A stretch of DNA of 64,000 nucleotides from Chlorokybus atmophyticus (Eukaryota; Plantae; Mesostigma and Chlorokybus algae). Under the pieces are notes generated by a model. That model had not been told where the DNA came from and did no database searches. It worked only from the letters and a program-made list of their open reading frames with translations. Positions 1 to 64,000 of the stretch are shown piece after piece (positions within the stretch are counted from its first letter, which is position 1; the number at the start of each line of letters is the position of its first letter). The stretch is taken from assembly GCA_009103225.1 (NCBI GenBank), contig RHPI01003516.1, positions 24,062-88,061 of the forward strand, in the 5' to 3' direction. Position numbers and translations under genes: made by a program.

Positions 1-112
1 GGGGGGAAGGGGGCTTTAATATTTTGTTGTGGCCTCTGTACTTACTTGATGTCTATGTGCGACAGCAAGGACAAGAGCGCGTTCTTGCAACTCGTGACAA
101 CCTGCAGACTAG

Positions 113-1828
113 CCTAGTCAGTGCGAAGCGCGCAAGCAGTATTACCAGCGTACTCTTGACCTTGAAGTAGCGGAGTCGCAGCAACAGGTTGCAATCCTTC
201 GCGAGGAGTTACAGGAGACGCAACAGAGGGCTGCAGATGCCAATGCTGAGGTCGCCCGGGTGCGCAAGGAGTTGGAGGAGACGATGAAGACAGCATCAAG
301 AACAAACGATGAGTTCAACCTACTCTTAGCCGAGCTGCGCAAGAGGTTCCAGGAGTTGGAGCAGAGGGCTGGGGCATCAGATGCTGTTATTGCCAAGCTG
401 CGCAATGATTTGGAGGAGACGGAGCAGAGGGCTGCATTGACCGATGTTGAGGTCAACAATGTGCGCAAGGATTTGGAGCATGCGGAGCAGAGGGCTGCAG
501 CTTCCAACTCTGAGGTCGCCAAGCTACAAAAGGAATTGGCGGAGTTGCAGCAGAGGGCTGCCGCTTCCAACTCTCAGGTGGACAACCTGCGCAAGGAGAG
601 GGAGGAGTTGCAGCAGAGGGCTGCAACTACCGATGCTGAGGTCGCCAAACTGCAAGAGGAGTTGGCTACAGCACTCGAAGCCGCCAAGGAGCGTGCGGCA
701 TCAATTGACGCCCAGATTCGCGGCCTCGAATTGCGAAACTTTGATTTGCAATCGCGCATGCTGGCAATGGCCTCCAGCTCCTCTGCGGGCGCCAAGACTG
801 GGGAAGAGATGGAGAGTTCTCGGCAGCGCATTCGCCAGCTGGAACAGGAGGTAGCACAGCAAGCGGCGAGGCAGTCAGCATCAGAGGCCGTTGGAGGGGC
901 TGTCGATGCAGCGGCTGTCGATGCCGCGACAAGAAGAGCCAATGAAGCAGAGCGGCAGCTGGCAGAGGCGCAAACCCGCTATCAAGAGTTGGAGCAGAGG
1001 CTGGCTGCAGTGCCTTCAACATCAGAGGCTGTCGGAGGGGTTGTCGACCCATGCGTTGACGAAAAGCTGAATGAAGCGCTAGCAGGTGCAGAAGCTTTAG
1101 ACAAGCAGGTGAGAGACCTCAAAGAACAGCTGGACAAGCAGGTGGCAGATCACAGAGCAGAGCTCCAGCAGGTAGCACAGGATCGTGTGCAGTACCTCAT
1201 CGGCAGAATCACGGAGTGAGCGCGTGAGGTCTTCAACCAATTTTTTGCACTGCGAAACTACGAACGTACAATAGTGTTGGGCCGTTTGCCAAACACTCAG
1301 CTCTTTGACGATTGGCCACAAAGATTTCGGGAGGACCCAGTCGAATGGCCGGGTATCTTCATACGGCGTGCAGCTCAAATCAGGCAGGCTTGGCAGCAAT
1401 CACAACGGAGTGCCATTCCATTCACTGGCTTTCAACAAGGTGCCAGTGGGTTCTGGGACTTCTACAGGAACGCCGAGTCGCACTACACTGGCATTTTGCA
1501 GGAACCCAAAATCACAAGGCGCGCTACCCTAATTTCCATGTTTGACGTAATGGTTGTCATGCTACCAACGTTTGTGCACCACCTCCGTGACCTTGACGAA
1601 GGGATGGCTTCATTTCGAGGACCAGCGGCAGCGCCATTGTATCAGCTACAGCGTCCAATGGACTATGCCGCTGCATGGGCGTGGTTGCAAACCCCCGCAG
1701 GTGTATCAGCCCTCAGCAGCTACCGCGCTCAGTGCTCCATACCAAGACCTCCTCCTCCTCCTCCTCCTGCTGTTGGTGCTGCTGCTGGTCCTCCTCGTCC
1801 TCCACCTCCTCCTCCTGATGCTGGTTGA
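113..1828 (+). pseudogene. Transposon accessory ORF: coiled-coil tandem repeats, C-terminal domain, polyproline tail
   Basis: ORFs 260-1219 and 1274-1828 are in the same frame, separated only by TGA at 1217-1219. About 21-aa repeats (EQRAAASNSEVAKLQKEL). Convergent with the transposase. Confidence 0.6.
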
Positions 1829-2359
1829 TGTTTCCCTGGTTTATAGCTTTAGTGTAAGTTGCCTAGCAGTTGGCCTTTGCGCGCTGCAAGTAGATCTGCT
1901 GGTACGCTTGACCCTTCCTTGTGTACATAATCTGTGAAATGTACAAGTGTGTTACTCACAGTAACCAATGCGTGCTTCGTAATGCCTTGTGCCAAAAACA
2001 AACACTGATAGTGTTGTTACCCGACAGTCCTATGGACAGCCGACTGTCCATAGGACTGTCAAGGAACAACACTGATGAGACAAGTGATGCGTACCTGCCT
2101 CAGCCTCGCCTGCTTTGTAGTACATGATGTGCCTGTCGTAAAACATATGCACAACCTCAGTTGCCGGCTGCTCTTGCCATTTGCCTTGATCAACTTGCTG
2201 CCAGTTGAGCTTCCTCTTGACCGCAATGGGTGACACCTTCTGGTTGCGACAGTCCTTATTGACCACCCACCGCGGTAGGCCTTGGCGAGCACTCGCTGAT
2301 CTAGGAGCAGGCTTCAGGTAGTCAACCAACATGTTGCCTTCATCGTCAACTTGAGGCTG

Positions 2360-5300
2360 TCAAACAATAACAATCCATGGCGGAGGATCATCAGATACAG
2401 GTGCTGGTGGGTCAGTTGGCACGCGAAAGTCAAAGACCGACTTCTTCTCATCCTCATGTCTCACAAGCAGCACATCCCCGGTTTCAGGCCATACTGGCAG
2501 AGGTATATCAGCTGCTTGCAATCGCAGCTCTGGGTTGCTGAAATCGTAAGCCAGCATGTAGGGGAGCAGCCTTGGTCTCTCCGTCAGCATCCACACTTTG
2601 CGCAGCAGCTGGTGGCCTCGGACAAGAATGTTGGTGTTTTCCAAACGCCCCACATGCAAGGCACCGGAGTCTGCGTCCATGCATTGATTTCCAGCAGCAT
2701 CTTTTTGCAGGCTGTAGCGGTTGACAGCAATGTACACATGGCACTCGGTGGGAAAGAACATGAAGATTTTGTTAACGATGGCTGGCCTGTTTCCATCCAG
2801 CATCACAGCATCCTTGCAGTCGCGCCTGTGTGTGAGAGAGAGAGAATATCTGTCAGTCGCTGTTTGACAGTCTCAGCATTGACAGTCTGCGCGGCTGTCA
2901 ATGCTGGGACTGTAGATATCAGAGATAGAGACCCTATAACGGACAGTCGCACCAGTGACAGTTGTTGGTGGGACTGTCGATGACAACTGTGCTGCATTCA
3001 TAATCAAGATATAAAGCACACCTGTATACCAGGCCGTCCCTCATATAGGCTTTGTAGTCGCGCACTGTCCGCCGTGTCGGGGTGCCAATGGCAATGTTCT
3101 CTTGTGCACAGATGCTCTCAAACAAGCCGTCGCTCGCGACGTAATGAGTGTCGCCTCGCCCAATCACTATGCCTTGTTCTTTGATGCGCCTGGAGTGTGC
3201 CAGGGTGGGGTATGCTTCCACAAGCGCCCAAATATCCTCTGCGTGCTTGATTGTGGCGACCTCATACCAGGTGGACCCGTTGAATTCTGTTCTGCAGATT
3301 GTGAACAGTATGTTGCCAACTCAATGGCAGAGCCGCAGGCCTGAACGCTGATCGTCACGCATGACGCCAAATAGTCGCACAAACCATCTCCTGACAGAAC
3401 GTTTCATAAAGCTGATCTCGTAATCCTTGCAGTTGGACGGGGTGTTGACATACAGCTTCACAGCGCGCTCAGCGGCGTAGCACCAGAACACGTCATGGCT
3501 GCCGTGTCTACGGATATTGTCAAGCAGGTGGCAAGTTCCCGCAATGTGCTCCAAAATCTTTTTATTGGTGCCAAAGCAGATCTCGCTGTTGACCTTCCAG
3601 TACCTGAGCAATGCATCCGCGAGCTCCAGGCGGTCTGAATCCCAACCAAAGCGCCGTGAGATGTCAAAGAATAAGCGGAAGATCATGTGGAGACACATGA
3701 CGAGAGCTCTCCTTTCTTCGCTGAGCAGCTTGTGAAAAACATAGGGCACACCAAATTGCACGAAGAACTGGTGCTCCTGCGCCTTCCACCATCCAAGGCG
3801 ACTGCTAAGGCCGTGTGGCCAGCGATTACCATTCTTCACCTCTCTTGGTCTTGCATTTCTCATCACGGACAGCCGACTGTCGATGTTAGCCTTGCTGACC
3901 TGCTCGTCCCCACCATCCATCAGAGTGCAGGCTGTCAAGCTCTTGGCCAGTCCTTCGGCTAGCGTGTGCATGGTATCAAAGACCATGTCCTGACATGGGT
4001 CAAACTTGTACATCTGCCAAAGCCTCCACAAAGGCGACAGCCCGTCGACGCCATACTTCTTGGCCTTTTCTTTCTTGCGATTGGGATCTTCTATGCTTTC
4101 AACTTCATCGGCCAGCTGGTATGTGGCCTCTGCAGTTCTTTTGGCAAATGGATGGCGACTGTGGTAGCGGCTGCTAGCATAGTGGAAGTCGGTCCTGTTG
4201 CTCCGAGTTTCTTCAACAACATCGTTGCCAGTGCTGGGATCTTGAGTGACTTTTTTGGTGACAGTAGAGTGCCGGATATGAGTTGCCAGCAGGCAACAAG
4301 TCCTGCAACCGCATCAGCCGCCATTCTTGAATTGCCCCATCTCGCTTTGGGCTGGATTATCACCGGCAATGTTCATGACCATGGCTCTCAGGAAAATCTT
4401 ATCACCTGCAAACCATTGGAGGCATCAGGACTCATTGCTTCGTGCGCAGCAGCGCGCGTACGCGACTATGCACGGGACACAGCCGCGACTGTCGATTTGG
4501 ACTGTCGGACATGGGACCTGGAATGGACTGTCGGACATGGGCAGGCGCACAAACTGCATGTGTAAGCCAATGAAGCAACACACAGACTTGACACACTGAC
4601 TTGACAGTCGCATGGACAGCCTTGCCCAAGCGAACTCATACAAGCATAGCAGTGGAGTGCATAGGATCGACAGTCGCAGTTGACAGCGCAAAGACAGTCC
4701 TGAGCTTAAACAAGCACAGCAATGCATTCCATACAAATGACAGTCGCAAGAACAGCTGCGTGCACGTGGCACTGCTAAACAGATGCATGCGAGCGTACCA
4801 GCCAATCGATGAGGGAGCTTGATGTCCACCTGGCTGGAGTCCAAACCGTAGTGCGTGGGGAAGCCCATGGCGTACAAATCCTCCAACTCATCCACCATGG
4901 GCTTCATGAACGGGTTCAGACAGTCCTTGTCCGCGTCGAGTAGCTCGTCAACTGGGACAAATACTACTGGCATGATGGAAGACGCCTGTGAGCTGACGCG
5001 CTTGCCTCCATTGAGCACAACGACGTTGATGACAAGGGTGCTCCGCTTTGTAGTGGATGCGCAGCTGAAACCATCACTGTGCAGCATGAGCCCAATGTTG
5101 CGTGGGTCTCCAGTACACTGCTGCGCAGCCTCTTCATTCTCATAGGAGCATTCGCAATGCCATTTCTGATAACCATCCCTGTGCTGCGACATGTCAATGT
5201 CATAATTGTAGCGTCCACAGTCGCATTTGTTTGACAGAGGGATGGTCTTCGTGCAGTCCAAAAAAGCAGTCAGATCTCTCCACTTGCTGCCATGCCAAGC

Positions 5301-7014
5301 TTCCCATTGAGGAGCTGGGGGATGGTTTGCTGGCACGTTGAACCAGGTGTCTTTGTCTCGCCAAGCAGCAAGGTTGTCATATGCGATCGAAGGAACTTGC
5401 AGCCACGGACCGAGTCTTGGACCAATGGGCGTGTACAAAAAATCTATACACTCCTTGCGCGTGCGCCCGCATTCGCCTCCGCACGGCTGTTCCCACAAGC
5501 GTTTCAGAATCTTGTGGCGACTGTCGTCTTGGCAGCTGTCCTCGCAGTCACCGTAGCCTGATGGATAGGCATCTGGAAAGAGATAATTGCATCGTGTGCA
5601 TGCTGTATATCTCTGTGACTCTTGCATTCCGATGGAAGTCAGCAATGCATCGACGGCCGTGATGTCAGCCGGCTTGGAGGGGTTGCGCTGGCCGAGCAAG
5701 GCATGGAGATCGTTACGGAGCTGACTGTAATCGTAGGCGGGATCCTTGGCCAGCTGTACAATGGAGTCTTCGGCACCAAAAACAGTCTTCAGCACGTTGT
5801 TGATTAGTGATTGCTGTGCATGAGAGTCCTCCAAGTCTGTCAGCAACGACATGAACTTGTCCAGCATTTTTTGCGTGGGTGTTTCCGAGGACTGTTGTTG
5901 ACGAGAAGTGCCGGGTTGAGGTGCATCACATTGCGCTGAAGGCATTGGCGGTGGGTGCATACTTTCTCGCGCTGCTTCGTCCAGTCGCATGTGAGCCAAC
6001 GAAGTCTCCAACTCAACCCACTGCCCAATCGCAACATACGACTGTCAATGTAGGTAGCATGGATGGCAATGCTGAAAGTGCGCGCATGGTGCAGTGGGCT
6101 ACGGACAGTCGCAGGCATGCAGCATTCCCAGACATGGGCAGCTACAGTACGACACTGTGCGCGCATCGCAAGTTGATTGCTCACCTTGCCACGACACCTC
6201 GGGCAAGAGCAAATTGTGTAGGACACTTCTTGCCATTGTGGATCATCATCATTGCTACCAAGAGGCTCAAACATGTCTTCAATTGGCATGTCAACAGTCG
6301 GCTGTCGATCCGACTGATGCTGAAGTGGAGCAGTTGCGGCGCTGCTGGGGCTGGGCATGTTGACAGTCGGCTGTGGATCAGCCTGATGTTGAAGTGGAGC
6401 TGTCGCGGCACTGCTGGTGCTGGCAACATCGAAAGTCGGCTGTCCACCTGACTGTTCCCTTTCGTGAAGTGTAGCTGCCGCTTCATTGCTGGTGCCGGCC
6501 AAATCAACAGTCGGCTGTCCAAGCACGGGATGCCTGAAGCAATCTTGCAGTCAGTGACACACCACATGCAATGGCACCATCGGCTGACAGTGGAGATCAC
6601 AGCAAGGCAGCAAGTGCACTAAGTTGATCGACAGTCTCTTAGCATGAAGGCTGTTTATGTACAGCATTCCTATTGTTAGTGGCATGCATACTGTCATGTA
6701 TACTCGATGAAGAGCAGTACGCCAGGTACAACAGCGTGGTCAACTTACTGCTCATGCTGCTGGCTGATGTCGCTATGCTGCCCGAGCATGGCCGGATCTT
6801 CATGGGCGGGCTGAGGGATGACAGCCTCAATGGGCTGGTCATCAACCACATGGTGCTGGACGACATCAGCATGCTCCGGTAAGGGTAGGGAACTCTGTTG
6901 GCTGCGAAGGCGGTTGTTCCTACGAAAGGTGTTCCTCTTACTGGCTGGTTGCAAGTTGATTCCCAGCTTAGTATTAATGTCCTTGGCGAAGCGGACAGCC
7001 TTTTTACTGGCCAT
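2360..7014 (-). pseudogene. EnSpm/CACTA transposase (Tnp2/Transposase_21-like plus DUF4218-like region), multi-exon
   Basis: Motifs WHGSKW...DPRNIGLMLHSDGF...LNPFMKPMVDELEDL (4425-6011 ORF) and DTMHTL...WKAQEH...HLLDNIRRHGSHDVFWCYAAER (3321-4031 ORF). Exon boundaries approximate. Confidence 0.85.
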
Positions 7015-7494
7015 TGGTACAGCTAGATTCTGCCAGCAAAGACACCGCCAACGAGGCCACCGCCACCAACCAGAGCGCCGCCGCTCACTCTCTGAGCGCA
7101 ACCCTATTACGCAGACCATGTAGGTAGGAACCCTATTGTTGGCCCATGCACGTGACTCGACAGTCGCACCATGCACGGTTTGACTGTCAAGTCTTCACTC
7201 CATGTAATTACTAGATATGCTGACCATTCGATACGCTTGAATCGACGGTCAGATGAGAGGCTGGGCTACGTCTTGAATCCCAGCGTTCGCGCAATCTCAG
7301 CTATGACGTGTATCATATACGAGAACATACCCAATACTCTATCTTACGGCAATGGGAGGGATGTGCTGGTTGGCCCTATCAACGCATTAACTTGTCCGAA
7401 TGCATACAGTAACGGGATCAATAAGCACATCCTCCGCTGCCAAAATTTGCAGGTCATTCTTTTTTCGTCCGTCGCGCCGGTAGTGGCCAGTGGT

Positions 7495-8152
7495 GGCCCA
7501 TGCATGGTGCGACTGCCCAGTCTTCTCTCCATGTAATTACATAATATGCCGAACCGGAATCATTTACGTGAGGATCAACCTCGAACCATGCATGGTTCAG
7601 CAATCATGGGGTACCGACCATGCATGGTCCCTACCCGCGGATAATCGGATTAGGAAGAGCCTGGTTGGGTTAAAGACCATGAATGGTCCGCAATCTTACG
7701 AAGATGTGGACCAGTATGAGCTTTTATGAGCCGCAGACCATGCACGGTGCGTGCTGCTTGTCAAAAGTGACCAATAAGCTTAGCGTGCACCAGCAATGGT
7801 CCGCCCATTGATTCAGGCTCGGACCAGCCACTTTTATGTTATCTACCGGAACATGTATGGTTAAGCATTGATGTAGTCCGGACCATGCATGGTCCGTAGA
7901 CCCATTGACAGTCGGACCGGGAAAATGCCTGGTCCGGCTGCGAACATTCATGGTCCGGACTTTCACGGCATATCGGACCGGTATATCACCTGGTCCGGCC
8001 GCGGACCATGTATGGTGCGCGACTGCGCGCCAGGTATCAGGGCCCCGAAAGGACCATGGACGGTCCGTCCACGGGGGACCAGGCACTCGTGGTCCTCGGG
8101 GCACGGACCATATATGGCCCGCGGGGTCCGTGGAAGGACCATACATGGTCCC
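7495..8152. repeat. Subterminal palindromic repeats GGACCATGCATGGTCC and variants
   Basis: About 10 copies, e.g. at 7616, 7880, 8004, 8137. The same motif occurs at 28265-28425 and 30093-30200. Confidence 0.85.
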
Positions 8153-8170
8153 CGAACGTCAATCCGTGTG

Positions 8171-10001
8171 CAAGTGGCAGCCCTGATGGCGCGCGTGGCA
8201 CAGCTGGAGGAGAATAAGGAGCAAGACTATCAAGCCTGCTATGCCGCTAGGTGGGCACTGATGGCACCAAAACGGGATAGGGACACTCCCACGCCGTCAC
8301 GCGTACAACCATTAAGACGTGCACGCAGGGAAGCTGGCGCGTCGTCAACAGCGGCATCGTTGGACGCCACAAGTGGTGCTGCCTCGGCAGCCACAACCAC
8401 TGCTGCGTGACGACGCCGTCGACGACACCTTTGGCGTCCACACCGACCACGACAGCAGGTGCCAGCACTCTTGGCACCACGCTGTCCCCGGTGATGGAAA
8501 GCACCCACGCCGCAACAACCATGGTTGGGTCCGTGGGTGGTGAATCCACCACTCCTGCCTTCATTAACGCGACCACATCGGTCACAACTGCTGCCACCCT
8601 CACAGCCGCCACCTCAATAACAACGACTGTTGCCGGTGCCACCAACATCGCCTCCAGTAGTGCTGCCACACCCACTGCACCACTTCCTGAGATTCGAACG
8701 GCACCGCCACCAGCACTTGACGTCACGCAGCAAGTGCCACGCGGACCACAAGCAGAACGCGCCTGGGCGTCGGTTCTACGCCACGTGGAGCCCACCACTA
8801 TTGCGTACGGACCAGGGGGGCAACGCACCACGCGTGTGGCACGCGATGATCGCATCTTGCCCCTACCACCTCCAGAGTACCACACGCTGCCGAAACCCAC
8901 ACAACAGCAGCTAGAGGATGAAATCCTCGCCGGCACTGCACCAGACATGAGGGATCGTCTCTTCGGGGTCACCTACCGGCGACCTGCAGTATTAGAGCTG
9001 GCCATTCGGTTGTTCTTGGCACGCACGATTGCAAGGCGCACCCAGTCCAACGCACCAACACATGCCCGCTCAACAGATTGACTTCGAGCCCTCACCACTG
9101 GACCCACTCGGACCGCAGCGCCATAAAATACAAGACCTCGTGGTCACCATGTCGGACATCGCGCTGGGCACTGATCCCGCTCTCCGGGGGCTCACTCCAG
9201 GCAGCCGTCAAGAGCGGTTCTCTGCCCTCGCTCAGGCACATCGTTATCAGATGGACCAAGTTGCCCAAGTGGACGCGCGCCGACAGGCATACGAAGCAGC
9301 CAACGCCGTCATCGTACCAACCGTAGCTCCGGCAAATGTTGCCAGCGCCTCCACGGCGCTGACCACAGGGTACTCCACGGCAGTCGCCATCGAACAGCCA
9401 AGACAAGCAACTGTTGCAGACCAAGCGAGGGCGCTGGCGCAACAATTGAGGGGGGTAATCGCCCCGCTGCTGCCTCCTTTGTTCGAAGACATGCCTGAGG
9501 ATCAACGCGATGCAGGGCGAGGGTACCTCACCCCGCAAGGGGACACCACACAACGAGGAGGAGCTGGTATGGTGGGGGAGCAACAACTCCGTACCGCACT
9601 CATTCGGCAAGCAGTCATGTTGCACAGGCCTGAGGGCAACACATTAAGACAGATGATGGGGATGCGAGAGGGCAGCGCCGCTCGAGCCCGTCTCGTGACA
9701 TGGCTCGTTGCCAATCACCCTGCTGTCCCCCTGTTTGCCTTTGGCAACCGAGCATCATGGTTGGGGGCATTCGTTCGTTCGTTGCGACAAGCATACGACG
9801 AGGCTGCCACCACAGCCCCGGACACCCTGGAGGGAGTGCAGGAGGCAATGCTGCGGCTGCCAAGCGTGGAAGCCGCACGACAACGGCGGCGCATCGCCAT
9901 TGCTCATGAGCTACACGCACAGCAGACTGACCTCCAGCGCACCCTACGCGCGCGCGCCATGACCGTGCTCGATGTGGGAGTGGTACAAGGAAGGTGGGAT
10001 G
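8171..10001 (+). pseudogene. gag-like region of the Ty3-DNMT element
   Basis: Overlapping ORFs 7889-8410, 8407-9081 and 9029-10030. The frame continues across the Copia insertion into about 15057 (WD|AYMAGILRVP). Confidence 0.5.
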
Positions 10002-10506
10002 TGTTGACGGACGACATCCAGTCAGCCTGACTCCCATAGACTAAGGCATTGAGTATTAGAAATGGCTAAGTCCTTGTGCACGTCGCACTTGCAATACGAG
10101 GACTGATATCGAGCAGTTGTGAGTCTAGAGCTCGATATCGGTACAGACTGCTGGCGGACACTCGAAGACTCCGGACTTGGGAGCATCTGGAAGAGTCTGG
10201 CGACAGGCCAGAGCTTCGGTAGAAGTTGCAGAACTTCGTGGCTACTTAGTTGCAAGGAACGTGGCATAGCTTGTTGGAAAGGTCTTGAAGCTGGCTACGT
10301 GGAGCAACTTAGAGCACCTCGATAGGACGCTTGTAGAAGGCGCAGGATCTTCTAGAGTAGAGGTGTGTAGTCTGGCTAAGTATATAAGCTAGCGGACTAC
10401 ACTTGCTTGAACGGAATAGTGATTGCTTTTAGCCCAAGCCTTGGCGGCTGTTGTGTTGTATGTGTCATGCCCTGCCCTGCTGCATGTGTCCAATAGCTTC
10501 CCCACA
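10002..10506 (+). repeat. Copia A 5' LTR
   Basis: TG...CA ends. About five substitutions versus the 3' LTR by eye, all transitions. Confidence 0.9.
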
Positions 10507-10509
10507 ATA

Positions 10510-10522
10510 GGTTATGGGCCCA
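10510..10522 (+). promoter_or_regulatory. Copia primer-binding site
   Basis: GGTTATGGGCCCA directly after the LTR, the typical Copia internal tRNA-Met-fragment PBS. Confidence 0.8.
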
Positions 10523-10629
10523 CTCTACGCGTGAGGAGTGCGAGTTAATGGAAGCGTGGTACACTGGTAGCTGACTGGTAGCATAGTCTTGGGTGTTGAC
10601 TGGCTGGAGAGAGGCGCGTTCAACCAAGA

Positions 10630-11750
10630 TGGAGTCTAGCTACGACAAGGGGCAGATTGCAAAGCTGGACACTGACAACTACAGTACCTGGTGTGTGGAG
10701 ATGAAGGCCTTGCTGATACACAAGAAGCTATGGAAGCATGTGGATCTGAAGGCGACACCACCACCTGTTGGAGAGAGGTCTGTATGGCTTGAGAGCTCGC
10801 AACAGGGACTTGCCTTGATTGTGTTGAACTGCAAGTCGTATCACTTTTCCATGCTATCTGCATGTGAGGATGGTAAACAAGCTTGGGAGAAACTTGAGTC
10901 CGTGTTTCAAGCCAAGAACAACGCAAGGAAGCTGTCACTGAAGAAGCAGCTGAACTCCATCAAGAAGGAAGCTGGTGAGCCTGTCACAAAGTAATTTGTA
11001 TTTGTCGCGTGCGAGAGAGTTGTGGGCGAACCTTACTGATGTCGGTAGCAAGATGGAGGAGGAGGACGTTGTGCTGGCTGTGCTGAACGGGCTACCATCT
11101 GAGTATGAGGTTGTCACTACTCTACTGGAGACATCGTCATCGGTTCTTACCCTGGACGACGTGCTGCCAAGCTACTCACCGTAGAGCAGAAGACAACAAA
11201 GAAGGACGACCATGCAGATGCTGTGGTTTTCTACAACAAATATAGAAGGCCTGGAGGACACCACAAGCAGCTACGGACCGGCAACCGTGACAACAAAACT
11301 AGAAGCAGTACTGGTAAACGACATGCCAAGCTGAGATGTTATACCTGTGGAGTGGTTGGACACATCAGCAGAAATTGTCCCAAGCGTTATCAAAATGGAG
11401 GCGCAAGCACCAGCGGCAAAGAGAAGGCGTTTGCATTTGCTGCATCATTGGGAAGACACCATGGAAGTTGGGTGATCGACTCTGGATGCGAGAGGCATCT
11501 CACGCCACATGTGGAGCTGTTGAAGGACTACACGAAGCTGACTCATCCTGTAAAAGTGGAGGGCTTCAATGGTCATGTGCTGGAGGGCATTGGGGTTGGG
11601 AGCGTGAAGCTTCATACCCAGGTCGGTGCCACCTTTCATAAGGTCTTGTTGAGGGAGGTGTTGCACGTTCATGGTGCTGCTGCGAGTCTATTTAGTGTAG
11701 CGACCGCTGAGCGCGTGGGAGCTGAGGTCATGTTCAAGAATGGACGCTGA
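10630..11750 (+). pseudogene. Copia A gag (CCHC knuckle) and protease, disrupted
   Basis: KLDTDNYSTW, CYTCGVVGHISRNC and WVIDSGCERH motifs. Stops at 10992 and 11748 plus a frameshift. Confidence 0.9.
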
Positions 11751-11753
11751 AAA

Positions 11754-14522
11754 ATGAAGCAGGATGGGGTCGTGTGCATGGAGGGCGCTAAGCATGGAGG
11801 GCTCTACCTGGTACGACAACCTTGTCATATGCAAGCCTTGGTGGTGAAGGAGAAGGAGACTGCGGAGCTCTGGCATCGAAGGTTCGGGCACTTGGGCTAC
11901 GGCAATCTCACTCAGTTGGTCTCAAAAGACATGGTTGTTGGCATCAACCTGAAGAAAGAAGACTTTGAAACCGCATCAGGTGTGCACTGTGAACCATGTG
12001 TGTTGGCGAAGCAGCATCGCGTGCCTTTCCCGTCATCTTCATCGCATAGTCAGCATCCTGGCGAGCTTGTGCATATGGATGTTTGCGGGCCTATGCGCGT
12101 TGTGGCGAAGGGAGGGGTAAGGTACTTTGCGACATTCCTCGACGACTACAGCAAGCTTTCCATCATCTTCCCATTGAAGGTGAAGTCTGAAGTTGCTGGA
12201 GCTGTGCGTACGGTCGTGGCATTGCTAGAGACACAAGGTGGCAAGAAGGTGAAAGCAATGCGGAGTGATCGAGGAGGGGAGTACATCAACAACGAGTTGA
12301 AGGAGTACTTCGCCAGCAAAGGCATAAGCCGCGAGACAACGGCACCCTACACCCCGCAGCAGAATGGAGCTGTTGAGCGTCTGAACCGGACCCTGATGGA
12401 GCGGATACGAGCCATGCACAACGACAATCAGCCGGAAGACAGTTTGTGGAGTGAAGCTGTCCTCACCGCCAACCATATACGCAATCGGTCACCTGTGAGT
12501 TCTGAGCAGAAGACACCGTGGGAGCTCTTCTACGGCACTGCACCCGATGTGAGTGGCATGCGTGTGTTCGGGTGCATAGCATATGCACTGGTGCCCAAAG
12601 CTTTAAGGCACAAGTTGGAGCCAGTTAGCCAGAAAGGCGTTTTTGTTGGCTATGAGCCGGGTTCCAAGGCTTGCCGGATTCTGCTGGAGAAAGAGCAAAA
12701 GGTCATTATAAGCAGAGATGTGGTGTTCCATGAGGGTTCATCACATAGTGAAGCGGGTTTCTACCCCAAAGATGAAGATGAAGCACAGGCGCAGAAGTCT
12801 TTTAAGTATGTGGAGACTGAAAGAGGCGCGGCTGTCATCGACATGGGCGCGAAGGAGAAGGACTTGGCTGTGGCTATCAATGAAGAGCGGTATCAGCATC
12901 AGTCATCTCGGAGGTACCCTGAGAGGGAGAGAAACGAGCCAGACTTCTTCCACAAGGCACTTGCAGCAAAAGTGCATGAGGACAGTGAAGAGCCAAGCAC
13001 CTACTTGGAGGCATTGCGGGCACCTGATGCAGAGCAATGGCAGCGAGCTATGGACGAGGAGATTGCGTCACTCCATGCCAACAACACTTGGCTGGTGGAG
13101 AAGCTCCCTGAAGGTGCGAAAGCTATCCCTGTCAAATGGATCTTCAAGGTGAAGCGTGATGGTCAAGGCAACATCGAGCGATACAAAGCAAGGTTGGTGG
13201 CAAAGGGCTTTATGCAGCAAGAGGGAGTGGACTTTATTGAAGTCTTCGCGCCTTCAAGTAAGCATGTCACCTTTCGGGCATGGTTGGCTATGGTTACTGC
13301 GGATAATCTAGAGATGCATCACCTCGATGTGAAGACTGCATTCCTCTACGGAGAGCTGGAGGAGGAGAACTACATTGAGCAACCACCTGGCTATGAAGAA
13401 GGCGAGCGCGGTACGGCCTGCAAGCTGATTAAGGCGTTATATGGGCAACGACAAGCACCCCGTATGTGGCACATCAAGTTGACTCAAGAGCTTGAGTCAC
13501 AAGGCTTCAAGGCATCTACTGCGGATCCGGGGCTCTTCCTCTATGATGAGAAGAAGGTGTGGCTACTCGTGTATGTGGACGACATCATCGTCACTGCTAG
13601 GCAGGTGGAGAACCTGCAAGAAACAAAGCTAGCGCTGCAGCAAGCATTTTCTGTTCGTGATCTCGGGGAGGCCAAATGGTTCCTTGGCATGGTGATCGAG
13701 AGGGACAGGGCTGCGCGTACAATTAAGATCAGCCAGGAGCAGATGGTGAAAAGACTTACAGCCAAGTTTGGGATGACTGAGGCAAAGACCAAGTCTACAC
13801 CTCTGGCGGTTGGTACAAGCCTCATTAAGGCAAAGGACGGGGAGATACTCAACAAGGCTCAATATCCATACGGTGAGCTTGTAGGCAGCATGCTCTACTT
13901 GGCAGTGTGCACACGGCCGGATATTGCACATGCTATTGGAGTTCTTGCTCGCTACATGTCTGCACCATCGCTTGAGCACTGGAAGGCTGCAAAGGCAGTA
14001 CTACGCTATGTGGCTGGGAGCGCTACTGTTGGCATCAAGTTTGGTCGCGGTAATATGGAGTTGATGGGATATTGCGACTCTGACTTTGCTGGGGACCTTG
14101 ATAGCCGAAGGTCTACTACGGGCTATGTGTTCATGCTCAATGGAGGAGTTGTGAGCTGGAACAGCAGGCTACAGCCAACGACGGCGGCATCCACATCTGA
14201 GGCGGAGTACATGGCAACAGCAGCAGCAGTGAAGGAGGTATTGTGGCTTCGCAAGCTGATGGCAGATCTTAAGCATCCCATGGCATGCATCATGATCAAC
14301 TGCGACAATCAGGGCGCCATCAAGTTGCTGAAGCACCCCATTGCGTTTTCACGCACGAAGCACATTGATGTTACGCATCATTTTGTGCGAGACAGAGTCA
14401 CCAGGAAGCAGATTGCCTTTCAATACTGCAACACTGAAGACATGCTCGCAAACTTTATGACCAAGCCATTATCACCGGTGAAGTTCAAGGCATGTTGTGT
14501 TGGTCTTGGTATTTGTGTCTGA
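11754..14522 (+). CDS. Copia A pol (GAG-pre-integrase, integrase, RT, RNase H)
   Basis: 922-aa ORF with LWHRRFGH, HMDVCGP, RSDRGGEY, YKARLVAKG, VYVDD, YCDSD and TKHIDV motifs. Confidence 0.95.
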   Translation: MKQDGVVCMEGAKHGGLYLVRQPCHMQALVVKEKETAELWHRRFGHLGYGNLTQLVSKDMVVGINLKKEDFETASGVHCEPCVLAKQHRVPFPSSSSHSQHPGELVHMDVCGPMRVVAKGGVRYFATFLDDYSKLSIIFPLKVKSEVAGAVRTVVALLETQGGKKVKAMRSDRGGEYINNELKEYFASKGISRETTAPYTPQQNGAVERLNRTLMERIRAMHNDNQPEDSLWSEAVLTANHIRNRSPVSSEQKTPWELFYGTAPDVSGMRVFGCIAYALVPKALRHKLEPVSQKGVFVGYEPGSKACRILLEKEQKVIISRDVVFHEGSSHSEAGFYPKDEDEAQAQKSFKYVETERGAAVIDMGAKEKDLAVAINEERYQHQSSRRYPERERNEPDFFHKALAAKVHEDSEEPSTYLEALRAPDAEQWQRAMDEEIASLHANNTWLVEKLPEGAKAIPVKWIFKVKRDGQGNIERYKARLVAKGFMQQEGVDFIEVFAPSSKHVTFRAWLAMVTADNLEMHHLDVKTAFLYGELEEENYIEQPPGYEEGERGTACKLIKALYGQRQAPRMWHIKLTQELESQGFKASTADPGLFLYDEKKVWLLVYVDDIIVTARQVENLQETKLALQQAFSVRDLGEAKWFLGMVIERDRAARTIKISQEQMVKRLTAKFGMTEAKTKSTPLAVGTSLIKAKDGEILNKAQYPYGELVGSMLYLAVCTRPDIAHAIGVLARYMSAPSLEHWKAAKAVLRYVAGSATVGIKFGRGNMELMGYCDSDFAGDLDSRRSTTGYVFMLNGGVVSWNSRLQPTTAASTSEAEYMATAAAVKEVLWLRKLMADLKHPMACIMINCDNQGAIKLLKHPIAFSRTKHIDVTHHFVRDRVTRKQIAFQYCNTEDMLANFMTKPLSPVKFKACCVGLGICV

Positions 14523-14555
14523 GCAGGAGCTTGAGTCAAGCTGCCTGCGTGAGAG

Positions 14556-15052
14556 TGTTGACGGACGACATCCAGTCAGCCTGACTCCCATAGACTAAGG
14601 CATTGAGTGTTAGAAATGGCTAAGTCCTTGTGCACGTCGCACTTGCAATACGAGGACTGATATTGAGCAGTTGTGAGTCTAGAGCTCGATATCGGTACAG
14701 ACTGCTGGCGGACACTCGAAGACTCCGGACTTGGGAGCATCTGGAAGAGTCTGGCGACAGGCCAGAGCTTTGGTAGAAGTTGCAGAACTTCGTGGCTACT
14801 TAGTTGCAAGAAACGTGGCATAGCTTGTTGGAAAGGTCTTGAAGCTGGCTACGTGGAGCAACTTAGAGCACCTCAATAGGACGCTTGTAGAAGGCGCAGG
14901 ATCTTCTAGAGTAGAGGTGTGTAGTCTGGCTAAGTATATAAGCTAGCGGACTACACTTGCTTGAACGGAATAGTGATTGCTTTTAGCCCAAGCCTTGGCG
15001 GCTGTTGTGTTGTATGTGTCATGCCCTGCCCTGCTGCATGTGTCCAATAGCT
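14556..15052 (+). repeat. Copia A 3' LTR
   Basis: Direct repeat of 10002-10498, ending at an N. Confidence 0.9.
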
Positions 15053-15327
15053 NATGCCTACATGGCAGGGATCTTGCGAGTCCCCACCATTACTCACGAC
15101 ATGCGGCGACAGCTACTACGCGCCGTATACCTGCAGCCCATGCCTTAATATCATCACTGGACCGACACGGACACCGAGCCCACGGCCACGTGGGAAGGGA
15201 CGTTGGTCAGAGAAGCGGCTTATGCTGTCCGATGGACGTACGCCGCGGAGCAAGCTGAACGCGAGGCAGGCCCACAAGCACCGGGTCCTCCGGGGTTTCC
15301 TCCACAGCCATTGGTACACCCGCGGGC

Positions 15328-15973
15328 ATGATTCCATCTTCGCAGAGGCAGCATCCACCTGCGCCGCCACCACAATCGGCGCCGGAACCTCCAGCACCGA
15401 GGCCCCCCCGTGTCTACCAACCACCACGACAAGGTCGGTTCGGCAGAGGGAGAGGGCAAAGAGGGGGTTCTCCATACCCAGCATGCAGAGGAGCTCTGGC
15501 TGCCATGCGCTCAGCACCCCCAGCTGAGAGAAATGAGGCAAAGGTGCAGACAGCTCGTATGAAGAGGCTGCGCATCAATGCCAACGTTGCCATGGTGGCC
15601 AACCAAGGCAAGCACGTTACCATTAACGGCCTGGCACCCAAGCGAGTGATGTTGGACACCGGAGCACAGCCTGTCATCATCGGGCGTTTCCTTGCGCGGT
15701 CCCTCGGCATAACCAGCTCCGACTTGGTGCCTTGCCCGTACGTGTTGAACACGGCCACAGGTACGTAGCCGAGATAAGGTGATGGGAGTCACCAGGGAAG
15801 CCTTTTGCATTCGGTTGACAGGGCTGGACCCCACCCACACAACCGAGATCGTCCAGCAATGTGTAGTCACTAATGCCGGCTCCTTCGACTTTTGTGCTTG
15901 GGCAGGACTTCAACTTTCCTGTGGGCCTCGACTGCTGAACAGAGCAGGCGTGGTTTCGGCCACATTGGGATGA
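15328..15973 (+). pseudogene. Retroviral-type aspartic protease of the Ty3-DNMT element
   Basis: VMLDTGAQPVIIG motif, frameshifted C-terminal part. Confidence 0.8.
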
Positions 15974-16199
15974 GGATGACGGAGAGGTGCAGGGTGTTCT
16001 GCCTCTCGAGTTGGTCTCGCGCACGCGCGCCCAGCGTAAAGTGGCTGCCGTGGCCACACGCAGCCACGCCCTCACACGGGAGGCTGCAATGGCCACATAC
16101 AACGGCGCTCGGACGCAAGTCGCTGCTGGTGCCACAGCCCCGTGTTGAACCGTTGATCCCTCTCCCACCCCGTACAACGAGGAGCAGGAGGATGCCACC

Positions 16200-17354
16200 G
16201 TGGAAGTAGCATTGCAAGACCCAGCTGAACGGCGCTTGCGCGCACAGATGGACGCACACGTCTTGCTCGCCCATCCACTGACCACCACGCGCTTCCCCAA
16301 CTACCGAAGCCACAACAAGGTGCAGGACCACCATATGGTGGCCACCGTAGTGGTGGAGTTCCACACCTTTCGCAGGCAACAGGGCATCACAGTGTTGGAG
16401 CTGTTTGGAGGCATTGGCAGCGGTCTTGCCGCGGTCCTCAACACGGGTGTGAAGGTTGTCAAGTACCATTACTGCGACGCAGACCCACACGCGCAAACGG
16501 TCCTCAAGCACCACTTACGCCAACTGCACGAAAGGTATTCGCATCAACTACCCCTACCGGCGTTGCAAGGCAGCCTCAAAGCATTGGCACAAGACATCCG
16601 GCTGATCACCGAAGATCACCTACTGTCCCTCGGCAACGTCGACCTATTAATAGCTGGGTGGGAACGCCAAGAGCACTCCAGGGCAGGCAAGGGGCAAGGC
16701 CTCGAACACCCTTGCTCAGAGCTGTTTTGGGAGCTGATGAGAATCATCCACCTCCTTCAACACCACCAGATCTCCAGACCCCTGGGGTACGTCATCGAAA
16801 ATGTGCATTCAGAGGACAACAAGCGTCTGCACGTAGCCTCCAGCTACCGACAAGTTTGCTCCATTCTGGGGCACCCAGTCAAGGTGAACGCTGCACGACA
16901 TGGCTCGCGCGCACATCGTGTACGTGCCAAATGGACAAACCTGGCCGCCGTGGAGGAACTCATAACCGCAGAAGGCCTCACCAACCAAGACGCCGATGGC
17001 CTCAGTCGCAACTCTCACCTCAGCACCAACGACGCAACTGGAGCTCGGCATGAGCTCGTCCCTGCAGCAACAGCCCCCACCATGGCAGCCATGTTTGCTG
17101 CTGCCGTATTGCGCTCAGGGCGCAAGACCAACACCACGGCCTCAGCAGTGGCAGAGGAAATTCCTGCCCTTGAGCCTACCGGCCCTGCGGCAACCACACC
17201 CTTGGGAGACGCCCACGCAGCCGACATTGACGTCGATAACACAGAGCTGGGGCCCACTGACACCAGGCGGGACATATGGCAGGACAAGCCATCACTCTCC
17301 TTTTTTCAAAGTGGCCAGCTTCCCTCCGGCATGAGCGCCCGAGAGAAGGACTGA
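16200..17354 (+). pseudogene. C5 DNA cytosine methyltransferase (partial) within the retroelement pol
   Basis: Motif I VLELFGGIG, motif IV DLLIAGWERQ (catalytic Cys position is Arg), motif VI YVIENV, motif VIII HRVRAKWTN. C-terminal motifs absent. Confidence 0.85.
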
Positions 17355-18722
17355 GTCAACCAACGCACCCGCCACTATCGATGGGCAGGTGACAAGCTGT
17401 ATCGCCGCTTCCACGACAAAGACAAGGAAGTGCCGACACAGGTCACGCGCGAGGGCATCATCACTTCCCTCCACACTGAGCTTGGACACTTCGGTGTCAA
17501 GTGTACAGTCAACCTGGTGAGGGCACAATATTGGTGGTATGGGTTAACAAAACAGGTGCAGGGGTTCGTCAGCCACTGCCATCAGTGTGACATGGTGCGC
17601 GCCAGCCTCAACACGCGTAGCGCCACCTTGCACCCACTCCCCATCTCCGGTCTCTTTTACCGATGAGGGCTCGATATCTTGGGGGACTTGGCACCCTCAG
17701 CGCGTGGCAACCGTTACATCCTGGTCATGATCGAGCACTTCTCCAAATGGGTGGAGCTGGTACCATTACCCAACAAGAGCAGCAGGGGGGTGTCTAAAGC
17801 CTTCCTCTCTCACGTTCTCAGCCGATTGGGCAGCTGTGCCGAGGTCATCACTGACCAAGGTACTGAGTTCAGAGGGGAATTCGACACCCTATTGGACAAA
17901 TGTTACATCGACCACCGCCGTACCTCGCGTGATTACCCTCAAGCCGCCGGTCTCGCCGAGCGTACAGTGCAGACCATCAAGAAGGCACTCCGCAAGTACG
18001 AGAAGAACACTTGGGATGACCACCTCCCGTGGGTGGCCCTCGGATATCAATTGTCAAAGCAGGCGGCTCTGCGGGAGTACAGCCCGTACTACCTGCTGTT
18101 CGGGCGACCACCATTGCTCCCCTTCCGTGCGCAGCAGGAGGTGGATCGCGTTATGAACAACCTCGACGACCCTGACTGGATGCACCACGACATCACCAAG
18201 CGCGCCATGCTTTTCGAGCGCACCGTCCCCATGGCCTTCAACAACCTGCGCATCGTGGAGCATCGCGTCACGCTGCGCTACGAGCGCATACGCAGCGGCT
18301 TCTACAAGAAGCGCCAACGGCGGTTCCAAGCGGGGGACTTTACCTATCGCATGGCAGCCACCAAAGACACGCTTGACACCTCCGTAGGCCGCACCGTCTA
18401 CAAGGTACTCAAAGGGTACCCCACAGGGGTGCTGGACCTCCTTGGTCAAAATGGAGAGAGGTTGAAGGACAACATGGTGAACTGTGCGCCATGTCACCTT
18501 CCTTACGTAGCCAGCTTCGGGCGTATCCAGCACCCTCGTCCCGCGCGCAGCACACGCTGTGAACGCTACGGCAGCGCCGGCGACGACGCACTCATGATGC
18601 TTTGCGATGGCTGCAACAAGGGCCTGCATTGCTACTGCCTGAAGCCACCTTTGGACGCGATACCTATGGAGGAGTATTGGTGCGACGATTGCCGTACCAA
18701 CGGCCCTCCTCACTTGCGCTAG
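17355..18722 (+). pseudogene. Ty3 integrase (HHCC + DDE core) with C-terminal PHD finger
   Basis: LHTELGHFG...CHQC, ITDQGTEF, GLAER and MLCDGCNKGLHCYCLKPPL...YWCDDC motifs. Stops at 17352 and 17664. Confidence 0.92.
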
Positions 18723-18771
18723 CAGCTGAGCTCTGGTGCTGGAACCTCCCCCAGAGCCCAGGGGGGGTGGC

Positions 18772-19834
18772 TTGTTGACTTTGTGTGCTACAGCACAGCA
18801 TGTACATTATAATTAGGGAGAACACCGACTCCACCTGCCCGTACTACCCAGCAGCAGCAGACCAGCTGCACAAAGCACTTGTCACCATGAGGGTTGGGGT
18901 CATCTTTTGTTTTTGCTGCGCGTTACACAGGTGGCGCAGCAGCATGTCCAGCAAGCATGGCTGTCCATGCAGCTGTCCGAGACAGCGTAACCCTCGACTC
19001 CCCTCGACCCGACAGCTGTCATGCCTATTGCCCGGGCATGCCAGTCATCATCGGGCATGCCTACAGCGAGACCCTCGCCCGGCTTACCCGCATGGCGACC
19101 CGTGCGCGTCACTGACCAGTAGCTAGGTCATGTCTCTAGAGTAGCTCATGACCATAGCCTACATAGGCACCGCGCGTAGCTGTTCAGTTGTGAGTTGGGT
19201 TCTATATCGAGTGGGGATTTCCTGTGGAAATAGCCTCGATATGGCCGTTAGCTTATGTTCTGGACAGTCATGAGTTGACTTGTATAAGTAGGCACAGTGT
19301 TCCCCGGATCAGCTGGTGACACTGTAAGTGAGAAAGCAAAGAGCTTGTGAAGCGACTTGAACTACGAAACACGCCGTCCCGGTTCCCCAGAATCCCCTCA
19401 CCGTGTGAGAGCCTGTGCATGTTCTTGTGCACTGTGCTTGTCCTTGTTGTGAGCTTGGTGTACTTGGTGGCGGGGTGCTTGTTGGCATCAGTCAGGGCAT
19501 AGCATCCACGTGTTGCTTGCTCATTCACCTCACTTAACAGTGTAATTTCTCTTCCACTCATGCAAAGAACTATGTAAACAGCGCTACCTATAGTAGTGGC
19601 TTGACTTTGTGTGCTACAGCACAGCATGTACACCAGGGAGAACACCGACTCCACCTGCCCGTACTACCCAGCAGCAACAGATCAGCTGCACAAAGCACTT
19701 GTCACCATGAGGGTTGCGGTCATCTTTTGTTTTTGCTACGCGTTACACAGGTGGCGCAGCAGCATGTTAAGCAAGCATGGCTGTCCATGCAGCTGTCCGA
19801 GACAGCGTGACCCTCGACTCCCCTCGACCCGACA
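18772..19834 (+). repeat. A-B-A 3' terminal repeat of the Ty3-DNMT element
   Basis: A 18772-19014, B 19017-19600, A 19601-19834. The same layout occurs at 34621-35670. Confidence 0.85.
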
Positions 19835-20028
19835 TACTTCAGCACGTACTTGCGGAGTGCCTTTTTAATGGTTTGTACTATCCGCTCGGCAAGACTGTCG
19901 GCTTGAGGGTGGTCACAAGAAGTGCGGCAATGATCGATGTAGCATCTGTCCAGCAGGGTGTCGAATGTTGAGATGCAAGCTTCCGAGGCATTGACACACA
20001 ACACAACACCCTCAAACCGTCTGTGCAA
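19835..20028 (-). pseudogene. Ty3 integrase fragment (target of the upstream element)
   Basis: FDTLLDRCYIDHCRTSCDHPQADSLAERIVQTIKKALRKYVLKY. Confidence 0.85.
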
Positions 20029-20169
20029 GCAAAAAAAGACCAGACCAGACTAGACTACGCCAGACCAGACCAGTCCAGACCATGCTTAGGCCAAGGCTTC
20101 TGCCGCCACCAGACTTAAGCAACAGCAAAGTGAACCATAATAAACGTGTGTGGGCGTCCCCTTATACCC

Positions 20170-20645
20170 AATAATGGTTAAAATACAAAGAACTTGATAT
20201 ACAAGCTTAAAATAATATACAAGGCGGGTCTGGTCAACATAAAACCCAAAAATAGTCTTAAACGGTCTAAACTGTGAGGACTGACGGTTTCTAACGAAAC
20301 GGTCATGACTAGAGTTTACTAAATACGAAAGTCATGAGTACTTAGCTAGACTAAGCTGACTGGAGTCTAAGGACGGCTAAACCTGATCCTAAACTCCAAC
20401 ACTCAGCTAGATTAAGCTGACTAGAGTCTAAGGACCGCTAAACCTGGTCCTAACCTGCAACACTTAGCTAGACTAAGCTGACTGGAGTCTAAGGACGGCT
20501 AAACCTGGTCCTAACTTTCAACACTTAGCTAGACAAACGTGACTGGAGTCTAAGGACGGCTAAACCTGGTCATAAACTCCAACACTTAGCTAGACTAAGC
20601 TGACTGGAGTCTAAAGACGGCTAAACCTGGTCCTAAACTTCAACA
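20170..20645 (-). repeat. Copia B 3' LTR with about 60-bp tandem repeats
   Basis: Five units of ACACTTAGCTAGACTAAGCTGACTGGAGTCTAAGGACGGCTAAACCTGG. Lower boundary approximate. Confidence 0.8.
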
Positions 20646-20659
20646 CTCCCACACAGGCA

Positions 20660-22132
20660 GCTTAGTGGATTCCTAGACCCATGCAGCAGGTCTTAAACTT
20701 GGCAGAAGTCAAAGCCTTCGTCATAAAGTCTGCAAGCATGTCTTTGGTCTTGCAATAGATGAACTCCACCTCTCCACGCCACCGCTTAAAGTAATGCATG
20801 ACATCAATGTGCTTAATCCTAACTGAAGCAATGGGGTGCTTCAGAAGCTGAATAGCCCCTTAATTGTCGCAGTGCATGGAAATGACAGTCTGGTCTAGAC
20901 TCAAGTCTGCAACCAGCTTCGCGCAACCAAAGCCCCTCTTTAACTGCCTGGGATGCAGCCATGTACTCCGCCTTGGTAGCAGACACTGCAACAGTGGGCT
21001 GAAGCTTGCTGCTTTAGCTGATGACTCCACCATTCATCAGATATGTGTAGCCCGTGGTAGACCTCCTGGAGTCTAAGTCTCCTGCGTAGTCTGCATCGCA
21101 GTAGCCCTCAAGACCTGTTAGTCCTCCACCAAAAGTAATGTCGACACTGGAAGTCCTAGCCACATAGCGCATGCACGCCTTTGCAGCCCTCCAATGTTCC
21201 ATGGTAGGCGCAGACATGTACCTGGCTAAGACTTTCACGGCATGGAAATGTCCGGCATAGTGACTGACAAGTACAAAAGACTCCCAACCAAAGTGCTGTA
21301 GGGGTACTGAGTCTTGTCTAGCAGATCTGCCTCACTTTCGGACTTCACAAGTCTGACTCCTACCGCCAAGGGTGTAGCCTTAACCTTGGCCTCTTGCAGC
21401 CCAAAGTTGTCCACAAGTCTGCAAACCATCTGCTTCTGACTGATATTGGCAGTCTTAGACCGCCTATCCCTGTCAATAACAATGCCCAGGAAGTACTTGG
21501 CCTCTCCAAGGTCGCGGACATCAAAGGCCTTCCTCAAGCCAGCCTTGACTCCCTCCAAGTCCTTCAAGTCTTGAGCAAAAACGAGGATGTCATCATCATA
21601 AACCAAAAGCCAGACCTGTAGCTCTCCAAAAAATAAAGAGTCTTAGGTCTGCAGTCCTGGGGCTAATAACCCCCAGCAGCTCAAACTCCTTGCTTAAGCG
21701 GATGTGCCAAACCCTGGGCGCCTGCTTAAGACCATACAAGGCCTTCACAAGTTTGCATGCCATATCTGGACCTCCCTCGTGGTAGCCCTTGGGTTGTTGC
21801 ACAAAGATGTCCTCTTCGAGCTCGCCGTAGAGGAACGCGGTCTTACATCAAGATGGTGCAGCTCCAGGTCTTGAGCAACCACCAAAGCTAGCATGGTGCG
21901 GAATGTTGTGTGCTTGCTAGCTGGAGCAAAGATCTCATTCAGATCAATGCCCTCTTGCTGAAGAAAGCCCTTCGCGACAAGCCTCGCCTTGTAGCGCTCA
22001 ATGTTGCCTTGCCCATCTTTCTTGATTTTGTTGACCCACTTGAACGTGATGGGTCTAATGTCACCCGGGATAGTCTCAACACTCCAGGTCTGTTTGGCTA
22101 GTGGAGAAGCAACCTCCTTATCCATTGCCTTC
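20660..22132 (-). pseudogene. Copia B RT/RNase H remnants
   Basis: YKARLVAKG, LYGLKQAPR, VYDDD and YCDADYAGDLD motifs across several frames. Confidence 0.92.
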
Positions 22133-22843
22133 CATTGCATTCCGTTTACGCAGGACGACTTTCCCTACTACTACTACGAAGTTGTCAGAGTACCGGCTGG
22201 AACTGGTCGATCGGTGTCAGAACTGAAGTCAACTTACTTAGGGTTAAGCACTGCAAACAGCAGTTAACGTCGCGTCGGAAGTCTTTTCTCAGTTTAACCT
22301 GGGTTAGCTGAAGCCCTAGATTACGCATTGCACTGCACGCAGCGGCCTGGTCGGCATGGTGGCGGAGGTGATGGGGTCGGCATGGCGGCGGCGGCGGCGA
22401 AGGCTTGTAGAGGGATCTGACGTGCTGGTTAGCTTATAGCTAACTTTACAAAGGCGTGGCGCTGCATTTGCCAGCGCAACAAGCTGCCTGAGCTAGGACT
22501 TGGATGCCAAGCGTGCAGCTAGCTTGCACTGCCAGCTTGCACTGCCAGGCGTTGCAGGCTGGCACTTCAAGCATGGTCTGCTCAACGAATAAACTTTGCA
22601 AGTAAGCTTACTATTCAAGTAGTCATTCTCTATGCTTGCTCACTAATACTAGTAACATTACATGCACTGACAATGTGCATTGCTTCATTTGCCTGGTCAG
22701 CAGGCAACAGTGCCGCACACAGACACTGGCTGTGTGCGGTGTGTGCTCACCACACATTATACAACTATAGCAATAGAGTTTTGCACACGCTTACAAGCTG
22801 CTAACGAGGCTATGCTTGCACGCTGCTGCTTGCTGCTGCACAG

Positions 22844-23012
<169 letters not shown>

Positions 23013-23151
23013 NGGAGGTCTGCTTTGGATCGAGGACTGCTTAGTCACGCACAACTGAAGCCAATGCGCGAGGTACGCCTTGGTGCGGGCATGTGCTTGA
23101 ATGCAGGCTTTGTTGCATGGTGGGTTGAGTTAATGTGAATGCTTGTTGCAG

Positions 23152-23473
23152 TTTCTTCAACGTGGCATCATCCCATGCGCAAATCGATTAATTGCTGCAT
23201 CGCACAAGTTGAACGAAGAAGCGGAGACAATCCTACCTATCAAGACATCTACCGAACCATGTCGGGACGAGGATGGCACCATTGTTGACGTCTCCACAGG
23301 CCAATACGTGTCATTAGTTCGTCTGCTGCAGTTGCTGATTCCGCATTACCATGCCTTGAAGCCGCACGTGTTTGCTCCATCCACTTGTTTGCTCATTACC
23401 ATGCCTTGAAGCCGCACGTGTTTGCTCCAGCCAGCCAGCCCCCCCCCTCTCTCTCCCTCTCTCTCTCTCCCTC

Positions 23474-23506
<33 letters not shown>

Positions 23507-23544
23507 NNNNNNNNNNNNNNNNNNNNNNNNNNNNNNNNNNNNNN

Positions 23545-23628
<84 letters not shown>

Positions 23629-25255
23629 CCTCCCTCTCTCTCCCTCTCTCTCATCTCTTGATATGCAGGCTGGTGAGACACTTGACTCTATCGCGAGAAG
23701 CACAGAGTGCTCGTTGACCGAGCTGTATGCGTTTAATGATCTCTCCAACAAGCAAAAGCAAGCCAAGTATGCTAAGTTCACGGACAATCAGAAATTCAAA
23801 CCAACCGTTGATATATCAGGTGCGCTTACTTTGATTCCACCCTCCCTTCCTCCCTCTCTCCCTTGCTGCTTGCTGATTCTCATACGACAAGAGAGCGAGA
23901 TAATAAAAAGAGGCAATCTGCTGCTGCTCCTTCTTTCAAACTTACTCATCAAGTTTGGTTTACTCAATGCAGGTACACCAGCAAACCGCCCGTTCAGTCG
24001 CAGTGGCGGCATGCTGCGCGCTTACAAGTAATGGCCGATGACCAGACCCCTCAGTGATCAAGCATTCTTTCCATTCAAGCACGAGGACAGTCCATACTGC
24101 CATGAGCATTGCATTACGCGGCTGGTCGAGATGCTGCTATCAGTGTTGCAAGCATGCATTGTGCGGCGCACGAGCCGGGTGGACGGGCAATCAGCTGTGC
24201 ACGTCTTCAACAACATCCTGCAAGACCTTGGCGTCACATTCCAGATCAAGAAACAAGACAAAGAGAATGGTTGGAAGAAGGTCAGCTTGGATGGTGCTGT
24301 CGCACGCAAGCTGCTCAAGCTAGCCCACCCATCCGATGCAAGTAGACAAGCAGACTTAGACCTGCAACCTGACCCTGCATATGTAGACCCCACTGCGTCT
24401 GTCCCTTGGCTTGACAAGTTTGCACCAAGCAAGCAGTGGAAGACAATCTGGCAGGTATGAACTTGCCAGCACACGCATGCTGTCTGCGCTGCATTGTCGT
24501 CTTTGTGTGTGACCTGGTGCATGCGTGTTTCTTTCCGTGCTGGATTGCCGCCGTTGTGTTGACTGTGTGTGTGTCTTTGTGGTATGTCTTGTGTTGTCGT
24601 TTGTGTGTGCTGATGTGTGTGGTCGTATGCGTTGGTGTTATCGGTGGTGCACGTGCTGTGTGTACTCGCGTGTGCATGTGTGTTGTACTAGTGTTGATTT
24701 GTGTGCTAGCCATGGCCAGTGCGTCCGTGTGCGTGCTGGTACCTCACTGACACATAACTTACTTGTGGTTGTGGTAGCAGCTGCTGCACCGAGTCAACAT
24801 CATTGGTCGAGCAAATACACCAACGCCACTTGAAATTAAGGCATTTGGACCTTTGGCACGTCGGTTTTACAGGCTTTGTTGTATGAAGTTTACTGAGAGC
24901 GATTGTGGCTCCTTCTATTTGCACACCGTTGCCAACCATGGGGGTGACTACATGCGACTTTTAGGTTCACTGGGTCGCTATATGAACTCTGGTGTGGAAG
25001 CCCATCACCGCATTAGCACTAAGTCCTTACTGCATAGCACATTTGGAGGTGCCAATGGCACGCGGAGTGGTCCACGCGACAACAACGGCATGCGAGTGGC
25101 TATGTTTCACAACAAGCGCGATAAGCCTGATGAGAAGTTGGTGGTAATGAGAAGGCAAAGCCGCTTGCTGCACGACCAGTACAGCCAGCATTGGGTGCTA
25201 CCGGAGTTGCTCGCGGACACCACCATGCAACGCGTGGTCAATGGTATGCTTTGCA
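23152..25255 (+). pseudogene. RAG1/Transib-like (CMC-Transib clan) DDE transposase, multi-exon, partial
   Basis: CHEHCITRLVEMLL, SLDGAVARKLL and YLHTVANH...GSLGRYMNSGVEAHH resemble recalled Transib/RAG1 motifs (LH..IR.FE.LL; NGNFARKL; Y.HK.L.H...SIG...EG.E). In-frame TAA at about 24029. Confidence 0.65.
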
Positions 25256-25710
25256 CAGCAGATCTGATTACAAGTACAAGTCTTTGTGGTTGACTTGCAT
25301 GCTTATCATCAACCTTATGCCCAAACAACTAATTGTGAACTTGCAGAAACACAAGCTACGACATCTACAACACAACGAAGCAAGCGACGACGACGGGCGG
25401 TAGACAACTAGTGATCAGCTTAGGATTAGGTTGATATGCACACACCCCTCTCGTACCAACATTACTCATGTTGCCTAGAAGCTGGACGCTTTGGTCTTGT
25501 TTCGCTATGCCATTGCTTGGCGCCGATCTTGTTCTCACATTTCATTGAGCAGAGCCGCATCCTGCAAGTGTTTGCGGTGAGGCAAGTGAGTCGAGGTGAG
25601 AGAAGTGAGTGAGGCAGAGGGAGGAGAGGGCTGCTGCTTGCTTGCTGCACGCATGCACACATGCATCCGCATCGGTGCGTGCAGGTGTGGGCAGGTGCGG
25701 TCTGGGCAGG

Positions 25711-25785
<75 letters not shown>

Positions 25786-26315
25786 GGGGGGGGGGNNNNN
25801 NNNNNNNNNNNNNNNNNNNNNNNNNNNNNNNNNNNNNNNNNNNNNNNNNNNNNNNNNNNNNNNNNNNNNNNNNNNNNNNNNNNNNNNNNNNNNNNNNNNN
25901 NNNNNNNNNNNNNNNNNNNNNNNNNNNNNNNNNNNNNNNNNNNNNNNNNNNNNNNNNNNNNNNNNNNNNNNNNNNNNNNNNNNNNNNNNNNNNNNNNNNN
26001 NNNNNNNNNNNNNNNNNNNNNNNNNNNNNNNNNNNNNNNNNNNNNNNNNNNNNNNNNNNNNNNNNNNNNNNNNNNNNNNNNNNNNNNNNNNNNNNNNNNN
26101 NNNNNNNNNNNNNNNNNNNNNNNNNNNNNNNNNNNNNNNNNNNNNNNNNNNNNNNNNNNNNNNNNNNNNNNNNNNNNNNNNNNNNNNNNNNNNNNNNNNN
26201 NNNNNNNNNNNNNNNNNNNNNNNNNNNNNNNNNNNNNNNNNNNNNNNNNNNNNNNNNNNNNNNNNNNNNGGGGGGCTGATTGCCGATGCGTGTAATACAT
26301 GCATGCGTCCTCACC

Positions 26316-27332
26316 TCAAGGTGGATGGCCCGTCCACAAAGTCATACTCGAGCTCTACCACGCCATTGAGGTACATGAACCCTCCGCGATAGGGGATGAT
26401 GAACCAATCTTGCCCCAGCAGCTCCACCAAGTCTAATTCGAGCACGGAAGCCTGACATGCATAGTGAGCTGTAGCAGCATGTGCGTGATTGTGGTAACAA
26501 GAGGACGACATGCACTTACTGCAATTAACGACGGGTTGCGCGTATCCAGTGCGAATAACTCCAGCAATGATCTTGGAAGGGTGAGGATGTTCATAAGAGC
26601 GATATCATTGATAGTGAAGAACCTTGTGCTATGTGTGGCATGTCGTGCTGACTTGCCCACAATGTACTCGTGGATGCGCTTCATGATAGTGCGTGCCGTG
26701 GCAGCGTGCACGTGGGCCCACGAATTGTTACTTCGTATGCACAAGCTGTGCATGGCAAGCAACTCCTTCGTGGTGCGAAGCATGAAGCCAACAAGCTGCA
26801 GGAGGCTATCATCTACCAAGTAAAAGTACTGCAACAAACCGAGTTGTTACAAGCAGTTCGTGGCAGCACATGCAACTCATTCACATACCTGAATGAAGAA
26901 TTCGTCTCTGAGCTTGTCAAACCAAAAGGCTGGAGCAACGTGACAAGTGGCGGCTACTTGCTCCACATCCCCTTCGCACTCTTCATTTGATAAAATGAGC
27001 TCGTTGCGCTTGAAGTAAAAATGCCTAGCTATCTCACTAGGCAGTTCCTCTGGCCTATACAACCGATACCCATTGAACTGAACAGGACTGTGCTCTACGT
27101 GAGTCAGTGAACGTACAAGCACAGGGTGGTCATGATTGTAGCCGTCTGCTTTGTGCACAAACACAAACGCCCCTACTGATACGATAAGATCGCCATCTAC
27201 ATGCACGCTATGTAAGCTGCCTGCCGGAGGCTCAGGCAGGTCAACAACGTCAAGCCAACTAGCAACATCCGTGTGCAAGGGTCTAGCTGCCAAACGCTTG
27301 GCCTTACGTCTAGCAGTTGCTTTGAACGTCAT
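26316..27332 (-). CDS. BAH-domain protein carried by the DNA transposon (3 exons visible, runs into the N gap)
   Basis: VSVGAFVFV...FNGYRLYRPEEL...NELILSNEECEGDVEQVAATCHV...FFIQ|YFYL. Exons 27332-26889, 26828-26520 and about 26451-26316. Confidence 0.75.
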
Positions 27333-28244
27333 TCTAGCAACAAAGTATGCTAACCCCCCATTCCTTCAAGTAACCAGCGGTGCCCTTGAGGTTTCCGCCG
27401 CCGCCAACGCCGCCGCCAACACCGCCGCCGCCATCAGGCGCAGCGCCAGCTTGCATGTGCGGACTAAAACGTCAACTCTTTGTTATCGGTTAACCTCCAC
27501 TTTGAGCCTAACTAAGCCGAGCAAGTTCTCGTTTACCTCAGGCAGTCAACCGCTTTTAGCGAAACTGTATACAGTTTCAGTTGACGACAAGCCGCGGCTT
27601 GGTCTCCGATATAGTCCCTCGCTACCGTCGATTACCAATAATTGGTAGCCACTAATCATTGTTGATCAACGGCCCTCAGCGCTCGATAGCTATGGTACCG
27701 GCCTTTCACGCCTGTCACGTGATAATTCGGCCGGTACGGTACCGGCGGTACCGCGTTTGGCGGGGAACTCGTCCTGCGTAAACGGAATGCAATGTTCCAG
27801 AGATTTGCATCAGCACGTGCAAGCGCCTCCTCGTAGGTGCTAGGCTCCTTTACACCCCCAAATGCCTGCGATGCAGCCATGGCTTGGTTGATCGATCTCT
27901 TCGGCTCCCGCCTCTCAGGCAAAGGATACCTCCTCCCCTGCTCTTGAGACTTGTGGTGCTGGTGTTGGTCTTCAGTGGTAACAGGAGCTGAAGTGCTTTT
28001 GTGGCCTTGAGCTGGAGAAGACTTTCTGGAAGACCCTAAGACCTGGTCTAAAACACTGGTAGGAACCTGGTCTAGACTCGGTTCTGAAGGCTCATCGCCA
28101 TCTAAGGTGTTGTCAACGCTTAAAACTCCAGCTCCTACTCCTCCCTTAGCAAAAGTCACATCATGACTCACCACAACCTTCTCATCCAGCAAGACCCTCC
28201 ACGCCTTAGAACCCGTCTCGTACCCCACGTGGGTGCACTAACAC

Positions 28245-30218
28245 CACACGGCTTGGCGTTGAAGGACCATGCATGGTCTTTTCATGGACCCCGCGGCCCA
28301 TGCATGGTCCATACCTCACGGGCCAGGACTGCCCGGTCTGCGGGGGACGGAACGTTTGTGGTCTGTTCGGGGCCCCGCGGCCCGTCAATGGCTGGTGCGG
28401 CGACGCGCACCATGCATGGTCCGTGCCGCACCATCCATGGTGCGGCACAAACCAGTAATGTACGCTGGCCCTGGACTGCGGACCAGGTGCGGTCCCGCGG
28501 TCCTGTGGCCCTACACACAGTCTAACCTCGATAAGTGCATATTCGATAAGTGCACATCCGCGATAAGTGCATGGTTTTGCCCGACACCAATGCACTACTG
28601 GTAGTATAAGGCAGCGTAAGTGCATATCCGCACTAAGTGCATAAAAAGAGGTGTTCCCGATGGTATGCACTTATCGGTATAGGTAGACTGTACTAGCGCG
28701 CACCGTACATGCTGCCCAACGGTCCGTGCCGCACTATGTACGGTGCGGCACGAACCAGTAATCGCGGCCCTGCCGCTATCATGAGTAGGTAGCAACAACC
28801 TACGTGTGGTACAATATCGCCTAAATGCCTGATTGCACAAGTGCACTTCACTTGTTGACAAGCCGCACCGACTGTCGGCTATAGTGGACAGCCGCAAGTG
28901 GATAGCAAATGGTCGGCGGCTGATTGACAGCCGGCTGGCTGTCAATTAAGCTGTAAGGAGCTGTTTATGCAATCAACATATATCATGGTACCGTCAGTGT
29001 ATTTGCAAAATTTGTGACCATGCACCATTAACATGTTTTATGCGTTTATTTAAGTACTATATCTATTACATAATATACATACATATTTTAGCGTGTGCAC
29101 AAATGGATCTATTTATATACACATACGCAGGTCCAAATGGTTATAATAGTAGTATTTTGGGGTCAGCCGTATACAAGGTATGTTTAATGTAAGAATATGT
29201 ATAAGAAGTATACATAAATCAAGTCACTTATTATAATAGCCTCTCATAAGATCGCGGAGTGATTGACAGCCCCAACTAAGCATTGTGTCCAACCAGCCAG
29301 GTAACACCTACGTTGGTGCCGCAATGCGACTTATTTTTATATCATGTAAACACGTATATTTACACATTCATGAACGCTTACATATATAAACATGAAAGTG
29401 TGTGTATGCGCACGCAAGGATATTAATAACCCTTACCAAGGTTACACTTATGGACAGCCCCCAACAAAGCATTGTAGTTTACAAACCCTGGCAGCCGAGT
29501 TGCGGCTGTCTGTGTCATTGATAGTGACCTAATATAATGTAATACCGTTGCTTTATACTGGTACAGCCTGTGCACATTGATAGCGCATGCTTCACAACGC
29601 CGACTTCCTGTGCAATTTCCGCCGCCGACAGTCGCCGAGCGGCCGTCGATACAATCTATAATGCAAAATACACATCCACAACACTACACTCTTCATCGGT
29701 ATGTGCACATGTAGCGTTGTGGTTAGGGTGTCATGTTTGATTTGCAAAGATCTTGCGTCGACTCTCGATGGACGCATGTGTTCTTCACTAACTATTTCTA
29801 AGACGCCGCGGCCTCGTGCGCTGCAGCCTGTGGCCCCGCAGGCCGGGCGTGGCCGGTGCTGTCAGCTCAAGATGATGTCTTTTCCTGCATTTTGCAACAA
29901 AATTTGGTGCTTATGGATAAATATTGCGGTCGATGGTCCGCTGGCCGGACCAGTAAAGGTTGTTAAGTACATTTTCATAATTAAGTCCCTGGTCCGCTGG
30001 CTGGCTCGTACCTGGTCCTGACGCGACCGGAAACCGGCCGGACCAGACAAAGTGCGACCCCAAAAAAACATGGGACCGTTCACGTGAGATTTGGACCATG
30101 CATGGTCCGACTGTCAATGACCGCCGGACCATACAAGATCCACCGATTTCCCTAAGCAGGGCAAAATCCCGGCCCGAAGGCACGGACCATTCATGGTCCT
30201 TTGACGTCAAGCGGTGTG
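28245..30218. mobile_element. Non-autonomous CACTA-like element (CACAC termini) nested in Copia B
   Basis: Imperfect TIRs of about 34 bp (CACACGGCTTGGCGTTGAAGGACCATG vs CACACCGCTTGACGTCAAAGGACCATG). Flanks CAC/CAA (imperfect 3-bp TSD). No transposase; subterminal repeats shared with the 1-8170 element. Confidence 0.8.
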
Positions 30219-31990
30219 CAAGCCGCGCCGGCTAACTTTGACCAGCTTGTGTCGTCGCTGCTTGGGTACGTGGACAAAGGCAGAACCAAAGACCCTCAGC
30301 ATGCTCACATTAGGCCTTGCGCCTTTGAAGAGCTCCAACGGAGTTCTGGCTTTGGAACGCACGGGGGAACGGCTGCGCACAAAGTTTGCAGCCAGCAATG
30401 CGTCCGTCCACATGCAATCCTCCATGTTGGCATCAGTCAGCATGGCCTGAACCTTCTACAACAGCGTGCGGTTAAGCCTTGCTTAACCGCACGCTCCGCC
30501 TTCCGATTTTGCTCGGAAGTGCAAGGTGCTGTAGTCTCATGCATAATCCCCCTCTTTGCATAATAGTCCTTCAGCTGAGTGTTGATAAACTCTCCACCAC
30601 GGCCTGAGCGCACTGCAGCAACCTTCAGACCTGTCTGAGTCTCCAGAAGCTTAAAGACCTCCAGAACTGTCTTAGCCACATCTGACTTTAAGGCTTAAGG
30701 CACGACCATGGACAATTTGCTGAAGTCATCCAAGAAATTGACAAAATACTTGAAGCTCCCGCCCTTTGATGTCACCGGCATGGGACCGCACACATCCGTA
30801 TAGACCAGCTCCAAGCAACGCGTACTCACGTGAGAAGAGGTAGGAAAAGGCAGTATGGTTTGCTTTCCTATGACACGAGGACTGCATAGGACACCTTTCT
30901 CAGCCTGAAAGTCTTCAGAACTGAGGTTAATCCCTTCCACCATGTCTTCCGTCACCAAGCGCGCTAGATTATCAAAGCCCAAATGCCCAAACCTCCTGTG
31001 CCAGAGCTGAGCAGACTCCAAGAATGCTGCAACAAGTGCTTGGATTAAAATTTGGACTGAAGTCTTCCCCGAAACAAGTTATAAACCTCCTCCTTGACTT
31101 AAAGCCTCAAGGTGCTTCACGCCATTTAGCAATATGCAGCCCTTTTCTCCCTCAAACTCAATCTGAGCACCAGCACGAGCAGCAGCCTTGATCAAGAAAA
31201 GACTTGCAGCAACCTCTAGCACAAAAAGAACATCCTTGAGCTGCACTTGCCTTGTTGACCCCTCAACTTGGCAATCAAGGATGACATTGCCCCGACCAGT
31301 AGCAGCCATCACGCTTCCCTTTAATGCGCACCCCACGGACATGGGCTTGTCCAGGGTCTGAAAGGTGACTCAGGCAAACGTGTCTGCAGTCATGTGAGAA
31401 GTGGCCCCCAAGTCTAAAGCCCAGATTTGGACAGGGATTGAAGCACTGGTAGTGAAAGCCACGGGTTTCTCCTTGTTTTGCCCCTCTCCTGGCTTGCCAT
31501 GCTTCTTCCAACACTTCTCCACATCATGCCCAAGCTTGCCACAGTAGCTGCACTTGCGTTTCTTCTTCTTTTGACCGCCCTGGCCTGAAGAACCAGCGCC
31601 TAACCTGGGTTTGAAGCTGTAACCATGCTTGAAAACAGCAAAAGCGACTGCATCTGAAGCCTCCTCCCTTCTTCTCGAGCCTTTGCTCAACTTGAAGTAG
31701 CCTTGGCATCACCTCATCCAACGTGGGCTCAGTGTCAAGACCTTCCAACATCGTAATCAATGTGTCAAACTCTGGCAGGTCTGGAAGTCCAGAAAGTACA
31801 GCCTAAACAAGCTCAGATTTCTGCAAATGGCAGTCCACGCCTTAATGGTCCTTCTAAAGCTCTCTTGCCCTTGTAAAGTACTTGGTGACCGGCTCACTTA
31901 AGTCTTTCCTCAAAGCATTCAGGTCACGCCTAAGCTGAACACGCCTGGCATTGTTCTTACACTTGAACGAATCAAACAACTTCTCCCAAG
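30219..31990 (-). pseudogene. Copia B gag/protease/integrase remnants
   Basis: CSYCGKLGHDVEKC, WALDLGATSHM, LWHRRFGH and TDVCGP motifs. Confidence 0.92.
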
Positions 31991-32064
31991 GCTTCCGTCG
32001 CCACTAGACTTAAGCACAAGCAAAGTGAACCATGTTAAACGTGTGTGGGCGTCCCTTATACCCA

Positions 32065-32477
32065 ATAACGGTTAACACTACAAAAAACTTGATATACAAG
32101 CTTAAAATAGTATACAAGGCGGGTCTGTCAACATAAGAGCCAAAAACAGTCTTAAACGGTCTAAATTGTTAGGACTAACGGTTTTAACAAATCGGTTAAG
32201 ACTGGAGTCTATTAATTACGACAGTCATGAGTACTTAGCTAGACTAAGCTAACTGGAGTCTAAGGACGGCTAAACCTAGTCCTAACCTCCAACACTTAGC
32301 TAAATTAAGCTGATTGGAGTCTAAGGACGGCTAAACCTGCTTTTAAACTCCAACACTTAGCTAGACTAAGATGACTGGAGTCCAAGAACGGCTAAACCTG
32401 GTCTTAAACTCCAACACTTAGCTAGACTAAGATGACTGGAGTCTAAGAACGGCTAAACCTGGTCTTAAACTCCAGCA
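32065..32477 (-). repeat. Copia B 5' LTR with about 60-bp tandem repeats
   Basis: Direct repeat of the 20170-20645 segment. Confidence 0.8.
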
Positions 32478-35400
32478 CTCGGCCCCGCCGCAGCAGCTCC
32501 CACCGTGGCGGCCATATTTGCTGTTGCCGCATTACGGTCAGGGCGCGAGATCAACACCACCGCCACCTCAACGACAAAGGAGATTCATGCCCTTGAGTCT
32601 ACCGGCCCCACAGTGACCACATCTTTAGGGGAGGTCCACGCGGTCGAAATTGAAGTTGACGACACCGAGCTGGCACCCGCCGACACTAGGCAGAACATAT
32701 GGCTGGACAAGCCATTAATCTCCTGCCTTCAAAGTGGCCAACTTCCCTCCAACATGAGTGCACGAGAGAAAGATCATGTCAGACAACGCACCCGCCACTA
32801 TCGGTGGGCGGATGACAAGGTGTATTGCCGCGTTCAGGACGAGGACAAAGAGGCGCTAACACCAGCCACACGCGAGGGCATCATTGTTGCCCTCCGCACT
32901 GAGCTTGGACATTTTGGAGTCAAGCGTACCGTCAGCCTGCTAAGGGCGCAATGATGGTGGTATGGGCTGTCCAAACATGTGCAGGGGTTCGTCAGTCGCT
33001 GCCAACAGTGTGACATGGTACGCGCCAGCCTCAACACACGCAGCGCCACCTTGCACCCTCTCCCCATTGCCGGGCCGTTCTATGGCTGGGGATCGACATC
33101 TTTTGAGACTTGGCACCCTCGGCACGGGGCAACCGCTACATCCCTGTCATGATCGAGCACTTCTCAAAATGGGTAAAGCTGGTGCCATTACCCGACAAGA
33201 GCAGCAGGGGGGTGTCTCAAGCCTTCCTCTCCCGTGTTCTCAGCCGGTTCGGCAGCTGTGGTCATCACCGACCAGGGCACTGAATTCAGAGGGGAGTTCG
33301 ACACCCTGCTGGACAGATGCTACATTGATTATCGTCGCACTTCGCGTGACCACCCTCAAGCCGACGATCTCGCCGAGCGGACAGTACAAACTACAAAAAG
33401 GCACTCCGCAAGTACGTGCTGGACTATGAGAAGAATGTTGACATACACACGTGCAAGTGACACGCCAACAACATCAACACAAGAGCATGACTGCTACTGC
33501 CATTTATGCCATACAAGTCCAGGGGTTTTATACCCCGCCAGTTTCTACACACGTCTACATTTGCAAGCACCGCGTGCACAATACTCAGCCTTTCAATGCG
33601 CTTTGAGATGCGCTGTTTAGCTTACGACCAGAGCTTTTTGACAAGCTAAGCCACGTCTACTCAGCTTACATATCCACAAAGCTACGCGGTTTCTCCCAAT
33701 GCTCTACTCAGCATCTGGTCCGAAGTCCGTCCTGGCTCGACCATTTTGCTAAGTCCGGAGTCCACGTGCTCAGCCCATACCTTCGACTCTCGACTCTTGT
33801 GTAGACGGTAAGCTGACCGGATACAAGCATCACCCATGTGATACCTTCAACAAAGAACACCTGGGGCGACCACCTTCCGTGGGTGGCTCTTGAATACCGA
33901 TCGTCAAAGCAGGCGCCTTTGCGCGAGTACAGCCCATACTACCTACTGTTCGGGCGTCCGCCATTGTTTCCCTTTCGTGCACAGTCGGAAGTAGACCGTG
34001 TGGTGAACAACCTCGACGATCCCGAATGGATGCACCACGACATTACCACACGCGCCACGCTGTGCGAGCACACCGTCCCGATGGCCTTCAACAACCTGCG
34101 CATCGCACAGCACCGCGAAATCCTGCGCTACGAGCGCGTGCGGAGCGGCTTCTACAAGGAGCGCCAGCGGCGGTTTTAAGCAGGGGACTTTACCTACCGC
34201 ATGGCAGCCACTAAGGACACGCTCGACACCTCCGTGGGCCGCACCGTCTACAAGGTACTCAAGGTGTACCCCACAGGAGTGCTGGACCTCCTCGGTCATA
34301 ACGGCGAGAGGTTGAAAGGCAACATGGTGAACTGCGCGCCATGTGACCTTCATTACATAGCGGGCTTCACGCGCATCCAGCACCCTCGCCCCGCCCGCTT
34401 CACACGCTGTGAACGCTGCGGTAGTGCCGGCGGAGACGCACTCATGACGCTCTGCGATGGCTGCAATATGGGCCTGCATTGCTACTGTCTGGAGCCCCCA
34501 TTGGACGCGATACCCATGGAGGAGTACTGGTGCAACGATTGCCGCACCCACGGTCCTCCTCACCTGCGTTAACAGCTCAGCTCTGGAGCTGGAACCTCCC
34601 CAGAAGCTCATGGGAGTGGCTTGTCGACTGTGTGTCCTACAGCACAGCATGTCTAAGGAGGACACCGCATCCACATGTCCGTGTGACTTAGCGACAGCGG
34701 AGCAGCTCTACCAAGCACTCCTTGCCATACGAGCTGGGTTAATTTCTACTTTTGCTACATATCATGACATGTTGCAGCGACAGGGCTAGCAAGCGTATCT
34801 CTTCCTGTAGCGACCCGAGACAGTGTGACCCTCGACTCTCCTCGACCCGACAGCTGTCATGCCTATTGCCCACGCATATCAGCCTTCATCGAGCATGGCT
34901 ACATTGAAACCATCGCCCGGCCTACCAGCATACCATCGCGCGTGTCACTGACCGTAAGCTAGGTTATGACTCCAGAGTAGCTGACGACCATAGCCTACAT
35001 AGGCACCGCGCGTAGCTGTTCAGTTGTGAGTTTAGTTATAAGGTGTGTTCTATATCGAGTGACAATCGCTGTGGAAATACCTCATTATGACCTGAGCTTA
35101 TGTTCTGAAACAGTCATAATTTTACTGGTATAAGTAGTATTAGTGTTCACCGGATCAGCTGGCGACACCGTGAGTGAGAAAGCTAAGAGCTAGTGACACG
35201 ACTTGAACTGCGAACACGCCATCCCAGTTACCAAGAACCCCCTCACTGTGTGAGAGCCTGTGCAAGCTCGTGTGTGCATCGTGCTTGTCATCGCTGTGCT
35301 TGGTGTGCCTAGTTGCAGTGTGTTTGTTGGCATCAGTCAGAGCATAGTATCCACGTATTGCTTGCCTACTCACCTCACTTAACAGTGTAACACATTTTCC

Positions 35401-35670
35401 GCTCATGCAAAGAACTGTGTAAACAGCACTACCTATAGTAATGGCTTGTTGACTATGTGTCCTACAACACAGCATGTACACTAAGGAGGACATCGCCTCC
35501 ACATGTCCGTGTGACTCCGCGACAGCGGAGCAGCTCCACCAAGCACTCCACGCCATACGAGCCGGGTTATCTTTTACTTTTGCTACATGTTGCAGCGACA
35601 GGGCTAACAAGCATGTCTCTTCCGATAGCGGCCCGAGACAATGTGACCCTCGACTCTTCTCGACCCGACA
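32478..35670 (+). mobile_element. Second copy of the Ty3 INT-PHD family (5'-truncated) with A-B-A 3' end
   Basis: Homologous to 17060-19834. PHD ORF 34201-34572. A 34621-34852, B 34855-35445, A 35446-35670. Confidence 0.9.
33436..33852. mobile_element. Solo LTR with 5-bp TSD AAGAA
   Basis: TGTTG...CAACA ends. AAGAA at 33431-33435 and 33853-33857, inside the integrase. Confidence 0.9.
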
Positions 35671-36908
35671 AACTCGATGCAGTTCGGCAACAGACTCTTA
35701 GACATCATGTGCTTCATGATCCAGATACTGAGCGGTAATGTGAAAGAGATCTCATCTGACCAGTCTTTGTTCTTCAGAGCCTGCTGTCGCATCTTGGAGT
35801 GGAACTTGATGATAAATTCGTTCAGCGAGGTAGTGCCAGCACGGTTGGAGAAGCGCAGGGACGTGGTTGAGCTAAAAGACTCCATCTCGTAGTCGTCAGT
35901 GTCGGACGAGAGTGGGGAAGCTCGATGCCGTGGATTGGACAGGAACGGAGTGAAGCCGGAGACAGCACGTGAGCTTCCGCTGCTACAATCGTTGCTCCCG
36001 TCGCTGATCCGCTCGTAGGTGAGGTTGGAGGTTGGGCTCCAGCTGCTGAGGTCACCCTCGTCTATTGGAGAGAACGGGGTGGGCCTGCTTATACAGCTAG
36101 TCCAAGGGTGAAAGTGTATGCAGGGTAGAGCGTTTGTGCTCTACCGCCTGTCTCAATGCCGCTACTACTCACCACACTAGTGCTTATGTGCGCACTATGT
36201 AATGACAGTGATAACGAATGCACGGGGATGTGTCCCCACATACAGACTGCACTATTTGGTGCCGAATGCAACGCACTCACTTGAGCAAAGAGGGTGACAC
36301 TGTGAGTCAACAAGCCACTACTATAGGTAGTGCTGTTTACATTGTTCTTTGCATGAGCTGAAAATGTGTTACATTGTTAAGTGAGATGAATGGGCAAGCA
36401 ACACGTGGTTACTATGCCCTGACTAATGCTAACAAACACACTGCAACCAGGCACACCAAGCTCACAGCGATGACAAGCACGATGCACACACAAGCATGCA
36501 CAGGCTCTCACACAGTGAGGGGGTTCTTGGTAACCGGGATGGCGTGTTCGCAGTTCAAGTCGTTTCACCAGCTCTTAGCTTTCTCACTCACAGTGTCACC
36601 TGCTGATCCGGTGAACATTAATAGTACTTATATAAGTACAATTATGATTGTTTTAGAGCGTAAGCTAGTGGTCATATCGAGGCTATTTCCACAGCGATTG
36701 TCACTTGATATAGAACACACCTTATAACTGAATTTACAACTGAACAGCTACGCGTGGTGCCTATGTAGGCTATGGTTGTGAGCTATTCTGGTCATGACCT
36801 AGCTACTAGTTAGTAACGCGCGCGCGCTGGTATGCTGGTAGGCCGGGCGATGGTTTCGATGTAGCCATGCTCGATGAAGGCTGGTATACGTGGGCAGTAG
36901 GCATGACA
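35671..36908 (-). mobile_element. 5' end of a related retroelement: B repeat, leader, gag-like fragment
   Basis: B copy at 36908-36314 starting TGTCATGCC, then only 8 nt of A, unique sequence, and a gag-like ORF (GTTSLNEFIIKF). Confidence 0.65.
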
Positions 36909-37179
36909 GAGTGTTTGGCTGTACGGCATATGTGTTGACACCATGGTCACATGGTACACAGTACGCGTTTAGTACGTGAGCGGTGGTGTACGCGTACATA
37001 CATGTACCCATTTATGCCAGTACGTGGCAGTACGCTACAGTGGCAGTTTTGTCGTGTTGCTTCACGAGCATCAAGCATGCTACTTGCGTACATGTGCACA
37101 ACAGTAAACAATGAGCAGAGAACACTATGTTACAGCGAAGCATGTGTGCAGACATAGCCCATCACATGTGTCTGCCTAG

Positions 37180-39698
37180 TTACACCGAGTAATCATCAGA
37201 CTCGCCCCCCTCATCATCATTACTAGACAACACGTCCACATCAGAGTCTGCCTCCCACTCAACAAACTCCTGCACATAATGTGGGTTGTGGATCTTCTTC
37301 AGCTGCCTCAAGTTGGTGAAGACAAACACCAACTTCTCTGCCCTGCGTGCTTGCAGCCGATTCCTTCTCTTTGAGTGGATGAAGTCGTACGTGCTCCAGG
37401 ATCTCTCACAGCTACAAGCTGATGATGGTTGAGCCAACACGCGCATCGCTAGCTGCTGCAACTCGGGTACACTACCACCATACATGTGCCACCAAGCATG
37501 CGCGGGCATTGTGAGAGCCGCTCGTTGCACTGCCTCTTTGCCGAACAGCCCCATCTTACTTCGGTACATGTGTAGCTGTTGCAACGCCAAGTCAACCTTG
37601 TCATGGGACTGCAGGACCCTCTCCACCATCGTTGCAAAGCCTTCCATAACTTCCTCATTGGTGTGCTGCTCATGACCCCAATATTCGGGATCCAGCACAT
37701 AGCCTGCTGCATGCATGTCACTATGCAGCATGATCCACCTGTCCCTCCAACAGGCGCGCACATCAAGTCGTTGTTGTTCAGTCATGCCCTTCAGATGCTT
37801 GAGCTGGTCGCCAACACGAAACATCTTGGCGTACACTTTGCCTATGGTGGGCAAGTTCCCATCAACCAAACGCAGCAGATCCACGATGGGGGCCGACACC
37901 GCATTCACTAATGCCACTTGTGACCAGAAATCTGGTGCCAAGATCAACGCTCTGACTGCAGCAGCTTCTTGCTTATGCACACCCTTGTCGGCCCAAGCCT
38001 TCCAGTCCCTGCTCACCACCACCTCGTCGAGAGCGTCTTTGACCTCGACTAGCCTTGCAAGAGTTATGAATGACGTTGCGAAGCGAGTATCTCCTGCACA
38101 ACAAGTAGCTATGAGCAAACAAGCACGCGCATGACATGAGCATGCATGCATGCGCGGGCAATCAGCTGCAATTTCACATGGTTGCTGTCTACCATTAATC
38201 TTGCGCTTGTACTAAGTTGATCTCTAACTACACACATGCACGCATGCTATTTCACCTGGCTTGAGCAGCTCTAGCTTGGCTTTGGAGCGGAAGATGGCCA
38301 AGGAACGATGGTGGTTGGTAATGAACTTCACTATGCGTTTGCCATCAGCCACCACGCTTTTAACCCACTCCAACTTGCCTATATCCTCAAGCAATAAGTC
38401 CAAGCAATGCGCGGTGCACGGCGTCCATGTGATGTGCGGGTATTCGCTAGTGATCAGACGTGCAGCAGCTACGCACACGCTTGCATTGTCCATGACAACT
38501 TGTATCACATTCGCGGACCCCACCTGCAAGTTACACACATAAGTACTTGTGTTGTGTGCGTGTATGAGCATGCGTGTGTGATGCATGTGCTCACAAAGTG
38601 CTGCCAGTCAGTGCGTGCATGTGTCACACGCATAAGTACTTGTGTTGTGTGCGAGCATGAGCATGCGCGTGTAATGCATGTGCTCACAAAGTGCTGCCAG
38701 TCAGTGCATGCATGTGTCACACGCATGCGTACTTGTGTCGGGTGCGAGCATGAGCATGCGCGTGTGATGCATGTGCTCATAAAGTGCTGCCAGTCAGTGC
38801 TTGCATGTGTTACTTAGCATGGTTGTGTACACAATCTATAATGGCAATGAACGAGTGCACCACTTACTTCATCAATGGTGGAGATCAGCTGCTCGGATAC
38901 ATACTCCGCCGTCTTCTCCTTCCCTTCCGTGTTGATTGCTTGAAGAAAAACTTCTCCTTTAGGACTCACCATGAGCACATTCAACAATGGACGGTTGGAC
39001 GTGTCCGACCATCCATCGCTAGCAATTGTGCATGAGGTTTCTCGTGTTGAGTCCTTGATGACTGCAAGTTCGCCATTCACCCTAGCATACTCCTTTTCCA
39101 ACAAGGTTGTGCGAAGCGCCTCGGATGAGGGAGGGGTATATGAAGCGCCAAACTTGCCAACCGCTTTCATTGCTGCGATAAAGTAAGGGGACCTTGCCAC
39201 GTTGAAGGGGATGCCATTGCTGAAGAAAAACCGAGCAATGGCTTCATCCACATGCGCTTTATCCCCACGCTTGAAAGTTGCATCAAGAGTTTGTTGTTGA
39301 CTAGAAGGAACGGTGGCGCTTGAATCTATAGCACAATGTGATTGATTTGATGCGTGATGAGCAGCACCACTGCTTGCCAAGCTTCAATGCATGCACGCAT
39401 GCATTCAAGTACCTGCACCAGCATCCCCAATGGCGGATGTGAGTTGATCTAGCAAGTCCAACCTCCTCCTCTTCTCACCCTCTTTCTCCTTGTCTTTCTT
39501 GGCTTGTGTAAGTTGCAAGACGATCTCCTCGGGAGGGGTTGTGCACTTGGTGACTCCACGTTCACCACTCAGATGGGCACCAATACGTGAAACACTTCCT
39601 GTCCACTCGTGCTCGCAATAAACACACCTCACACGAAAGTTGCCATGAGGCTTTCTCTCTATTATGTCGACGTGCTTCCACAGCGCACTTTGCGTCAT
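37180..39698 (-). CDS. hAT transposase (BED finger, DUF659-like core, dimerisation domain), 641 aa
   Basis: Exons 39698-39413, 39325-38868, 38523-38256 and 38093-37180 splice GT-AG into one open frame. Motifs CVYC...H, SDGWSD, VMDNA, CTAHCLDL, TRFA and SSACSCERSWS. Confidence 0.92.
38541..38815. repeat. Three 93-bp tandem repeats in hAT intron 2
   Basis: Units start at 38541, 38634 and 38727. Confidence 0.9.
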
Positions 39699-40321
39699 TC
39701 TAACATAAACAAACACTATTATGAACACATGCAAATCACATATAGCACGTTGATGGTATGACTTGCAGGCTGCATGATGTATGATGGGCGCATAGCCAAG
39801 CATGCAGGCAACCAGTGCATACCCACGCACACACCTTGTAGCTAATGGCTATCAGGCGCAGCTACAGTAGCTTGAGAGATGAAGCTTGCAGCTAAAGGAG
39901 CGCCGTTCCCACCTGCCTGCCGCCGCTAACGCCGCCGCTGCCGCCAACTATGTTGCCTGCACCGCCGCCTAGTTACACTAGACTGACCAGTTACGGTTGA
40001 GATACAGTGCTAAGCTGTATCTCAGCGTAACTGGAGCGTAACCCAGTTACACTGGCGTACAGACTGCGTACAGACTGCGTATTAGGTACGCGGGGTCTCT
40101 GTACGCGTCCAAACGCGTACTATTGGTCTAAAAGTCGCGTACCTTGTGACCATGGTTGACACCTAAGCAGCAAAGGAAGAAGTTAAACCCGGTCAGCAAA
40201 AAAGGTGTCTTCCTTGGCTATGAGCCTGACTCCAAGGCTTACAAGGTGCTGCTGGAGGATACTGAGAAGATTGTGATCAGCTCATGACGTAGTCGATAAG
40301 GTCCATCAATTTTGCGCTGTG

Positions 40322-41219
40322 CTAACCTGCTGTGCTATACAGCGCAAAATCCAAAAAGGTATTTCTAGTAATCTCGTTTGGCTTGGAAGGATCAGCAGTT
40401 ATAACATCCTGAAAGCGTCTGCGAAACTCCTGAAGATCCGGTTTGTGCGCATAGTACGCCCACGTTTTTTTGCACCAGGGTGCGCGGATCGCGTCTTCAA
40501 GCTCCTGCCAAAAGACTTCCCAGCGAACTTGGCCATTGCCATACTTTTTAATTATATTGTTTGTAATCCATAGAGCATGGTCGTGCATGCCTTGCAGGCG
40601 CTCCCCCTGCACAGGCGGTTGATCCCCTGCAAGTGGTTGCCCTCTCGCCATGGGTGGTGCAGGGTGCGCTGGTTGCTTGCGATACGCTTCTGTGGAGTGG
40701 CGACGACACTGCCATCTAGTAAGCGCTGCACCCAGAATACAGCAAAGCTTGGGATCCGATGCATGATGAGTAACTCAATAAGTTGCAACATTTGGCGAGC
40801 TGTCGCACAAAGACAGCACAGGCTAGGCACGGCAGGGCTTGTAAAACCAACCTGCAGTTTCATTCGTAAATTGAACTGCAGGTTGGTTTTGCAAGCCGAC
40901 CCATGCAACCGAAGAGCAATGCTAGCTGATCAGCTGGCAGTGCTACTCGCATGCACAGGTTCAAATGCCTTCTTATTATAGCCTTGAAGAGAACAACCAT
41001 ACAACCCAGCCATTAATACATGCCTTCAATTCTAAAGGCATATATTAGTGGATGGGTTGTATAAAGGATGAATCACTGCAAGCTGCAGCTACTACTGCCC
41101 ATGATGGACTCCAAGGACTAATAGCATCTACTTAATTGAATACTAGCATTTGACATCTCCTGGTGAGTTTGTGCCCGATAGCAAGCACTTGACTGCTTTA
41201 TGAATCGGTCAACGAAAGC
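40322..41219 (-). pseudogene. Fragmentary unknown gene (helical region plus possible EF-hand-like region)
   Basis: Exon-like segments AFVDRFIKQSS...(TAG) and LWITNNIIKKYGNGQVRWEVFWQEL...ITRNTFLDF, with GT/AG borders and disrupted frames. Confidence 0.35.
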
Positions 41220-43564
41220 CTGAAGTTTATGACGCTAGCCACAATGTTGTTGCAGCTGCATCATGTAACGTCGCATAAAGCAAACATCCGCATGGCTTAA
41301 GCATGCACGAGCAGTTTTGTCTACATATGTCACCTGAAGTTGCTAGTGCAAGCAATGCATAGGACGAGCTGGCTTGTTCGACTCTCCCATCGTACAGGTA
41401 CAGCACGCTTTGACAGAGCCTCGAGCGTTGCTTGGGCTTCACAAAAATCTCCTGCAGGAGCTTGTCCGGACTGTTGCTGTAGCTGATACTAAGAATCACC
41501 GCTCGCATGCGCCCAGAGCAGAGCAAAGCTGAGCTACTACCGCTCCAGGCGACGCACTTGTCGCCGCTGTGGTAATAATGGGAAAGCTCGTGAGCTGACG
41601 GACGGTCATGTCAGTCGAAACGCCCGGGAGAGAGTTTGCCTCTGCGCCGAAGTTGTGAACATCGGCTGCGAGTTGCCGGTGGGTCGGCCCGGCGGTGACA
41701 GGCCAGCCGTTTCTGCTAAGCCTGCGTTGCACCCCATGAGTCAACCGACAGTCGGGCGGATTTCTTGCACGAGCGCCGCCGGCTTGTCGCGTTGTAACGT
41801 TATCGTTATCAACACCTCCAGGTATTGACCTGAACCAACCCGTCCTGTTGATAGCCATGAATGTAAACTTTCGGTTATGTCGTAAAGGCTGGAACTGCAC
41901 GCCCATAATCATCATGGCTTATCATGGCATATACCTGTAGTCGCAGGTAGTATTGTCCTGCTAGTAGAGTGAGTATCGTTCTACGGCGTTATCGTTTAGC
42001 GGCCGCTCGGTAGCAGCAATCAGAGCGCGCCAACGTTGGCGACATGCCCACGCGCCTGCGACCTTAGAATCCGTAGCCGCTGCATGCATGAGCGGCCTGG
42101 AGCAACTTCATAAACGACGACCAGCAGCTGCTGCCACAGTACCAGTGTATAAGTGTAACAATGCCAGTGCATAAGTGTTTTTGCCACCTTTCAGGCAATT
42201 GATATCAAAAAGAGCCCTTCTGGTACTACCACTAATTCATCGGCATGATTCTGCATACTTGGGTACTGATGCAACCACTCCTTGTAAGTGAGCGAGTTTG
42301 AAGCGTGTGTAATATACTCGGAAGCAATCCGACATAGGCCGGCGGCCTCCCCGTCTCCAAAGGGTTGCCTCGCTATGACATGGTCCAGGTTGCTTTACAT
42401 GGCTGGGAGCGAATGACACATGGTTGTCCACAGTCTAGTTGTCGTTCTGTATAATGTGTGCACCATGCGCGGTATAAAGCTGTGAGCTGGGCCTGTGTGC
42501 AAACCCCTGCCCGACATGCCGACCGGGGGCGTCGTCAACAAGGTGTAACTGTGATATTGACCGGACGCTCCAGCCTGACTAACTCTTGAAGGTGAAGTCC
42601 GCGGAGTGCTGTCGCGTCAAGTCTAGCTAGGCCTAAATGCAGCAACACGAGCCTTGTGTAGCCACTGTCACCTGCACACGCAACATGTCACATCACCAGC
42701 GCATCATAATATTGTGAATCAGTTGCACTTTAAGTTGAAGCGTTGTCCCGGTCGTACGTGTGGTTGGTCCATCATGATCTTTGTCATGAGTGCTGATAGT
42801 ATGCGTGCGGGGGAGCAAGCACACACTAGGCATTGTCACTGCCGCCCAGACAGCCTCCTCAGGGCTCGCAGCCTGCTTAGGCACCGTCATCTGTCCCTCA
42901 TTGGCTTCTGTGCTGCCTCCAAGTCAGTCTGTTCACACTTCACTCGCTGATGTCAGCACTAGCAGGCATTGAAAGCCTTGGCCAGCATCGCACACTTAGG
43001 CATACATGCAAGTCACTTGTACACATCATGTAGCCAGATGCTACGCTGGTGGTTGCATCTGCAGAGAACCTTGGTAAACAGTGAGCGGCGTGGCCTCACT
43101 GAGAACTTCCCTCGGTTTGTGCAGGTAGATTGCAAGCTCGGGAAGCGTGTGAGTCTTTGAGCAAGAGCTGGCTGCCGTAGTACTGCGTTGCAGCACAAGG
43201 GTACTTACAGCGCAGTTTGCTGCAACAAAGATCTTGGGGGTCGAGTGCATTAGACGAACTGGCATGCATGAGGCGTTTGATCCGATATGCTGGCTAGCCG
43301 TTTCTTCTCATCTCATGACAATTTATAAGTTGTACATCTGCAAGCTTGAGACCATGTCATTGCTAGCTGAGGTTCATACTGCACACCATGGGGTCGTATT
43401 GTAGTAGTTGACATGGCATATGCCCAGCTTGTTGGCACAGCGGCTGCCATAGCATATTGCATGCTGTCGCATTCATCCTGCAGCCGCCGGTGTAAGACTA
43501 CTAGATCAGCCTGCAAGCTCCATTTAAATGCTTAACACAGCATCATGTCAGCAGTGGTCAGGTC

Positions 43565-45410
43565 ATGACAACATCCTCCATCCGAGTTGTGGTGGCCACT
43601 GCTGTCATTGGGGGCGCCGTTACTGTGGCTGGTGCACTGGTTTTGAAATACTTCAATGAGGCCCAGCTGGCAGCCATGGACCCTTCCAAGCCAGGTATGT
43701 TGGTTGGGCTTGCTTGATTGACAGGGATTACTGCTCCTGTTGATGCTGATTGCGCAAGCGCATTGTGCGATCGTAGGCAGGTGGCCTTATGCACAGCGTG
43801 AGGCGGCCAACCGTAACGGTTTGGAGCTGGGGAACAAGCTCAGAAGTCAGGACTATTTACAAGCAAGAGATGCCATCTTTGCCTTTAAGCATGACTGCGA
43901 AAGCCGCCAGAAATCGTATGCAGATGCCTTCCTCACGGGAGACTGCACATCAGAACAGTACCAGCAGGTGAGCATGCATAGCACTAGCATGCATCTCACC
44001 ATTGACTGCCAGCTTGCAGAAGCTGACCAGCGCTGATGCAATGGTCATAATGTGCGCCTGTATTTATGCAATGCCATTGTTGTGACCGCAGGTGGATGCA
44101 GCGCGCAAGCAAATCTCAGGCATCTGGAGGCAAGCTACCAGAAGTTACAGAGCATGTCAGCTGGCAGACGCTGGCAGCGACATGTTTTCTCGCAACCGCA
44201 GATGGCTTCGCGACAGCAACGAGATGAGGGTGCTAGTAGAACCCATTGATATAGCCAATTGGTACAAGTGCAAGCAGCACCTGCCTGAGAAGGGACCCAA
44301 TGCATACAGTGGACATTACGCAGGTAAGGAAGATGCATGTGTGTGTGCACATGTCTTGGGGATTAGAGTTGCATGCAGGTCATCATGGTGTTTATAGCTA
44401 CCTGTTGTTGGAGCAGATCACATCAGTAAGCCAATCGAAGAGTCCAAGCGGCCGTCTTGGTATGCATTTGTCGAGAGCAAAGCGGAGGCGGAAGGTCTTG
44501 CAGTAGAGAACTCCGTGCAGAAGGCGTTTGAGTATAAGAAGCTGGTGTACGAAGGAAAGCTGGTGTACCAGAGCATTGCAGACGCACGAGCGACGCCTCC
44601 TGTGGGGTTTAAGCGGCTCTCACCTCTGCAGCAACAAGGTGCCACACGCTAGCGCTGGTTGCTCCAGCAGGAAGTGCTTGCACACATGCCATGGGGGGGA
44701 TGATGCTGGAGACTGGCTGACATGCGACCCGTTCGCGCACAGCTGCCACGAGGACAATGGACTGGCAGTACGATGTCTTCATCAGCCATGCTGGCGAAGA
44801 CAAGGAGTTTGCAGACGAGCTGCATCATGACCTGAAGCAGCTGGGCATGAATCCTTTTCTGGACAAGTGTAATCTTGCTGCCGGTGATGCAGCGGATGCC
44901 ATTATGCTTTTTTCTGCAAGAAGAGCTCCCGTGGGTGTGGCAATCATGGGACGCACCTTTTCTGCCAAGACATGGCCAATGAAGGAGTTGTATATTGTGG
45001 TGACTCAGGGCACCCTTCTGCCGGTGGCCCTTGGTATTAGCTATCAGCAGCTTGAGAGCGACCTGCGAGCAAGTCCTCAAAAAAGAACTCTTGGGAAGAC
45101 GGATGAGGAGTGGGAGACCTTTGTCAAACAGGTGGTACGCACTACCATGGTGCTCGACAACAATCAGTATCGAAGGAGATTGCGCGATGAGATTGTGTTC
45201 CACGTGGTGCGAAAGTATGTTGAGATGTGCCCTCAGTTGCCGGACACTAAATGGGGTGCCCGACGCCTTGACACTGCGCTTGCTGCTGTGCGCGGTATCA
45301 ATCCCACCCGCTTTCCAGACCTGCCCGCCGGACAGGTACACGAGGCTCAAAACAAGTGGCTGCCTGGGTTAGAACACATGGTACAAGACAATAGTCACCC
45401 CCGCTCTTAG
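43565..45410 (+). CDS. TM helix + EDS1/PAD4-type EP domain + TIR fusion protein (480 aa model); alternative is a 262-aa EP gene ending 44652 plus a separate TIR gene 44757-45410
   Basis: Exons 43565-43694, 43777-43967, 44092-44323, 44417-44638 and 44743-45410 give an open frame. EP motifs FKHDCE...SYADAF...RKQISGIW...RVLVEPIDIANWYK...GHY...RPSWY. TIR motifs YDVFISHAGEDK...FLD...WPMKEL. Confidence 0.8.
44757..45410 (+). CDS. TIR domain (TIR_2-like), putative catalytic Glu retained
   Basis: YDVFISHAGEDKEFADELHHDLKQLGMNPFLD...SAKTWPMKEL...LLPV. Confidence 0.92.
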   Translation: MDWQYDVFISHAGEDKEFADELHHDLKQLGMNPFLDKCNLAAGDAADAIMLFSARRAPVGVAIMGRTFSAKTWPMKELYIVVTQGTLLPVALGISYQQLESDLRASPQKRTLGKTDEEWETFVKQVVRTTMVLDNNQYRRRLRDEIVFHVVRKYVEMCPQLPDTKWGARRLDTALAAVRGINPTRFPDLPAGQVHEAQNKWLPGLEHMVQDNSHPRS

Positions 45411-47006
45411 CTTGTGTAGTATACATGTTTATAAGCACACGCATGGAATGTATGTTGGTTGCATAAAAACATCAGTCTGACGTGTTCTGCATGTGAGACA
45501 CAATATACGTAACAACACTCAACGAATGCAGTGTGTATATTGTCAACAGATTCAGCAACAAGTACTAAAACATGGGCTGGCGCAAGCTGCTAACATCATA
45601 CAAAAAAACGGCAACATCATCACCATGGTCAGGCGAGCTTGTTGCAGCCTGCACCCCTAGGTCCGCACATCCACATAATCATTAATCATTAAAGCCAAAG
45701 TAAGCATATTGCCCAAAGGGCAAGTGCTCGCTGCGGCTGCGGATATTCTCAGGATAGGAGTTTGACAACGCCTGCAAGTGACACAACTGATTACAATCGA
45801 ACAACTAAGGGTTGTTAGCTTGTTAATGCCGCTTAGCAACTACGAATTTGGCTGAGTTGAAGTAGTATATTTTTTGTATTTACGAACAAAGGTCGCAACA
45901 TACACATACACGCGCACTAGTTACATGCACGGACGCACGCACGCGTGTACACATATGCATATACGTAGGTAGGTAGGTAGGTAGGTAGGGTATGGTAGAT
46001 TGGCTCATAGTATGTAATTACGCAAGTGCGCAAGTATGCAAGTATACAACAGTGTTAATGTGTACTACTCACTTACTTGGAGGTCGGCTTGGCAGATTTA
46101 TGCGCAAGCACAAGGACTGACACATGGAAGTCCTTGTGGATGGATACCATTGGTGCAACATCTGGATGAAGGAATGACCACCACCGCAACGGGAAGGAGA
46201 GGATGGCCGCCAACCTCTCCACTCAGCTTCAGGCACACACACACTCAAGCACATCCCCACACACACGTGCAGAGCTGCCACGGGCACCCCACCCCACTAA
46301 GGATGAGAGGGAGAGCCCCTTTAACACCTAAACTAGGCACCCTACACACAAGACTGAAGTATGCACCTCAAGAGCTGGCCCCACATTTGATGGGACACTC
46401 CTATATACTCCCCCTTGCTGCTCCCCGACCTAGAACACGAATGTCCAAGCCTACATGCACTGGCATTGCTGTGTTGACCGTCATACTTGCCTCGGGGCTG
46501 CCACACATTAGCCTCAGACCTTAATAATGCCTCGGACATTGTGAACGTCCTTAGCTGGTCAGCTGCATAGGCTGACCGTGTAACGGCATCGGTACAGTTT
46601 CAGCATGAGGCGCTGGGTTGTCTCCATCGTCAATAGCGTTTTGTGGGTACCGAGCGCTGCGCTTGCCCGACCAGTGCGCACAATGCAGCTAGCTCGGGTG
46701 GTGCACTGGTGACATGTAAGTCATCGCTGCCAATGGCGTGTGCCTTGCTTGTTGCAACAATCTTAGCTCAACGTGCTTGTTGGCAAACTGAACAGTCACC
46801 GTGAACTGCACGACTTGTTGTCAATCATAGGCGCGTGACTGGTAGCTTTGTATCTGTGTAGCTAGCTCGGCTATTACAGCTGGTTGACATACGGCCAGCG
46901 CTGTTGCCACTTTCAAGCAATCCCCACTGATTTCAGTATTTGACTCTGTGAGCTGAACCGCATTCTACCTACGAAGTAACTACATGTGCACAGAAGGCAG
47001 CCACGC

Positions 47007-48723
47007 ATGCAGCAGCAAACTTCTGCCTTCATCAGCTACTGTCAGAAGGACAAGTCGCATGCGCAATGTGTGCGAAACTTAGCGGACAGATTACAAGCCG
47101 GACGGACTGCGTGTCATTGTGGACTACATGAATGATGGGACAGTGTCGTGGCCTGTCTTTGTCGGACAGATGCTGGAGGACAAGACCAAGGTGCGCACAC
47201 GTAGTCTAGTTGCAACCATTGACCAGCCTCTTGTGACCGCAATTGCACGTATCGTGTGGTGTACTTGAGTTGCTGAGATGCTGGGTGCAGGTCATTGTTG
47301 CCTACGATGAGCACTACAAATACTACTCCCTCAAAGAGCCAGTCTTAGACAACGACATGCTGGGCAGGCGTACTCATGACGAGTACACTAACATCCTTAA
47401 AATGTACGAGCAGCAAAACTTAATGGGCTGGCTGGTGCCAGTAATTTTTAGGCCTCCTGGTGAGAGAAGCCACGTGCCCAGCCAGAGTTAAATTCACTTA
47501 TTACTCCATCAATTAGCAAGACAAGGTCAGAGACAGGGTTTTGACTGTCACTTAAGCTTGCTGACTTGCTAATGAGGAACTATCAGACGGCTTTAGTTGA
47601 CCTAAAGGTGAGCTTCCCCTGATGTCGCGCATGAGCATGCGTGTGCATACGCATTCTGTTTAAGTAGTTATGAGCGGTATTTGATCAACATGGTTGCATG
47701 GTGAACCCTGCTGAATAAGAATACGACGACCTGCTGAGGCACTTGCATAGCATCTCACCGTTTATGACAGCAGCTGGAGCTACTGCCACTACGGGGGCGC
47801 CAGCCAGTGCTGCTCCACACGACAGGTAATGGTTGCTGCAGACCAACAGAAGGTCGTCGACAGATGCAATTGTTTGCACCAGCTGCTTTTGGGATGGCAG
47901 TTACGCAATCTTGTGTTTTAGTCCTTCACCTCGCAGTCCTTCACCTCAACACACTGGCAAGCAAGTTCGTAAGTCCGCTACCAGTGCGTTTCCTGGAAAA
48001 ATTGATGAGAAGGCTATGCATGAGTCGCAGATCTTTAACAGCAGCTGCTCTTGCCAGCTCTTCGTCACAGGCGTACTTGTCAATCAAAGAGCTGTTTGAC
48101 AACGAGGGCACTTTCAACAATCTCTGGAGGGACAACGCTCAACCTGCATTGGACAGGCTTTGAAAGTTTGAAAGAACTTCCTCAGATATCTACGTCAGAT
48201 TTCGCTCTTATAAACAAGATTGCAGCCCTGAAGCGAAGCTCCTGCAGCCTGTAAAAGGGGCGCGCAGGTATGAGCCTATTGTGTTGCTTGCAGCTACCTT
48301 GCACGGGCACACGTCAGTGCACGCATCCACGTTTGCACAGCCTCGTTGTTGCCTATGACCACCCCTTCTCTTCCATTGTGTACTTGCAGGGTGGTTAAAG
48401 ACTTCTGGTACAAGGCGTGGAATTGGTACACAACCGGACTGCTGCCTGTGGATTTTTTTAGCAACAGCAAGCCCTCGGGTGCCAGAGGGAACACCTGCAA
48501 ACTTTTCGCGGAACCCATTGATATTGCGAATTATTACCGCCTGAAGCTGTGGGAGCAGTGGCCGGAAGGCAATCGTCACTACCTGGAGGCGAACAACCGC
48601 CCAGTCCAATACGTGTTTCTGGAACTTCAGTACAAGAAGCACAACCCCTATAGCGTTGCACCCTTGTCAACGGCGCATGCGCTTCGTGAAGCAGACGCGG
48701 TTGAGGCCAGAGCGCATCTGTAG
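47007..48723 (+). pseudogene. SEFIR-like TIR + EP-domain fusion gene with a frameshift and a premature stop
   Basis: Exon 47007-47190 AFISYCQKDKSHAQCVRNLADRLQ[+1 nt at about 47098]DGLRVIVDY; exon 47291-about 47459 VIVAYDEHY...THDEY...LVPVIF; exon 48071-48267 with TGA at 48161; exon 48390-48723 DFW...LPVDF...LFAEPIDIANYYR...HYLEANNRPVQY. Confidence 0.8.
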
Positions 48724-50239
48724 AGGGTGCTTGCTTGCGAGCACTAAAGCTGCGGCAAGCAGCCATGCTTTCAATTGCCATCTTGGGTGAGTCGCTTTGT
48801 AAAGCTAGATTGCAACTCTGCCATAACACTGCGCAAGGCGGCTATCGATGTACGTACAGGACTGAGTAGAGTAGATGGTTAAAAAGCCAACAGAGACTTA
48901 GCGCACTGCAGTAGTAGTGCAAAACCAGAACTCATCACGCAGTTCCAAGGACTTTATGCAACACAATATCATGCGCCGACATGTCCACCATACACTTGTT
49001 GACATTGCTAGCTTCATGTGTAGTCAAGTATAACACATGTCTCCAAGTTAGTGTGGACACCAGAATTGTGTAAGACTGTTGCTCCAGCAAGTCTACTTTA
49101 CAAGTGATACTGGATGTTGAAGAGAGCCTTACGCAGCAGGTACAAGGCCTAAGCGCTTCTACGCACATAAGGCCTGCAGTGCATGGTAATCCCTCCATAC
49201 TTCCTTGGTGGCACAACTGCTTGCGGATGAGGCAAACGTGATTCAAGCTTGTACCTAGCAGCCTCAGCAAACACCTGTCCAATTCAAGTGACGCAAGGTT
49301 GGGGTGTCCATTGGGGGCTGGGCTTTATAAAACTGTCATCTTGTACATGAGCTTAAATACGCTCTTCCTTGGCATGCAGTCCTTGAAAGGATTTCCGTGG
49401 TCAGTGTGCACAAGCCCCCCGCAACACGCCACTGCATTCTTGTTAATTGATTGAGCATGGTTGTTTATGTGCCACGCTGCGGTGTGCAGTTGCAGTCTCG
49501 AGCTGCAATAGCACTATAGCAGGGTAGTACTACAGCGCTTTAGTTAAGTAGCATGTGTGACAATGGCTGCAGCCATGAGAGCAACATTTGCCGTGCATGC
49601 AATGTTGTATGGTAAGCATTTCCATATCTGCAAGCTACAACTGCTCTCTCTGCACACTAGCATATATGTCAAGCCTGCTCAACTGAACTGCCAAGCCAAT
49701 TGAATGATTTTCAAAAATTGGTAGAGGTGCACAAATGGACGTAACTAGCAGCTGGACTTTTCGGCAGGGGTTCTGGGCAGCTATGTAGAGGATTTCAGTA
49801 GGAGTAAAGCGCCCTGGAAATTTGCAATCTGTTTAGACATATAGTGCAAACCACTCAGAGTTGCTGTCTTCGTTTGCATTGGCATTCATAGATGCCCTCA
49901 ACTCCCTGCACCGAATAAGTCACGCTGACTGCAGAATGTGTCACCACCAAGCTTGTAGGGCACACAATGCTTGGCCCACAATGTCTCAACCCACCAGCAT
50001 GCAGGGTCGCGAGCAGGGTAGTCGTTTGCACTGGTTATGCAGTAAGCTTCAACAACGTGTGCTTGATTATCCAGAAAAGTGTATGACAGCCAGCTACCTG
50101 CGTGACAAGCAAAATGGTTGGTACAGACAAAGGTAGTTTGGCAGAGGGAAACGTGTGCAGGTCTGAACCAGGTTTGTGTTGGCTATGCATGTTACTTGCA
50201 TACGCAATTTGTGTCCATGACAACATCCATGTGAGCCTG

Positions 50240-53200
50240 TCACTCACTCCAATCATCTGAAGTTCTGAAGGCAAGCCATTTAGTCTGGACATGGCCATTA
50301 AATGCGTAGATACCCAGCTCGTGCGGACGCCTTTCACCTGAGCACTTTACCCACCCACCAGCTATGCGTGGGCCAGGTGTTGCCAGCTGCCTCCAATGCT
50401 TGATGCTGCCAATCTGTGTTGCTGTTTCCTCTACAACATCCAGCGAGCCTGCAATGCACGTCTGTGAGTCCCTAGAATTCCACCATATGGGTGATTCTGT
50501 TATAACCCATCTGGTGGGATGGGTAATCACAGAATATGGGACAGCAATCGGAGATATTCCGGAAGACATCGAGTCCCTCAGCAAGGACCGTTTATGCATC
50601 CACTGGTAAGGGCTCAAGCTACAACTGCTCCCGGGAAACTCTCTTGAGCGAGAATTCATCAAGCCAGTTGCTAAGGGCCGCATCTGTGGCATCTGCTATG
50701 TAGCGCCGCAGCTGCTTGTGCATTGCGTTGATGATGCGACTCGCGGCTTCATCTCAAGCGGGAAGTCTATCCGCTCAACAATGCCAAGGGGTCAGCAGCA
50801 TTCCTTGTGCGCCTGCCATTGATGAGCAAAGAAGAGGCCATGAACAGTGATGACACAACACAGATGAGAGAGCATGATGCTTGTCCTACCCTTGAACTTT
50901 GCCATCCGGAATATTGTGGCAACTCGTCTGAACTTGCTGCTTGCTTTTCGCTCCAACTGCGCTTCTAGCTGCCATACAAGCTTTTTACACTTGTGAAGAT
51001 GCTCAGGCACCTCGACTAAGTTGTTTCCCCAGATTTGCAACTCCTCCAAATGCTGCAACGACTCCAGCTCTGGTAGGTTGTTTAGCTTATTACAATCGAG
51101 CACCAACTTCTTCAACGCTTTCAAGCGATTGACTTCTTGAGGTAGCTCGACCAGGTCGTTTTGTGACACATCTAGCATTTTCAGGTAATGGAGTTCCCAC
51201 AGCTCAATTGGCAATGATGATAAACGAGTGTTGCCTAGAAATAGATAGCGGAGGTCTTTCATCTTGCAAACCTGCAATAAAGAATAAGCTGTTGCGGCAC
51301 AGATTGGGGATTGGGAAGGGGGCCATATGCAATGCACTGAGCGCAGGTGCACTGAGCTGCAGGAGAGATGCGCATTAACTACCAGCTGTTGCTCATATGC
51401 CCGAATCTGCAATGTTGTTCGTCAGTACATGTGCTAGCATCGCACGCCCCTCACTTGCTGTATCAAGCCTTCTGGATTGCAATCGACATCTATTGATCGC
51501 CAATGCTCGAGTTGCGGGAGCTCCATGCTCGGATGGCACGCAACTTGTTGCAGAAGTCAAAACTAAGGTAGACCAGCTTATGCAGAGTTAGACAACCTGT
51601 GGTGGGTACTGTGAGGGACGTCAAGGATGCGCAATAGGAGAGATCCAATATCTGCAACAGTCGCGAGATCAGTGGCATACATGCATGCATGCAGCATACG
51701 CGGGCAGTGAGTGAGCTGCACCTGCAGGTTTTTGAACTTGTTTAAGTCCGGCAGAATGACAAGTCTACCGCAACGTGACAAGATCAGCGTTTGCAGTGAG
51801 GGCAGCTGCACAGAAGCGGAATGATGAGAGGGTTTGAGGTGAGCGGCCATGCATTCCGTTGCAACCGTTCCTGCCATCATACTCTCCGTCTATACGCAAC
51901 TCACTTGGATATGTGCCTTTGCATCCCAGAGGTGCTTGAAGCTACTAACGGACAAGTCCAGCGCACAGAGCTTGTTGTAAACCGCTGCTCTGGTCACTTG
52001 CACGTTGTGCAGCATGTTCACTTGCAATGATACCAAGTGCTGTGCACTGCCCTTCATAATAAGATATGAAGCACGATTCACAGCCAGTAGCCGCAGGCCT
52101 TGGCCGAGGTCATGCGGTACAACAAGGTCGCGCTCTCGTTCAATCTTGATATCCATGAAAACACCCTGCACATCGCACTTGACAGTTAGCCAGCCAGCCT
52201 CAGAACTGATCGAGTGGATGCTATGCCAGTTATTATACTCCTGACATAAACCGCGGCGCTCTGTGACAGCAACACGACGTACATAATAAGGAGCGCAGAT
52301 CTGCACACATTGCGCCGTTTACTAAATAACGTGCAGCAAACCTGCAAAAAGGTTGCGCTGACATCATGTAATGTTGCAGACTTGAGACTTGTACGCTGTT
52401 GCGGCACTGCCAATTGTTTTATGTGCATTCCTAAAGTTATCATCAGATCGTGCATCACCAAAGTTTTGCCGGCGATCTCTGGGTGTTCTTCCACGCTTAT
52501 AAGGGAGCTGTCTTGCAGGCTGCGTAGCGCACCAGGCACTCCCCTGCCAAAATCTGCAAGATCCGCAGGGGTGGTCCAAATGTACACTCCAGCCCGATAA
52601 CCAATAAAAGTGCGTAAGAATGGATAGCACGCCAGGTCTAAGAAAAAAAAAAAAATAAAAAAAAAAATGCATTGCATTCCCTGTCTTGCATGAGGGTCAA
52701 GCTAAACAACAGGATGCTGAAGATGGCATCTTCCTTCTCCCCATGCACACTCTGCACGTCTGTTAGCCACTCCAGGCAGCGCAAAAACTCAGATAAACCT
52801 TTCCTGTGCAGCGCACTTCCAATCACCCGTAGTGCCAGTGGCAATCCATTGCACGCCTCCACCACTATTCTAATGACGGGTGCACACACTCGAGGCAATC
52901 GACTACGCTCAACTGCAGCGTATGCGTGCTCGTGCAGCTTGTCACAAAGGAAAAGGTGACTTTGGTTGAACTTGTCCGTACGAGCGTTGTCAATGATGCT
53001 AGCAAACTCGGCCTGTTCCTTGCGGGTGTGCTGCCGGTATGCATGTCTGCAAAACAGGATGACAGCGTCTAGTGGCTCTAAAGACGACACTTGCACGATT
53101 CCCACATTCTCCGGGTACTCCAGGCACGTGCGCTTCCAGGATGTGAGGATCACCTTGCTGCCTGCAGCCACGGCCACCAGCAACATTTCCGCCTGCAGCT

Positions 53201-54405
53201 TATCTATAATATTGTCAACGACAAGCAAAACTTGCTTGTTTTTTAGGCGTTCTTTTAATAACTGTCATCTATCCTGCAGATCGAGCCCGACTTTGGCATC
53301 GGCAGAGGTCTTACAGAGGGCCTCCAGCATTGCTTGCTGCTGTTCCTCCAGTGACGCGGTGCTCTCTCTTAAATCAAGTGTGATGTAGCAGCTCCTTCCG
53401 CAATAGTCTGCGGCAAAGTGGTTGTACACATGCTTGGCTATGGTAGTCTTGCCCACACCTCGCATGCCAAGCAGTCCCACCACCCTGTGTGTGTTTCCAA
53501 AAGCTTAATAACAGGTGCAGAGCATGCATGGATATCCACAGCCTCAACTTCAGCCACGCGCTTATGAAGTATGCTCAGCTTCTGGCAGACCCTATGGACA
53601 ACTTCTTGAACAAGTTGCAATTTAATCCTGCACATGCAACAATATCAGCAAGCAGCATCTCAAGCGAACGATGATGCGAGGAACTTGAGCACACAGTGTT
53701 CGCAGAACACGGCTAACAGTAGTTTGCTGGCATACAGTCAGGTTCCAGCACCTGAAGCTTCAAGCACTATCAGATGCCGCCAGCTCAGCAGCACGCAAGT
53801 TATACAGACACTGCCAACCAAACTGAGGCGAGTGGAGGCTAGGGTCAGCACTAGTACTGGTGCCCGCAGCCTTCCAAGCCCTTGCTGTGAGAGAGAGGCT
53901 TAGGAGACGGTGCGAGCTGCCCGGGAGAGGGGGGGGGGGGGGGGGGGGGGGNTTCTGCAGCCTGTTATGTCAAAAAGCTTTGCCATAGCTTGTCGCCATT
54001 CACCTCTTTTCTCCTCGTCCATCTGTCGCCCTTCTCTTATTGCTTGCTGCTTGCTCTCGTAAATTCTTAAACCGTTGTATATTTTCTTTCTCTTTATCTT
54101 TTTCTTAGTTTTTGTGACGCTTGTCACTCCAGTAGAACACGGGTACAATGTCTTTGTTTTGGTTAACCGCTTTCACCAGCTGTCAGGCAGTCTATTGACT
54201 CCAAAAACCGCCTTGAGAGGATGACAACGACAACCTGTGCAGCGCTCAAGGCGTCCAACATGCTTCGCTGCGCACTTGGGCTCCCTTTCAGATCGTTGTC
54301 ATCAAGAAAGGGTTTGATATAATAGCTGGTGCGTTGCAGCTCCTTATAGATATACGAGGCGATTGTTGTCTTGGTGTCAGGCCCTCGATGGCATATAAAA
54401 ACATT
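50240..54405 (-). pseudogene. TIR-NB-ARC-LRR (TNL) immune receptor, degraded
   Basis: TIR VFICHRGPDTK...PFLD...VPVFY...WRQAM; P-loop GMRGVGKTT; Walker B LLVVDN; GSKVILTS; CNGLPLAL; FLDLACY; MHD; LRR exons at about 50890-52270. Frameshifts at 54180 and 54131, TGA at 53265, poly-A at 52643-52667. 3' boundary uncertain. Confidence 0.9.
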
Positions 54406-56247
54406 TCACTGCACACACTCAGTCAGCGCTGAACAATAAACAATGCGGCACGCACACATGCACGCATGCACACATGTATATATGTGTGACAGCCATCCAA
54501 GACCTGTCGCGTCAGCGACACCGTGTGACGCCAAAGAGATACCCACACAATGCCCAATCACAAGAGGAAGCATCAGCGAGCTTACGGCGGGTGCCGGCGT
54601 CCTTGATTGAATTGTCACTGCCAGGAACTTCAGCAAGTGCGCTGACGGATTCCCTTGAAGTCATTACTGCGGATGGTAAGCGGGCTAAGCAGAGAACGAC
54701 GTGGTATTGCCCTCAGCTGCACTGCTGCTTCTGCACGCATCAACCCTGCAATGAGTGTGTGAAGAGGCGAGTGCCGAGATGAAGTCCAACTACCCTCACA
54801 TGCGATATGGGCGTATGCAAGGCATCTGTTAGTGGTCATCTATAATGTCTGGCCGGCTGCATGCATGCAAGATTGATATGCGATACACGGTATGCACGTA
54901 TGCAATTGCAAGGCATTTGTTGGGGGGCGTCTGATCATATCTGGCCGTCTGCGTGCATGTAAGATCGCATTGTACGTTTACTGAAAGAACGGATGTGACC
55001 GCAACCGTGCAGGTCGTTAGCATTGAGAAACGCAGCACTGTGATAGCTTGGGAATGCAAGTTGTCCGCATAGTCATTGTGGTAGGTGTGCGCATTGAGCT
55101 AAGGCAGGCAGGAAAGCTGTGCCAGGGCAGTGGCCTGTCACAAGTACACTGTGCAATCTGGCATGGCAAGTACGTACAGCTGCTAGGCAACGACAACCTC
55201 ACGCCCGCCGCTGCCTACCCACAGCAGCAAGGAGTGTGAGCCTCGCTGAGGTGCAGGAGCGACGCTGGACTGGCGGAAGAAGTAATCGCAAGAAGCACTG
55301 CCCAGCCGCTGGGCGTGGGGCGCACCGGGGGAGGCAGCAGTAGCAGCAGCATCCCAATCCTGGTCGGGACAGTGGCCAGCGCGGCACAATTACTGATGCC
55401 ATTGGGTACATATTCTGGGCTCCTGAAGTTCCTCCGACCCTTTGCCTCTGGGGTCGTACCACCAACTCAAATGTGCTCGCAGTTGGTCGGTGGTGCGAGA
55501 GGAACTGCTGGCGATGGCGTCGGCGGCGAGCAATGTCGAGGGCGAGGGCGCGGGCGCGGGCTCGAGAGTAGCTCAACATGCACCCGACGCTGGCAGCCAT
55601 CTTTGCCCTGCAGCTCGCTTTGCTGCTACTGCTTCCAGCAAGCAAAATTAGTGATCCCATGTGTGCCCGGTGCTTGTGTCGTCTGTGACTCTCGCTAGGC
55701 GGAGCAGTACGAGCCTGGCTTGAGGAACAACGCTTGATATGAATACGTCATATTAAGGTTTAGTTCCCTTTATGACAGCTATCTTGAGTGGGCCAATCAC
55801 TCGATTGCACAAGTTTATTGTCAACAACGACATTCATGCATTCGACATGCCCAATAGTTCGCGTATGCTTCTGCCGTTGTGATGCTTCCATGAAAGCCGC
55901 TGCGAGACAAATTTCGTTGTGGCTAAGTGCTCCCTGCGAGCAGCTTGACGGAGATGACGCGTTACGGTCAGAACACCGCAGTACCAGCAGCTATTGTTGG
56001 CGTTGCATGTGTACTCCAGCGTTGCGCCGTAGCTGGCGTTCACCTGGAATGCGACCTGGCGTTAAGTTTGCTGGCGTATTCTCCTTGAGTTTGCATCTGT
56101 AGATGGCCTGACTTCTATCGCGGCGAACATGTTTACAGTTGCAATTACATTGTTGCGTGTTTTCATGACGACATGCAAGCACCAATGGCCTGACCACATG
56201 CTTACAGAGTTCATGAGCATAATCTGGGTCATGATTCATGCCCTCGT

Positions 56248-56835
56248 GTGCACAGGCTGCATTGGCACTGGGTTGTCCATGCTGCTACACCGTTAGCCAG
56301 CCAGGGGCCTTATAACGTCATTGAAGGTGGTCCCAACAGCTTCAAGGTATCTATAGACGAGTGTCTTTGTGCCATTGCTTTTGTGAGCGCCACAACACCT
56401 GGGGACGTCACCACCGTGACACTCTTTGCTGGCGGTCAGCAGGTGCGTGTCCACACATGGGCAACGATCATGTCTTGCTATGCATTGCAGATTGGCTTTC
56501 ATGAATAAGTCTACCAGGCTGGCGGGTTATGGAGCCAGAACGTGTTGACAATGTATGCTTAGGTGGTGATCCCCTGTGCGAATGCCGGTGCCGAAGCTGT
56601 TGCATACACCAATGCCACATGCCAGCAATTGGGGGCAGCTCTGATTGCGGATTGCCAATATGCCTCCGCGGCAATCTCCCCAAAAGCAGGGTGCAGCGAC
56701 ACTTTTGCAGCGGGAACCTGCAGCTGCGCTCTAGTATGTTTTGCTCCTCCTGCAGCAGCGCCAGTCAACTCATCACCACCGCCACCACCATTTTCAATGC
56801 CTCCGCCACCATTGCACCCGCCACCAACAACATAG
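56248..56835 (+). CDS. Small Cys-rich protein with Pro-rich tail (cell-wall glycoprotein-like), partial
   Basis: Exon ending GGQQ|GT at about 56441 and exon 56563-56835 with six Cys and SSPPPPP. Start not identified. Confidence 0.4.
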
Positions 56836-56911
56836 TCACCACCCTGCCATGTTTGCGGTGTGGGCCAGTAGCTATTGCGTTGTGTGCAACTGTGTACACT
56901 CTCCATGACTT

Positions 56912-57384
<473 letters not shown>

Positions 57385-57894
57385 TGCCAGGCAGGACAAT
57401 ATGCTGTCTGCATCTGTAGCGCAACCACTTCGTTCGATCAATCTTTGTGAAAGCAGCGTGCATTACAAAAACCAGCGGCGTGGACATGCATTCACACTGC
57501 TATTGGTACCACGTTGTGCTCGTCCTTACATCAAGTGCTTGCAGTATACCACAGCTGTGCGCAATGCGCGCAATGTGTTGAGAGACTCTGACTAGGCTAT
57601 AGCCAACACGCAGGTTGGAAATTTGCTGGAGTTATCATTGGCAGTGTTGCTGGTCTAGCCGTAGGATGCTTGGTCTGTTATTGTCTCTGGCGCCAACAAC
57701 AGAATCTAAAAACGTGCTGCTGCAGTGGAGGTACTTACACATGGCAGAGCAATCTTGCAACGCTGCATTCGCTAGGCCAAGAGTACAAGCATGAGTGAGG
57801 GCGTGGGGGTCAGCTTTAGGTCCTTGGTATAGAAGCATACTGCTATGGTACCAGCTGAACTATTGTACAACCATGTCTTTGGTGCCGCAAACAG

Positions 57895-57950
57895 CTTATC
57901 GTTCACTACCAGACCCGCCTGCTCAGGCGGGTCTGGTAGTGGACGATAAG
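57895..57950. other. Hairpin with 27-bp arms and 2-nt loop
   Basis: CTTATCGTTCACTACCAGACCCGCCTG-CT-CAGGCGGGTCTGGTAGTGGACGATAAG, one T.G pair. Confidence 0.9.
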
Positions 57951-58272
57951 TTGAAGGTCAAGACCGTCTAGCGGCCATGCATGCATCATCGGCGCCAGCA
58001 TGCTAGCGTACGCTAGCCATGATGCAGTTGCAACTGCATGTTATGTCGCATGTAGCATTCAACTAATGGCTCGAGCATGCACGCAGCACCCATTCCCCTA
58101 AGCAGTTCTGTTTAAGTATGTATGTCACATATTGCTACCGCAAGCAATGCGAAGAACAAGCTGGCTTGTTCGGCTCCTTAAAGCGTAAAGCACGCCTTAA
58201 CAGAGCTTCAGGCATGTATTCCTTGGGCTTCACAGAGACCACCTGCAGGAGCTGGTCCGGACTGTTGCTGCA

Positions 58273-58336
58273 CATGCGAGCGGTGATTCAAGTATCAATG
58301 TGCACTGCACTTGATACTTGAATCACCGCTCGCATG
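58273..58336. other. Perfect 26-bp inverted repeat within a dispersed repeat
   Basis: Arms 58273-58298 and 58311-58336. Flanks match 41450-41550, which lacks the fold-back. Confidence 0.9.
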
Positions 58337-58695
58337 CGCCCAGAGCAGAGCTGAAGTTCCCGACGCCTCCTGGCGACGCACTGTCCAGGCGGGAGGCCAA
58401 GGCGGCAGTTTTGCTCTGCATTACGAGGAGCCGTTGGATGTGAGAGCCGCATGTGGGGTCGAGATGGCTCGAGCGCGTGTTTTGTCGCGTAATGCATACG
58501 GGTTTATCTGCTGATAGTCACCGTTGCTGGTTTTTTCAGCGTTGTTATGATAACGCACGCTTGCAGCGATCCGCGTCGTGATGTGTTTTTTCACTTCATT
58601 TTCCTTTTTCAACTAACTGGCAACAACTGTCAGCAGATAGCTGTCATATCTTGTGTTTGGCACGAGCATGCCTTGCTTGGTTCAAATTTGCCGCC

Positions 58696-60862
58696 ATGTT
58701 TGGCGGCGGGGTAGGCGACCTCCAGCCTGGTGTGGCTGACATTGTGGGCATTGCTGAGATTGGTCGGGATGCATGTAGCCAAGCATTGCGCGAATGCCTT
58801 CCGTCTTCTGATCAACTGGAGCAGACGCCCAACCCGCCGCAGTTTAAGAAGTCCAAGTGCAAAGCACCTGCCGACGCAGAAGAGGAGGCTAAGCGCCAGG
58901 CTCATGCTGCGGCTTAGCTCAAGTCTGTGCAGGCCAGCAGGAAGCGGACGGAGAAGATATGGAGTGCAGTCAGGAGGGATTGCAAATTGCATGGCACAAT
59001 GTCTTTGTATTTCGTGCAACTCCATGCTATGACGACCGGTTGCAAGTGGGTGCTGAATCCATATGACACGCTCACTTGGGTGGAGGTATGTGCGTGTGTT
59101 TGCGTGTGCTATTTTGTGTGTGATGAGGTTGTCTGAGACCGTGAGTAAATGTCTGCGAGCAGGGGGCGTTTGTTGATGCAATTAAGCCTCCACTTGCAGC
59201 CGTGCCAGTGCTGACTACTGATGAGCAAGAGGTGGACATCGATGCTGATGACTCGCGTGACGCCAGCAGGGAGCCATCATCTGAGCGTGATGACCTGGAA
59301 GATGGGGCTGGACCCTCTTTCAACGAGCGAGCCGATGCAGTCTAGGCACCTGAGCAGAACGCAATGCCAAAAACACAGTGTACATGCGAACTCGCGAGGT
59401 ATGTGTAGGGTGTGCTGGCGCATTCGGCAACATATGTCTCTAATGTATTCGTATGCATGTGTGATTGTGGGTTGTGCAGGGGGGCTTCGTGCCTGTTCAG
59501 CAAGCCAGCTCAGTGACAGGAGCACGTCTTGAGACAATGCAGCAGTCAGTGCCTGGCTCCAGCAGCTTGGGTCGGCCACAGTCCAACTTGTCTCGCGGGA
59601 CTGGACCTGTTGTAGGACCGCGTAGCAATGCAGCCAGTCAATTCACAACTCCTAGTCCTGCTGATACAGCAGGACTAGGAGTCCGCTGTCTTATACTAGG
59701 AGGTTTGGGCGTAAGAAATGACTCTGGGCACATAGTGCAACGCAGTGCAAAGCGTGCAAGGCCGCATGTTGCATGAATGTGCACCCATATCTGATGTTGT
59801 GGAGTTGAATGCGTAGAAGGATTCCACGGAAGTGATATGCATCAGCCAAGATGAACAATGCCAAACCGTGTGATGAGGTTTGAGGAGGCTGCATTGGAGG
59901 TGTGTTGGATGTTGGATGCGGTGTTGCATTGGGGTGATTGTGTGACACCAGTGTGAGGTATGTCACAAAGATGATCAGTTTGCCTTGAGATGATGAGTGC
60001 CACAAGGTGCACGTCAGGACAATGGAAGTACTTTGGGTAACGAGTCAGGATTCCTGCGTACTGAGGTTATCGCTCTTCAAGCTGTGTGTGCGGTAAGGGG
60101 CTGATGGGCGGTGCGGTGTGAGGTGCTTGGTCGTATACCATATAATGCATATGCATATGCATATGCATACGACGCATATGATAAATGGCATATGATGCAT
60201 AAGCATCATATGATGCATTGCGCCGATGCAATACTCAGGATTTGGAGATAGCGCTTGAGCAGCACAAGCAGCGTGCATTGGTGAAGGATACTGCCAGAGC
60301 AGCTCTCGATCTGCATGAGCGAAATGCACGCCAAGCATACTCGAAGCTGCTGCAGTCTCATAAGTTGGCTAAGCGCAACTGGGAAGCAAGGCACAAACAG
60401 TCCCAATTGAGGATGAAAGTGGGACGACAACTGTTGCATGTGCATCAGGAGGGCATATGTGGTCAATTGAGCGCATGCACACGCAGGATGCTGATGCAAA
60501 ATCTGCTAAGCTCGATGGGGAGCTGCGAGCTGCACGCACAGTAAGTGCACAGGTTCAGCGAAGCCTGGCAGCAGCTATGGAGGACCTGGATGTTTATGAA
60601 GCAAATGCGGAGCAGCAGTAGAGGGATTTGCTTGAAGCCGAGCGTTGTCGTGACTCGGCTCGGAGCATGCTAGCTGACGCCGTTGCTGACTGCGAGCAGT
60701 ATGAGCGCTTGGTGGCAGAGCTAAGGGCGAGGTCGCATCAAACTTCCCAGACGCCTGGGGCATCTACTCCAGCGTCAGCTGATCCGAACAGCAGCAGCAC
60801 GCCTGGTGTAACCCACAGAACTCCGGAGCAGCTTAAGGAGTGGAAGCAACGCGCAAGCACGG
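58696..60862 (+). pseudogene. Multi-exon unknown gene with C-terminal coiled coil, truncated by an LTR insertion
   Basis: Exon-like frames with in-frame TAG stops at about 58915, 59342 and 60620. Ends at the LTR start 60863. Confidence 0.5.
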
Positions 60863-61801
60863 TGTAACAGCCTGGACCCTTTTCCATATTTTGGTGCATG
60901 TATAATATGTGTTTTACCCTTTTTGGGCTTAATAAAGGGTTTTGTAAGGCTTTACTGAGCCCTTCTGGCGCCGGCTCTACTGCAGCGCGCGACTTCGCCT
61001 TCGCCAGCAGCTGCCAACCTGCGACGTGCTTGCCGCCGAGCCAATAGCGACGTGACTGCCGCGGCAGGTGACGTCACACCTGACTAGACTGTGCCAGGTG
61101 ACGCGGACTTCGCGGTCAGCTACCTGCTGTGCAATACCTTACAACGTGGAGTGCACAGTCAGCTGCCGCGTGAAAGGTACCCCACGCGAGGGGCAGCAGC
61201 CTGCACTTATACAGTCCTTTAGATTTGGTAAATCATGAAAAAAATGCTTGGTTATTAACCTGCTTAGTTTTGGTGCTGGTATAAACAGGAAAACCCTGTG
61301 TAATACAACCAACTTTGCTTTCTGCTCTCTGTTATGAGTATACTGGTGTGGCGTGTCGTGCGATCCCGGGGGGAAAGCTCGTGGACGGAGTTGTTCCCAT
61401 ATCATGTGATGTGATAGCAATCTGCAGACAACAAAAACACTTTGCTGGCCGCTTGACATCAGCAATTGCATGCAATACCAGCATGCAAGCAGGCAATCAG
61501 CAATGCATGTAGCTTTGTCTCTTGGATGTTGTTGTGTCTCTTTGCAGCTATTGAATGCCTTCAGGAGTGTAAGCCTCTCTGTTGTTGGCAAAATAACATA
61601 TGCTTGAGAGAGGCGTGATCCAAGGCACACTGCTGCGTTCTTGCTTGGTGTGAGAAGTAGTAGTGTTCGTGTGCGTGTGCGCGCTTAACGCATGCGTATG
61701 CGCGAGGGAAGGCAAGGTTCCGGTGTGAAGACTGTGCTCAGTGTGCACACATGTGTTGTATGACTTGTGTACTGTGTATGTGAGCACGAGCATCGTTACA
61801 G

Positions 61802-61813
61802 TGGTATCGGAGC
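61802..61813 (+). promoter_or_regulatory. tRNA-iMet primer-binding site
   Basis: TGGTATCGGAGC immediately after the LTR. Confidence 0.85.
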
Positions 61814-61889
61814 CCTTTGAGTGGTTGGCTTTCTTGTTTTAAGGGGATATTGACTATCTCTTTAGTGTGTGAGGTATTTGTTTTTGTTT

Positions 61890-62759
61890 ATGGACGCTAC
61901 CATGGATGATGCACGTGTTGTGGAGCTTCAGCAAGTGCTAATGGCTGCTCATGAGGAGCTGCAACATGTCCAAGCTTTTGCCCAAGCTCAAGCGGCACAA
62001 TTTCAACAAGCCATGGCGCAAGCTCGCGCATCCGCGTCCGTTACAGCTCCTGTGGTTGCTCCATCAGCCTCTCGTCATGTGAAGCTACCAAAACCAAAGT
62101 CATTCAAGGGTCAAAGGAACGGTGACTGTGTCGAGGAGTGGGTGTTTGCCGTTTCGACATGGTTGAAGCTCACCGAGGTACCCATACATCTCCGGGTCGA
62201 TGTGGCTGCTACTTTCTTTAAGGGAGCTGCACTTGTGTGGTGGCGTCATCGTTGTGCTCGTGTAGAAGCTGGTCTTGAGGTTCCTTTCACTACCGTGGCT
62301 GAGCTGGCTGCTGAGGTGAAGAAACAGTTCGTACCGGTGGAGAGTGTGAAGACGGCATGCGACCAGCTCTCTACGCTTGTGCAATCGCAGTTCGTGATGG
62401 CCTATACCTCTGCGTTTCAGCGTCTTGTGCTCTCCGTACCCAGCGTGACTGAGGAGGAGCAGCTACACCGCTACACGCGCGGGTTGAAGACTCTTTGTCG
62501 CAAGGAAGTTGAGCTTCGTGACGCGAAGACTCTTGCGGAGGCCATTCGCATCGCCGAGCGTACGGACGTGTTGTACTTCAAGGGGACTGCCAAATACGCT
62601 GATCGTGGACACTTCAATCAGTCTCGTGGAGGTTCGTATCGCTCGTACGCATCTGTTGGGGCTGGTTCGGGAGCTGTAGCAGCTCATGGGGCTGGCTCGG
62701 GGCCAATTCCAATGGAGTTGGGTGCTCTCCATGTCTCCAAGAAGGGGACAAGGGGTTGA
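61890..62759 (+). pseudogene. Ty3 gag
   Basis: KLPKPKSFKG...EWVF...FKGAALVWW...YTRGLK motifs. TGA precedes a degenerate CCHC knuckle. Confidence 0.9.
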
Positions 62760-63020
62760 GAAGATTCCAAGGCAGTTCGGAAGTATTGGGAGTGCTCTTC
62801 CGCTGATCATGTGCGCTCTAGCTGCCCCATCTTTAAAGCAAAGTCTGCTGCACATGCCCGCAACGCTCGCGGCGGTGGACGCGTGAACATGGTGGAGGAG
62901 GATATGTTACAGCCGAGAAACGGCTCACCTCGTAGCTGAAGAGGCTCCTGCTGCGGTGGTGATGCAGCCTCACTATGATGTTGAAGGTCCAGCGGCTGGC
63001 GTGGAAGCATTGTTGGCGGC

Positions 63021-63360
63021 ATGTGCGCAGCGGCAACGCAAAGCGGTGTGGTTCGTGTGCCCGACAAGGCGAGGCAGCTGTTTGGAGTCATGGCTCTGAT
63101 CCGGGAGGGCAATGGGCCTTGGATGGAGTGTAAGATGCTAGTGGATTGCGGCGCGAACAGCAACTTTATAAGTCGTGAGGTTGCGCGTCGGCACAAGTGG
63201 CTGTCATGGGCAAATGCTGGTTCGGTGGCTCTAGCGGACGGCTATGCACCAGTAGGAGGAGCTTCTAAGCAAAGCAAAGAGCTTGAGATGCACGTGGGGA
63301 TGATGAAGGATCGCCTACGCTTTTGCTGCATCGAGGTGAACAATGGCTTTGATGGCATTT
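63021..63360 (+). pseudogene. Ty3 aspartic protease
   Basis: MLVDCGANSNFIS motif. Confidence 0.85.
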
Positions 63361-63463
63361 TACTGGTCAGTGACGCGCGGGTCGCCATGCTGGTAAGCCG
63401 GGCGAGGGTCTCGCTGTAGGCATGCCCGATGACGACTGGCATGCCCAAGCGATAGGCATGACA
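63361..63463 (-). repeat. 5' fragment of the B repeat
   Basis: Reverse complement of about 19017-19120, starting TGTCATGCC at 63463. Confidence 0.85.
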
Positions 63464-64000
63464 AGTATGAGAAGAACATCTGGGACGACCACCTTCCGTG
63501 GGTGGCTCCTGGATACCGATTGTCAGAGCAGGCGGATCTGCGCGAGTACAGCCCATACCTGCTGATTGGGCATCCGCCATTGCTTCCGTTTCGTGCATAG
63601 CAGGAAGTAGACCGTGTGGTAAACAACCTCGACGATCTTAACTGGATGCACCACAACATTACCACACGCGCCACGCTGTTCGAGCATACCGTCCCGATGG
63701 CCTTCAACAACTTGCGCATCGCACAGCACCGCGACACCCTGCACTACAAGCGCGTGCGGAGCGGCTTCTATAAGGAGCACCAACGGCGGTTTTAAGCAGG
63801 GGACTTTGCCTACCGCATGGCAGCCACCAAAAACACGCTCGACACCTCCGTGGGCCGCACCGTCTACAAGGTACTCAAGGTGTACCCCACAGGAGTGGAC
63901 CTCCTTGTCAGAGTGGCGAGAGGTGAACTGCGCGCCATGTCACCTTCCTTACATAGCGGGCTTTGCGCACATCTAGCACCCTCGCCCCGCCCGCAGCACA
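63464..64000 (+). pseudogene. Third copy of the Ty3 integrase C-terminal region
   Basis: Homologous to about 17997-18545 and 33853-34395. Confidence 0.9.

What the first reader, a model, noticed from the sequence alone, without database searches (positions are those of the whole stretch)
43565..45410. Lipase-less EDS1/PAD4-type EP domain fused to an intact TIR domain
Seen: four exons encode FKHDCE..SYADAF..RKQISGIW..WLRDSNEMRVLVEPIDIANWYK..GHY..RPSWY. A phase-1 GT at 44639 and an AG at 44742 (CTGAC branch-like site upstream) join this in frame to a TIR with the WxxKEL glutamate, giving 480 aa with no stops. Established: this motif series matches the EP domain of EDS1/PAD4/SAG101 (recalled consensus YK..C..GYYD.FK..R..LA.FW..W...Y..LVEPLDIANYYR..GHY..RP.RY). 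That domain is normally fused to a lipase-like domain, is regarded as seed-plant specific, and binds TIR-derived nucleotides. Inference: a Rosetta-stone fusion suggesting TIR-to-EP signalling predates seed plants and the lipase fusion.
Basis: partly seen in the sequence, partly recalled or inferred. Interest (0 to 1): 0.95.

Follow-up and report, generated by a model that had tools for sequence, protein, structure and literature searches.

The report
Algal EDS1-type EP domain fused to TIR
A streptophyte alga (Chlorokybus) expresses one 480-residue protein that joins a membrane anchor, an EDS1/PAD4-type EP domain without the lipase part, and an intact TIR enzyme domain, so a domain held to be seed-plant specific is old, and in algae it is physically coupled to TIR.

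Summary
The five coding exons at 43565-45410 give a 480-aa ORF. All four GT..AG introns, including the critical 44639-44742 one, are spliced out in RNA contigs; the last intron is seen in three runs. One contig runs from exon 2 to a poly(A) tail at 45469.

Residues about 47-232 are a true EP domain:
- Pfam EDS1_EP scores 37.9 bits against a cut-off of 23.1.
- An algae-only profile hits only EDS1, PAD4 and SAG101 in the PDB (AtPAD4 E 9e-21).
- The AlphaFold model (pLDDT 90) matches EDS1/PAD4 at Z 14-17.5, against 5.9 for the best unrelated chain.

Residues 259-480 are an intact TIR that keeps the catalytic Glu (E340).

The organism is Chlorokybus atmophyticus. The public gene model wrongly joins this gene to its neighbour. 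Colinear EP-TIR orthologues exist in the chlorophyte [Myrmecia] bisecta (43% identity) and in two kinds of environmental contig.

- Nucleotide binding is untested, and the equivalents of EDS1 R493, K478 and H476 are not conserved.
- An environmental contig carries a candidate lipase-EP gene beside an EP-TIR gene, so "before the lipase fusion" is doubtful.
- A 2026 preprint says short EP-like sequences were reported in green algae, and UniRef already names the Myrmecia protein as EP-containing. I found no description of the fusion.

The parts
43172..43200 (+). 3' end of a non-coding 5' UTR exon; its upstream limit is unknown
   Evidence: A loose end of 29 letters on an X2 contig, placed before 43554, equals window 43172-43200. 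The spliced UTR carries an in-frame TAG upstream of the ATG, read directly from the sequence.
43201..43554 (+). 5' UTR intron (GT..AG), spliced in one X2 contig and retained in another
   Evidence: X2 record 4 joins the UTR exon to about 43555. X2 record 3 runs unbroken across 43300-43583.
43565..43694 (+). Coding exon 1: start ATG and an N-terminal hydrophobic helix (residues 8-26), a predicted membrane anchor
   Evidence: The Kyte-Doolittle 19-residue window peaks at 2.32 at residue 8, and this is the only segment above 1.6. The intron 43695-43776 is spliced in X2.
43777..43967 (+). Coding exon 2: start of the EP domain (FKHDCE, SYADAF; helices 1-3)
   Evidence: The AtEDS1 394-425 region aligns here.
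44092..44323 (+). Coding exon 3: EP core, including EPIDIANWY (44239-44265) and GHY
   Evidence: Alone it scores 27.5 bits on Pfam EDS1_EP, above the 23.1 cut-off. All 13 PDB hits with E<=10 are EDS1, PAD4 or SAG101.
44417..44638 (+). Coding exon 4: RPSWY, the last EP helices and the PPVGF linker
   Evidence: PPxGF is conserved in all EP-TIR orthologues.
44639..44742 (+). Phase-1 intron between EP and TIR, with an in-frame TAG at 44650-44652 if retained
   Evidence: The joint that skips these 104 bases is seen in contigs of X1, X2 and X5, and depth inside the intron is 0.
44743..45410 (+). Coding exon 5: TIR domain with a C-terminal helical extension. FISHAGEDK is present; the catalytic Glu E340 is at 44985-44987 within WPMKEL; the stop TAG is at 45408-45410
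   Evidence: Pfam TIR_2 48-50 bits and TIR 28-29 bits. PDB sequence hits are TIR domains. The AF2 model has pLDDT 89.1 and its top Foldseek hits are RUN1, RPV1, SNC1 and RPP1 TIRs.
45411..45469 (+). 3' UTR up to the poly(A) site
   Evidence: The X1 contig ends with 22 A after 45469. This contradicts the public 640-aa model, which splices on from 45336 into the next gene.
47007..48723 (+). Context: neighbouring gene 2, SEFIR/TIR-like N-terminus plus a second EP domain (EPIDIANYY, RPVQY)
   Evidence: Its full-length Chlorokybus paralogue P0003 has SEFIR at 41 bits and EDS1_EP at 39.6 bits. The exon structure here was not verified with RNA.
50792..54411 (-). Context: neighbouring TIR-NB-ARC-LRR gene (contains an assembly gap)
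   Evidence: NB-ARC and LRR Pfam hits. The TIR matches gene 1's TIR at 54205-54411.

Best explanation
SHOWN.
- The locus is one expressed Chlorokybus atmophyticus gene for a 480-aa protein.
- The protein has three parts: (i) an N-terminal hydrophobic anchor (residues 8-26); (ii) a lipase-less EP domain of the EDS1/PAD4/SAG101 type (about residues 47-232), shorter than the seed-plant domain at its C-terminal end; (iii) an intact TIR domain (259-480) that keeps the catalytic glutamate (E340).
- It belongs to a well-supported clade of colinear EP-TIR proteins found in a streptophyte alga, in a chlorophyte alga and in environmental contigs.
- It sits about 1.6 kb from a SEFIR-EP gene and 5.4 kb from a TIR-NB-ARC-LRR gene.

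INFERRED mechanism (about 40% likely).
- The TIR domain is an NAD+-consuming enzyme.
- The EP domain is its regulatory and partnering module. As in EDS1-PAD4, two EP domains (a homodimer, or a heterodimer with one of the many TM-EP or SEFIR-EP paralogues) would form a pocket for a ribosyl-nucleotide.
- Ligand binding or EP-EP pairing at a membrane would bring TIR domains together and switch on or amplify NADase signalling. This is comparable to the nucleotide-binding ARM domain that controls the TIR of SARM1.
- Gene 1 keeps the phospho-ribose-contacting D, N and aromatic residues of the EPxDIAN(Y/W) motif, the R425 equivalent and PAD4-like basic residues (R143/R144).
- It lacks the EDS1 R493 and K478 equivalents. 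The TM-EP paralogues keep the R493 equivalent. That pattern fits a division of labour between paralogues.
For: - Gene structure and expression.
- EP identity by sequence. Pfam gives 37.9 bits and E 2e-9. Exon 3 or the EP region alone hits only the EDS1 family in the PDB. The algae-only profile A4 gives AtPAD4 8.8e-21, OsEDS1 2.9e-20, AtEDS1 1.8e-12 and SAG101 4.7e-12, with nothing else at E<=1.
- EP identity by structure. The AF2 model has pLDDT 90.1. The top 20 Foldseek hits are all EDS1 or PAD4 chains. VIA-align gives Z 14-17.5 with rmsd 2.0-3.0 over 153-171 residues, against 5.9 for the next fold.
- TIR.
- Organism and public model.
- Orthologues. P0111 is 43% identical over 440 aa. P0057 is a second Myrmecia copy. 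L001 and L002/L003 have EP exons followed by TIR exons on the same strand, with WPMREL kept. The EP-TIR clade has 97/96 support.
- Pocket residues are taken from the Huang et al. preprint and Bhandari et al., and mapped with the alignments.
- Paralogue architectures (TM-EP, TM-SEFIR-EP, LRR-SEFIR-EP).
Against: - There are no biochemical data.
- The EDS1 residues essential for pRib-ADP/ADPr-ATP signalling are not conserved in this clade: R493 is W199, K478 is Q169 and H476 is C167. PAD4 Y383 and F387 are R and E.
- The part matching the last ~60 residues of the EDS1 EP domain (561-623) is absent.
- The lipase-like domains, which drive EDS1 heterodimerisation, are missing, so EP-EP pairing is only assumed.
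- The R314 equivalence (R74) rests on a chained alignment.
- The Myrmecia models lack the N-terminal anchor, which may be an annotation gap.
- One Myrmecia paralogue (P0057) has Asp in place of the catalytic Glu.
- The RNA runs are labelled 'RNA?' and are assembler contigs, which drop rare isoforms.
- The AF2 alignment included five seed-plant EDS1 rows, so the structural match is not independent of the sequence homology.
Confidence: 0.6

Rival explanations
1. The EP domain here is only a helical scaffold or oligomerisation/localisation module for a TIR enzyme. It binds no nucleotide, and ligand sensing by EP domains arose later, in the seed-plant EDS1 family.
For: The key EDS1 ligand residues R493, K478 and H476 and PAD4 Y383 and F387 are not conserved. 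The C-terminal third of the EP domain is missing. Close TIR relatives exist without any EP exon upstream in L007-L010, so the TIR can work without it.
Against: The most conserved block of the whole algal family is EPxDIAN(W/Y)Y. In EDS1 this block supplies D469, N472 and Y473, which contact the phospho-ribose and adenine. The R425 and K440 equivalents are kept. Many paralogues keep the R493 equivalent. EP is repeatedly joined to TIR or SEFIR modules.
Confidence: 0.3
2. Two separate genes: an EP gene that ends at TAG 44650-44652 and a TIR-only gene that starts at ATG 44757.
For: Both ORFs exist mechanically, and TIR-only relatives exist elsewhere.
Against: Contigs from three RNA runs skip exactly 44639-44742, and none covers the intron. 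Colinear single-protein orthologues are annotated in Myrmecia. The PPxGF linker and the same EP-then-TIR order are conserved in L001-L003.
Confidence: 0.03
3. The public 640-aa model (Chrsp5S06985) is right: one EP-TIR-SEFIR-EP protein made by splicing from 45336 into the next gene.
For: That model is in the protein collections. Contigs can drop rare isoforms.
Against: RNA contigs read through 45336 to the stop at 45408 and end in poly(A) at 45469. The model keeps only fragments of gene 2's SEFIR domain. The orthologues end where gene 1 ends.
Confidence: 0.04
4. The gene reached Chlorokybus, or the chlorophytes, by horizontal transfer or is a contaminant. In that case it says nothing about the ancestral green lineage.
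For: Named occurrences are patchy (Chlorokybus and Myrmecia only). The tree is unrooted and deep nodes are weak. By sequence, the TIR is closest to bacterial TIRs.
Against: The gene has spliceosomal introns and a poly(A) tail, and it is expressed in two independent studies of the same species. At least 9 EP proteins in three clades are annotated in Chlorokybus. Within the EP-TIR clade Chlorokybus is sister to the Myrmecia plus environmental sequences, as vertical descent predicts. Identity to seed-plant EP is only about 20-25%.
Confidence: 0.1

Closest known systems
EDS1 / PAD4 / SAG101 family of seed plants (lipase-like domain + EP domain, Pfam PF18117)
   Same: It has the same EP helical fold (Z 14-17.5 over EDS1 361-560 and PAD4 295-464). 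It shares the signature YxDxF, FW, LVEPxDIAN(Y/W)Y, GHY and RPxxY. The equivalents of EDS1 R425, K440, E466, D469 and N472 are kept. It is functionally associated with TIR domains.
   Different: - It has no lipase-like domain and therefore no LLIF dimerisation helix.
- It has an N-terminal membrane anchor instead.
- The EP domain lacks the last ~60-75 residues.
- The R493, K478 and H476 equivalents are W, Q and C.
- It is covalently fused to a TIR.
- It occurs in algae rather than seed plants.
Plant TIR-only and TNL TIR domains (RUN1, RPV1, SNC1, RPP1, L6) and bacterial TIR NADases (AbTIR, BtpA/TcpB, PdTIR)
   Same: It has the TIR fold, the FISH(A)xEDK beta-A motif and the catalytic Glu in W-x-x-x-E-L. 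Its best structural matches are plant TIRs (TM by target 0.63-0.69).
   Different: Sequence identity is higher to bacterial TIRs (26-28%) than to plant TNL TIRs (14-21%). It carries a conserved C-terminal helical extension. It follows an EP domain instead of preceding an NB-ARC.
SARM1 (ARM-SAM-TIR)
   Same: The proposed working principle is the same: a helical domain N-terminal to a TIR NADase, thought to bind a nucleotide, that would gate TIR assembly.
   Different: The regulatory domains are not homologous. The SARM1 mechanism is demonstrated, whereas here it is inference only.
Bacterial Thoeris and related TIR systems (TIR signal maker plus a separate sensor-effector)
   Same: The logic of a TIR-made nucleotide read by a dedicated sensor domain is the same. 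The TM-EP paralogues in Chlorokybus resemble sensor-plus-membrane effectors.
   Different: Here the presumed sensor domain and the TIR are in one polypeptide. The EP domain is unrelated to SLOG or Macro sensors.

Membership tests
EDS1/PAD4/SAG101 (EP-domain family) | EP domain recognised by Pfam PF18117 above its gathering score | tested here: met
   37.9 bits against a cut-off of 23.1, E 2e-9, residues 80-177 matching profile positions 6-91 of 211. Exon 3 alone gives 27.5 bits.
EDS1/PAD4/SAG101 (EP-domain family) | EP helical-bundle fold | tested here: met
   The AF2 model has pLDDT 90.1. VIA-align gives Z 17.5 to EDS1 and 16.0 to PAD4, against 5.9 for the next unrelated chain. The caveat is that the alignment held seed-plant rows.
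EDS1/PAD4/SAG101 (EP-domain family) | N-terminal lipase-like alpha/beta-hydrolase domain with the dimerisation helix | tested here: not met
   Only 46 residues precede the EP domain, and they form a hydrophobic anchor. There is an in-frame stop in the 5' UTR. No Lipase_3 hit was found.
EDS1/PAD4/SAG101 (EP-domain family) | Complete EP domain, including the C-terminal helices (AtEDS1 561-623) | tested here: not met
   The structural and profile alignments end at EDS1 about 560 and PAD4 about 465. The TIR linker follows directly.
EDS1/PAD4/SAG101 (EP-domain family) | Basic and aromatic pocket residues that bind pRib-ADP/ADPr-ATP (EDS1 R425, D469, N472, Y473, K478, R493, H476; PAD4 R314, K379/K380, Y383, F387) | tested here: inconclusive
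   Kept: R112 (R425), D160, N163, W164 in place of Y473, and R143/R144 (K379/K380). Changed: Q169 (K478), W199 (R493), C167 (H476), R147 (Y383) and E151 (F387). The R74 = R314 equivalence is tentative. The mapping uses.
EDS1/PAD4/SAG101 (EP-domain family) | Binding of TIR-derived nucleotides and recruitment of an RPW8-type helper NLR | not testable with these tools
   This needs biochemistry.
TIR domain NADases | TIR domain by profile and by fold | tested here: met
   TIR_2 scores 48.2 bits (cut-off 28) and TIR scores 28.2 bits (cut-off 21.3). The AF2 model has pLDDT 89.1, and 59 PDB matches have E<=1e-3; all of the 50 best listed are TIR-domain chains.
TIR domain NADases | Catalytic glutamate in the alpha-C helix (W-x-x-x-E) | tested here: met
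   E340 in WPMKEL aligns with the Glu-containing motif (W-P-x-x-E-L) of the BtpA and AbTIR TIR domains. That column is conserved in 13 of 14 family rows.
TIR domain NADases | NAD+ cleavage activity | not testable with these tools
   An enzyme assay is needed.

The most novel reading that the evidence does not exclude
EP domains are the ancestral green-lineage readers of TIR-made nucleotides. Algae would run a membrane-tethered network of EP-TIR, SEFIR-EP and TM-EP proteins together with TNLs, and the seed-plant EDS1-PAD4-SAG101 node would be one surviving, lipase-fused branch of it. In addition, the lipase-EP (EDS1-like) architecture itself already exists in green algae, as the candidate gene on environmental contig L001 suggests. 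The EDS1 family would then predate land plants and would have been lost in bryophytes, lycophytes and ferns.
Probability: 0.3. Interest if true: 0.95.

Novelty: new variant of a known kind. Interest (0 to 1): 0.8.

Why it matters
Current reviews and a 2026 preprint state that EDS1 signalling is a derived trait of seed plants. They also say that how TIR and TNL proteins signal in algae, bryophytes and ferns is unknown.

This locus shows a robust EP domain, supported by both structure and profile, in an early-diverging streptophyte alga and in a chlorophyte. The domain is transcribed as one protein with a catalytically intact-looking TIR, and the gene lies next to a TNL and a SEFIR-EP gene.

That gives a concrete, clonable candidate for the missing TIR decoding module of non-seed plants. 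The alternative, that EP began as a TIR-associated scaffold and only later became a nucleotide receptor, would be equally informative.

It also corrects a public gene model that merges two genes. The alignment A4 can serve as an algal EP profile for surveys.

Tried and rejected
- The ESM Atlas feature search with exon 3 gave only unrelated low-score clusters.
- Word-index searches with gene 1 and with P0057 found almost nothing beyond the queries themselves. They did find P0111 and a few TIR-only proteins.
- Four of its hits (P0005, P0046 from Tetrahymena, P0050 and P0067) are repeat proteins that add up many weak matches. I discarded them.
- I did not run a full-length AlphaFold model. MAFFT put TIR-only rows onto the EP region and EP rows onto the TIR region, so the two domains were modelled separately. 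I therefore make no statement about an EP-TIR interface.
- Loci L007-L010, the closest TIR relatives, have no detectable EP exon upstream, so not every TIR of this type is fused.
- L004/L005 (P0047, EP 150 bits, GC 43%) looks like a land-plant EDS1-family gene and was not pursued.
- I could not name the organisms behind L001-L003.
- The reference list of the 2026 preprint is not held, and the Lapin et al. 2020 review, which I expected might be among its sources, could not be read. I therefore could not see exactly what 'short EP-like sequences in green algae' refers to.
- Searches for Chlorokybus with EDS1, for PF18117 and for EP-like sequences in algae found no paper that describes an algal EP-TIR protein.
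Full report
**1. What is in the sequence**

The region 43565-45410 on the + strand holds five coding exons: 43565-43694, 43777-43967, 44092-44323, 44417-44638 and 44743-45410. They join in frame to a 1443-nt ORF of 480 codons plus TAG.
- the quoted motifs;
- the phase-1 GT at 44639 and the AG at 44741-44742;
- a CTGAC upstream of the acceptor;
- an in-frame TAG at 44650-44652 that would end the protein if the intron were kept.

**2. Is the fusion transcribed?**

Two runs of the same species from different studies hold about 70% of the sampled words of the locus, as expected for a spliced mRNA. Their contigs, laid on the window, show all four introns removed with GT..AG ends.
- The EP/TIR joint, which skips 104 bases, is seen in three runs (X1, X2, X5).
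- No contig covers the intron.
- One 1408-nt contig runs from exon 2 through exon 5 and ends in 22 A after 45469.
- A further contig shows a 5' UTR intron (43201-43554). In the spliced UTR a TAG lies in frame upstream of the ATG at 43565, so no upstream coding exon, and in particular no lipase exon, is missing.

Caveats: the runs are labelled 'RNA?', and assembler contigs drop rare isoforms.

**3. Organism and public model**

A profile search of 1.84 billion representative proteins returned P0001, which is Chlorokybus atmophyticus protein jgi/Chlat1/6701 (Chrsp5S06985).
- Its first 456 residues are identical to my spliced product.
- It then jumps from a donor at 45336 into pieces of the next gene, giving a 640-aa EP-TIR-(SEFIR fragments)-EP chimera.
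- The RNA contigs read through that donor to the stop and the poly(A) site, so the public model merges two genes.

I used P0001:1-456 as the reference for gene 1.

**4. The EP domain is real**

Sequence evidence:
- Pfam EDS1_EP scores 37.9 bits (gathering cut-off 23.1, E 2e-9) on the spliced protein and 27.5 bits on exon 3 alone.
- Against all PDB sequences, exon 3 alone finds 13 chains at E<=10, and every one is EDS1, PAD4 or SAG101. The whole EP region finds only EDS1 and PAD4.
- A profile built only from algal sequences (13 rows: Chlorokybus, Myrmecia and two environmental contigs) again hits only this family. The E-values are AtPAD4 8.8e-21 (residues 297-465), rice EDS1 2.9e-20, AtEDS1 1.8e-12 and SAG101 4.7e-12.
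- In the 1.84-billion-protein library the two-row profile reached seed-plant EDS1 proteins from Taxus and Ginkgo at E 1e-5 to 1e-6.

Structure evidence:
- AlphaFold2 on residues 40-262 with 80 aligned homologues gave an all-helical model with mean pLDDT 90.1 and pTM 0.84.
- The 20 best Foldseek matches in the PDB are all EDS1 or PAD4 chains. The E-value then jumps from 6e-3 to 0.6.
- VIA-align gives Z 14-17.5 and rmsd 2.0-3.0 Å over 153-171 residues, covering EDS1 361-560 and PAD4 295-464. The best unrelated chain scores Z 5.9.
- In AlphaFold DB clusters the top matches are again seed-plant EDS1-family proteins.
- The model is not fully independent of the sequence homology, because five seed-plant rows were in the alignment.

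**5. How it differs from seed-plant EP domains**

- The alignments stop at about EDS1 560 and PAD4 465, so the last 60-75 residues of the seed-plant domain have no counterpart. In gene 1 the conserved PPVGF linker and the TIR follow directly.
- I took the pRib-ADP/ADPr-ATP contacts from the Huang et al. and Jia et al. preprints and from Bhandari et al..
  - Kept: R112 (EDS1 R425), R127 (K440), E157 (E466), D160 (D469) and N163 (N472).
  - Conservatively changed: W164 for Y473.
  - Changed: Q169 for K478, C167 for H476 and W199 for R493.
  - On the PAD4 side, K379/K380/W381 correspond to R143/R144/W145, but Y383 and F387 are R and E.
  - PAD4 R314 (SAG101 M304) may correspond to R74. That rests on a chained alignment and is tentative.
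- The R493 column splits the paralogues. The TM-EP proteins of Chlorokybus (P0021, P0061, P0063, P0076), P0029 and Myrmecia P0069 keep Arg. The EP domains fused to TIR or SEFIR do not.

**6. The TIR domain is intact**

- Pfam TIR_2 scores 48-50 bits and TIR 28-29 bits.
- The closest solved sequences are bacterial TIR domains, including BtpA/TcpB, AbTIR and PdTIR (E 1e-9 to 2.5e-7). Plant TNL TIRs follow at about 1e-3.
- E340 in WPMKEL is the catalytic glutamate position. It is kept in 13 of 14 family members aligned.
- An AlphaFold model of residues 250-456 has pLDDT 89.1. Its best structural matches are plant TIR domains: RUN1, RPV1, SNC1, RPP1, L6/L7 and RPS4.
- A conserved helical extension follows the TIR core.

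**7. N-terminus**

Residues 8-26 are the only strongly hydrophobic segment (Kyte-Doolittle 19-residue mean 2.32). Most other Chlorokybus EP proteins also begin with such a helix. I read it as a membrane anchor. Its topology is not determined.

**8. Relatives and conservation of the fusion**

- [Myrmecia] bisecta (Trebouxiophyceae) encodes P0111 (WJX72_007249, 451 aa). It is 43% identical to gene 1 over 440 colinear residues and has RPSQY, PPRGF, FISHAGEDK and WPMREL.
- A second Myrmecia copy, P0057 (505 aa), has Asp at the catalytic position.
- Two kinds of environmental contig carry an EP ORF followed within 140-240 bases by TIR ORFs on the same strand. These are L001 (ENA ERZ22854972) and L002/L003 (two JGI metagenomes). 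They match gene 1 colinearly and keep WPMREL.
- In a maximum-likelihood tree these five EP domains form one clade (97/96 support), with Chlorokybus as sister to the rest. Seed-plant EDS1 proteins form a separate clade. Chlorokybus EP domains fall into at least three clades: EP-TIR, SEFIR-EP and TM-EP.
- The nearest TIR relatives in four other contigs have no detectable EP exon.

So the fusion is a single, old event that is kept on both sides of the chlorophyte/streptophyte split. Horizontal spread cannot be excluded with an unrooted tree.

**9. Genomic context**

- 1.6 kb downstream lies a second EP gene with a SEFIR/TIR-like N-terminus (47007-48723).
- A TIR-NB-ARC-LRR gene lies on the other strand at 50792-54411.
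- First-stage notes list further lipase-less EP genes elsewhere in this genome. I confirmed such architectures in annotated Chlorokybus proteins: TM-SEFIR-EP (P0003), LRR-SEFIR-EP (P0004) and TM-EP (P0021, P0061, P0063).

**10. What is already known**

- Papers held in the library state that the EDS1 family and EP proteins occur only in seed plants.
- UniRef already names the Myrmecia proteins 'EDS1 EP domain-containing protein' and 'TIR domain-containing protein', and precomputed Pfam hits for P0001 list PF18117 with the TIR families.
- I found no paper that describes an algal EP-TIR protein. Subscription literature is not covered.

The existence of EP-like sequence in algae is therefore not new. 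The new parts are the demonstration that it is a bona fide EP fold, its transcribed fusion to TIR, and the conservation of that fusion.

**11. Mechanism**

Shown: one mRNA and three modules. The catalytic residue is present, and the pocket motif is partly conserved.

Inferred, at about 40%: the EP domain is the regulatory and partnering module of a membrane-tethered TIR NADase. It would pair with another EP domain to form a nucleotide pocket as in EDS1-PAD4, and so gate or amplify TIR assembly.

The main rival, at about 30%, is a nucleotide-independent scaffold role. Both can be tested with the assays listed under next steps.

**12. A side observation that bears on the interpretation**

On L001, head to head with the EP-TIR gene, the minus strand carries Lipase_3 ORFs followed by an EP ORF.
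- The Lipase_3 ORFs score 49 and 28 bits. They contain GHSLGG and a PLVGD...HDIVPR block that is 47-57% identical to gymnosperm EDS1.
- The EP ORF scores 48 bits and hits AtPAD4 at E 1.2e-10.
- Four seed-plant EDS1 proteins map colinearly over their residues about 15-525.
- The contig has 50% GC, like the algal loci.
- Its EP groups with the Chlorokybus SEFIR-EP clade rather than with seed-plant EDS1.

If the contig is algal and the ORFs are one gene, the lipase-EP architecture is not a seed-plant invention.

Noticed in passing
L001:88-3375 (minus strand), ENA ERZ22854972 NODE_514: This is a candidate EDS1-like gene (Lipase_3 with GHSLGG and PLVGD...HDIVPR, then an EP domain closest to PAD4). 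It is colinear with seed-plant EDS1 residues about 15-525 and lies head to head with an EP-TIR gene on an environmental contig of 50% GC. If the contig is algal, the lipase-EP architecture predates seed plants. The organism is unknown and the single-transcript status is unverified.
   Followed up: partly
window 45336-47100 and protein P0001: The public Chlorokybus model Chrsp5S06985 (640 aa) merges gene 1 with fragments of the next gene. RNA contigs instead show a stop at 45408 and poly(A) at 45469.
   Followed up: yes
window 47007-48723 (+): This is a second EP gene with a SEFIR/TIR-like N-terminus (FISYCQKD..., EPIDIANYY, RPVQY). Its full-length paralogue P0003 has TM-SEFIR-EP, and P0004 has LRR-SEFIR-EP. 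The exon structure here was not checked with RNA.
   Followed up: partly
window 50792-54411 (-): A TIR-NB-ARC-LRR gene sits next to the two EP genes, and an assembly gap (run of N) lies near 53950. Its TIR exon reads ...FLESIDCLTAGE at the position of the W-x-x-x-E motif.
   Followed up: partly
alignment A3/A4, column of AtEDS1 R493: The Arg equivalent to EDS1 R493 is kept in the TM-EP proteins (RPRRY) and in P0029 and P0069. It is replaced (W, Q, T, Y) in EP domains fused to TIR or SEFIR. Conversely, SEFIR-EP and TM-EP proteins have Met where PAD4 has R314 and SAG101 has M304, while gene 1 has Arg. This may reflect EDS1-like and partner-like roles among algal paralogues.
   Followed up: partly
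AlphaFold DB cluster hits of model m0a860d9bddcc: Below the EDS1-family hits there are weak structural matches. These are a Perkinsus 'transmembrane protein' (C5KH53), other unnamed or uncharacterised proteins (e.g. A0A1D3CUH7, A0A7S0DJB3) and bacterial DUF4760 proteins (probability 0.69-0.97, TM 0.43-0.57). They may point to a wider, older TM-plus-helical-bundle family.
   Followed up: no
window 43300-43583: Two 5' UTR forms are present in run X2. One has intron 43201-43554 removed and one is unspliced.
   Followed up: no
L007-L010: These are close TIR relatives (35-46% identity, same C-terminal helical extension) in environmental contigs, with no EP exon detectable upstream. This TIR type therefore also exists unfused.
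   Followed up: partly

Follow-up and report, generated by a model that had tools for sequence, protein, structure and literature searches.

The EP domain and EDS1 signalling are regarded as seed-plant innovations, and the field openly asks by what route TIR and TNL proteins act in algae, mosses and ferns, where EDS1 is missing (Kennedy et al. 2026; Johanndrees et al. 2022; Ngou et al. 2024). In a stretch of 64,000 nucleotides of the Chlorokybus atmophyticus genome (hereafter the window), a first-pass annotation had picked out a TM-EP-TIR gene and a TIR-EP gene on the plus strand and a convergent TNL on the minus strand, and had proposed that they form an ancestral EDS1-like immune module, with two divergent EP paralogues acting as a pair downstream of the TNL. 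Does this algal locus encode such a pathway? The group is compact: the TM-EP-TIR gene (gene 1), an EP exon (in gene 2) and the TNL all lie inside 43497-54408 (11 kb), and no further EP or TIR segment occurs elsewhere in the 64-kb window. Here, we describe with high confidence an EP-TIR gene that belongs to a green-algal family, its decayed neighbours, and a trio of gene classes that recurs in other algae.

A spliced gene for an EP domain followed by a TIR domain

In C. atmophyticus, gene 1 is a genuine nuclear gene and is well expressed. Its plus-strand transcript (43497..45469) consists of five exons (43497-43694, 43777-43967, 44092-44323, 44417-44638 and 44743-45469) separated by four introns, all GT..AG, as defined by RNA contig joints from runs X1 and X2 (joints also in X5), and ends in poly(A) at 45469, again according to runs X1 and X2, with the poly(A) forming the loose end of an X2 RNA contig. 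Contig depth is high, although depth measures expression poorly, here and in all expression remarks below. After splicing, the CDS (43565-45410) specifies a protein of 480 aa. A hydrophobic N-terminal helix (aa 8-28, 43586..43648; top 19-aa Kyte-Doolittle mean 2.32, from aa 8) is a predicted membrane anchor, and a mere 44 residues stand upstream of the EP domain (aa 45-262, 43779..44753, with three introns inside), the core motif of which, EPIDIANWY, is encoded at 44239-44265. The TIR domain follows directly (aa 266-420, 44763..45227). The gene thus stands as first annotated, with Pfam scores of 37.8 bits for EDS1_EP (PF18117; cut-off 23.1) and 48.2 bits for TIR_2 (28 bits for TIR).

A public gene model, Chrsp5S06985 (protein P0001, 640 aa), shares its first 456 aa with gene 1 and joins both plus-strand parts, which would make the locus one long gene encoding TM-EP-TIR-SEFIR fragment-EP as a single chain. 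We rejected this model as a wrong fusion of genes 1 and 2, and consider a single chain highly improbable: the X2 contig carries poly(A) at 45469, RNA depth is zero over 45600-47000, no RNA joint leads from 454xx to 470xx, and the true frame of gene 1 continues for 24 codons past the shared part to a TAG at 45408-45410.

The EP domain of gene 1 is a genuine homologue of the EDS1/PAD4 EP domain, in its sequence as well as in its predicted fold. The sole phmmer matches in the PDB were EDS1/PAD4, and an AlphaFold2 model of aa 45-262 (pLDDT 87.6, pTM 0.82) retrieved EDS1/PAD4/SAG101 structures as all of its best 22 Foldseek matches in the PDB. With VIA-align, the model scored Z 14.0-17.6 against the EDS1 family and 5.6 against the next fold, aligning to AtEDS1 residues 361-560 at 2.6 A and also with AtPAD4 288-520. 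The modelled region amounts to an almost complete EP fold; what it lacks is the C-terminal part of the seed-plant domain, past AtEDS1 ~560. Lipase_3 was absent from genes 1 and 2 in the Pfam scan, and the lipase exons of another algal locus (L004), searched against the window, gave no match. In sequence, the TIR domain comes closest to TcpB and AbTIR, which are bacterial TIR NADases; it also matches the ThsB and SAVED-TIR models of PADLOC. Alignment with the two NADases shows the catalytic glutamate kept (WPMKE340L, codon 44985-44987), i.e. the WxxxEL Glu after strand C that serves as the sequence criterion for NAD+-cleaving TIR enzymes. The predicted product is a single-pass, membrane-anchored protein in which an EP domain of EDS1/PAD4 type, with no lipase domain, precedes a TIR domain that has kept the catalytic Glu.

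Two decayed neighbours

The second gene had been annotated as TIR-EP. Its EP exon is real, albeit short and weak; the domain upstream is SEFIR-like and frameshifted rather than a canonical TIR. The SEFIR-like 5' part (47007..47491, plus strand) starts with an ATG at 47007, and its first 41 codons match bSEFIR in PADLOC (4.4e-7 over 31 aa) and SEFIR in Pfam below the cut-off (E 0.1, 13.3 bits), while later parts match nothing. A +1 frameshift falls at GGACGGAC (47100-47107), a sequence that an RNA contig shows unaltered, and the original frame (frame A) stops at 47133-47135. An intron follows (47191-47290; RNA joint 47188>47289), with an exon from 47291 that reaches a stop at 47489-47491; an RNA contig over 47289-47616 runs across this stop without differences. 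The SEFIR part is not linked by any RNA contig to the downstream EP exon (48355..48723), which has an in-frame ATG at 48355, a possible acceptor at 48389/48390 (giving an exon of 48390-48723), the motif EPIDIANYY at 48511-48537 and a stop at 48721-48723. RNA contigs cover 48341-48786, and a joint (48785>49136) marks a 3' UTR intron at 48787-49136. The exon scores below the EDS1_EP cut-off of 23.1 (15.7-17.2 bits), finds AtPAD4 as its sole family match in the PDB (E 0.0036), and matches the lipase-linked EP exon of L004 at 1e-22 (tblastn). Its EP core comprises only 110 aa and has lost the conserved Trp and other EP residues, its branch in the tree is long (1.28), and RNA contigs indicate weak expression. 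Gene 2 is, in this assembly, a recently decayed EP gene of a second clade (clade B, below) with a SEFIR-like front.

The third gene does contain the domains attributed to it, i.e. TIR, NB-ARC and LRR in TNL order along 54405-50795 of the minus strand (Pfam), but its integrity did not hold up. The TIR region (53957..54408) scores 43.9 bits, a match to the first 80 aa, and is spread over several frames: a TGA (54408-54406) stands immediately ahead of the first TIR strand (strand A, NVFICHRG, 54405-54382), with no in-frame ATG; a 1-nt shift at 54183 follows ESIDCL (ending at 54184); and the next segment (QLVKAV..DIVPVFYWSD, 54182-54123) is separated by a TAA and a second shift from EKRGEWRQAMAKLFDITG (54013-53960). 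The NB-ARC domain (52189..53504; 26.5 and 50.1 bits) includes a P-loop (GMRGVGKTT, 53468-53442), kinase-2 (LLVVDN, 53228-53211), GLPLAL (52847-52830) and an MHD-type motif (VMHDL, 52458-52444), with an in-frame TGA (53267-53265) between P-loop and kinase-2, and is followed by leucine-rich repeats (50795..51889; LRR_14 63 bits, LRR_4, LRR_8). Altogether, the frame is broken in four places in the assembly (the two TGAs, the shift at 54183, and the TAA and shift before 54013), and a Gln occupies the position of the catalytic Glu. The TIR resembles that of a TNL in another algal contig (L010), with homology ending at ESIDCL. RNA run X1 contains 57% of the words sampled from 49900-54500. In this assembly, the gene is a recently decayed TIR-NB-ARC-LRR copy.

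Could a signal from the linked TNL nevertheless be perceived by a heterodimer of the two EP proteins, like EDS1-PAD4, as had been suggested? EP genes of clades A and B adjoin here and in one other locus (L007), and RNA contigs include sequence from both EP genes and from the TNL region. Against this, the TNL is interrupted by in-frame stops in two places, shifts frame at least twice and has Gln at the catalytic position, and gene 2 has a frameshifted SEFIR part, a short EP core, a lost Trp and a long branch. Moreover, genes 1 and 2 are without the lipase-like domains on which EDS1-family dimers largely depend (Wagner et al. 2013). We regard this arrangement as quite unlikely. A working pathway from these three copies is unlikely because lesions disable both gene 2 and the TNL, the TNL carries its Gln and gene 2 has lost EP residues; with both genes disabled in the assembly, the locus itself shows no readable pathway.

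EP-TIR genes and their neighbourhoods in other green algae

A search of 1.84 billion representatives gave 20 matches to the family. All algal homologues scanned reached the Pfam EDS1_EP cut-off, and profiles of the algal EP sequences found EDS1/PAD4/SAG101 only when searched against the PDB (1e-16 to 1e-18). We delimited a green-algal EP-TIR family (EP clade A), in which the EP domain is directly followed by TIR in one gene. This order occurs in Chlorokybus, Myrmecia bisecta (with four copies in tandem), L004/L007, L005, L010, L012 and L013, i.e. in seven loci from at least five organisms, and gene 1 is a member of this family, which spans the streptophyte and the chlorophyte branches of the green algae. 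In the tree, the split between clades A and B is supported at 95/91, with gene 1 on the clade-A side. The EP domain of gene 2 groups with the lipase-linked EP domains of L004/L008 and Chlorokybus TM-EP proteins, separate from all EP-TIR sequences. The two paralogues are as divergent as first supposed: they belong to deeply separated clades and did not arise by recent duplication in tandem.

The pairing of an EP-TIR gene with another, divergent EP gene is seen again in three further, unrelated groups of contigs (L007, L010 and L012/L013). L007 contains a P-loop/TPR NTPase, a second EP preceded by an EDS1/PAD4-type lipase domain, and EP-TIR; L010 contains a TNL, EP-TIR, a second EP and a TIR-P-loop-LRR gene; and in L012/L013 the second EP lies 3 kb from EP-TIR. 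The second EP of L010, L012 and L013 falls outside clade B in the tree (AU p 0.08). In L007 and L010, an NLR-like gene also lies within 4-7 kb. EP-TIR, a second divergent EP and an NLR-like NTPase recur within 10-12 kb in unrelated algal contigs. The expected co-occurrence is nonetheless partial, as five EP-TIR loci (L001 of M. bisecta, L005, L002, L011 and L014) have neither an NLR nor a divergent second EP within 10 kb.

A clustered TIR/EP/NLR module in algae is plausible because EP-TIR genes recur beside divergent EP and NLR-like genes, although the copy in this window is partly decayed. For the immune-module proposal, EP homology and the recurring neighbourhood stand, whereas an intact trio at this locus does not, gene 2 and the TNL being disabled.

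Immune genes are often clustered without acting jointly, and the locus could instead be an island in which fast-evolving defence genes pile up, duplicate and decay in permissive regions with no shared pathway. We consider this a real possibility, though not a probable one: of the three genes at this locus, two have decayed, the tandem amplification in M. bisecta involves EP-TIR alone, and several EP-TIR loci have no partners. However, the neighbouring EP genes come from anciently separated clades, this trio of classes reappears, in differing order and orientation, in contigs that are unrelated, and EP and TIR are fused in one chain across green algae, which by the Rosetta-stone argument points to a functional link. 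We give even odds to such a link between the gene classes.

Ligand-pocket residues and the role of the EP domain

The ligand pocket contains H476 and R493 of AtEDS1 (Jia et al., bioRxiv 10.1101/2022.05.02.490369). The best-conserved block from algae to seed plants, comprising the EPxDIANxY helix and the RPxxY loop, is the stretch that bears both residues. Their equivalents were placed by AtEDS1 numbering on the YYRH...RPTRY stretch. On this numbering, neither gene 1 nor gene 2 retains the two pocket residues: R493 is replaced by Trp in gene 1 (RPSWY) and Gln in gene 2 (RPVQY), and H476 by Cys in gene 1 (after ANWYK) and Leu in gene 2. Gene 1 keeps basic residues ahead of the conserved Trp (RRW).

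These replacements, the missing last part of the algal EP domain (AtEDS1 past ~560) and the view of EDS1 signalling as seed-plant derived (Kennedy et al. 2026) would suit an EP domain of EDS1 ancestry that serves as a helical scaffold or oligomerisation module, with nucleotide sensing arising in seed plants. This appears unlikely, given that the most conserved block is the part lining the EDS1-PAD4 ligand pocket, that the RPxRY/F arginine is kept in the proteins P0020/P0024, clade-B EP of L004 and the second EP of L010/L012, and that repeated fusion and linkage with nucleotide-producing TIR/SEFIR domains argue for sensing.

A possible shared pathway and its significance

The explanation that we favour, at a probability of about 0.5 as a whole, is that the three gene classes act in one TIR-signalling pathway and that what remains in the window is their neighbourhood in a partly eroded form. 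By analogy with EDS1-PAD4, the EP domain may be a receptor for a nucleotide that TIR or SEFIR enzymes produce. Within an EP-TIR chain, the bound ligand would control the attached TIR at a membrane, and this TIR would in turn boost the signal or use up NAD+, with cell death as the outcome. This mechanism, with a sensor gating its TIR, is tentative. It is more speculative still, and on balance doubtful, that the core logic of EDS1 is older than land plants, with two co-acting EP lineages in algae and a seed-plant EDS1 family descended from an algal lipase-EP protein. There, the nucleotide from a TIR-type enzyme would be read by paired EP proteins encoded beside NLR sensors, clade A being fused to TIR and clade B to SEFIR, to a membrane helix or to an EDS1/PAD4-type lipase domain, the last in a Coccomyxa-like alga. 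If the descent is true, the seed-plant EDS1 family is not a seed-plant invention.

What these data add is an algal EP region with a nearly full predicted EP fold, its fusion in an expressed gene to a TIR that by sequence is catalytically equipped, the conservation of EP-TIR in both great green-algal branches, and its repeated occurrence beside members of another EP lineage and NLR-like genes. They also indicate a candidate lipase-EP ancestor of EDS1/PAD4. With EP-TIR in an early-branching alga and the trio recurring in algae, the reading of TIR signals outside seed plants becomes testable, and concrete proteins are at hand for asking whether EP domains already read TIR products a billion years ago.

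Comparison with known systems

The minus-strand gene resembles plant TNLs in its TIR, NB-ARC (P-loop, kinase-2, GLPL, MHD) and LRRs, arranged in TNL order, and differs in its four frame breaks and the Gln at the catalytic Glu position; TNLs have been recorded from green algae as well (Shao et al. 2019; Gao et al. 2018). The M. bisecta protein KAK9810125.1 (UniRef100_A0AAW1PNW2) is, like gene 1, an EP-then-TIR protein (41% EP-core identity, EDS1_EP 38.3 bits). Unlike gene 1, it has no N-terminal membrane helix and carries Asp in place of the catalytic Glu, and it sits in the EP-TIR tandem array with no NLR or clade-B EP nearby. KAK9810125.1 is automatically named 'EDS1 EP domain-containing protein', and we found no study of it.

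In bacterial CBASS TIR-SAVED and in Thoeris (ThsB signal, ThsA sensor), a nucleotide sensor is coupled or fused to a TIR NADase. Gene 1 may follow a similar sensor-plus-TIR logic by analogy, but with an EP helical bundle rather than SAVED/SLOG, and it is eukaryotic, spliced and predicted to be membrane-anchored.

With EDS1/PAD4/SAG101, the algal EP domain shares homology by profile (1e-16 to 1e-18) and predicted fold (Z 14-17.6), the EPxDIANxY helix, the RPxxY loop, an aromatic at the F419 position, and a context of TIR enzymes and NLRs. The seed-plant family is further marked by obligate EP-EP heterodimers, which recruit a helper NLR of the RPW8 type. Gene 1 departs from that family in having no lipase-like domain and therefore no LLIF helix, in its predicted N-terminal membrane helix and C-terminally fused TIR, and in an EP domain that is shorter C-terminally with altered R493 and H476 equivalents. 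It is also algal, whereas the EDS1 family is held to be confined to seed plants.

Results

Six-frame reading combined with Pfam scans of the region placed an exon of the EDS1_EP type (PF18117, the C-terminal domain type of EDS1, PAD4 and SAG101) at 44086-44394 (+) with a TIR exon after it at 44721-45407 (+), another exon of EP type with a weaker match at 48274-48720 (+), and TIR, NB-ARC and LRR segments on the minus strand from 54405 down to 50795. Beyond these three genes (gene 1, gene 2 and the TNL), no further EP or TIR segments were found across the 64-kb window. The DNA is eukaryotic, and the database copy of the gene-1 protein is jgi/Chlat1/6701/Chrsp5S06985 from Chlorokybus atmophyticus. 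All three gene types of the cluster proposed in the first-pass annotation are therefore present, but gene 2 and the TNL are damaged in the assembly. Between the two EP genes lies a stop-free stretch of 168 aa (46018-46521, +), rich in His, Pro and Thr, which is probably not a gene, since it has neither a Pfam match nor an RNA contig.

The first of these genes, proposed as a plus-strand TM-EP-TIR gene, was borne out. Its transcript (43497-45469) is covered by contigs from two independent RNA runs, X1 (2021) and X2 (2013), in which four introns with GT..AG ends and, after 45469, a poly(A) tail are seen, and the spliced coding sequence (43565-45410) translates into 480 aa. The protein carries a predicted hydrophobic helix (aa 8-28), a helical EP region (aa 45-262; Pfam EDS1_EP, 37.8 bits vs a cut-off of 23.1) and a TIR domain from aa 266 (44763-45227; TIR_2, 48.2 bits). 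As judged from its sequence, the TIR has retained its catalytic glutamate (E340 within WPMKEL), and it compares better with the bacterial NADases TcpB (2.9e-9) and AbTIR (9.8e-9) than with the plant TNL TIR of ROQ1 (8e-4); the PADLOC models ThsB and SAVED-TIR also match it. The public 640-aa model, Chrsp5S06985 (43565-48723), agrees with gene 1 over its first 456 aa, after which it takes in parts of gene 2, passing over both the poly(A) site and the true stop (45408-45410) of gene 1. We rejected this fused model because the transcript ends in poly(A) at 45469 and RNA contig depth is zero across the downstream interval 45600-47000.

Searched as a single sequence against all PDB chains, aa 45-262 of gene 1 recovered EDS1 and PAD4 only, and profiles built from the algal homologues recovered only EDS1, PAD4 and SAG101, with E-values down to 1e-16 to 1e-18 over ~120-155 residues. 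An AlphaFold2 model of the region, built from 21 algal sequences with neither seed-plant rows nor templates, reached a pLDDT of 87.6 and a pTM of 0.82. With this model the first 22 Foldseek matches were EDS1-family chains, with nothing credible after them, and VIA-align returned Z scores of 14.0-17.6 for the EDS1 family and 5.6 for the next fold, with the alignment spanning 163 residues for AtEDS1 361-560 (2.6 A) and, for AtPAD4 288-520, the entire model. Given this agreement between database searches and structure prediction, gene 1 is predicted to carry most of an EP domain, rather than a short motif. Conservation across EP domains peaks in the EPxDIANxY helix and the RPxxY loop after it, the stretch into which the pocket residues H476 and R493 of AtEDS1 fall (Jia et al., bioRxiv 10.1101/2022.05.02.490369). 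Gene 1 appears to have Cys and Trp at these two positions, and the R493-equivalent arginine is apparently kept in several other algal EP members. A lipase-like domain, which is part of the defined architecture of the EDS1 family, was found in neither gene 1 nor gene 2, and neither is therefore a member of that family as it is defined.

With the 77-aa EP exon of gene 1 as query, an exhaustive HMMER search found 20 proteins. One is an EP-TIR protein of 505 aa from the trebouxiophyte Myrmecia bisecta (UniRef name 'EDS1 EP domain-containing protein'); other matches were exon-sized fragments of metagenome and transcriptome assemblies. Two further Chlorokybus proteins, P0020 (found by HMMER) and P0024 (found by a word-based search), combine a membrane helix with EP and have no TIR. 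Every algal homologue scanned reached the Pfam EDS1_EP cut-off. Word-based protein searches returned only the window's own model, two Chlorokybus paralogues or nothing, and do not amount to a taxonomic survey. JGI metagenome contigs, scanned twice with EP alignments, gave 119 and 153 pattern matches, none of them confirmed. In the contigs fetched, the EP-then-TIR order was seen in M. bisecta, L004/L007 (one locus), L005/L006, L010, L012 and L013. The M. bisecta contig (JALJOR010000010.1, 2-13109) holds four tandem copies, at 2-1100 (-), 3373-5094 (+; EP core missing, with only a 107-aa gene call), 6462-7806 (-) and 10001-13109 (+; the sole fully annotated copy).

A maximum-likelihood tree of 21 EP cores, restricted to algal sequences, contained one strongly supported deep split (95/91). 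Clade A held all EP-TIR proteins together with the fragments, and clade B held the gene-2 EP, the lipase-linked EP of L004 and its near relative L008, and the two Chlorokybus TM-EP proteins. Because Chlorokybus and the L004 organism both occur on both sides of the split, the EP duplication predates their divergence. An assignment of clade A as EDS1-like and clade B as PAD4-like was dropped: gene 1 matches EDS1 best, but the clade-A and clade-B members of L004 both match PAD4 best.

Gene 2, annotated in the first pass as TIR-EP, has a real EP exon, but its front is SEFIR-like, frameshifted and not joined to the EP exon by RNA. The first 41 codons from the ATG at 47007 match the PADLOC bacterial SEFIR model (4.4e-7) and, weakly, Pfam SEFIR (E 0.1), and the pattern goes on in another frame (GLRVIVDY..., VIVAYDEHY..., LVPVIFRPPG) after a +1 shift at GGACGGAC (47100-47107), with a stop in frame A at 47133-47135. 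An RNA contig over 47064-47188 and 47291-47616 is identical to the genome, so that the frameshift is also in RNA; its second segment reads through a stop at 47489-47491. No RNA contigs covered 47620-48340, and none joined the SEFIR-like part to the EP exon. That exon (48390-48723, +; in-frame ATG at 48355) and a 3' intron (48787-49136, +) are both seen in RNA contigs, the exon at low depth. Against the PDB the exon matches only AtPAD4 (E 0.0036); it scores under the Pfam EDS1_EP cut-off, has lost the conserved Trp and neighboring residues, and sits on a long branch in the EP tree. By far its closest relative is the EP exon of the lipase-linked gene of another alga (tblastn 1e-22). Its score with the algal EP profile is circular, gene 2 being in the alignment, and was excluded as evidence. 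Taken as it reads, gene 2 is a damaged copy.

The minus-strand TNL is likewise recognizable in its TIR, NB-ARC and LRR parts but carries stops, frameshifts and a Gln in place of the catalytic Glu. All NB-ARC motifs can be read (P-loop, kinase-2, GLPL, LDLACY and MHD), with LRRs after them, and run X1 contains 57% of the words sampled from the region. The lesions, all on the minus strand, are a TGA directly before the TIR strand 'NVFICHRG' (54408-54406; a nearby ATG is out of frame), one extra base separating 'ESIDCL', which ends at 54184, from 'QLVKAV...DIVPVFYWSD', which starts at 54182, a TAA with another shift ahead of the 'EKRGEWRQAMAKLFDITG' helix in the assembly sequence, and an in-frame TGA between P-loop and kinase-2 (53267-53265). 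The Gln appears to occupy the catalytic position expected in WCLxEL. An intron over the TGA at 53267-53265 was rejected, as it has no GT and the P-loop to kinase-2 spacing is already normal (70 aa); the sole GT..AG option around it (52 nt) breaks the frame. An upstream exon rescuing the TIR start was also rejected, as the single acceptor there yields stops in every one of the three phases. As read from the assembly, the TNL is thus damaged; assembly error is possible for the indels, one of which sits in an A-rich run. Within the TIR region near the frameshifts there is also a run of ~24 C in the minus-strand reading (53925-53952, with an N at 53952), likely an assembly trouble spot.

The expected linkage of EP, TIR and NLR genes across algae was found in part. 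Contig L007 (ENA ERZ22854972) holds three genes inside 12 kb. One is a P-loop NTPase (+) in which kinase-2, motifs resembling GLPL and an extended TPR array can be read; the second is a candidate gene whose Lipase_3 exons precede an EP exon of clade B (12694-15978, -; L004 5091-8375, also in L008); the third, head-to-head with this lipase-EP candidate, is an EP-TIR gene (+). The lipase exons contain GHSLGG and a FDIVPR-type Asp; a search of the entire PDB with one of them recovered no chains other than EDS1 and PAD4 (OsPAD4, 4.9e-11), and the EP exon has a match to AtPAD4 (1.2e-10). Their order and strand suggest one transcript, which would be a candidate gene of lipase-then-EP architecture, that of EDS1 and PAD4, outside seed plants. 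L008, 92% identical to L004, comes from a metagenome of the lichen Solorina crocea, in which Coccomyxa solorinae is the green partner (PMC8759389), and for this reason the source of L004, L007 and L008 is likely a trebouxiophyte, the lichen alga Coccomyxa. The fungus of the lichen, or a moss contaminant, is a less probable origin.

A putative immune-gene island of a eukaryote was read on L010, a 3.9-Mb contig from a different sample. Its stretch 5464-19680 carries a TNL and an EP-TIR gene as well as a further, divergent EP gene (14230-14820, -) and a TIR-P-loop-LRR gene; the TIR of this TNL begins 'VDVYICHRGPDTK' and resembles that of the window TNL. In L012 and L013 a second EP gene lies 3 kb from EP-TIR. 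On contigs L001 (M. bisecta), L002, L005, L011 and L014, no NLR and no further, divergent EP gene were seen inside 10 kb; linkage is recurrent, not universal. The second EP genes of L012 (8022-8474, -) and L013 (8067-8426, -) seem to share a conserved helical start (MVEALDIA.QV.AIVGALK...), which might recall the helices at the N-terminus of executor bundles in cell death (HeLo/RPW8-like); Pfam gave zero matches on this segment. On L014 (89-1414 and 8181-8549), a distance of 7 kb separates an EP exon from a reverse-transcriptase ORF (RVT_1); DUF900-like ORFs adjoin the EP exon, and no TIR was detected after it.

Discussion

Gene 1 encodes an expressed EP-TIR protein with a predicted membrane anchor, a predicted EP fold and a TIR of catalytic type, and comparison of sequences indicates that this fusion is conserved across green algae, that two ancient EP clades exist, and that EP genes are repeatedly co-located with NLR-like genes. 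The proposal of an ancestral immune module is partly supported, as an idea about the family, but not for these three copies. Fusion and linkage suggest a cooperation of EP domains with TIR-type enzymes that already existed in algae. A nucleotide produced by TIR or SEFIR would be sensed by the EP domain, and in EP-TIR proteins ligand binding would govern the attached TIR at the membrane. With its local partners eroded, gene 1 presumably works with intact partners encoded elsewhere in the genome.

In the literature searched, EP proteins are described as restricted to seed plants, and no paper was found that reports EP-TIR fusions or lipase-EP genes of algae, or the clustering of these genes with NLRs. 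Algal EP-like sequences are already known, from mentions in passing and from automatic database names; what appears to be new is the EP-TIR architecture, the evidence at fold level and the recurrence of the neighborhood. The interest is high because the EP-TIR finding makes an acknowledged open question experimentally approachable. The logic proposed for EP-TIR is that of bacterial sensor-TIR proteins, and differs from the EDS1-helper-NLR relay.

Follow-up and report, generated by a model that had tools for sequence, protein, structure and literature searches.

A probable SEFIR-EP pseudogene beside a TM-EP-TIR gene in the alga Chlorokybus atmophyticus

Introduction

The EP domain is regarded as the defining feature of the EDS1 family of seed plants. 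How organisms other than seed plants read TIR signals is a question on which one locus of the alga Chlorokybus atmophyticus, together with its intact paralogues, bears. The locus (47007-48723) lies in intron-bearing eukaryotic DNA, within a stretch of 64,000 nucleotides that was analysed as a whole and is called the window here. The original prediction described it as a second EP gene, disrupted by an extra base and a stop codon, in which a SEFIR-type TIR domain precedes EP, the reverse of the order in a neighbouring gene. The question is whether this architecture is real and whether the locus still encodes a working protein.

In EDS1-PAD4, the EP domains bind pRib-ADP made by TIR domains (10.1101/2022.04.01.486681), and bacterial anti-phage proteins use an N-terminal SEFIR domain to deplete NAD+ (10.1101/2022.05.11.491447; 10.1101/2024.02.11.579819). 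According to a 2026 preprint, nothing beyond "short EP-like sequences" has been reported from green algae (10.64898/2026.05.20.726525). A literature search found no paper combining SEFIR and EDS1, and no description of an EP fusion in Chlorokybus was found in the available portions of the literature on EDS1 and that alga.

Coding remnants of the SEFIR-EP copy

All peptide strings quoted in the original prediction were found in the plus strand translation of 46950-48800, so the SEFIR/TIR-like and EP motifs are indeed present. When the intact paralogue P0002 (described below) was compared with the 64-kb window by tblastn, three pieces of the copy aligned with its SEFIR domain (PF08357) at E 2e-28 and the EP exons aligned at E 2e-48. 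Overall, 186 of 315 aligned residues of the copy are identical to P0002 (59%). Judged from these alignments, the similarity is far beyond chance. The following parts were recognised.

47007-47096, plus strand: exon 1 part 1, in which the SEFIR/TIR-like domain begins with its FISYC strand and its first helix, from tblastn with P0002
47101-47190, plus strand: exon 1 part 2, SEFIR domain in the shifted frame, from tblastn with P0002 and P0004 and from translation
47191-47290, plus strand: intron 1, GT..AG, spliced in RNA, an X1 contig showing the joint 47188/47289 (cut +2)
47291-47485, plus strand: exon 2, SEFIR core (VIVAYDEHY, THDEY, LVPVIF), from tblastn with P0002 and a continuous RNA contig
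47719-47825, plus strand: linker exon remnant between SEFIR and EP, YDDLLRHLHSISPFM, from tblastn with P0004 and P0002
48071-48267, plus strand: EP exon, first EP-domain helices, containing a TGA, from tblastn with P0002
48268-48389, plus strand: intron, GT..AG, phase 2, placed by homology, with splice sites read from the sequence
48390-48723, plus strand: last EP exon, open frame with EPIDIANYY and HYLE..NRP motifs, from tblastn with P0002, Pfam and PDB
48787-49136, plus strand: 3' UTR intron, GT..AG, beginning 64 nt past the stop codon, spliced in an X1 contig

Exon 1 part 1 carries AFISYCQKD...RLQ in one frame and matches residues 68-92 of P0002 with 60% identity (alignment 47022-47096); the first 31 residues of the exon gave a Pfam SEFIR E-value of 0.13. 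DGLRVIVDY...EDKTK follows in the next frame over, the alignment with P0002 extending to 47193, and exon 2 is 63.5% identical to P0002 residues 115-187. The linker remnant was matched by residues 478-492 of P0004 (E 2.5e-4 in a tblastn search of 700 bases) and by residues 212-226 of P0002 (alignment 47722-47766). The EP exon that follows is 42% identical to P0002 residues 236-308. Beyond the phase 2 intron the alignment with the paralogues is picked up again at 48388-48391 in a different frame, and the last EP exon, in which LFAEPIDIANYYR...HYLEANNRPVQY is located, is 64% identical to P0002 residues 308-415 and ends with a stop codon at 48721-48723.

A search of the upstream region 45470-47010 for the N-terminal hydrophobic exon gave chance-level matches only, and the EP domain of the neighbouring gene, used as a tblastn query against 47460-48390, detected nothing besides the last exon. 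Pfam searches with single-exon pieces of 30 and 56 residues gave no match; the domain type was therefore settled only via the paralogues.

Intact paralogues with the same domain order

Exhaustive HMMER searching, with the last exon as query, retrieved 37 proteins, of which the best four were Chlorokybus atmophyticus models (EukProt/JGI). Uninterrupted predicted gene models include P0002 (Chrsp103S01043, 415 aa), which has a hydrophobic N-terminus, and P0043 (Chrsp235S03603, 416 aa). An N-terminal LRR region is added in P0004 (Chrsp114S01646), while P0003 and P0044 are partial paralogue models. P0002 matched Pfam SEFIR with 41 bits (cutoff 23), TIR_2 with 37.7 bits and EDS1_EP with 39.6 bits, all above threshold, and EDS1_EP scores of the intact paralogues (32-44 bits) lay above the gathering score throughout. 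SEFIR followed by EP in one chain, as had been proposed for the copy, is thus real in this genome via its intact paralogues. Word-based searches with the whole of P0002 or with its SEFIR region, which are of limited sensitivity, returned Chlorokybus models only and gave no SEFIR-EP chain outside this alga.

The copy shares domain order, motifs and EP clade with P0002, P0043 and P0004. It differs from them in having two frameshifts, several stops and a much longer branch in the EP tree, and in lacking the N-terminal hydrophobic exon.

The assignment of the N-terminal domain to the SEFIR type held up in the intact family. Besides the Pfam score of P0002, the best PDB sequence match of the family profile for this domain was the bacterial SEFIR structure 5y8f (E 1.6e-3), and the nearest language-model (Atlas) clusters were bacterial SEFIR/TIR_2 clusters (0.94). 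The SEFIR proteins of Bacillus cereus (PDB 5y8f/5y8e) and the anti-phage SEFIR protein of Bacillus sp. NIO-1130 carry the domain N-terminally, as in the algal family, but bacterial SEFIR proteins have other C-terminal domains, never EP. The glutamate of THDEY is conserved and is a candidate catalytic residue, in a part of the P0002 model where pLDDT is below 50.

Comparison of the EP domain with EDS1, PAD4 and SAG101

The resemblance of the last exon to PAD4 noted in the original prediction was borne out, as PAD4 was its sole match among 177,635 PDB sequences (E 0.0036 over 75 residues). The same exon matched Pfam EDS1_EP (PF18117) with E 0.008; its 16.3 bits fall short of the gathering score (23.1). 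With the family profile the PDB matches were PAD4 (3.7e-4) and EDS1 (2e-3). An AlphaFold model of P0002 reached pLDDT above 90 in the EP part and was poor in the second half of SEFIR. Foldseek comparison of this model with the PDB gave PAD4, EDS1 or SAG101 for all of the top 20 matches, with E down to 1e-5; these superpositions were local, covering about 150-174 columns at 2.2-3.2 A. SPARTA TIR-APAZ and Act1/IL-17R SEFIR chains were ranked after the top 20.

An EP-type helical domain is therefore common to the seed-plant EDS1 family and the family of the copy. The algal proteins differ from the EDS1 family in that neither the copy nor the paralogues have a Lipase_3 match, SEFIR/TIR_2 taking the N-terminal position, and in that the algal EP is short: the Pfam EDS1_EP match in the paralogues covers model positions 27-122 of 211, the protein ending soon after, and the full length of ~211 Pfam positions is not reached.

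The residues of EDS1-PAD4 that contact pRib-ADP include Asp469, Asn472, Tyr473 and Arg493 of EDS1 and Lys380, Tyr383 and Phe387 of PAD4 (10.1101/2022.04.01.486681). In an ungapped profile match to EDS1 446-475, the first three correspond to positions within DIANY, the best-conserved motif of the algal EPs, and the copy retains this motif at 48520-48534. The equivalent of EDS1 Arg493 is Gln in the copy and Tyr in the paralogues, and by alignment the three PAD4 contacts are not conserved in the paralogues. As DIANY is kept but these other contacts are not, ligand binding by the algal EP is plausible from the sequence, and the ligand may differ from pRib-ADP.

Disabling lesions and divergence of the copy

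The copy contains two frameshifts and two or more premature stops, with its introns retained.

47097-47100, plus strand: lesion 1, frameshift, with four bases in place of a single codon of the paralogues, from tblastn with P0002
47478-47516, plus strand: lesions 2 and 3, second frameshift near 47480 followed by stops, from alignment and codons
48161-48163, plus strand: lesion 4, in-frame TGA, from tblastn with P0002, seen in the genome assembly alone with no RNA contig over the site

At lesion 1 one tblastn segment ends at 47096 and the next starts at 47101 in the new frame, in agreement with the extra base that had been placed near 47098. After the second frameshift a TAA (47489-47491) lies in the old frame and a TAG (47514-47516) in the new one. 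The frame-0 peptide PARVKFTYYSIN, which ends in a stop, aligns with PAQIRKFSYFTLGD of P0002, and its score was reached by only six of 2000 shuffles. The TGA at 48161-48163, which had been correctly recognised as in frame, aligns with Gln272 of P0002, a residue that is invariant in five paralogues. The lesions are consequently not limited to the two first described, the second frameshift and the stops following it being additional; four or more of them are disabling, and the reading of this locus as a second, functional EP gene was not upheld. For splicing out of the TGA at 48161, the only candidate GT..AG pair gives an intron of ~22 nt, which is too short.

Constraint on the copy was judged by proxies, namely changes at sites invariant among the paralogues and branch length. 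By these measures 59 of 190 invariant sites (31%) were changed in the copy, 22 of 79 in the last EP exon, and in the EP tree the copy fell within the SEFIR-EP clade on a terminal branch of 0.58, compared with 0.01-0.16 for the paralogues, i.e. 4 to 60 times longer. In the last EP exon 125 codons remain open, and where conserved sites have changed the replacement is mostly conservative. These features suggest that part of the divergence probably predates the loss of function. The open last EP exon may also still give rise to a residual product.

RNA evidence

RNA was assessed as Logan contigs from four runs mapped to 43500-49000; these contigs are assembled with rare variants dropped, so that a low-abundance transcript or allele in the correct frame may have escaped them. 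RNA word depth was 4-15 over the copy and 170-390 over the neighbouring gene, so that the copy reached a few percent of the depth of its neighbour, and there was none over 47732-48283.

One contig covers 47064-47188, has intron 1 spliced out and runs unbroken through 47289-47616, identical to the genome. It crosses the second frameshift, the TAA and the donor formerly supposed at 47459. The paralogues and the contig both continue beyond 47458, where exon 2 had been thought to end, and the exon model proposed for 47460-48070 was wrong. Over 47064-47188 the contig matches the genome without an indel, and lesion 1 is therefore not an assembly slip; given the exact match throughout, both frameshifts are real in RNA. 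A second contig (X1) begins at 48341 inside the last intron, passes the stop codon and splices out 48787-49136, its loose end at 48786 resuming at 49137. None of the contigs from the four runs covers 47617-48340, which includes the linker remnant and the TGA, and none links the SEFIR and EP parts of the copy. The RNA thus bore out both frameshifts, while the SEFIR and EP parts of the predicted gene were left unlinked.

The neighbouring TM-EP-TIR gene and a chimeric public model

43554-45469, plus strand: expressed neighbour encoding a membrane anchor, EP and a canonical TIR, a separate gene, from RNA contigs and Pfam

RNA of the neighbour has four GT..AG introns and its own poly(A) at 45469, and the protein matched Pfam EDS1_EP with 48.9 bits and TIR_2 with 50.5 bits. 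A contig from X3 differed at 14 of 151 positions in the last exon of this gene (45230-45380); its source might be another allele, a paralogue, or a different Chlorokybus strain included in that study.

EP precedes TIR in the neighbour, the reverse of the SEFIR-EP order, and its TIR is canonical (Pfam TIR and TIR_2). As had been noticed, the TIR of the copy is unlike that of the neighbour: no pairwise similarity was found between the SEFIR domain and the neighbour's TIR (BLASTP E 1.4), and the two match different Pfam models. The EP domains of the copy and the neighbour are 31% identical over 90 residues (E 5e-4) with a common core motif, which is also present in the TM-EP-only paralogues P0025 and P0031; these group with the neighbour in the other EP subfamily. 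A branch with 94/89 support separates the two EP domains in the tree, and EPs of other algae occur on either side of it. Given unrelated TIRs, different EP subfamilies and reversed order, two independent TIR-EP fusions, as originally proposed, are the economical reading of these sequence comparisons.

A public model, Chrsp5S06985 (P0001, 640 aa; EukProt/JGI), maps to 43565-45335, 47083-47193 and 48391-48720 and leaves out the whole sequence from "NILKM" in exon 2 up to the last EP exon. Each of its jumps is contradicted by RNA, and the model is a predictor's chimera of the neighbour and fragments of the pseudogene.

Interpretation of the locus

These data indicate that 47007-48723 is probably an unprocessed pseudogene, a duplicated, intron-bearing copy of the SEFIR-EP family. 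In a single chain, the intact members of the family combine a hydrophobic N-terminus with a bacterial-type SEFIR domain and, after a linker, a short helical EP domain of the EDS1/PAD4 type. By analogy with bacterial SEFIR defence, SEFIR may serve in them as an NAD-consuming or oligomerising signalling module; by analogy with EDS1-PAD4, EP may bind a nucleotide signal or a partner, and would perhaps pair with the other EP subfamily encoded next door. On this reading the copy has lost its frame twice, has gained premature stops and is without a detectable N-terminal exon; weak transcription and partial splicing persist, but the two-domain protein can no longer be made. The architecture and the two fusions of the original prediction therefore stand, and the functional locus does not.

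It is unlikely that the copy now acts as two small transcription units, a SEFIR fragment reading to the TAA at 47489 and an EP-only mini-protein of ~122 residues that starts at an ATG (48355) in a former intron and may regulate or decoy EP-EP pairing. The RNA does fall into two islands with a gap between them (47064-47616, and 48341-48988 spliced to 49137 onward), the second beginning 14 nt 5' of this ATG, and the EP exon retains its frame and has its 3' intron spliced. However, depth is very low, holes in contig coverage prove nothing, the small open reading frame lacks the first helices of the EP fold in the P0002 model, and the proportion of invariant sites changed in the last exon stands against it. 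In addition, an exon junction 64 nt beyond the stop codon, as found here, is a classic trigger of nonsense-mediated decay.

A gene that is intact and functional is very unlikely; its lesions would then be artefacts of the assembly or of the strain, or would be spliced out in transcripts missed by the contigs. In its favour, the domain-coding exons keep 59% identity to P0002, splicing of intron 1 is correct and the TGA at 48161 is known from the genome assembly alone. Against it, all four lesions would need to be artefacts, both frameshift regions and the TAA recur without any difference in independent RNA contigs, and neither around the frameshifts nor around the TGA is there a GT..AG pair that would give an intron of plausible length. 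That the exons belong to the neighbour, which would then encode TM-EP-TIR followed by a partial SEFIR and the last EP exon, has the existence of the 640-residue model Chrsp5S06985 in its favour and is nevertheless extremely improbable. Transcripts of the neighbour pass the donor at 45335 and run to their own stop and to the poly(A) at 45469; no RNA contains the joints 45335/47083 or 47404/48391, the contig being continuous across 47404; and the model enters SEFIR in mid-domain near the first frameshift and skips every lesion, as a predictor would.

Interpreted as a pseudogene, the copy provides evidence for birth and death in the SEFIR-EP family, as in other immune gene families, and it adds cluster context and a warning of a chimeric public gene model. 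Together with the paralogues, it indicates that EP was joined to TIR-type domains on two occasions in an early-branching streptophyte alga, the two fusions having opposite domain orders and TIR types that are unrelated to each other. This argues for an old functional link between EP and TIR.

Cluster context and possible EP pairs

50795-54405, minus strand: TIR-NB-ARC-LRR gene, convergent to the pseudogene, from Pfam

This gene matched TIR with 36.6 bits (54205-54405), NB-ARC with 40.9 bits (52641-53228) and LRR with 63 bits (50795-51412), and the wider context fits an immune cluster. In a tblastn alignment a stop codon adjoins the start of its TIR.

The window holds one gene of each EP subfamily, the neighbour lying 1.5 kb upstream of the copy. 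On Chrsp103, P0002 and P0031 have adjacent JGI model numbers (626 and 627); on Chrsp114, P0004 and P0025 are models 1185 and 1191, six to seven models apart. SEFIR-EP and TM-EP genes are thus close at three loci, two of them placed by model numbers only. By analogy with EDS1-PAD4, TM-EP(-TIR) and SEFIR-EP genes might be kept side by side as heterodimeric EP pairs with the TIR/SEFIR enzyme in cis, the copy being a recently lost partner; this suggestion is a doubtful one, and if true it would represent a self-contained ancestral form of TIR-to-EP signalling.

EP sequences in other organisms

Outside Chlorokybus, EP exons collinear with lipase-like exons were observed in Elliptochloris bilobata (GCA_040144335.1, JALJOU010000074.1; L004:1834-5610, plus strand), and the same collinearity was present in the metagenome contigs L002:1592-5563 (plus strand; ERZ26858887) and L003:2059-5387 (plus strand; ERZ26867466). 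The EPs of these three sequences belong to the subfamily nearest the SEFIR-EP clade, and the lipase-like exons include the GHSLG elbow. The best PDB matches of the lipase exons were PAD4 and EDS1, with OsPAD4 at E 1.3e-9 for L002 and 6e-8 for Elliptochloris; ordinary class-3 lipases reached only E 0.8. On this sequence evidence chlorophyte algae seem to have a genuine lipase-EP (EDS1-type) gene, annotated by NCBI as two genes. The piece following the lipase in L002 gave no EDS1 match in a PDB sequence search, and it bears what we take to be a resemblance to the FGTY motif of EDS1. TIR/TIR_2 open reading frames lie within a few kb of EP open reading frames in L001 (GCA_030012885.1, JASCQV010002970.1; 1469-1972, minus strand, and 6001-6732, plus strand) and in L003 (6668-6976, plus strand).
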